Shown: positions 1 to 64,000 of the stretch, in pieces | Layout: the number at the start of each line of letters is the position of its first letter | Position numbering within the stretch: the first letter of the stretch is position 1 | Source of the DNA: Channa argus | Lineage: Eukaryota | DNA: 64,000 nucleotides | Assembly: GCF_033026475.1 (NCBI RefSeq) | Contig: NC_090210.1 | Coordinates: 20,319,376-20,383,375 of the forward strand | Direction of reading: 5' to 3' | Notes under the pieces: generated by a model | Databases searched by the model: none | Told to the model about the DNA's origin: nothing | The model's input: the letters and a program-made list of their open reading frames with translations, nothing else | Translations under genes and position numbers: made by a program

Positions 1-54
1 AACTACTGCTTTGCCAGCCAGCAGAATCACGTTGGACTGTTGCTGCTGTGTGAG
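1..54 (+). CDS. parp2: PARP2 catalytic-domain exon, 5'-truncated by the window edge. It encodes NYCFASQQNHVGLLLLCE and is followed by a GTAAGT donor at 55.
   Basis: The in-frame translation matches the PARP catalytic core (human PARP2 has NYCFASRLKNTGLLLLSE). A consensus donor follows directly. Confidence 0.75.
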
Positions 55-527
55 GTAAGTGGATATGTGGTTTTACTGTCTTTACAGTGAATGTTCTGGC
101 TGTTAAATGGCTGCTTCAGAAAATTCAAAATATATAAAATACTCTGCATCAGAGGATGTATGATTGCTCCAAGTATGATAAAGTTCTAAACTGAGAATCT
201 TTGGTACTTTTTCCCATATATGTCATTTTCAAGTCCATGTCTACTGTTGATATTTGATGTAAAAAAACTGCCCTAGTAGTATTTAGTATTTTTTATGTGT
301 CATTCACCAATTGAACTAATTTCTGTGGTTCTCTGAAGGGAAATGGTTTGGAACAGTGGAAAAATAACATGCAGTGTTTTGTTTTTCTTCAAAAATGTGT
401 ACCTGAATTATAGTACAAGTGCACAGCTCACCAAATGCAACGTGGTTTGAATAACGCATTACCAGGGTGGCCCAGATATGAGACAGCCCCGTGTCAGTGT
501 CCATACAATCTCTGTGTGTGGTTGCAG

Positions 528-652
528 GTAGCTCTGGGAGAGTGTAATGAGCTGGTGGACGCTGACTACGAGGCCAACAACCTGCCTCCTGGAAAACACA
601 GTACCAAGGGCCTGGGACAGACTGGACCTGACCCACAAAATTCAGTGAATCT
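528..652 (+). CDS. parp2: PARP2 penultimate coding exon, VALGECNELVDADYEANNLPPGKHSTKGLGQTGPDPQNSVNL. The acceptor is ttgcag at 522-527. The donor is a non-consensus GTTAGT at 653.
   Basis: Collinear with human PARP2 (...EVALGQCNELLEANPKAEGLLQGKHSTKGLGKMAPSS...). The reading frame is continuous with the flanking exons only if this donor is used. Confidence 0.7.
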
Positions 653-1000
653 GTTAGTCTGCCTAATTTTACTGATACATCCTATAAAAGCTGGAAAGTC
701 AAGTTATTCTGGAGGAAAAAATCTGAAATTAATTTTTTTTTTTTGTTTTTAATGGAGACTAATTGATTCATAACTTATGTTGAAAATAGTTACAAGTTAG
801 TCTCTGCAAATTAATTTTCATTTTGTGCTGACATAAAGTCAAACTAGTAACTTTCTGAAAGCACAGAAATCAACCCAGAAAATTAGAACTTGAATTGTCA
901 TTTTGGAGTATTATAAATGTATATTTTAGTTTCTAAAACTGCCGGAATTTTTCTTAAATTATCGCAAATATTACTTTATATTGTTCTGTTTCTTGCTCAG

Positions 1001-1160
1001 GGATGGTGTCACAGTGCCAATGGGACCTGCGAAGAAGACAGGAGTGGGTAATAGCACCGGTTACTCCCTTCTATACAATGAGTACATCGTTTACAACCCG
1101 GCCCAGACTCGTATGAGATACCTGTTGCGAATCCAGTTCAACTACTCTTCACTGTGGTGA
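1001..1160 (+). CDS. parp2: PARP2 terminal coding exon, DGVTVPMGPAKKTGVGNSTGYSLLYNEYIVYNPAQTRMRYLLRIQFNYSSLW, ending at a TGA stop at 1158-1160.
   Basis: The C-terminus is almost identical to human PARP2 (...YTLNYNEYIVYNPNQVRMRYLLKVQFNFLQLW). It is closer to PARP2 than to PARP1 (...KLKFNFKTSLW). The acceptor is cttgctcag. Confidence 0.85.
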
Positions 1161-2261
1161 GGCTGCACAAAGACCACCGATTTAACGGGAATTGCTCTCA
1201 ACAAAGCAGGGTATAAATATCACTGAAAGATTGTTCACTCTCGGTATCTTAAACCTGAACATATTTCTGTCTCTGGGTGGATAATAGTCATTATTCGAGG
1301 CAAATTACCAAATTTATCTTGTTCCAGCTGCTCAGATTCTTTTTTGTTTATAACTGAATCTCATGTTGAACTGTCAGTAACATAAAACAAACACAGCCAT
1401 ACAGTCATGTCCACAGTGGACATTTGACATATCTAAAGCTTGTACTGATGCATTCAATAGACACATGAGTAAATATATAGATTAATCAAAACCCAAACAA
1501 AATTTCTACTCATTTTTCTAAAGTGGGTTTTCTGTCAGACCTCATTCAAATTTTCATTCATAATTTCTGAACGCTTGATTAGAAGTAGAGGGGGACCACA
1601 GATCACCTGTAGTGCTGCTGGAGTTTGAGAAATGTGAACAGTATGAAAAAAGTTTTCCAATTTTTTTCCATGTTTTTGTAAATTGGTAAAAGCTGCACTG
1701 CATTGTATGTTACATATTACATTCTGTGCTGTGTGTAAAACTAATGGTCTTATAAATTTATTGGATTATCACCATCCATCTTTAATGACATAGCCTATAT
1801 TTTTTAACTAGTTGAGGCAGGTTTGACATAAATTTATTCTGAATAAACCAGTTTCTTCAGGAATTTGCAATGTCGGGATCTCAACATTTTATTGAATACC
1901 TGGGAATTTTGTTCAACATTGCAATTTGAAGCACCGAAAAAAACAGAAAAGCTGTCACAAGTTCAGGCATTTTAAGTGGCAACAATTACAAAAAATGTCT
2001 GCAAAATCCTGGAGGGGTTGATAAATGCAAAATGAATGTATGAATGTTTTATTAGCAGGAGAAATCTAGACGTGAGATGTGTTTAGTTCAGTAAGCAAAC
2101 AGAATTCAAATGAATCCAAAAGAAATCAATTCAATACAAATGGTTAATTAAAGACAGGTTTTTGTAAAAACAATGATGTCACATTATATACATAATAATA
2201 AAGTACATTTTTACACCTCGGAGTGTCTGTCTGTGTGTCCATATATTCTGTGTCTACTGTT

Positions 2262-2396
2262 TCACCTCCTCCCCAACAGGGCAATGAAAATGAAGACTAT
2301 GTCCAGGTAGATCATGAGGGCAGCATAGATGTATTCCTCAGGATCCAGACGGTAACTCAGCATCCCCATTGTCATCTGGCAGTCGAATATCAGGTA
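2262..2396 (-). CDS. tmbim1: TMBIM1-like terminal exon, YLIFDCQMTMGMLSYRLDPEEYIYAALMIYLDIVFIFIALLGRR, then TGA.
   Basis: Matches the family C-terminal motif (…DTQLxxG…SPEEY…A.L.IYLDIINIF…). The acceptor is ctgtctgtctcag. Confidence 0.8.
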   Translation of the reverse strand, partial: YLIFDCQMTMGMLSYRLDPEEYIYAALMIYLDIVFIFIALLGRR

Positions 2397-2793
2397 CTGA
2401 GACAGACAGGGAAGGAGAGAAGGAGAAGATGATTTAGGACAGGGTGAGAAGTTACCACCAACTACTAGTAAATTGAAAACACAAGATTTTGATGGTGAAC
2501 CATTTCTGTGGCGGGAGTCAAATCAGGGCTCACGGAAGGCCACTACTGAATAGTCCAGTGGTGGGTTTAACTGTGTCCATATACGGTTGGAGGACAATTG
2601 ACCTGTGACCATGCTGTTTTTATTTGTTGTATCATCTTAAATACTATGTTTAATCGATTTCATTGTTCTCGTTCTATTACGTTTGTCAGTTTAGGTCAGT
2701 TAATTCACAGAAAATTGTGGGTTCTACTTTTTAGTGGAAGGACGCCAGCCGTTTTGTCCATGTCTGCATACAAGAGTGCCTTTTTTCCCTTAC

Positions 2794-2937
2794 CAGTGAA
2801 AACAGCAGTGCTCCCAGACATCCATAGACAATGTCAGTGAGGACAGAGTAGAAGAAGATGGAAAAGAACCCAAACATGATCAGGTCCACAGCCAAAGCCA
2901 GCGCGATTCCATAACAAAAGGTGAAATTATAGCGAGT
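2794..2937 (-). CDS. tmbim1: TMBIM1-like exon 4, TRYNFTFCYGIALALAVDLIMFGFFSIFFYSVLTDIVYGCLGALLFSL.
   Basis: Corresponds to TMBIM1 TKFDFTSCQG.... The acceptor is ttatttgcag and the donor is CTG|GTAAGG. Confidence 0.8.
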
Positions 2938-3652
2938 CTGCAAATAACACAGAAACACATTTGTGATTAATTTCATTATCCAAGTATGTTTATAAATCAG
3001 CAGGACAAAAGCCTAATTAAAGTAAATCTCTGAGAGGATTTATAAAACATTATCAATATAAACAGTATATGCATTTTACATTTAGCACCTGCACCCAGTG
3101 TGCAGTTTAGCAAAAATATTACATATAATTCTTATCCCCTATTTTTCTTATTCTGTTTTTCATTCTTAGATTTTTTTATACTTTGTTTCACACTATTTGC
3201 TACTGCAGATAGTTCAAGAACATGCACCTTACATTGTAACATCAATAATAAATGAACATGGGACATAAACGTTGAATAACGCTGTTTTCACTTTGAATTG
3301 TGTACAGTTACTAGTAATTTTGTTATTTAGTTAATTTGTTAAGTATTTTGTTTATTTATTAACAATTAAAATGTCTCCTTTCCCAGAGACTTTCTCCCAG
3401 TGCAAAAGGTGATGTAATTATTGTCCCGCTTTGCTCCATTAATGATCCAAAAAAATCTGGAAATTACAAAGACAACAACAGTTTCCACAGACAGTTAATA
3501 ACTAATTATTTTCAGTTGATACTATTTTCCAGCATCTCCAAAATGTATTGTTCTGAAGTCTGACACAGATTTTATTTGCAAGAACCGATGCTACAACTTG
3601 AGATTGCAGGTCCCTTCAATTAAAGCTCTTTGTCTCAGCTTCTTTATTTTAC

Positions 3653-3781
3653 CTGTGCAGAGAAAGCAATGATTGCAAGAGAAATGGCCACCGTTGCTCC
3701 CATAGTGACAATCACAGCGGAGGTGTTGTGGAAGGAGGCGATGGTTCCCGCCACGTATGACAAGCTCAGAGTCACAACAGC
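3653..3781 (-). CDS. tmbim1: TMBIM1-like exon 3, AVVTLSLSYVAGTIASFHNTSAVIVTMGATVAISLAIIAFSAQ.
   Basis: Hydrophobic TM segment ending in the family F-x-Q motif. The acceptor is gtattcag and the donor is CAG|GTAAAA. Phase 0. Confidence 0.8.
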
Positions 3782-4305
3782 CTGAATACACAAAAATCAT
3801 AATTTCAGCTAAAAGGATTTTTCCTCACTGGTATGTTATAAACCCACTCATTTTGGTTTAATTATAAATAATTCATCTTTACGACAAAATACTGGAAATC
3901 GTGGGGGTTTGCAAGCTGAGGAAGCTGAGGTTTGTTAGGAAACAACAAAAATGTTTTTTTATGGAGAAGCATGTCGCACGTGTTCAGTATTTTCACTTCC
4001 CTTTTGTATTTTGCTATTTTACTTCTCTTTCTAGGATGAGACTCTATGTGAACTGATGGTGTTTCTCATGAAATATCCAGTCTTTGCTATGTAATGAGAC
4101 TGAAATGCCTGTTAAATTGTTGGAGCTAAGTAAAGCTTTTGTCCCCAAGGAGCCATTTTGCTTACAGACAGCTGCTGAGAATAAAAATAAAATTCAGAAG
4201 GAATACAGTCATTGCAATAAATATTGGGTTATACTGATGTATATGTTAAAATGCATGATCTCTATTAGATATTTAAAGTTCTATGCTCCTGCATCGTTAA
4301 CCCAC

Positions 4306-4506
4306 CAGTCCAATAATGTTCCAGGGGTGACGACGACTGAAGGACTTGCAGAAGCTGAGGGCGATGGCGACCACAAGGAAGACGATGAAAGAGCTGAGGT
4401 AAGCCCACTGGTGTTTCTGCACTGCCTTTTTGACCACGCTGGAGAAGGTGAACACACACACCACACCAAAGGTGAACAACAGCTGGAGAGTCAGGATGCT
4501 GAAAAC
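4306..4506 (-). CDS. tmbim1: TMBIM1-like exon 2, VFSILTLQLLFTFGVVCVFTFSSVVKKAVQKHQWAYLSSFIVFLVVAIALSFCKSFSRRHPWNIIGL (transmembrane helices 1-2).
   Basis: Matches GRINA/FAIM2/TMBIM1 (…KVYSILxxQLLVT…FRRKHPWNLILL). The acceptor is tgtgcag and the donor is CTG|GTGGGT. It is in phase with exon 1. Confidence 0.85.
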
Positions 4507-4978
4507 CTGCACAAGGAACAAGAAAAGATCAGTTTATTAAAAGGAGTTTTTTTATCAAATAAGCTGGACTGTAAAGAGCGTGAGGCAAAATTTAAGATCT
4601 CATAGTTACATAATGGCTCAATAAAGTTTTAGTTTTCATAGATTTCAAGAGGTAAACAGTATTGACTTACTAAGCTGATCGAACACATCCCAGCATGCAA
4701 AACACTCGTTTAATCTCCAGATGCCAATACCTCAGCTTTGGCTATCAGGGTAACCAAGTAGTGATCTGAGTAAACAGTTTTTGTCTGGCACTGAAAACTG
4801 ACTTGTTTGCTGTCCGTCTCTATAAATCTGCACTCGCAAGAATCTGGAATGGTTACATTCACACATGAGCTTCATAAGGCCAGAATCAGCACAGATGGTT
4901 ATCCTGCGTATTTATTCACGTTTGACTCTGTGCATGCCGTGCGTTGATATACTTTGCACAGTGCATTAGTGAGAAAAA

Positions 4979-5137
4979 GAGAGGGCAGCAGTGGCTCAGC
5001 TCGTAGAGTGGCCACCTACTGACCACAGGGTCGGGGGTTCGTGCCCCGCTCCTTCCGACCACATGTTGAAGTGACCCCGGGCAAGACACTGAACCCCCAA
5101 GCCCATCCCCATCCCCAGCTGTGCAGTGTCGTTTTTT
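4979..5137 (+). mobile_element. tRNA-derived SINE, copy 1. It has an A-box-like TGGCTCAGCTCGTAGAG and a B-box GGTTCGTGCCCCG, and sits in TMBIM1-like intron 1. It is flanked by TAGTGAGAAAA target-site duplications.
   Basis: tRNA-like promoter boxes. A near-identical core (…gggcaagacactgaaccc…ccccagctgtgca…) recurs at 39268-39490. The direct repeats ttagtgagaaaa occur on both flanks (about 4966-4978 and 5138-5150). Confidence 0.7.
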
Positions 5138-5708
5138 AGTGAGAAAATAGTTTGTCTTCTGACCTCTCACCATCTCCAGCGTATGGTTATTATGGCCTTA
5201 CAACTACACACTGATTCTCTTGTAGAGACAAGCAAGCATTACATGCTTGCTTAGTTAAATCAAGGGGATTTATATTTTTTATAATTTTAGTTTGACCCCT
5301 AAAAACTTAACAATATCTATTTTGAGCTTTTTTAGTTTAAAATCTGGCATTTGTCCATGAGTCATTTATTTTTGCTCTCAGATTTATTTATTTCAATAAG
5401 TTTTAAAGGCCCCGGGAGGGAAAAGCCATTAATATACAGCACCAAGAATAAAATGTGGCAAAGTCCCTACATGCATTTTTTGCTTTCTTAATTTTCTTGC
5501 AGCTCCTTAGGAGGGTTTCACCCCTGCATGGGAGATTCTGGTGCAGGGTAACGTTTAATAAAACAATATTCCTGTCAAGACATGAACACACTTGATACTG
5601 CTTACCAGTAAACCAAACATATTTCATCATTTGTCATCAGTAAAGTCGACGTGCATTTTAGATGAATGCAGATATTACTTACACTTGGTGGGACAAGAGT
5701 GAACCAAC

Positions 5709-6008
5709 CTTTCTAATAAACCCTCTTCTCACAGCCAGGTCATCAAAAGAAGATGGGTCTGTTGTGGAAGTTGTCCGCAATGGGGCTTCTTGATTTATGC
5801 TGGCATAAGACTTACAACCAGTGCCAGGCTGAACGATGACTGTTGTCTCAGTTATGGGTGGAAAGTATGTTACTTGGGCTGCAGGGTAAGGTGGAAGTGG
5901 CTGTTCTTGATAGGAGTATGGTGGTGGTGGTGAGGACATATCAGAGCCGGGTGTGTGCTGTGTCTCTTTAGATGTGATCAGATGATCATGATCAGATGGA
6001 CCTGACAT
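5709..6008 (-). CDS. tmbim1: TMBIM1-like (Lifeguard/Bax-inhibitor family) coding exon 1. The ATG is at 6008-6006. It encodes MSGPSDHDHL...SSPPPPYSYQEQPLPPYPAAQ...DDLAVRRGFIRK. The donor is AAG|GTTGGT.
   Basis: Proline-rich N-terminus with PPxY motifs. It runs into the family signature R-x-FIRKV-(F/Y)SIL, which continues in the next exon. The ORF-track start at 6020 is a GTG codon; the first ATG is four codons further in. An acceptor at 6031 precedes the ATG (5'UTR). Confidence 0.8.
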
Positions 6009-9000
6009 TATGGAGGACACTGTGGACCAGAGAACAGTTTCAGTTAAAGCTCAGCTTATGCAAAAGGAAATGACACAGAACTTGGACTGCAAAGAACAAT
6101 CATTTTTAATATATAGGTTTTTGTGATGTATAGATTTTTAGGAAGATTGCTTGTTTTGCCAGATCAACAGCCAAACAGCCAAAGAATGTTTTTTGAATAC
6201 ATATAATAATAAGAAACTCTTCAGTCAAAAAGCATATTTGGAGATTTGCCTAAAAGTTAATTTGACTATTCACAAAGTTATACATTTTCTGTTAATTTGT
6301 TTGTATGAGACAGAATGTGAAGAACAGTCAATCTGTTACCCTCAACAGTCAATTTCCTGTCTGTCAAAATGTTCATTTTGTGAAACACTGGCATTTTTCA
6401 CAACCTGCCCATAGCAGCTACAGGTTTACTTTTTGTCACATGTAGATTGTTTAAGTCAACCACACTTGCTGCTGACTTGTTGCCCAAGAACAGCATAAAC
6501 ATTAGGAAGTAAAACCTGGGCCGTGGGGCCGCTTCTCCTAAATGAAGGTGGAATTTTCAACAATTGGAAACACAGCGATAAGTCAAAGTAATAAGAACAG
6601 CACGTCTTTCTCACAGCAGACTTTACCAGCAACACTGAACCTAAAGCAGCTAGTGAATTTCAGAAATTAATTTTATTGAAGAAGTCATCACACATTCATT
6701 TGGTTATTTACACATACAGCAACACATTTTTTGCGGCAAGATGTTACTGGCGTTATGTAGACATATTTAGTTTTAATAGAACATATTGGCTTTTGATCAA
6801 GAAGGATGCAAGGGTTTAGGGAGGTTGTGTGAAGACATATTACATCAGATAAAAGATATCATCCCTCTGCAACCTGCTTCTTTTTGTTTTTTTTTTAGAA
6901 AGTCAGTTTAAAATCTGATGCACCCATTTCAATGTGTGTTTTAATCTGGGCAAATGATTTGATGTCTCCCACATTGAGATTTTTTCGCTGCCAGAGATCT
7001 AAAAACTATAAAGCTAGAGTATCCACACTTATAGATAATAGTAGTGGTAAAAATATATATATTCCTTTGCGTTTTTAGTGAACAAATCTATTAGCACATA
7101 TTAACATAATGTCTTGGTATGGAGGTATGTTATATAACAAAGAAGAGGGTGATCTTACCTTTTCTGCTGGATTATACCTGTGTCAGAAAACCTCAACGGT
7201 TACACCAAAAAAAGCACTGAGTGTGTGCAGATAGGTGTTATTTATTCTAATGGCCTGTGGCTTATTGTTTCACTTCCTGACCATTTCAAATGATGAAAAA
7301 AAATCCTGTTAGTGAAAAACCTGCATTGTGTGGAAATGTGGAAACTTCACTGTTGCTTCATAGGCGTTACGTCGTCACACTGGGGTCAGTGGAAGTCTGC
7401 TGTATTCGAAACAGAATCCGACTGTCCTGACCTGATTACGGTGAAGCCATGATATACTGTATGTTATATTAACTGCACATATACTGTGGATGTAACCGAC
7501 ATTATCATTTAGTTGTTGCATAGATTGAAGAAAAAAATCCGTGTGCCTTTGGTGCCAAGCAGCAATTATATAATTAAAATACGAGTGTGCAGCCTGTTTC
7601 CAGACAGCTCAGTCTTTTCCCACATCTCAGATGTTGTGTCAAGCGAAAGTGGCAGGTCATTGTTATTCTCTTACAAAACAGATCTTGATATTACTAATAT
7701 GTCCTGATAAAGTGTAGCTAATACATTGTTCTTTACATGATTAGGTGCTTAGGAGTAATGCATTGAAGTAGTAATCATTATACACTCAGTTACCGGCATA
7801 TTAGGAACATCAGTTAAACCAAATCAGTCCCCCCATGGGCCTGTGCCATAAAAGAAATCTCAATATTAATGACAGCAATATAATTTTTAGTTATTCCCCA
7901 ATAACAATTGTTTTGTTATAAACAAATGAATTTGTGAAAATAGGCCAAATTGCACATCAACCTTTACACTTTACAAAAGATTTTGGTATTAATAAAGGTA
8001 AAGGAGCAAAAAATGCATATCACCTTTTACCGAGTAAAATAAAAAAAGTTAGGATGATGTTTGTAATTAACCAGATAATCTCATTGAGCTCAAAATTTAT
8101 TTTGCAAGAGACCTGAGAATAGGGTATATTTTGTTTGAAAAGTTGTCTTTCAAATATCACCCATGTTTCAAATCATGAACTGTCACAGCAGCCCTGACAT
8201 CCGGGTGGACATTCTGTAAAATATAAATATTATGTTTTCATCATTTATATCTACTCCCATATGGAACAACCCTGATTATGTCATCGATAAAAAAAAAACC
8301 CACTCCACTAGTGCAGTTGGGCAGAAAAGGGAATTACACATTCCAAACCTCTTTGAAAGTAACAGTATGATCCCATCCCCCAAATTGGTCCAACTAATCA
8401 CTTAACCATCACAAAAAGGGGAAAAGAGATTTATATACTACTCACAATGCCAACTTCTGTATTAAAATTTCCAAAAATATCTTATCAATGACCAAAAATG
8501 CTGACAACACATCATATAATTCTACTCAAAATACTCTGGATAACTATGTTCATGCTGTGACATTGCACATCCATGAGTAGTTTTTGGGAAGACATTACTC
8601 AATCCGTCTGCCTGGGCTGCCATATCCTCGCCCACTCTGCTTAGTAGACTTAATCAACCCTCTGTCTGAAGAATAAAAACCGTGATTTACCCGTAGTCAC
8701 TCTAAAGCCTAGAAAACCAGCCTCTGGGACTGGAGCTCATAAAACTCCATACATATTTCCTCAATGAAGAAAATTTATAGATTATCGCTCTGGAAAATGT
8801 ATCCACTCCCAGTCACAACAGACACAGAAAGCCTGATTGAGTCTTGACTCATAATATCTTTTCATCATTGTTGTTACTATTGTTATGAATGTATAATTTT
8901 TTTTTTAACCAAGTTATGCACAAAATGCCTATGAACACACACACTTTCAAACCTTTTGTGTCCATCATACAAAACTGTTTGCTTATTGAAATGTCACTTT

Positions 9001-10697
9001 GTTTGTCCTGCTCTGTACCTAGCATAAAATAAAAATAATAAAAATAAAACAAAAGAACTGTACAAACCCAAAATGCATTATGGAGACGTGAAAACACAAA
9101 ATGGACCTTCACAAAACATCTCTCACACATATTTATTGTAAAAAATACATATAAAAACAATTTCTGAGACATACAAAAGATTGGAGCTTAGAAACAGTAT
9201 ATTGAACAGACAAAGACCAAGCCATTTTTTTGAATTTCATTACATATTTACAATTTAATAAATAAAAATCAATTAGGTTTTTTTTTTTAAACCAGAGTAA
9301 AGGCAGATTGTCCATATCTTGGGGATGCAGATACCGCTGTGGTGTCTCTTTGAAAAACATTCTCATTGAACACATCGGTCTCCAAGCACAGAGCACACAG
9401 AGAATTGCTGCTCTGCGATTCAAGTCATTTATACAAAATACCATCCTTGGTTGGAGAAGCTACTTTACACGCACGTGTTTAGTTAGCATTGGTAAAAATT
9501 GAGGTATTGCACCACACAGCTTTGAGGGGGTTAGAAAGTAAATGAGGCCAATGGTGGGTTTCAGATTGTCTTATTTTTTTTTTATTTGACAACCAACCAC
9601 CACTATTACCTGCTCCCCTCAAACACCCCACCCTCCCAGCCAAAGTATACAATATCATAATTTATCACCACGACAAATGTAACACCTAAGGATCAATGCA
9701 CCTCGTCTTCCGCACTCTCACACAATGCCCCCAATGCGCAGACGGACTTTTGGCATTAGTTTTCTATTCTCCAATACAGAACAATGACAAACATGCACAG
9801 GGCTGCCCTCTAGTGGAGAAACATGTTGTAGCACCTCAGACTGCAGAACAACAGGGATCAGAGGAGAAACAAGAGACTGGAGTGAACAAACTAGCCAGTA
9901 AGAAACTTTTGCACAGGTCTTGCTTCTACGCTGTTCCGTAACACTGCAGGAAGGACAAGGTAACGCATGGAACAGATTTGCCTTTAGTAAAGGCAGCAAA
10001 AGCAATCCATTCATGTTTTTGTTCTTTTGCAGTTTCCCCTGGCCTGTGAACAACCTGTATCAGACAGCATCTGTTGAGCAGCCTTACTATTGGGCTATAA
10101 CCTCAGTTCTGCCATAAAAACACCACAAAATATCCGCTTGCACGACAACCCCTTCACCAGGCAAAGGCAATCAACACACAAAAAAGGCAAAGGAAAGCCA
10201 TTTAACACATTTAGCAATACTGTGGATTATAATGTGATGATATAGCATCTAACACTTTTTTTTTTAAAGGGCAAAAGGTTCAGGGCTTGCCATATAATAA
10301 CTAACCATTAGAACCATTGGCTGTCCATAGCCCCCAGTGATGGGGAAGAAAGGCAGATGCCACATGGTGTAAACATGCCCCCAATATACATCCCTTGCTC
10401 CGTGGGTCCCTTTATCCCCTCCCTGACTGGGGATTAATGCCACCAGATGGCAAAACTGTAACTTGGGGTTTGGTCCAAAAAAAGTCCGGATGACACCCCA
10501 GCGAATGTTTAACAGTGAGGAGGGGGACAAAAATCCAAACCGCATTTAAAGTGGGACCAATAGGAAGAAGTGCGCCGTGATGCTGCGTACCAATGCCACA
10601 GGATGTCTGCCAGCATGACTGTAGATAGAGAACAGTTTCTTGGATGTACAGCCATTTCCAGGAAATTTCCTGTCTCTTGTCATCACCAGAACATACA

Positions 10698-10737
10698 AAC
10701 ACACACACACACACACACACACAACGTCTGGGATAAC

Positions 10738-10772
<35 letters not shown>
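10698..10772. repeat. Inverted microsatellite pair: (AC)~13 at 10698-10723, a 14-nt spacer, (GT)~16 at 10737-10772, then a G-run gggtggggggg.
   Basis: Direct reading of the sequence. The two arms are perfect reverse complements, so together they form a potential hairpin of about 24 bp. The element lies in the presumed 3'UTR of the ZNRF-like gene. Confidence 0.9.
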
Positions 10773-10777
<5 letters not shown>

Positions 10778-12544
10778 GGGGAGAATCTGCCGCAAGGGAA
10801 GAAAAGTGCTGAAATTTGTGCCAACACCCACGCTCTTTTGGCCCTAAACACTACCAACTTTTTTCCTCAACACTCACCAAGTAGCAGCACATTTAACTCG
10901 GCATTAACCAACCACCTACCATAAACTGACCTACTCAGAAAAAGAAAATGAAAATAAAAAAAATCCCCCCTTAAAATTCCCCCTGAAATGTGTACAGGTA
11001 ATAGAAAACAGACAACACCTAGTAACGGCAGCCCCCATTCACCAAAAACAGGCCTCAACCTCCAGCTAGTTAAAAATAAAGCAATGTAACAGTTCGCGCT
11101 TTCAGTGTGAGGTTGGTTCATTTGGGTTAAGCCGAGGAAAGAAAACATTCATCCAATGTATGACTTGGAACAATACTTTTTGCAAAATACTTGATAAAAT
11201 GATCAATCCCATTTGGAGGGAAAAAAAAAATACACAGGAGAGGTTTCGGAGTGACTTTTCCTCCACATTCCTTCCCAAGTTCAGGATCCCTCTGGGGCGA
11301 GTTCCATCGTTTTGGGGTGATAATTATTATTTGACATTTTTGAATGTTGTGCAGATGCAAGCCAAGTCTGTAAAAAGACAGAAAACAGCTCCGCTTCTGT
11401 TCCAACACGGGTTTCGACCACAGATTAGATTTTTGTTTGAGTTTGGCTTGAAAAGGTCTAGAACAAGCCCAGATTGACTGATCCAAACTGAGGGTAGTGG
11501 GTGACACCAACTGTAGCTTCCTCTTAGGGTCGTCCACTCAAATACAGGCTTGCATCTGAGAGCGACAGTGAGATTTTGTTTGTTGAGTTACACATTTTTA
11601 TTGGGATTTTATTGGGATTCAGTGTAGTCTCCTGTAAGGGTGGAAAAAGAATTGTTATTAGACAAAGTAATGCACACTGTAACAACTGTACTAAAGTCTG
11701 CAACATGCCTGAGCAGTATGGATAAAATTGATTAACAAATGAAAATTCAGTGTATAAATACATCTAAATGTCTGATAGACAGGGGATGCATATATGCTTC
11801 AGTGTATATACAGTGCCCCTCATGAAAATAAGAATAAGTGAAAACAGATAACATTTAGCAGATCCAACAATGCCCATCCAAGCTAAATGTGTATTGTTAT
11901 GATTTAAAGTTTGCACCCCCCCCCTCCATTTAAATGGCTTCGAAGGGTATTCAAACTTTACCCTAAACCCAACATAACAATGCATATTCAGCTAGTTCAA
12001 ATGTTCTTTTTTTTTCATCATCATCAGTAGTAAAAAAAACAATTGTGTAAAAATTAGATATGGGAACACATTTAAATTAGTTACTTAACTCACTTTGAGC
12101 ATGATTTAAAAGTGGCAACTTCCAATAGGAAAGTAAAAACTTTTATAGACATTGAACAGTATCCATCTGCATTTGAAGATTATTTAAAATTTTGTTCCCT
12201 GCATACAGTTTCTGTGCGGACTTAAAAGTATTATTTCAAACAGGGACTGTTAATTTAGATGAGAGGTATATAAGATAACACAACATCTTGGTATCTGCAT
12301 GTATCGTCGATTCAAAGCTGACAAGCACCACAGATATAAGTCTGCTGGGTTTGTTATGGAAAAATTGAGCACTATTGACAATGAGCTACTGAACTGACAC
12401 TGTGCCATATTCTAATTTAACTCAGCTTCATCTTATTAGTAGCACTGCTGTGGCCAGTGTTGGAACTGAAACTGCATATCCTGGTCATTTGGTAAAGTCT
12501 TACACATACACACCTGAGTCGGTTTGGTCACTGTGACCCGTTTG

Positions 12545-12602
12545 TCAGTTGAAGGGATGTTCAGGGCAGCAGGGCTTTACCTTGGACCAAGAATCAATGC
12601 AG
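12545..12602 (-). CDS. znrf: ZNRF-like terminal exon, (S)CIDSWSKVKPCCPEHPFN, then TGA. It completes the RING-H2 finger.
   Basis: Same length and ligand pattern as the ZNRF1 C-terminus SCIDSWFEVNRSCPEHPAD. The acceptor is ttctccctgtag. Phase matches the upstream exon (AG + C). Confidence 0.7.
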
Positions 12603-13825
12603 CTACAGGGAGAACAAACATAGTGGTGAGGATGCAAAAATATTACATTTAGTTAAAATGTAGTGTAGGTTTTTTAGATATTCCATAATTTGTTTTGGAA
12701 AACTGGGCATTTTATTTCAAAGACAGAATGACAGCCAACACCATTTACTCTCATGTTTTAACCATAGTTACTAAGTTGCAGTGTCTCAACTGTGAACATC
12801 TGCTACTATTTCTCTCCCTTTTGTGATATAGCACGGCTGGATTTTTGAATCATTGATCAAACAAAAGAAGCTATGTGAATCTGTCACATTGAGCTTTGGG
12901 AAACTGTGATAATAATACAGGGTACAAAGAATAGAGATACTTGTAGTTCTAGATTTTTATTTTGCCTTTAAAAGTTTGGGACTTTTTTTCTTGCCAAGTC
13001 TCAGCTCAACTGGGTGGATTAAATGTTAATTTAATTTGTTAGACAACAACCACACCTACAACCTATGGAGCAAAACTGAAAGCCTTCAAGATCAAAATGA
13101 AAGACAGACACACAGTTGACTGACTGCTGACTAAACCCAAAATAATGACAAAAGGTAGTCATTAAAAATAGCAGGCAGGATCTTGACTATAACTGACGCA
13201 CTTATCTTTGTCAGTTTCAAGTCTCTGCAAGTTAATTACAGTAAACCAAAGCTGCATGGAAGTTGGAGAAACAAAAACCCTAAACGTGGCGTGAAAACAT
13301 TTGGAGATTACAGCATGCTCTTAAAATGAGAAATGACTGGCACATGATCGGTAGTAAATGGGCTGAAACACACACAAACACTGGTGGCACTTTAACACCT
13401 TCATTCCCTTGCAAATATATCCTTTCAAAAAGACCAGTAGATCGGCAACTATGTGCAATTACAATATAAATGCAACTGTTTTTACAGTTGTGAAACTTCA
13501 TTTAGCAAAATAAAGTGTTACAAGGTCAGAAATACAATACTATTGTTCTTTTGATAGGTAATCAACTGGCTCACTGACTGGCGCTGTGACTCTTTAATCA
13601 CAGGTTTAGGATAATGATTCTTAATTACAATGCCTCAGGCAAACAGTTATGAACATTTCATTGGAATAAACAACAAGTTTTGTTTCCTTATTTTCTGAAA
13701 CCTTTTTCATGTCTGGAAATTGGAAAATACGAATTTTTTTTTAAATACACATTTTTCACTCATCTTAACTTTTCAATATTCCAGTATTTTATTAAAATGC
13801 AAATACATCAACTGAAGTGTTTCAC

Positions 13826-13931
13826 CTCTTATGGTAGACACAGAGGCAAGCCAGCCTCGCAATGGTCTCTCCTTGTACCAGATCCTCCAAACAGATGGAG
13901 CATTCTCCGCTGTCTTTACTGAGCACGTCCG
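13826..13931 (-). CDS. znrf: ZNRF-like exon 3, (T)DVLSKDSGECSICLEDLVQGETIARLACLCVYHK(S), the RING-H2 core.
   Basis: Near-identical to ZNRF1/2 DVLTKDAGECVICLEELLQGDTIARLPCLCIYHK. The acceptor is gtttacag and the donor is AG|GTGAAA. Confidence 0.8.
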
Positions 13932-14018
13932 CTGTAAACACAAACACCGAACAACCACAAGCTTTTACAGCCTATTCAAAACTCAACCGCCGGGGCTTTT
14001 CTGTTATATGACACTTAC

Positions 14019-14114
14019 TATTGTAAGGTAGGGGAGGAGATGTGAGGCAGCTCAACAGGTGATCCTCAATCCGACCCCCAGGGAAAGGCTTTGAGCAGAA
14101 AGGACAGCGGATAT
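14019..14114 (-). CDS. znrf: ZNRF-like exon 2, (N)IRCPFCSKPFPGGRIEDHLLSCLTSPPLPYN, a C2HC zinc finger (C-x2-C…H-x3-C). An alternative acceptor at 14135 would add MQSLLCTD.
   Basis: Matches the ZNRF1 zinc finger FKCPICSKSVASDEMEMHFIMCLSKPRLSYN. The donor is A|GTAAGT. Phase is consistent with exon 1 (it ends with one extra base). Confidence 0.7.
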
Positions 14115-15288
14115 CTGTACAGAGCAGAGATTGCACTGTTGTGTAAGAGATATAAATAAAAGATAAATGTTCACATCACAATGAGCACAAATACCATGTA
14201 TGGATATTTAGATTGCACGCTCAAGACCAGAACGAAACCCACTCTGTCAGCATAAAGGCTAATGATTGACGTTACCTTAGGTTTAATTGACTCCCGAGTA
14301 GTTTGAAGCTTTATCTGGCTTTTATGCACAATGCAAAACAGCAACTCCAGTCTGACTCTTTCATGGATGGGGACAGAAAACAGTGCCACGCTGCCCTAAA
14401 TTCTCCTCATTCTATGAGCGGCTGCCAACAGATAGCAGGCATGTGGAGTTGTGACCCATTTCCCCACACTTGCTAGAGGGCTGGCCTGGGAAAGCCACCA
14501 CACTTGTGTTTTGGCTGTGTGTAAATCTAATTTGTTATGCAGTGCACGGATTATGCATTTTCACTTCCCATTTGCACTTCTACCAACAGTGCGAAAAGGT
14601 GGTTGGTTGCTTAAGGCTTTTAACTTGCACGCTGCAGGATCTACCATTGACAGCGGCTGTAAACATTCATTGGGACATGACAGAGCCTACATGTCACCAC
14701 TTCTAGTTTTACACCATAGGTCTGCGTCATACAATAGGGTCTCTGATGATTTTAGTCAGCATGCAAGCACGAGAATGGGGATCATCTGTTCAGGAATGCG
14801 AATTCCTCAAATAATCCATTTTAATTTCGGACTAATAGACTGAGGGTTGCATTGGGAGAAATGAGGCAAAATTCACGTTGTGATGAAAGACTTAATGCCT
14901 GAACACCTTCCCGAGCCGTAAGGCTTAGTTCACTTCAATGCTTTATAGATTTATTTTACTATCATGGTGACCATCAGTAAGACAGTGCTGCTTTTTCACC
15001 CTTGGGTTAAACATCAGCTGACTTATTAAAATATAAAGTCATTCCCCGAATTTCGTAACAGTTCGATGTTGAGGTATTGCGTAATGCAATTGTGCAGACA
15101 TGGCCCAGCTCTAGCACCATGACTTTCATGCAACTTGTTATAAATGACATTCCCGTACATGAGCCGACGTCTAAAACCAAGCAGACCACAAACCAAAGAT
15201 GCAGACGTGTGTCACACGGTTATTTCTGTACCACCAATAATGGCAGTGACATGTGTGATAAATGCTGCTGCGCTGTATGGTAACTTAC

Positions 15289-15814
15289 TGGCATGGCGGT
15301 TATTGACACGGTAGAGGCCGATCCAAGCTTCTGACACCGGCCGCTGGTGTGTGCCTCGGACCCGGGCGGATCTTGCGCCAACGCTGCGGGCGGAAGAGTG
15401 TCGATTCCCGGGCAGCCGCTCGGAAAAAGTGCGGTGTGGTGTGCGGCCCGTCTCCTCTCCCGGCTGATGTTCAGCGTCAGCGGTAGCCCCCGGGCTAATA
15501 TTCCCGTCTTCCTCGGGTTTCCCCTCGCTGTTGTTGTCGTCCGCAGGGGAAGCTTGGCTACTGCCAGAGGGCATGCTGTGGTGGTCAGCGGGGGTACCGT
15601 CGGCGCTCGCCCCGTGCTGCCCCAGGTCCGAGTCGCTTCCCTCCTCGGATCTGCTCCTGTTGGCCTCCGTGTCCTCGAAGCTCCCCGAGAAGTCGACCAT
15701 GAGACTGGTGGGCCTGGTACAGCGGGTTCGCCGATAGGAATCCCGCTTTGTGCCCTCTTTTCCAAAAGCAGAGGGCACCGGGTCTTCCTGTAGGCGGCTT
15801 GCTCTCGTCCCCAT
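15289..15814 (-). CDS. znrf: ZNRF-like exon 1. The ATG is at 15814 with a good Kozak context (agagATGG). It encodes MGTRASRLQEDP… followed by about 170 aa of S/D/E/R/G-rich low-complexity sequence. The donor is CCA|GTAAGT at 15288.
   Basis: It fits the N-myristoylation consensus M-G-x-x-x-S, as in ZNRF1 (MGGKQS) and ZNRF2 (MGAKQS). It ends in a consensus donor, and downstream exons encode the ZNRF zinc finger and RING. It lies in a CpG island, so the overlapping ORFs on other frames are ignored. Confidence 0.65.
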
Positions 15815-16846
15815 CTCTAGCAGGAGCTAATCCAGCTGGCTAACCGAGCTGCTGCTTCCTCAATGCGAACCACCAGAGAACAAGGGGACGAGATACGCTC
15901 CGAAACGCGTGTTAAACAGACAGATATTCGGCTGTGAACTCCAATTAACAACAGCTGTCCGGAAACGGGCTTCGCCGAAGATAATATGTCGTTCAATGGT
16001 CTTTCTCCGTCCTCAAACTGTAATTTCGATGCACATTTTCCTTCCCTTTTCAACGCACCCGTTCTCGTTGCTGCAGCGGAAGTGAAGCATTTTAGCTTCC
16101 TCTTTTGAGCCGTACACAAACAGTTACGGTAACGTCACTCTGCCGGTTTTTTTTTTCATTTAAAATTAAACTCTTAAAATAAAGATATTCCAATAAAACA
16201 ACACTTATTTCCGCAGTAGTTTTACAGATAATATTTTATTGATTAGAAAACGCTGTAGAAGAACTCATGCTAATTTCTTAAATAAAAGTGCAGTACTTGT
16301 GCAAAAGCCTGCTTCAGTTCCAATTCTGTGCTTACTAAGTACATGCTTTAAATTTCCAATAAGTGCATAAGTACTCTGTTAGGAAAACCGATTTCTCCCG
16401 GTGGACATCAATGTGACTGGATTACTTATCAAAAATTTATTTATTTGATAAATTATTGAACTTGGTGTGGGTGATAAAACAAATGTACACGTTTAGACAA
16501 TATTTGTTTTACATGCGATTTAAATACTTAACAAGCCAAGGCAGTTAAATGTCCTAATATATTTTTTCATTATATTAATTATTATTATCATTATTGGTAC
16601 GTTAATTATTATAATATGCTTGCAGTACTTATGCATGCAAAGCAGGGAAGTGGCAATAACGAAAATAAAGAAAAATTTCAGCCTCACCCAGGCGCCCGTA
16701 TGTGTTATATTACGGCGAAAAGTACAAACGTATTGACCAATCAGAGCGCTCCAGTCTGAGGCCAAGTTGTTGTATGAGGAAGTAAAAACTGAAGTGAATC
16801 CACACTTGGCTCAACAGAGCTTTCAAAACAGAAGCTAAATTGAAAG
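15815..16846. promoter_or_regulatory. CpG-island divergent promoter region. The ZNRF-like TSS and 5'UTR lie at about 15815-16130 on the - strand. A TEP1 non-coding first exon lies at about 16760-16846 on the + strand, with a GTAACG donor at 16847. A CCAAT box (gaccaatcagagcg, NF-Y type) is at 16735-16748.
   Basis: High CpG density across 15300-16130. The CCAAT box sits about 25-100 bp upstream of the putative + strand exon. No other coding sequence lies between the two divergent genes. Confidence 0.5.
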
Positions 16847-18032
16847 GTAACGTTTTCCATCAGAGAGCAAGCTCATTTAGAGTCAGTGCTTTGCCTGTGG
16901 AGTTTTTTGTTGTGGGCTTTGCGTTGACGCTGGCTCGTAGTCAGTGGGGTAGGAAACTTCTTGTGAGTTCAGTAACTGCAGTAAAATGCACTGGTTGTCT
17001 AAAACGTCTATACTCCAAGAGTATATGAATAAATGTAATGTAGTAATTTACAAACTACTGAAGGAGTAATAGCAGTAAAGTAAAACAGTAGCTCTGAACC
17101 TTCTTAAAATTAACAGCATTAGGGTTGCAGGTAATGATAGTGTTAGTTGTAATATTTTATCCTCTTCCAACATTTTAAACTTGTCAGTAGTTTTGTCTAA
17201 AACATGTCACTAATAGCAGCAAATACCTATCATAATTTCTCGGTCTGCTGATATTCATTCAGACATTCACAGGCTCCTGTCCAAATATTTGTGGAGCATT
17301 TTTCTGCGTAAAGAGTGAATAAAATGTACAACCAAATCCATGATAAGTTTTCTGTTGCTGAGTCAACGTAGTTCATATATTTATTTAGGCCTTTGTCTAG
17401 AGTCTGGTTATTGGTTTGCAGCAAGCTCGTCCTCATAGCTGACTCTTTTGTCCAGCCAGCACTTTAATGAATTATACGCTGTATCTGGAATTTGTGATTT
17501 TCATTTTCATGAAATCCCGAATGGCTCTTTGATGTTGTCATGACAGTTCCCAGACTTTGCTCCTTTTTTACGTTGCTTTCAGTTGAGAAACACACCCTTC
17601 ACCATAAAACAATGCTTGTTCAAACAGTTGACATAAAAGTGCTGAGCTGCTTATCTCAATAGTTGATGTTGTCATGGATGGGGAAGATTTTTGATTGAGA
17701 GGAAAGGTTCACATTTGCAGTAGACATGAGACTTGCTGTTTTCTTAAAATGTGTAAATAAATGTGTTTTCTTTTAAAGTGTTTGTGTTATTACTTGAGTG
17801 TCTATGTACAGCACTTTGGTCAGTTGTAGTTGTGTTAAAGTGCTCCATAAATAAATATAATTTGAGTTGAACTACTACAAATGGTTTAAAATATTTAAAT
17901 AGCTCAGTTTTCGATGCCTCTTATTTGACTGTATGACCATTTTAATAACATTTCTTGATCCATGATCAGCATTCTGAGGAAATTGATGTTCTGACTTTAG
18001 AGGAGAAGGAGGTCGATGATGCTGATTCAACA

Positions 18033-21000
18033 ATGGCATTACCTGTTTTGGAACCTGTGTTGGGAAACCAAGAAGTACAACAAACAATGCTAATGAGACA
18101 GCTGGAGTTTGCTGCGTTTGTTAAAGGAAAAGAAAATATTGGAGAGGAGCTGAGGGATACAAAGGTAGAAGCATTGACAATTTATCTATCAAAGCTAACA
18201 AATGATACTTGTGTTCATTTTATATGCCACTTAAAGCAACTATAACTTCTCTGTGAACAACTACATCTTTGTGTTCCTGTCTGTCCTCCAGTATCTCCTG
18301 CTAAATGAGGTATATTGCTCCCTTGTCAATACGAACACAGCTCCAGGTGAAGCGGACTGGGACTCGGGGGACAGCATTTGGACCAGGATTATAAAACTGG
18401 CAAAGGACATTTCTGTCTCTGACCCACATTTTCTACTCAAGGTGCGTACGCCTAATTGGACTGTAGCCTCCAAGGTGCAGTAGTAAACTGTTCTTCAAGG
18501 TGCTCGGCAGGTAGGTGGTTCCAAGCAGAAGACGGCTCCAACAGAACCAGGCTCAGGGAGGGTGGCAACAAGAAGCAACGGATGATGTTGAGATCAGTGC
18601 AGGGGGACGAACCATGTATTGCAGGTTTTAGTTGTGTTTGAGGTTGAGTTGCCTTGCTGTAGAATTAATTTAGAATTTATCAGACACCACTGTGATGACT
18701 CTATATGATGAATAAGAATCTAAACCTTTAAATTGGCAAAAACCTTTGCACAGTACTATATACAGTATATTATATACTGTTATATAAGTTATCCAGCCAT
18801 CCATCATGTATTTTAACTGTTTATTCTGTTATGAGTCACAAGAGGTGCCAATCCCAGTTGTCAATGAGTGGACTACAGGGTACACTCTGGACAGGTCACC
18901 ACTCTGTCTCAGGGTTGACCATTCACACCTACAGGTGAACAAAGTGTCAACATAGTACCTAACATGAAAAAGACTTGGAGGAAGCACAGGGAGAAAAATG
19001 CAAACTTCATACAGAAAGGAGTTTCAAACCAGAGATCTAGCTGTGAGCCAGCAGCATTAACCCGTCCGCCACCACGCTGCCCACGTTTGAGTTATACTAT
19101 ATTCAGATAGTTGAGTTACTTGTTTTGCTCGTTTTCTTTTAAAACCATGGATTGTTACATCAGTATCTTTTTTTGAAAGATGTCAGTGGCTTTTGTTTTC
19201 ACGTCAAGTATTCTGACATGTAACTGATTTAGGCTGGGAAAGTAAGCTAAGACGGCAAAGAGTAAGTAAGGTCATATAAGCTGTATATCTTCCTATTTTC
19301 CACTCCAGGTCGCAGTGTACAGTCGACAGGATTTAAACGTTTGTATCACAGCAAGCTTTTTATTGGCTCTGGCTGCCAGTCAGCCAACCACCAAGCCTCA
19401 TGTCCGCAGATACTTCTGTTCTGCTGTCCAGCTGCCCTCTGATTGGCTGGAAGTAGCCAGAATCTATAGCACAGTAAGTTTCAGTGAGCGTCTGCTGTGG
19501 ATTTAATCTCGATGTGCCCATTCGGTCTAAACATTACGATTGTCTGATTCCAGTGCTTCAGCCGCTCCCTGCCGACATGCCTGAAGGTGGCAATGGCTGA
19601 CAAGTTCAAGCAGTTCAGCAAAAATCAACTGGCAGAAGACTACACACGTGTACAGCAGTGTAAATACAGAAGAAAGGGCAAGGTATAGTCATTTTTGTCT
19701 GTCTCTTATAACTCCCAAGTTCATAAGTACATCATGATTTATGTGTTTAAGTGTTTTAAGTGTTTTTTTTTAGTCTTCCCTTTGTCAGGGTGATTTCTGA
19801 GGCAATTTCCTTTATATGATACCTTGATCTATCATATTTCTGATATATTATGATCACAGACCATATATACAAATTTTTATCATGATACTTCATCACCCAT
19901 TTTTTTTTAATTTCAACCACTGGTAAAAGGATTGGTTATCCATTTCCACAGAAAAGACTCAGACTTCAATACAAGTAAAATCTTTATTTTAAACCCCATT
20001 AAGAATACGCTTTGAATGTTCAGTGTTTCAAATGAGCTCAAATCGTAAGATAAAAAAAAAAATAAGTGCAAACACCATCTGAATTTTAACTTGACATATC
20101 CATCAAGCACTGTGTTTCCGGTAGCTGCTAAATAAATCTTAATCCCGTAGACTTAAGGCACTGAAATGGCTTCAGGTCGAATTCTTCATTTCCCAAGTGT
20201 CTAGTGCAGATTTAGAGCCCAGAACAAAGTCTGGTAAATCAAAGAACGGTTGTGGAATGTTTTACATTGGTTGCTCACACCTGTCTGGACCTTCATGTTT
20301 GCATTCTCAAAGTTAGAAACTAGTACATTTAAAGCAGATAATAATATTACACCGCTTTTATGTTATGAAAATATAAATTAATAGGTGTCACAAATGTTTG
20401 GTTCTGCAAACATTATCTTTGATTTCCAGAAACCAAATGATCAGCAGCTGAAAAAGTGGGCAGACTTGGTCAGAGCAGATGTATGTGTTCTGAAGAATTT
20501 TGTAAGTGTACTTTTTTGTTATGTCTTGAAAATAAGGTTTGGAATTACTTATAAATTGTAAGCAATTTTTTGTTTATCAATTAATGGTGCTTTTGCTGTG
20601 TTTGCAATTCTTAATGTGGTTTAATTAAGAATTAAAAACTAATAAAATAGAAATTCTATACCTTTCTTTGTGTTGGGCAAATTTAGATTTCTTCCATGTC
20701 GTCGTAGATGCGGTATCATTATCGAACAGATTGGGAGCATTGGTTTTTGTATGTTTGCAGATGCAGGTAAAAGACAGTGAAGAGGTGGTGGAAAAAAAGA
20801 AGAGTGATTTCAGTATGAAGACGATGATCAAGAGACTCCACATTAAAGAACCAGCCGAACATGTTATGGCCATTCTGGGAAAAAAGTAAGATACTGAACC
20901 ACATTGAACCAAATTGTTTTCCTCTGTTAATTTTTATTGGACTGTGAGGTCTGGACACTGACCCAGATCTGCATTGAAAATGTCTTAATGGTTTGTAGAC

Positions 21001-24000
21001 ACTATTGTTAAAGAAATGTGATCAGTGGTTTGTCACTTACGGGCAAAAAGATGTGTAAAGGGATGTGAACATAGTCTTTACTCTTTAGATAGCAGGATTA
21101 TAGAAAAACAGCCAAATGAATATGGAGGAAAAAGAGGTTGGGTTGGATTCAGTCTCAGAGCACTAGTTCCAGTGCTTCAATTTTAAAATGGAGTGTGGTT
21201 GGGTTTATTGCAGGTATCCTGCTGACCAGGAGACATTCACCCACAGTGGACTGAAGGGTGTGTGGGACAGGGAACGAGCCGGACAGAGAATGAAGGTCAA
21301 GGAGCCAGAGACATGGTATCGACTGCTTAGTCTGGAGGGCAACAAGGCTGCCACCTGGGAGAAACTCATAGGTGTGAGGTCCCAAAGTGTTGCCTTTAAT
21401 TTATCCAGTAACATATGACTGAACACCAGTATTTGCCTACGCTGTTTTTCATCAGTTTTTAATATTTAAAAATCAAATTCAGATCACGGGTTCTTGCCAG
21501 AGTAGTATAAGTGCTGTACCACCAAGTCTGAGTGCATGACACTGGAGAGTCAGTCCAACGTTTTGAAGTCAAAATTTCTCAATACTTAATTCCAATACTT
21601 AGGTGAATATAACACTTAAAATTCTTATGCACATCAAGTTCCACACACGTGTTATACAAGCCCAGAAGAGCATGCGTGCATTATAAACTTCAAATATACA
21701 TATACTCAAAGGCAAACGATTTCCATGATGATTTAATGCCTCTAATGTGCAGACAGAGAGTCTCTTCCATTCATGGTCATGCTGAGGAATCTGAGGAACA
21801 TGATCACTAAAGGAGTCAGTGAGGCTCATCACAAGAAGGTCCTCGGCAGACTGACCAATGAGGTGAGTTTCCTTATTTATTAAATTATTACTTAAAAATG
21901 ACAAACAGAAGAAGAGATGGCAGACAGAAGAAAATACACTGTTCAAATATGTCATATTTTGTGCCATTAAAAAACAAAGTCATATTTGTATTTTGTAGTC
22001 TCTTACAGCAGAATTTATTAAGTTCTCCGTGACGGCCTGGTTGTTGTGTTCTTACAGAAAGAAGTTATTCAGAGTCGACAGCTTCCCTTCAGATTCCTCG
22101 CTGCCTACAAAGTCATCATGGAGCTTCAAGATGCATGTACAGTACTGTGCAAAAGCTTAATTCATTATTACATACGTGATTATGTTTTATCAATCATTCT
22201 CAGTTTTTAAGATTTCAGGGTAGATTGTTCTAAGCATTTGGAGGAATTTGTGGCTGTCTCAGTGTTTTCTGTGTCTTCATATAATGCCTGACGGTCTTTA
22301 AGATGTTGAGATGGGGACCATACCATTTTGCTGCCATTGAATATCGTTGGGTATAGCTCTGGGTTTGGGGTTGTTTTCATGCTGCAGAACAAGTTTTTGA
22401 TTAATCAGGTTCATCACAAACTACTGTATGTATAATCACTACAGTACATAACACCAATATGCATAAAGTGGCACTAAAAACACTACCTGGAATTTGTATT
22501 AATAAACTTCAGCTTGGTAGCCAGTTTTTCAGCAGGGATAAGAGTGTTTCATGCAAACCTTGAACGAAGTGAACATTTTAGAAATGGGGCAACTGGGACC
22601 CTGCAGTGAAGTCCAGCATTCTCTATGGCCAATAACAGATGAGTATAAAGCTCTGGGGTGAAAGCAGGCCCTTCAAAATCTGAGAACATGGTACCTTAAT
22701 GAAAATTGATGGAATGCTTCCCTCAGATTGGCAGTGAGTTACTGCCCTAAGTAAAGAAGTATCATGTGGCTCCTGTTCAAAAGTGAGAGTAGATTGGAGT
22801 GTGACTTGACAGGTGGATTGGTGCAAATGCAGCTGCCATCCACTATCAGTGAAAAGCCAGCTTTGCTACCCTGTAGCCCTCACAGAGCCAATCTGGATCA
22901 CTGGAAACCAAAGGGTGTAATGACAGTTGATGAGCTGATTGTCATGTCTTTAAACACATTATGCAACATCAAGTACCAGGACAGAAAAAAAAAACTAATT
23001 GTAAAAACAAATCTGTGTGTTTGTGTCTCTACACTACCTCACCCAATACTACAATGTCTTCAGGGCCCAGCTGCCACCAAAACCTGTACCCGTATACGTG
23101 AATGCATTCTTATAGTAAACAGGGGGCTTTCAGTTTACTCGTCATTCTTTGTGGTAAACCTTAACACTAGCCATGGGCTTTGGCTAATACACCTTTCCTT
23201 AAATTAGCAAATATTCTAATAGTTTTTAGACAGATATCATAAGATCATGTCAAAGTATGTCAGGTAATTGACTTTTAATTTTTTGTCAGTGTACAACAGA
23301 ACACATACTGTATAGCACCTCCTTTTTTTCTTGTCTCTTAGTGTCTGCAACAAAGCAGGAAATCCCGTCTGTTAAAGAGCTTCTGAAGGGCATTCTGAAG
23401 AAGGTTCCTAAGGGCCGACGCTTTCGTCGTGTGCAATGGGAGACGACCAAAAGGAGGAGGGTGAGGGTGACCCTTGGAGTGCCGTTTATCTATCGAGCGT
23501 ACCAAATGAAGAAGGCAAAGCTCCAAAAGGCCAGGTAAGAGTGTATTTATACAGTGTGTTTCAAAGAAAATCTTTCTGGCGCAGTGCTGTTATGTTATGA
23601 GCAGCACAGCAGTTGTGCAGTGATGTATAGGTAGAAAAGAAGCGATCAAATTGTGTGTAACCGTTTCTGTGTCCGTACAACCAGTAAACGGCCGTACACA
23701 GATGATCTACTGGACCATTACCGTAAAGCTCTGGAGACAGCGGTTCAGATCTCCTCTCGGCACAACGTGCCCCGACTGCCTGGAAGCACCGTTATCATGT
23801 TCTATGCTCCAATGAGGACCAAGTGCACAAAATCAGACTTTTGCCTCCCACCAGACCCTGAAGAAGATAACAAGAAGGATGAGGAAGAAGAAAAGGATGA
23901 GGAGAGCAGAAAGAATAAAAGGGAAAAGCTTATTCCTTATGTAAGGGCCTGTGTTTTTCTGATTAGCATTAACACAAGGAAGGCGGAATCAGGTCCAAAA

Positions 24001-27000
24001 ACAATCAACCAAGCTTATTTATGGAGCCATTTTTATATTTTCTCAGATGACAGAAGTGGCCGTTTTGCTTTCCCTGATGATTGCCAGTCGAGCTGAGGAT
24101 TGTCAGCTCTGTGTAAATCGTTGGCATGATGTTGAAGAAATCAAGCCGAAGTCTGACAACCTTTTGGAAAATGTCAGATGTGTTGTGAAAGACATTATGG
24201 TGAGTTTTTTTAAACAGCATTTTTTTGTCTTCTAACACAAAGTGCGTTTAATTCTTTTTTTGTTAGTTGATGCATTTGTATTCAGCCCCACTTTACTCTG
24301 AAACCCCTAACTCAAACTCAGTGGAACGAATTGCTTTCAGAAGTCACCTAATTAGTAAACCGAGTCCACCTGTGTGTAATTTAATCTCAGTATAAATACA
24401 GCTGTTCTGTGAAGCCGTCAGAGGTTTGTTAGAGAACATCAGTGAACAAACAGCATGAAATCCAAGGAAAACAGCAGACAGGTCAGAAATAAAGTTGTGG
24501 GAAAGTTTAAAGCAGGATTAGGTTATAAAAAAATATCCCAAGCGTTGAACATCTCATGGAGCACGGTACAATCTTTCATCTGAAAAAGGAAAGAGTGCGG
24601 CACAACTGCAAACCTACAAAGACATGGTCGTCCACTTAAACCGACACGCTTGGGGACGGACAGCTTTAATCAGAGAAGCAGCAAAGAGGCCCATGGTAAC
24701 TCTGAAGGAGAGTTTGTTCACAGGACAACTATTAGTTGTGCACTCCACAAATCTGGCCTTTATGGAAGAGTGGCAAGAGCAAAGCCCTTGTAGTAAGAAA
24801 GTCAGAAGAAGACCCCATAAGCCATGTGGGGGACACAACAATCATGTAGAAGAAGGTGCTCTGGTGAGATGAAGCCAAAATTAAACTTTTTGTCCTAAAT
24901 ACAAAACGTTGTGTGGCTGAAACCTAACACTGCACGTCACCCTGAACATACACTATCCCCATGGTGGAGCCAAATACAGGACAATCTTAGAAAAAAGCTT
25001 GTTTTAGACTGGGGAGGAGATTCACCTTCCAGCAGGAGAACAACCATAAACTTGCAGCCAGAGCTACAATAGAATGGTTTAGATCAAAGCATACTCATGT
25101 GTTAGAATGGCCCAGTCAAAGTCCAGACCTAAATACAATTTAGAATCTGTGGCAAGACTTAAAAATTGCTGTTCACAGACACTGTCCATCCAGTCTGACT
25201 GAGCTGGAGCTATTTTGCAAAGAAGAATGGGCAAAAACTTCACTCTCTAGATGTACAAAGCTGATAGAGACATACCCCAAAAAGACTTGCTGTAATTGAA
25301 GCAAAATGTGGTTCTACAAAGTATTGACTCAGGGGGGCTGAATACAAATGCACACCACACTATTCAGATATTTATTTGTAAAAAGAATTAAAAAACATTT
25401 CTCATTTTCCTTTCAATTCACAATTACGCACCACTTTGTGTTGGTCTATCATGTAAATCCTAATAAAATAAATTTCCATTTGTGGTTGTAACGTGACAGA
25501 ATGTGGAAAATCTCACGGGGTGTGAATACTTTTGAGAGGCACTGTAACTACACTGCACAGTGACAATGTGCTAAGGAGGGACACAACAATATTATAACTT
25601 AAAAATCAGATGAGATTTCTATTCTGTTGCTCACTGAATTTATATTAATGAATGTTTCTCTTTAACAGGCATATTCAAAGACATCAGATGAATATGATCA
25701 CACCAAATCCTTGTTCAGAATATTGACCAGGAAAAACAAGGTTTGTTTATGTGTATAGTTTTTACACCGTTTTCTTCCTTAAGATTCAAGATTCAAAAAA
25801 TTTTATTGGTACCATAGGGAAATTGTGTTGCCCTGTTACAGCTGCTCTTCACGTGAAAAGTAGAAAACAAAGGAAAAAACTTCTACCAAACCAGGACAAT
25901 AAACAAGTACAAATACAAACTACTGTTAAATTAAGTAAGAAAAAAACCCATCTAGAAGAGTAAATGTAAATTAAATAAAAACAAATTCTATTTGTCCATC
26001 TGGTCCCCCTTTTTACAGAAGGGGAATGAGTTGAACAGTTTAATGGCCACTGGGAGAAAGCATCTCCTGTGTTGTTCTGTGAAGCACTTGACTGTGATCA
26101 GTCTCTGGCTGAAGTCTCAGGTCTGCAGTCGCTGGGGACACTGGGGCGGGCCACTTTCGGTACTGGCACCTGGCGTGATGTTTTCCATCCCACAGGCACC
26201 CTCTCCAGCTGCAGGCTCAGTTTGAAGGTGTGCTTAAGGATCCCACATAGCTGTAGGGCACAGACTTTCAGTAGTCTGGGGCTGACTCTATCAGGACCTG
26301 CAGCGTTTGTGGTGCGAAGCCTGCATAGCTCTCTCTGAGCTCTATTTTATTTTTTACCATTCAGCTACTCTAGTCCTAATAAAGGGACCAAAAACCAACC
26401 AATCAGTAGAAGCTCGGTATAAGCAATGGGTATATCTAGGTAAATGAAGGCACAAAGAACCTGTATGTAATCACCTGGAAACACTTTTTTTTTCTGTATT
26501 ATAACCGTGACTGAGAACTGTATAAATTAAAACTACAGATGACTACCTAATTTTATCGTAATATCTGTTTACATCACTATTAACGTAACCCTTTTATAAT
26601 GTTATTGCAAAAAAGATTAAACCTATTACTTGTTATTACCAATGTCTTCCCCTACTATTATGTTGCTGTTACCAAGCAATAAATTGCTGCCATAAAATGT
26701 AAGTGGACTTATTATCTGTCTTTGACAGTTTTTGGAAGCAGGTTAACAAATTTTAACTGTATAATGACAGATGTCAGGAAGTTGCTTTTTCTTTTTCAAG
26801 AACTTTTTTTTTATTCGTGGTTTCTTTTTTTTTGATTGTTGATCTTTTGGATCTTAGGTAGACAACATCATTGTGATCACTGAAGGATTCATAGTTCGAG
26901 ACGTAAAGTGGGCCATCGACAGCTATGTGAGAGAAGTTAACAACAAAGCCCTTGTAATGCAGCTTTTCTTGGCAGATTCCTGGTAATGTTTTAATTGTAT

Positions 27001-30000
27001 TTGTTATTATGAATAGCAGACAGTATTGAGAAACTTGATAGAAGAAAGTTGATAATGTGATGGTGACATTTTACTCCATTGTAAATCTATTTTAAAATTG
27101 TAAAATTATCAAGTTTTCAATCGATCTACATACTACAACTCATAACAATGTAAAATATATTTTTTAAATTACAAACGAACTTAAAAATTAAAACTGAAAC
27201 CTCTCATTTACATTAGTATTCAGACCCTTAATTCAATACTTTGTAGAACCCATTCAACCTTTAGATTATTTTGGGTAGGTCTCTACAGGCATTTCAAACC
27301 TGGACTTTGGCAGTTTATCCCATTCTTCCTGATTGATTCTCTCTTCAGTCACATAAGAAGTGCCATTCCTAGACATTCTATGGGGTTTAAGTCTGGGATT
27401 TGGTTGGGTCACTTAATAACAGTCAGAGACACATCATCTCCATGTTGTCATTGCTGTTTGCTTTGTATAATTGTTGTGCTCAAAGATTAACCATAACCCC
27501 AGTTTCAGGTCTCATTGACTCTGAAGCAGGGTTTTCTCTGTATTTGGTACAGTCATTTGGTACAGTCATTCTCTAAATTCTGACCAGTCTCCCTGTCCCT
27601 GCTTATTACAAGCCCACCCATAGCATGATACTGCCAGCACTATGCTTCACCGTAGGGATGGTATTAGCGGGTGATTTCCATTGTTTAATGCTGTTTAGCA
27701 AAGATGAAGCTTCAATTAATCCCCTCTACCATAAGGACATGTTAGGTAAGATGTGACTGAGATGTTCATCCTTTGGCCAGATTATCCCATCTCTGCAGAG
27801 AACTTCTGAAGTTCTGTAAGAGTTCCTGGTAAGCTCCCTGACCAAGGTCTTTCTTGTCCGGTCAACACTAGGAAGGGTCCTGCGGGTTTTAGACCTCTTT
27901 GATTTCACAATCGCTGTGCTCCTGGGGACACTCTGAGCTTTAGAAATGATTTTCTACCCTCGTCTTTATCTCTGCCTCACCAGAAAATGTTATTTTGGGG
28001 GTCTACACTGAGTTCCTTGGTCTTTGCGGCTTGTTTTTTTTTTTGGTTAAATGTAGTGTGAATTATAGGATCCTATATACACAGGTTTATCCCTTTTTAA
28101 GCTATGTCCAATGCTTTCAGGTGGCCACAGGTGGACTCCGGTCTAGTTTTAGCCTAATATCAAGAAAAAAGTAATGTAAACAAAATGCATCTCACCACAA
28201 TTTAGACTGCAGCAGCAAAGGGTCTGAATACTTTTATGAGTGAAGGATTTAAAGCATTTGTCTTTGTTTAATTGATTAGGGTTTTTTTTTTAAATTGGTG
28301 CCTTTATCTTTATATTTTATAGTTTGTAATTTTGATGCTGAAAGTGAAAGGATCTGAATTTTTTTTTATATAAACCTTCCGCCTGTACTCTTGTGTTGAC
28401 TTGTTATAGTGACCCCAATTACTCCTCTGAAAGAAACTGTGTGATTCTGACAGGCTTCAGTGAACAAATGCTGAGGTAAAATGTCTCATTGCTTATTTTT
28501 ACCAAAAGATGCCTCAAATCATGTGTATAAATGTAGTCTTTATGGCTATAGTAACTTTTTATTTATTGTTATAAGTAATAATTTGGCATTTCATCTACCT
28601 TTTACTGTAAGTCTGTCTTTATGCTAAGCTAACTTGCTGCTGGTTCTAGCCATCATATTTATCTTATGGATGTGAAAGGGGTTATCTCATTTAACTCTAG
28701 GTATAAAAATAATTAGGCCAAAGAATTTTAACTTTCTTAATTATCTGATTAGGGTTGTGGCAGAACGGGCATCTCCCAGGCTGCTGGACCATGTGGAAGT
28801 TTTGGACCGAGTGTACAACATCCCACCACCAGCGTCGGCTAAATGCCCTCAATCAACTAATGATGTTGTCCCAATACCAGCCAGCCTAACATTAAGGTAA
28901 TTTTTACAATAAACCTTTGAAAACATCAATGTTCAAATTCTAATCACAAGTAATCTTTTTAACATTAAATGTTAACAATAAAACTATAGTGAAACTATCA
29001 GTGGCATTTGAAAGTTTGTAGAATTTTATTTTCAGTGTTTCTGCATTAATATAACTTAGAATGGGATCAGATGGTCACAAAGACCTAAAACTAGATATAG
29101 GGAACCTGGTAAACAAAGTTCTATTGAAGGTCATACTTATGCAGAAATGGGGAAAGTTTTGAAGGATTTATTTATTTATATAATTTAGTTGAAGGATAAA
29201 GTCCAGTGTTTTTTGTTGCTTTCAGTTTTTACCTTGTATTAATTTTGACACTAAAAAAACTCCTATTACTTACTTATTCTGCTTCATCAGATTTTCTTCT
29301 CAGTTAGTTGATAGGGAGAACAAAGAAATACTGAAATCTCACATATAATAGATATGCTGATATGTTGATGCCAGATCCCATCAGTCATGATATCACGCTT
29401 TTTTAATTACTTTTAATGGGAAACAATATGACCAAAGCGAATAGAAGAGAATAAAGCCAGTGGGTAAAGTTTCAATTTGGTCACATATACACAAAAATGA
29501 CAGTTACTTCTCTAGTTTGTTTATAGAAAATATTCAGTCTAAAACATTGTTTTTGCCTTTTCCTCACTAACACCAGGTGGCAAACTGTGCGAGTCTTCAT
29601 CTCCTCCACCTTCAGAGACATGCACGCAGAACGTGACATGTTGGTGCGGAGCGTCTTCCCAGAGCTTCGCCGTCGTGCTGCACCTCACTGCATCTACCTG
29701 CAGGAAGTGGAGCTGCACTGGGGTGTGACGGAGGAGGAGCTGGGTGGAGCCACTGAGCTGTGCCTGTCAGAGGTTTGTCGCAGCAACATGATGGTAGGAA
29801 TCCTGGGGGAGAGGTATGGCCTGGTGCCCCCCAGACCTGTTCTCCCTGACCTGCCACATCACAGCTGGGTATGAGTATAAAATTAAAATACTGTTGATTA
29901 GTTGTTTGAGTAAATGGTAAAACAATTATTGTGAAAAAAGTAGAAAGTGGTTTTCTTAAGAAATTTTCTTAAGATTATTTAAAGCTACAGTATGTACTTT

Positions 30001-33000
30001 TTAAAAAAATTATTTTTGTATAAATATGCTCCACAACTTACAGTATCATAATGTCGAAGCTTCCTATAACCCAGATTCAGAAAACAGTACCTGCCGCAGT
30101 TCAGGAATCTTTGCTTCTGAATGTTTTTATCAGTGAGGGAATTTCAATGATTTCTGCTTAATTCTGAGTTTTTATAGAAATCTTGTTTATTTTCATGTTG
30201 TTTTCATGCCACTAGTAACTAAAGTTACATGTTGTAGCTTTAAATGTAGATAGTTTGAACTGGTGAAGTAACTATTAAGTTCAAATCAAACTTATAATAA
30301 TACTTCAGGTTCAATAGAATGGTCTGTTTTTAAAGGTGTTAAAAAAATCATAATAGTAGTTTTCTTCTTTGTGTGTAGCTGGCGTCGGCTCCACCGGGTC
30401 TGTCGATCTCAGAGATGGAGATCCGTCAGTTTGAGGCTCTCTATCCTGACACAGCACACCAACGCATGTTCTGCTACTTCAGAGATCCAAACGTCAGCAA
30501 GTATGTTGTCCAGGGCTGTATTCACTCATCACAATTTCTATGGTGTCTACTCTTTAGAGTATGCATTTTGTTTGAAATTTATTTAAGTGTTTCATGTTTA
30601 AATTAAATTTTTCACTGTTTTTTTCTCAGATCAGTTCCAGCGTCATGGAAATCAGACTTTGTTGCTGAATCGCAGGAGGCTGAGTCAAAAATGGCCTCTC
30701 TGAAAAGCAGGATCCGGGCCAGCGATGTTAAACTCACTGAGATGTGAGTTACAGTAGTAGCAGTAAAGCTGTAGTGTCAAAACATTATTCACGAATTACA
30801 GCTAAATCCAGACACTTACAGATGTATTTAAAAATTGGATGTTGATTCAATATATAGGAATCTGAAACCCCAAAAAATTAAAACACTTTTCCTGTTAATA
30901 TAAATGTCTGTTTGTTTGTTTGTTTGTTTGTTTTTTTTAGCTACCCGTGTGAGTGGGGAGGTGTTGTGGATGGGAAGCCATATCTGATAAACCTGGAGGT
31001 CTTTGCTAAGGCTGTGCTGGAAGATCTTTGGACGGCTGTTGTGAACCAGTTTGTGGAAGTTAGTTTCTTTTATGGTTGTTAATTTCATTTCCACCTCCAA
31101 TTATCAAATTTCAATTCAGTAAATGTCAGTATTTTATGTCTGTTCCGTTAGTTTTGGCTAGATTACAGTCACCTCATTTATTATTCTCCATCTGGCAGGT
31201 TGATGATAAGGCTAAGGCTGTAGCAGAGGTCACTGAGCAGGAGGTTCACCAGGGGACGCTGCAGAGACAGTTCTTTGGCCGGACAAAGCTGCTTTCTGGA
31301 GCTGTGGAGATAGTACAGCAGCTCCAGACCGAAGGAGGGATGATGGTGGTGGAGGGAGGACCTGGAGAGGGCAAAACGGTTTTCATGGTAAATGATCCAT
31401 TTAAAATGCATGAGCCTTAGAAATTCTACATGCAGAGGATTCATACAGATGGGTGGGTGTTGTGATCATAGTCAGCAATTCTGTGGGTGCTTGGGACCTT
31501 TGGCGCCATTGAGAAATGGTGAGCACTTACGAGGAATCAGTTGTTTTGATCTCACATGACGTATGTGCTTATAACAACCAGGTGCAAATGACAAATGAAT
31601 GCAATAACATAACCACACATACCTTTACACAGAACCCTACAGGAGACTCATTGGTTGAAAGCAGCATTTTACCTGTGAGAGATTTTGGATTTCAGTTGTT
31701 CATTAATTCTCTGTGTCCTGACCTTATCTCAGTCTGTCTTGACATTTTATCAGTGGCTCACGTTTTACTCTTGAAATGACTTACAGTGCAAATGCCGCTG
31801 TAGGACATTGCCATAGAGATGTGATACAATAGGACAAGAAAACAAGCATCTGATGATATAACCTAAACAGCCTGAACTCATTATTTATGTGACTACTACC
31901 CTCCAATTATGCTAAGAAGAAGATAAATCCGCCCCTGTCATTGCGATTATGTCTTTTGAACAAAGTGTATTGTGTTTCAATTTGCGTGGTTTCCATACAC
32001 GTCAGGCTTCCTTGGTGTAGTGGAGCCTTTCCTCCTCTTGCAGTAAGGTACATAACATGGTTGACTTTGAAACACGAAAGTTACCCAGCTTTTAGTTCAT
32101 ACTAACGTCCAGCTTCAGACTTTTAAAACGGTGATACAACACAAAAATAATGGGTGACTAAAAATGTAACTCATAATAATACTGAAATTTATCTCTATTC
32201 ACACAGGCTGCTTTGGCAGATGCCCTCAGAACTGGAGACAAGTCAAATGAAAGCCTGGTCTGTGATGTCATCTCATACTCTACGGCTGCCAGCCAGTCAG
32301 CTCGCTCCGTGGAAAACTTTCTTCGCTGCGTTGTTCAGTGGTTCACGAAGATGAAAGATACTGAACAAGAATCCTCACTTCCCCTCTCTTACAAGTGATT
32401 AGATTTTCAGATTAACGTCCGAGTAGTTCAGATTTATTCATATGTAACTGTCTGTGCACTAACAACACATTTGTTTTGTTATCTCAGATACTTACTGTCA
32501 GAATTTCAATCCAGATTGAATGACACGAAAGACAAACCTCTGGTTCTGGTAGTTGACGGAGGGGATCTTGTTCGAGATTGTCAAGGTCAGCCCAGCTCTG
32601 ACTGGATACCACAGGAGCTTCCACAGGTCAGTCCCATAGAAACAAGACTGAGATCACTGGACTTCCTTGAACTGTTTACACAGACTGACAAAATTCTGGT
32701 CTGTCCATCTAATTTTAAGAAGTTATTTTATAACCTGATAGTCAGCAGGTGTCTGGAGGCCAGATTGAGGTGGTTTGGACATGTTCAGAGGAGAGACTGT
32801 GAAAATATCGCTAGGAAGATGCTGCCAGAATGCTGCCAGGCAGCAGGTCTAGAGGAAGACCAAATAGGATATTTCTGGATGTAGTGAGAGAGGACATGAA
32901 GTTAGTTGGTGTGAGAGAAGAGGATGCAGAGGACAGGGTTAGATGGAGGTATATGATTCGCTGTGGTGACCCCTGAAAGGGAATAGCCGTAAGGAAAAGA

Positions 33001-36000
33001 AGAAGAAGAAGAAGTCAGCAGGTGTTCGACACGTCTACAGTGTCAGAAATACACATTCTGATATTTCAAAGTTCATTTTCACAGTTATTAAGATCACTGT
33101 GCTCCTGGAAAAAGTTTAGGAGCCCTCTTTTTTTTGATTATCTGTTAACCCTAGTGAAGTCCCAGAAGATCAGTAGTTTCTGAAATATCCGTACCTGTCT
33201 GGCATCAACAACCACGGCACCTTCATAGTAATTTAAGTTACCTTTCTTCCCTATTCAGATGTTCCATTCAAACTTCATTAGATCATTTTGACCATGTCTA
33301 CATGCCTAAATGTTTTGAGCTGCTGCCTTTTGATTGGCTGATTAGATATTTGCATTATTGAGTAGTTGAACAGGTGTAGCTAATTAAGTGGCTGTGAGTG
33401 TAATGTTGTGTATGTCTCCAGAGAGCTATATTATCTTGATGCCTGATTTTTGTCCTGACGTGATGTGTGACTTTTTACATTACATATACAGGTGTCTGTC
33501 CAGTAAACTCATTTGCCAATTTCTTGGACTCCAGTCAACACAAATCAAGAAAAATTAAAGCAGCACCTGCATCTCTTTATTATGAGTTGTTTATGTATAG
33601 ATTGGTAAGCACAAAAACAAATCCATTAAAATATGCAGTAAAATGTGCAACAAGGGAAATGATCTCAACACCTTCTCAAGCGACTGTATATTGATGGGAT
33701 CAGAATTAGCATACATGCTAAGGTGTATTGTTTTAGACATTTCTCTGCTACAGAAAAAACTCAAATCCTCTTTTTATTTGTTTTTAGGGTGTGTGTTTGG
33801 TTGTGAGCATCACATCTAAAACAGCTCTCTTACAAACCCTGGCCAAGAAGAGAGGAACTGTCGTGTTTACCCTGGGACAGCTTACCGTGCCGGACCGGGA
33901 GGAGATTGTTCAAAAGGAGCTGGACACCTTCACGAAGAAACTAAGTGGCTCTGCATTCAACAACCAGGTTCTTCATATATGTTTTGCACATCATTGCCCT
34001 CTCTTTTTTTTTTTTTTTTTTGCAGCCCCGGTTGTTGAGAAGAGTTGAGATATTTTACTCTGCTGGTGTATAATCCTCTTAACACAGTTTGTTCCAGATT
34101 CTTTGATGTTCACTCAATGTGTGTTTCTTACTTTCTTTACTAAATCGATGCTGTGTTTGTCCAGCTCCAAGCACTGATAATGAAGAACGGAGCAGTCAGT
34201 CCTCTCTACCTGCACCTGGCCTGTGAAAACCTAAAGAACTTTACTTCATTTGACAAGGTCAGAAGTGACTATTTATAGCCACCTTTATAAAAGTATTACT
34301 GGTTGTATTGCCAGCGCTGATTGTGGTGATACTGTTACTCATTGGGTGAAAAGTTATATGAAGGTTTTTCACAACAATGTAACTGCAGGAGTAGCAACAA
34401 AGCTTGGATAAATTTTGAGGTCACTGTTAAAAGCAAGATTCAGCTCTAAGCACCTTGCTAATTTTTCTGATTTTGTTTTTTGTTTTTGTTTTTCAGTTGA
34501 ATGAGACACTTCAGAGTTTGCCTCAGTCTCTGAGCCAGTTGGTGCAGCACAGCCTGGACAGACTCTGCTCACAGTACAAGGACATGCCGGGACTCCGCTG
34601 GGCCCTGGCAGTGCTCACTGTCAGCCCCACTGGTAAGTTTTATCAAATATGAGACACCATGTTATGTTGTAGTAGAGAAAAACAGTAGCTGTATCTAATA
34701 TTTAGAAGCGATATTAAACTTAAAATTGAATTTAAAGTTGAGGGATGGGAGGATGTGGAGAATCATTGGCTGAGGTGAAAACCTTTGTATTGGGATTTCA
34801 ACATCACAAACTCTTAGACAACCAAACACAGATACTGGTTTTGTTTGTCCAATATATATACAGATACTAATGCGGATATTTGTTTTTTTTATCATGGTTT
34901 TCCCTAAAATTATTTTGCACAAAGGTGCTGAACTGACAGTAGCTGCCTCAACATTTTCTCCTCTTGTTCAACAGGCCTGATGGAGAGAGACTTGTACTCT
35001 GTACTGAACACATGCAATGAACTGTCGTTACGAGATGACCAACTGTCATGGCAGGAAGCGCTGCACTTCTCCAGGAAGCCTGAAAGACGTATTCCCATGG
35101 CAACTTTCATCTGTATAGTTCAGAGTTTAAAAAGGTGAATGCCGTTAATTCCAAGTGGTAGGAATGTTAGCAGGAATCCTCATGTTTGGATTTGACTTTG
35201 GTTTCATATTCAAATTTATTCTGATTTGTATTAATCCTTGTCAAAGTATGCCAGAAAGAGTTTTTTGTTTTTGATTTTTACTCCTTTATATTTTGTAGTA
35301 TCCCTTTATTTCTCTTTTCACCCTTTTGTCTTAGCAGTCAATGTTTCATATTCAATTGAAACATTGCCTTTTACCTTCTTATTCTTAGGTTTGCTTCTTT
35401 GTCACGTAAGACAAATCATAGGATTTTATAGTGATTGTGTGTTAGTTTTTAGAGGTTTAATACACATTTTAGCAAAGTCTGTTTTGATGCAGTATTATGA
35501 GAACACACATGAACATTAAACCTGCTTGAACTCTTTTTTGCAGTCTGCTTGGTTCATCTCACTGCCACAACACTGATGACCTGCTGGCTCTAACCAATCC
35601 AGAGGTAAAAAAGGCCTTTGAAGATTTTCTTCTGGCAGCAGAAAGTGACCGAACCAGAGCTCACCTCATACTGGCATGTATGTACACAAGCCTGGTCTGT
35701 TTTATACTAAAGAAAAAGTCAATTCAGTCCTCTCCATATTGTGTTTTTAAAATCCTTTTTAATTGGTTTTTAGAAAGCAGATCTGAGAAATCATGCACAT
35801 TTGATTATAAAACCAAACTAGAAACTGTTTTGCCAAAAGTCTTGTCTAAATGTGTTTATAACTTTAATGCATCCTTTTGCATTTGCCCTAAGTTGTTAAA
35901 TAAATGTCACCTTCTCCATCACATCTGTCCACAGCTCATCTGTGGGCACTGGCCGACCCCCAGGGAAGAGACACTTTCCTTTACTGTGAAGCCAACTCTG

Positions 36001-46693: not shown

Positions 46694-49600
46694 AATGTGA
46701 CATAAGCAGCATTAGTCAGTGTGAGGGCAGAGAGAACCAGGTCCCAGCCTATAAACGTGCCCTGTGTGGGGAACCTGGCAACCAGACCGAAGCTCACAGG
46801 TGAGATGAGAATGAGATACAGCGAGAATTCAGTGAAAGTGAACTCTAATGAAGAATTGATACTATTTTTCCTAATAGGTTCCAATAAGACCAAACTCTCC
46901 TGAACCTGAATCCAGCTGTTTGACCATGAACCGACACACTCTACTTTCTTTGGAGAACTTCCCTCCCTGGTGCCAGGATCAGCTGATCGGATGTACAGGT
47001 AAATCGTTCCATCAACTCGTGTTGTAACTGCTGTTGTTTGTCAAGCATCAATGTTCATGTGAGTGTTTTTCTTTTTGTGTAATTCTCACAGCTGGAAACT
47101 CTTCGGTCCATGTGTATCACCTCTGTAGACCTGTGCACAGCCTATATTCAGTAATTTTAGCAAAAGATCGAAAAGAGAAGGATTCCGTTTTTAATGCTTT
47201 TGTACTAAACTAGATAATGTAATATGATATAAAACAGAAAAAAACATTTTTGCTTAAGAAAAATCCCAGACTAAAAGTTTATTTTCTTCATGAAACAAGA
47301 TCATCCTAACTGCAAACATGCATTAGTCATAATATAACTCTTAAAATACGATTTCGAAGTTGGAACCCAACAAAAGGGGGACAGAGAAGTGTTTTCTCAT
47401 AATTATTTAATCACACATACATTTACATCATGCAGTCAATCCAAAACTGTGATCTCATTACTTCCCATCCCTGTCCATATCAGAGCCCTGTTATTTGTGC
47501 CCCAGTTCTCCAGGAATTATCCAGTACCTTGGTTACTGATCTTCAAACCCCTTTAAAAATCAACCAACTATTACACAGTAATAAAAAAAGGATTCACTTT
47601 ATTTAAATTTAGAATTAATGCAGTAAACACCACAAGTATCTTTGCTGTTTTTGCAATTTTTCTCCATTTTTATAAGCTGTTTTGGTGGGAGGTCAAAGGA
47701 TAAACATTTTGAGGTCCATAATACAAAATCTGAATGTAGAATATGACACAAAGGGAATAAACCATCTCGATAGACACCAAACACTGTCCTGTCATAGATA
47801 CATGGGAGCCACTACTCCTGGAGCTTGAAGAAAGTTGCTTTTGCTTTTAGTTACACCCACCGAAATCTAAACAGCCACATGGAGTGTTTTTCTGTAAATA
47901 AGTGCTATTAATGATATCTTACAAGAGAAACCCATTAATCTGTTTTGTTTTCCTTGCAGTAGAGGTTTCTTCAATTCCTCAAAAAAGCTCAAACTTGATA
48001 CATAGTCCTCTAATTGAAACATCAACCCCTGTACAGTACAGTTAGTTACATTATCTGTGAATTTTTGCAGAAAAACCTTCAATGTTTAAGCTTTTCAGAA
48101 AGCATCTCTGAGAAAAAAACAAAACAAACAAAAAAAAACACTAAAACCAAAGCTAACAGAAGAGGGGCAGGGTTACTGCTGCTTGGACACCTGTCACTCG
48201 GCTGACTTACAGTGTATTTTACAGTATATTGCACTTGCAAAAGACGTTAGTGTTTTTATGCTGGGGTTTCAATCACAACAAGCTCTTTGCCAATGCACTG
48301 GGGCTTCACAGGGTCAAACACAACACAATCTGTGATGGGAATTAAAATGAAAAAACACCAGAAAATCAAAGACAATAAAACGACGACTCCAACACCCCTG
48401 ACTACATTGAAACAAACCCTTCCTCCAGATGATGACAGAAGATCGTTGTACAATTGTAGACCCTGCTCTCCTGACTGGCTGATCAGGGACAAGGCTCTGA
48501 CCGCCAACAGCTAGCCTTCAGTATGCACCGACGCAAACTGAGGAAAAAATTAATAAACTGGGGAGAACAAAAAAAAAAAAAGTACAGTACATAAAAACCC
48601 AGCAAAACACATTACTTCCTGCAAATTTACAACCACATGGGGCTTGTACAGTTACAGGTTCTAAATCTAGAAAAAGAGGAAGCGAGGCACCCTTGAAAAG
48701 AAAAACACGGCAGGGGATTGTACAAAAAAACAAAAATCCTGAATATCTGAGTGAGGGGAGATGAGCGACAGCAACCCAGCTAGGACAGGACAAGCATCAC
48801 GTGCCATCTCAGTCTATGTGCACAGAGATAAATAACTTTCATTAACGCAGCATTACTGACCACTGAGAGGAGCACAAACAGTACAAGTAGCTACTTAGCA
48901 TTGGCTATGCTAACAGGTGGAAGTTTGTTAACAGGATCGTTCTCTTCCTCTCTACCTTCCTTCTACATTCTTTGCACCCTTCTCATGAAGTCACCAACAA
49001 CGAGTATAGGTTTTCTTTTAACTTAATGATAAAAACTAATGGCCTCCACAGGTGTTTTAGTTAAATACATCTACAATACACTGTCGCACGTCCTGGCTCT
49101 TTGTTTCTTTTTTATTCTTTTTAGCCGTTCCCCGATTTCCATTCCGCTTTCTGGGCAGGGAGGCCTGTGCAGTAGTGCCAATTTTACATCTGTACAACAA
49201 GACCGGACAGAACAGCAGTGCTCGACGCCATCTAGTCAATTCAAAACAGTTTTATTTATTTCTTTTTTGTAGTTTTTTTTCCTTAAAGAAGCGTGTAAAA
49301 TCTATTCAGAGAAAAAGTTTGGTTAACAACCAATAATAATGATGAAATGTACAGAGGTTAGCCTATAGGTTCAAGCTATTTCTTGTGAAGGGGGGGGTCT
49401 CAATTTTTTTTTGTATTTGTTTTTCGGCTCTTGCTATCAGTACATTCAGCTTGGCACAGTGCAGAACTACTCGCACGACGACGACAGATGACAACAGACT
49501 GTGCAAATGAAAATCGAAACCTTGAGCTACACATTGGAGTAGTGTGTGGTTTCGTGTGCTGAGCCTGTGTTTGGTTCAGTGGATAATATTTTGCCTTTTG

Positions 49601-50124
49601 TACATTAAATTTGTAGGTTTTTTTTGTTTTGTTTTTTAAATCATATCCAGTAAGAGAAAAAGTTGAGAATTGGGGAAGTGGGAGTTAAGTGGAGGTGGTC
49701 AGGGGACTGGAGCTGTACAGACCAGGAATATTTATATATATATATTTATAACTCAAACTCCTTCGTGGCTCCTAAGCAGCGACGAGGAGCCCGTTTGCCG
49801 TAATGGAATGACAGGTTCTTGAGGGGTGATATTGGCTTCTTCTGTGGTGTTTGCCTTCCAGCCCGCTGCTCCTCAGCTGCAGACAGAAACAACGCTGTTA
49901 GTTTCTGGGGTTTGTTGTGTTTTTCCAATCTAGTTAGCTAAGACAGAACCAACCAAGAACAGTAATTTTTCATTTTTGAAAAGTCTTCATCATTTTACAG
50001 TATATCGAGGAGGAAATGCAGCAGAGTATTTACTGTCACTGTGCCCTTTGCATACATACATATACATACAATACATATTTTCGCTCGTCTTGTTAGCTCT
50101 CTGAAAACAAACAGGTCTGTCGAC

Positions 50125-63321
<13,197 letters not shown>

Positions 63322-63700
63322 CTTCCACGGTTTACGAATGGAAATACACCAATGCAATTAAAGAGTATCCTAAATCCCAGGGCCGCCCGTCGGGGGGTAA
63401 AACGGGAGGCCGAGCCCCTCTGTTCCAAGCTCGAGTTCTGGAAAGAGCGATTATCGCCCGAGCATGCAGCAAAAAAATCCTTGTTTTCCTCTCAATCGGT
63501 CCCCCTCCTCTTAGGAAGCCATGATACCGGTGGATGAGCGGCGGCCACCTCACCCCTCCTGCTGCTGTGGATGTGGATCACCATGACGTCATCCCGGCGC
63601 TCCCCTCCGGACTTTGTTTGTACTGTGGAGCTGAAATCATCGGTAGTAAACACAAAAGCATAAAACTACACCTAAAGGCGATCACATTTATTTCCAGACG
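63322..63700 (-). promoter_or_regulatory. KIF5B 5'UTR and proximal promoter, a GC/CpG-rich region.
   Basis: High CpG content (ccgtcggggggtaaaacgggaggccgagcccc…cgcccgagcatgc…ggcggccacc…) directly upstream of the start codon. No other coding sequence is present. Confidence 0.45.
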
Positions 63701-64000
63701 TGGCAAGGACGTTTGCTAAAATGCTGCAATAAGTGAGAATTTGAGGTACTTGTACTAGTATTTCTTTTAAATTAAACTATATTTTAAGAATATATGCAGA
63801 TCATCAGACTCTCAACACAACACTTAAGAAAATAGTAAACTATTATATAAATGTATCACCTCTCAGTACATAAAGTAATTACAAATAAGCTACAACTTGT
63901 TTCACATTAAATTGGAAATGTTGGCAGCATATTTGACTCTTACTTGTTTTATTAATAGCTTGAATATTTTCTTTGTCACATTTTACCATTAAAAGGTTGT

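Follow-up and report, generated by a model that had tools for sequence, protein, structure and literature searches.

The minus strand of the window (the whole stretch of DNA that was analysed, 64,000 nucleotides) encodes a protein of 261 amino acids in four coding exons of 526, 96, 106, and 58 nt. Every junction between coding exons is GT-AG, the phases are 1/1/2, and the stop codon is a TGA at 12547-12545. The features of the locus are as follows.

CpG island, 15200 to 16300, no strand: spans exon 1, the 5'UTR, and the head-to-head interval with the TEP1-like gene
5'UTR, 15815 to 16041, minus strand: contiguous with exon 1; minimum extent, from mRNA contig L004
Coding exon 1, 15289 to 15814, minus strand: 526 nt, phase-1 end; residues 1-175 and the first base of codon 176
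Coding exon 2, 14019 to 14114, minus strand: 96 nt, phase 1 to 1; AG acceptor and GTAAGT donor; C2HC zinc finger
Coding exon 3, 13826 to 13931, minus strand: 106 nt, phase 1 to 2; RING residues C218, C221, C236, C238, and H241
Exon 4, 12514 to 12602, minus strand: coding sequence at 12602-12545, with the end of the RING (C244, W248, C255, P256, and H258)
Intron 4, 11632 to 12513, minus strand: within the 3'UTR; 882 nt, GT...AG
Exon 5, 9110 to 11631, minus strand: non-coding 3'UTR of about 2.5 kb; 3' end approximate

The original prediction had reconstructed four exons from a start of MG-TRAS, and the open reading frame and the exons are indeed present in the sequence, with GT-AG junctions. However, it ended exon 1 at 15288, which is the G of the GT donor (GTAAGT); we set the end at 15289 because the frame is broken if 15288 is used. 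Also, four exons account for the coding part only. Beyond the stop codon, exon 4 continues for 31 nt of 3'UTR to a GT donor at 12513, and an additional, non-coding exon 5 lies behind this 3'UTR intron. Exon 5 contains an AATAAA at 9137-9132, and conserved 3'UTR blocks extend to 9062 in the comparison with Anabas and to 9109 in the comparison with Scomber. (AC)12 and (TG)16 microsatellites lie inside exon 5, at 10699-10771. At the other end of the gene, an in-frame stop is found four codons 5' of the ATG (the stop-to-stop open reading frame starts at 15826). The CpG island has a GC content of 0.525 and a CpG observed/expected ratio of 1.0 (versus 0.396 and 0.39 for the window background), and it is probably a bidirectional promoter that is shared with the TEP1-like gene. 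An Rfam scan of the entire 64-kb window gave no match. The same structure of four coding exons is found in Anabas, Scomber, gar, and bowfin.

We searched for transcripts with the Anabas orthologue, which is 95% identical to the window protein, as the query. Three intronless mRNA contigs from related fish (L004, L005, and L006, from three sequencing runs) join exactly the coding exons. In L004, nt 22-783 align without gaps to 16041-15286 of the window, nt 781-876 align to 14114-14019 with 96.9% identity, and nt 1069-2190 align to 11634-10436. Across the junction of exons 4 and 5, this contig reads ...CCGACTCAG followed directly by GAGACTACAC, which is 12514 joined to 11631 in the window. The original prediction had asked for a check of the splice junctions and had allowed that no transcript might join these exons; spliced mRNAs of related fish do join them and, judging from these contigs, the locus is transcribed.

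The protein begins with MGTRASR (encoded at 15814-15794), which fits the PROSITE-type N-myristoylation pattern G-{EDRKHPFYW}-x2-[STAGCN]-{P} at G2, a predicted lipidation site. The MG-x3-S/T consensus of the ZNRF family is thus present, and in alignments of orthologues M1 and G2 do not vary and S6 hardly does. The remainder of the N-terminal half had been described as long, acidic, and Ser-rich, with about 170 residues of low complexity. Residues 40-122 are acidic and Ser-rich (pI 4.05), but residues 1-39 are basic and residues 123-175 are very basic (pI 12). Nor is the N-terminus featureless, because several motifs are invariant across ray-finned fishes; the conserved motifs in exon 1 are RPTSLMVDFSGSFE, SRSEEGSDSD, RTFSERLPGNRHSS, and RPVSEAWIGLYRVNNRH. 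Basophilic RxxS sites (S37, S56, S131, S141, and S161) and an acidic SxxE/D cluster are also conserved, and dN/dS of the N-terminus is 0.09-0.16 versus percomorphs. The predicted pLDDT of the N-terminus is below 50, which is consistent with disorder, in an AlphaFold2 model that is poor overall (34-sequence alignment of the Anabas orthologue, mean pLDDT of 47, pTM of 0.19).

The C-terminal half contains 87 residues that are about 64% identical to the solved domain of ZNRF1: residues 174-260 match 2-88 of PDB chain 5ywr_B (ZNRF1 C-terminal domain, in a structure with Ube2N) with E = 8.9e-34. As predicted, it includes a C2HC finger (C179-x2-C182-x11-H194-x3-C198, encoded at about 14106-14047) with the same spacing as in ZNRF1/2, and all four ligands are invariant. 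The following domain had been called a RING-H2, but the ligand pattern is C4HC2H instead, ending in CPEH (C218-x2-C221-x14-C236-x-C238-x2-H241-x2-C244-x10-C255-x2-H258); all eight ligands are invariant. This RING scores 30.7 bits against Pfam zf-RING_2 (the cutoff is 27.3), and one source names the Anabas orthologue 'mRING-CH-C4HC2H_ZNRF'. The match to the ZNRF1 structure, the family architecture, and the znrf1-like exon phases support the proposal that this is an E3 ligase gene of the ZNRF1/2 family.

In ZNRF1, Glu183, Leu188, and Glu189 contact Ube2N and confer tight Ube2N binding (PMC5941314). Their counterparts E217, L222, and E223 are invariant or near-invariant here, and the generic E2-contact positions I220, W248, and P256 are also invariant (exon 3 encodes the putative contacts E217, I220, L222, and E223). 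Other positions in the RING have changed. The Phe after the RING Trp, which is kept in nearly all other sampled ZNRF proteins, is S, C, N, or Y in the group that this gene belongs to (a third-paralogue group, which we will term clade 3); the proline of RLPCLC is Ala in the neopterygian clade-3 proteins; and an additional cysteine, Cys254, adjoins ligand C255. These changes might be taken to indicate a pseudo-E3 that is conserved but lacks catalytic activity and serves as a membrane scaffold or as a dominant-negative regulator of ZNRF1/2. This seems unlikely because all of the RING and finger ligands are invariant and because strict conservation of the E2 surface, including the Ube2N-specific positions, is hard to explain without E2 binding.

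The original prediction viewed the zinc-finger spacer and the last RING segment as unusually divergent and suggested either a fast-evolving teleost paralogue or one that is heading toward pseudogenisation. These segments do differ from ZNRF1/2, but across about 20-34 ray-finned fishes, from gar and bowfin to percomorphs, the 'divergent' residues (FPGGRIEDHLLSCL and SKVKPCCPEHPF) show no or almost no variation, and more than 100 species have the same signature residues in their annotated proteins. The database search that had been suggested assigned the family and gave orthologues with full-length matches of up to E = 3e-165, far beyond chance (identity of 95% in Anabas and 56% in gar). dN/dS against fish orthologues, another suggested check, is 0.07-0.10 overall versus percomorphs (0.083 for Anabas and 0.072 for Scomber) and 0.15 versus gar, with values of 0-0.06 in the zinc finger and RING. 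Relative to Anabas, there are no non-synonymous changes in 104 C-terminal codons, at a dS of 0.25. The gene is under strong purifying selection, and these low ratios rule out both fast evolution and pseudogenisation. We do not claim constraint on the intron and 3'UTR blocks, because their 76% identity to Anabas is roughly neutral at a dS of about 0.31; only the distal 3'UTR, in the comparison with Scomber, is above the neutral expectation.

A pseudogene, whether processed or unitary, is further rejected by the intact open reading frame, the canonical splice sites, and the spliced mRNAs of relatives. The broader idea of a fast-evolving, teleost-specific duplicate that may be becoming a pseudogene could draw on the many differences from ZNRF1/2 in the finger spacer and last RING segment and on the long stem branch of clade 3 (see below). 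Yet those differences are fixed, the CpG-island promoter is in place, and the gene occurs in non-teleosts and sarcopterygian fishes; we consider this idea very improbable and effectively refuted. The odd residues are the mark of a third, old family branch and do not point to a decaying copy.

This branch is apparent in a neighbor-joining tree (86 columns, 500 replicates), whose resolution reaches the clade level: clade 3 has a bootstrap value of 93%, compared with 94% for the ZNRF1 clade and 95% for that of ZNRF2. The stem branch of clade 3 is long; 3% of replicates unite this clade with ZNRF1, and 0% unite it with ZNRF2. It is not confined to teleosts, as had been supposed: besides teleosts and holosteans (gar and bowfin), it has members in sturgeon, bichir, lungfish, and coelacanth. 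In an exhaustive search, the neopterygian clade-3 proteins collapse to one representative (227 bits), and the next full-length matches have about 137 bits or less. Several species carry both a canonical and a clade-3 protein: Anoplopoma (P0141 and P0042, respectively), Scleropages (P0166 and P0056), Protopterus (P0288 and P0126), and Stigmatopora (P0300 and P0008). Separate canonical ZNRF2 genes are found in Atractosteus (a gar relative) and Scleropages.

The genomic neighbourhood is also distinct. The gene order PARP, Bax1-I, clade-3 gene, TEP1-like is found in both Anabas and the window, and the clade-3 gene of Scomber likewise lies between Bax1-I and TEP1-like. (The TEP1-like gene of Anabas has its annotated 5' end about 250 bp away from the znrf ATG; collinearity places this point at about 16083 in the window.) In contrast, canonical znrf1 has LDHD-like and GINS3-like neighbours, and the clade-3 gene is not beside LDHD.

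NCBI and UniProt do use the names ZNRF1 or ZNRF2 for these proteins, as would be expected if the gene were a canonical znrf1 or znrf2 whose odd residues came from a mis-chosen splice site, an outcome that the original prediction had allowed for. This explanation, which we hold to be extremely improbable, is refuted: mRNA contigs confirm the junctions, those more than 100 species have the same residues in their annotated proteins, and the bootstrap grouping, the neighbours, and the separate canonical genes with WFE[VI]NRSCPEH in the same species all speak against it. Also, SWFE[VI]NRSCPEHP, which an orthologue of ZNRF1 would be expected to contain, and KGCIDEWFEVNRSCPEHPSD, which an orthologue of ZNRF2 would be expected to contain, are both absent. 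Thus, the gene is a paralogue that is distinct from znrf1 and znrf2, as had been proposed. We conclude, with high confidence, that it is an intact, expressed, single-copy gene that represents a third, ancient ZNRF1/ZNRF2 paralogue in this family of membrane-associated RING E3 ubiquitin ligases.

A search for a tetrapod orthologue with the lungfish clade-3 protein returned only canonical amphibian ZNRF1 and ZNRF2, and no shark or tetrapod member of clade 3 was detected in protein searches. Representatives with odd residues after the Trp (P0208, P0204, P0207, and others) are from sponges, nematodes, or metagenomes and are not shark or tetrapod members of clade 3. One scenario is that clade 3 is an unrecognised third vertebrate ZNRF ohnologue that predates the divergence of bony fishes, was kept in ray-finned fishes, coelacanth, and lungfish, and was lost in tetrapods, and that its invariant, clade-specific finger surface reflects a ubiquitination pathway that is specific to fish and has substrates of its own. 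We consider this scenario about as likely as not. The PARP-TEP1 neighbourhood presumably corresponds to human 14q11.2, and the part of 16q where ZNRF1 lies would be the partner of this region in a 2R paralogon, with gene quartets such as TOX3/TOX4, SALL1/SALL2, NDRG4/NDRG2, and CHD9/CHD8.

How might the clade-3 protein act? By homology with ZNRF1/ZNRF2, Gly2 would be N-myristoylated and would anchor the protein at the plasma membrane or at membranes of endosomes or lysosomes. Recruitment of UBE2N, together with a UEV partner, and less strongly of UBE2D-type E2s by the C4HC2H RING would then lead to ubiquitination of substrates near the membrane. A surface that is invariant within the clade and specific to it (PFPGGRIEDHLLSCLTSPPLPY and SW-S/C-KVKPCC) is formed by the C2HC (UBZ-like) finger with its flanks and probably confers a partner or substrate specificity unlike that of ZNRF1/2. 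Finally, the RxxS sites and the acidic SxxE/D cluster may, as in ZNRF2, be phospho-switches that control the binding of 14-3-3 or the release from membranes. For the phosphosites, 14-3-3 binding, and substrate specificity, we infer these roles from motif conservation only.

Because the odd residues belong to an old branch and are no sign of decay, the finding is largely ordinary; clade 3 opens no new biological class. Its main importance is for annotation. NCBI already annotates the orthologues under inconsistent ZNRF1/ZNRF2 names, and database labels include ZNRF1, ZNRF2, RNF6, and 'uncharacterized'. Zebrafish-derived naming suggests the symbol zgc:66427, and a literature search on 'zgc 66427' and on a third ZNRF paralogue found nothing relevant. 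Such mislabels can mislead the orthology-based transfer of ZNRF1/ZNRF2 functions (Wallerian degeneration, regulation of mTORC1 and V-ATPase, and Na+/K+-ATPase turnover) to fish models. Since redundancy is possible, a third paralogue also matters when znrf1/znrf2 knockouts are designed in zebrafish or medaka. In addition, clade 3 provides a naturally occurring version of the ZNRF finger-RING module that could be used to probe substrate and E2 specificity.

ZNRF1 (the human Q8ND25 family) has the same plan as clade 3: a MGxxxS myristoylation motif, a disordered N-terminus, a C2HC finger, and a C4HC2H RING. The gene structure is shared as well. In canonical znrf1 of pipefish, the exons are 403, 96, 106, and 58 nt with phases 1/1/2 and with junctions at homologous residues, so the exons after exon 1 are equal in size and all phases are equal; this bears out the original claim that architecture and exon phases match ZNRF1/ZNRF2, the phases being checked against this pipefish gene. 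In contrast, the ZNRF1 signature is CP[IV]C...SVASDEMEMHFIMCLSKPRLSY and SWFEVNRSCPEHP, whereas that of clade 3 is CPFC...PFPGGRIEDHLLSCLTSPPLPY and SW[S/C]KVKPCCPEHPF. The N-terminus of ZNRF1 is unrelated in sequence to that of clade 3, and across the three clades the N-termini align convincingly only at MG and over a short motif that precedes the finger. The Y103 site that has been described in ZNRF1 (PMC4657170) has no evident counterpart in clade 3.

ZNRF2 has in common with clade 3 the domain plan, the myristoyl anchor, and basophilic Ser sites within a disordered N-terminus, but its signature (KGCIDEWFEVNRSCPEHPSD and FKCPVCSKF) is absent from clade 3. Myristoylation and phosphorylation of ZNRF2 have been described, and its Ser19, Ser82, and Ser145 control both the binding of 14-3-3 and the release from membranes (PMC4889327). 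The conserved RxxS motifs of clade 3 may be counterparts of these Ser sites as a class.

The single-copy ZNRF of invertebrates (for example, of Trichuris, and arthropod proteins termed 'ZNRF1/2-like') has no supported grouping with clade 3 in the neighbor-joining tree. As a further difference from clade 3, the RING Trp is still followed by Phe, and the proline of RLPCLC is retained, in nearly all of the invertebrate proteins that were sampled. Still, they have the finger-plus-RING module in common with clade 3, and the KVK after the RING Trp of nematode-type ZNRF (SWFKVKNSCPEH) resembles the KVKP of clade 3.

The window gene, which encodes a 261-aa predicted membrane-anchored ubiquitin ligase, is real, intact, and constrained. 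It has four coding exons on the minus strand within 12545-15814, and its introns are all GT...AG (phases 1/1/2). The four-exon model of the original prediction is therefore confirmed, except at the end of exon 1: position 15288, which had been taken as exonic, is the G of the donor, and including it breaks the frame, whereas ending the exon at 15289 gives the 261-aa product. The start codon lies at 15814; four codons before it is an in-frame stop, with no other ATG in between. A CpG island covers exon 1 and the flank preceding it (GC of 0.525 and CpG o/e of 1.0 versus window averages of 0.396 and 0.39).

Features of the gene
From exon 1, without a break, to 16041 or beyond, minus strand: 5'UTR (mRNA alignment)
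15814-15289, minus strand: coding exon 1, 526 nt
14114-14019, minus strand: coding exon 2, 96 nt
13931-13826, minus strand: coding exon 3, 106 nt
12602-12545, minus strand: coding exon 4, 58 nt, TGA included
31 nt beyond the stop, with GT donor at 12513, minus strand: 3'UTR part of exon 4 (contig L004)
12513-11632, minus strand: 3'UTR intron, beginning 31 nt after the stop codon (L004)
11631 to ~9110, minus strand: exon 5, non-coding and terminal, ~2.5 kb (L004 and alignments to Anabas and Scomber)

The protein database includes several full-length homologues that are encoded on contigs of only 1-2 kb. We examined three of these (L004, from run SRR25788543; L005, from SRR14563177; and L006, from SRR14563181). 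In each contig the ORF is intronless, and the ends of the blocks that align to the window are the predicted junctions (15289|14114, 14019|13931, and 13826|12602), so these contigs are spliced mRNAs from related species, and they join the predicted exons, contrary to the outcome named beforehand as refuting the model. L004 also crosses the 3'UTR junction (...CCGACTCAG|GAGACTACAC). The stop codon lies 31 nt from this junction, which is too short a distance to trigger nonsense-mediated decay. Exon 5 can be aligned as far as 9062 (Anabas) or 9109 (Scomber) and contains AATAAA at 9137-9132, which puts the length of the 3'UTR at about 2.5 kb. Its last 500 nt (9602-9109) share 78% identity with Scomber despite a dS of 0.56, which suggests that this part is constrained regulatory sequence. 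The exon also holds microsatellites, (AC)12 and (TG)16, at 10699-10771.

Unusual residues in the finger and the RING had been read as signs of a fast-evolving or pseudogenising gene. This reading was wrong. A database search found full-length orthologues across ray-finned fishes, with identities to the window protein of 95% (Anabas), 92% (Scomber), ~80% (salmon and pike), ~73% (cyprinids), 59% (bowfin), and 56% (gar). The flagged residues (PFPGGRIEDHLLSCL of the finger and SW-S/C-KVKPCCPEHPF, where the RING ends) are invariant or nearly so across two alignments, one with 21 species and one with 34, and the N-terminus, described as low-complexity, contains invariant islands (RPTSL, SRSEEGSDSD, RTFSERLP, RHSS, and RPVSEAWIGLYRV). 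Coding sequences reconstructed from genomic DNA for Anabas, Scomber, and gar all share the exon structure of the window gene, as does the bowfin gene. Nei-Gojobori dN/dS of the window gene is lowest against Scomber (0.072) and highest against gar (0.15, with synonymous sites saturated); the values are 0.083 for Anabas and 0.082 and 0.103 for the two mRNAs compared. It is 0-0.06 in residues 158-261 and 0.09-0.16 in the N-terminus among percomorphs. The whole protein is under strong purifying selection, which rules out a fast-evolving or decaying gene.

A second possibility is that the gene is simply an orthologue of znrf1 or znrf2. We scanned 1.84 billion cluster representatives exhaustively (HMMER) with the C-terminal 104 residues. 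The neopterygian group appeared as one representative (P0015, 227 bits), and other full-length matches scored ~137 bits or lower. We sorted the best 150 matches by RING tail and then looked up their names. Among these, the signature of the window gene's group, which we term clade 3, was found in sturgeon (P0124), bichir/reedfish (P0127), lungfish (P0126), and coelacanth (P0138/P0272); the rest were canonical vertebrate ZNRF1 (SWFE[VI]NRSCPEH), canonical ZNRF2 (DEWFEVNRSCPEH), or invertebrate. Canonical genes co-occur with clade 3 in the same species (Anoplopoma, znrf1 P0141 with P0042; Scleropages, znrf2-like P0166 with P0056; Protopterus, ZNRF1 P0288 with P0126; Stigmatopora, znrf1 P0300 with P0008), and alligator gar has a canonical ZNRF2 (P0144). 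In a neighbor-joining tree built from 86 columns of the finger-RING domain in 45 sequences (500 bootstrap replicates), support was 93% for clade 3, 94% for ZNRF1, and 95% for ZNRF2, versus 3% for clade 3 with ZNRF1 and 0% for clade 3 with ZNRF2. Branching within clade 3 follows the species tree, with lungfish and coelacanth sister to ray-finned fishes.

The neighbourhood of the gene is also its own.

Neighbouring genes
~16083 to beyond 31100, plus strand: TEP1-like gene, with ORFs at 23653-24096 and 31076-31420; Anabas counterpart of 2603 aa
5679-6020, minus strand: proline-rich N-terminal exon of a Bax1-I (TMBIM/GRINA-like) gene; downstream neighbour, kept in Anabas
1107-1164, minus strand: end of a PARP gene (WGR and PARP_reg domains); downstream neighbour, kept in Anabas

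The downstream neighbours together span ~1107-6082. The Anabas locus is collinear: PARP (WWE/WGR/PARP_reg/PARP), Bax1-I, the clade-3 gene, and, ~250 bp away, the divergent 2603-aa protein. Scomber has Bax1-I and the large divergent gene at the same positions (its 10-kb flanks stop short of any PARP gene). In the window, the large neighbour has a weak TROVE match and a P-loop (GGPGEGKT), consistent with TEP1. Because its 5' end and that of the znrf gene are ~50-250 bp apart and share the CpG island, the interval between them suggests a bidirectional promoter. Farther away, an ORF at 56738-57397 (minus strand) contains an exon of a kinesin motor domain (Pfam Kinesin, E = 9.7e-19), whose motif looks KIF5-like. 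Another at 32471-32884 (plus strand) had no Pfam match; its C-terminal half, which contains RLRWFGHVQRRD, looks like the end of a sequence derived from a fish retrotransposon.

Canonical znrf1 of the pipefish Stigmatopora nigra is flanked by LDHD-like (FAD_binding_4 and FAD-oxidase_C) and GINS3-like genes. Its coding exons (403/96/106/58 nt, phases 1/1/2) have junction residues homologous to those of clade 3, which bears out, for znrf1, the predicted match in architecture and phase. (This znrf1 is ~21 kb long; the coding region of the clade-3 gene takes up 3.3 kb.) Given its own clade, its own neighbourhood, and canonical genes in the same species, the window gene is not a znrf1 or znrf2 orthologue.

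Rather, it is probably an ancient third ZNRF gene, retained in bony fishes and undetected in tetrapods. A search with the lungfish clade-3 protein returned, from amphibians, canonical ZNRF1/ZNRF2 only. No clade-3 member from tetrapods, sharks, or cyclostomes was detected, and because the searches were bounded by clustering and a word index, we say "not detected" and not "absent." PARP2 and TEP1 are neighbours at human 14q11.2, a region that pairs with 16q, the location of ZNRF1, as a 2R paralogon; this is a lead toward a possible origin as an ohnologue that tetrapods later lost. The gene is already annotated across many fish genomes under inconsistent names (ZNRF1, ZNRF2, RNF6, or "uncharacterized"). 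This apparently random naming probably reflects annotation errors worth correcting. (The reedfish, Erpetoichthys calabaricus, protein P0127, named "RNF6," lacks the zinc-finger half that carries CPFC.) We found no paper that treats the gene as a separate paralogue. With small corrections the gene described in the original prediction is confirmed, and the remaining interest is evolutionary and annotational.

The family assignment was right: the window protein matches Pfam zf-RING_2 (30.7 bits, cutoff 27.3), and its C-terminal 87 residues match the solved finger-RING domain of human ZNRF1 (PDB 5ywr_B, E = 8.9e-34). The finger has the pattern C179-x2-C182-x11-H194-x3-C198. In the RING, the ligands (C218, C221, C236, C238, H241, C244, C255, and H258) are C4HC2H instead of the predicted RING-H2, and the orthologue in Anabas is listed by NCBI as "mRING-CH-C4HC2H_ZNRF domain-containing protein." As predicted, MGTRASR agrees with the consensus for N-myristoylation. 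The acidic, Ser-rich description of the N-terminus holds for residues 40-122 (pI 4.05) but not for 1-39, which are basic, or 123-175, which are very basic (pI 12). AlphaFold gives pLDDT < 50 across the N-terminal 175 residues and a poor model overall (mean 47).

All 12 of 12 zinc ligands are invariant, as are the canonical E2-facing residues I220, W248, and P256. In ZNRF1, Glu183, Leu188, and Glu189 form a salt-bridge/hydrogen-bond network with Arg14, Lys10, and Arg6 of Ube2N, giving nanomolar affinity (PMC5941314); their clade-3 counterparts (E217, L222, and E223) are conserved. ZNRF2 is held on membranes by N-myristoylation, co-purifies with UBE2N, and requires its UBZ-type finger for partner binding (PMC4889327, PMC4657170). 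By analogy, the clade-3 protein would be a myristoyl-anchored E3 that uses UBE2N, and its clade-specific invariant finger and RING-tail surfaces may bind different partners. Clade 3 has lost the Phe that follows the RING Trp in nearly all the other ZNRF proteins sampled, and RL(P/A)CLC has changed from P to A. Together these are possibly a functional difference, so there is a small chance that catalytic function is altered or lost. Finally, phosphorylation of ZNRF2 at Ser19 and Ser145 releases it from membranes, and 14-3-3 binds through Ser19 and Ser82 (PMC4889327, PMC4657170). Because the N-termini of ZNRF2 and the clade-3 protein do not align, homology of these phosphosites is not established site by site; in clade 3, the candidate regulatory phosphosites would be the conserved RxxS serines (S37, S56, S131, S141, and S161) and the acidic SxxD/E cluster.
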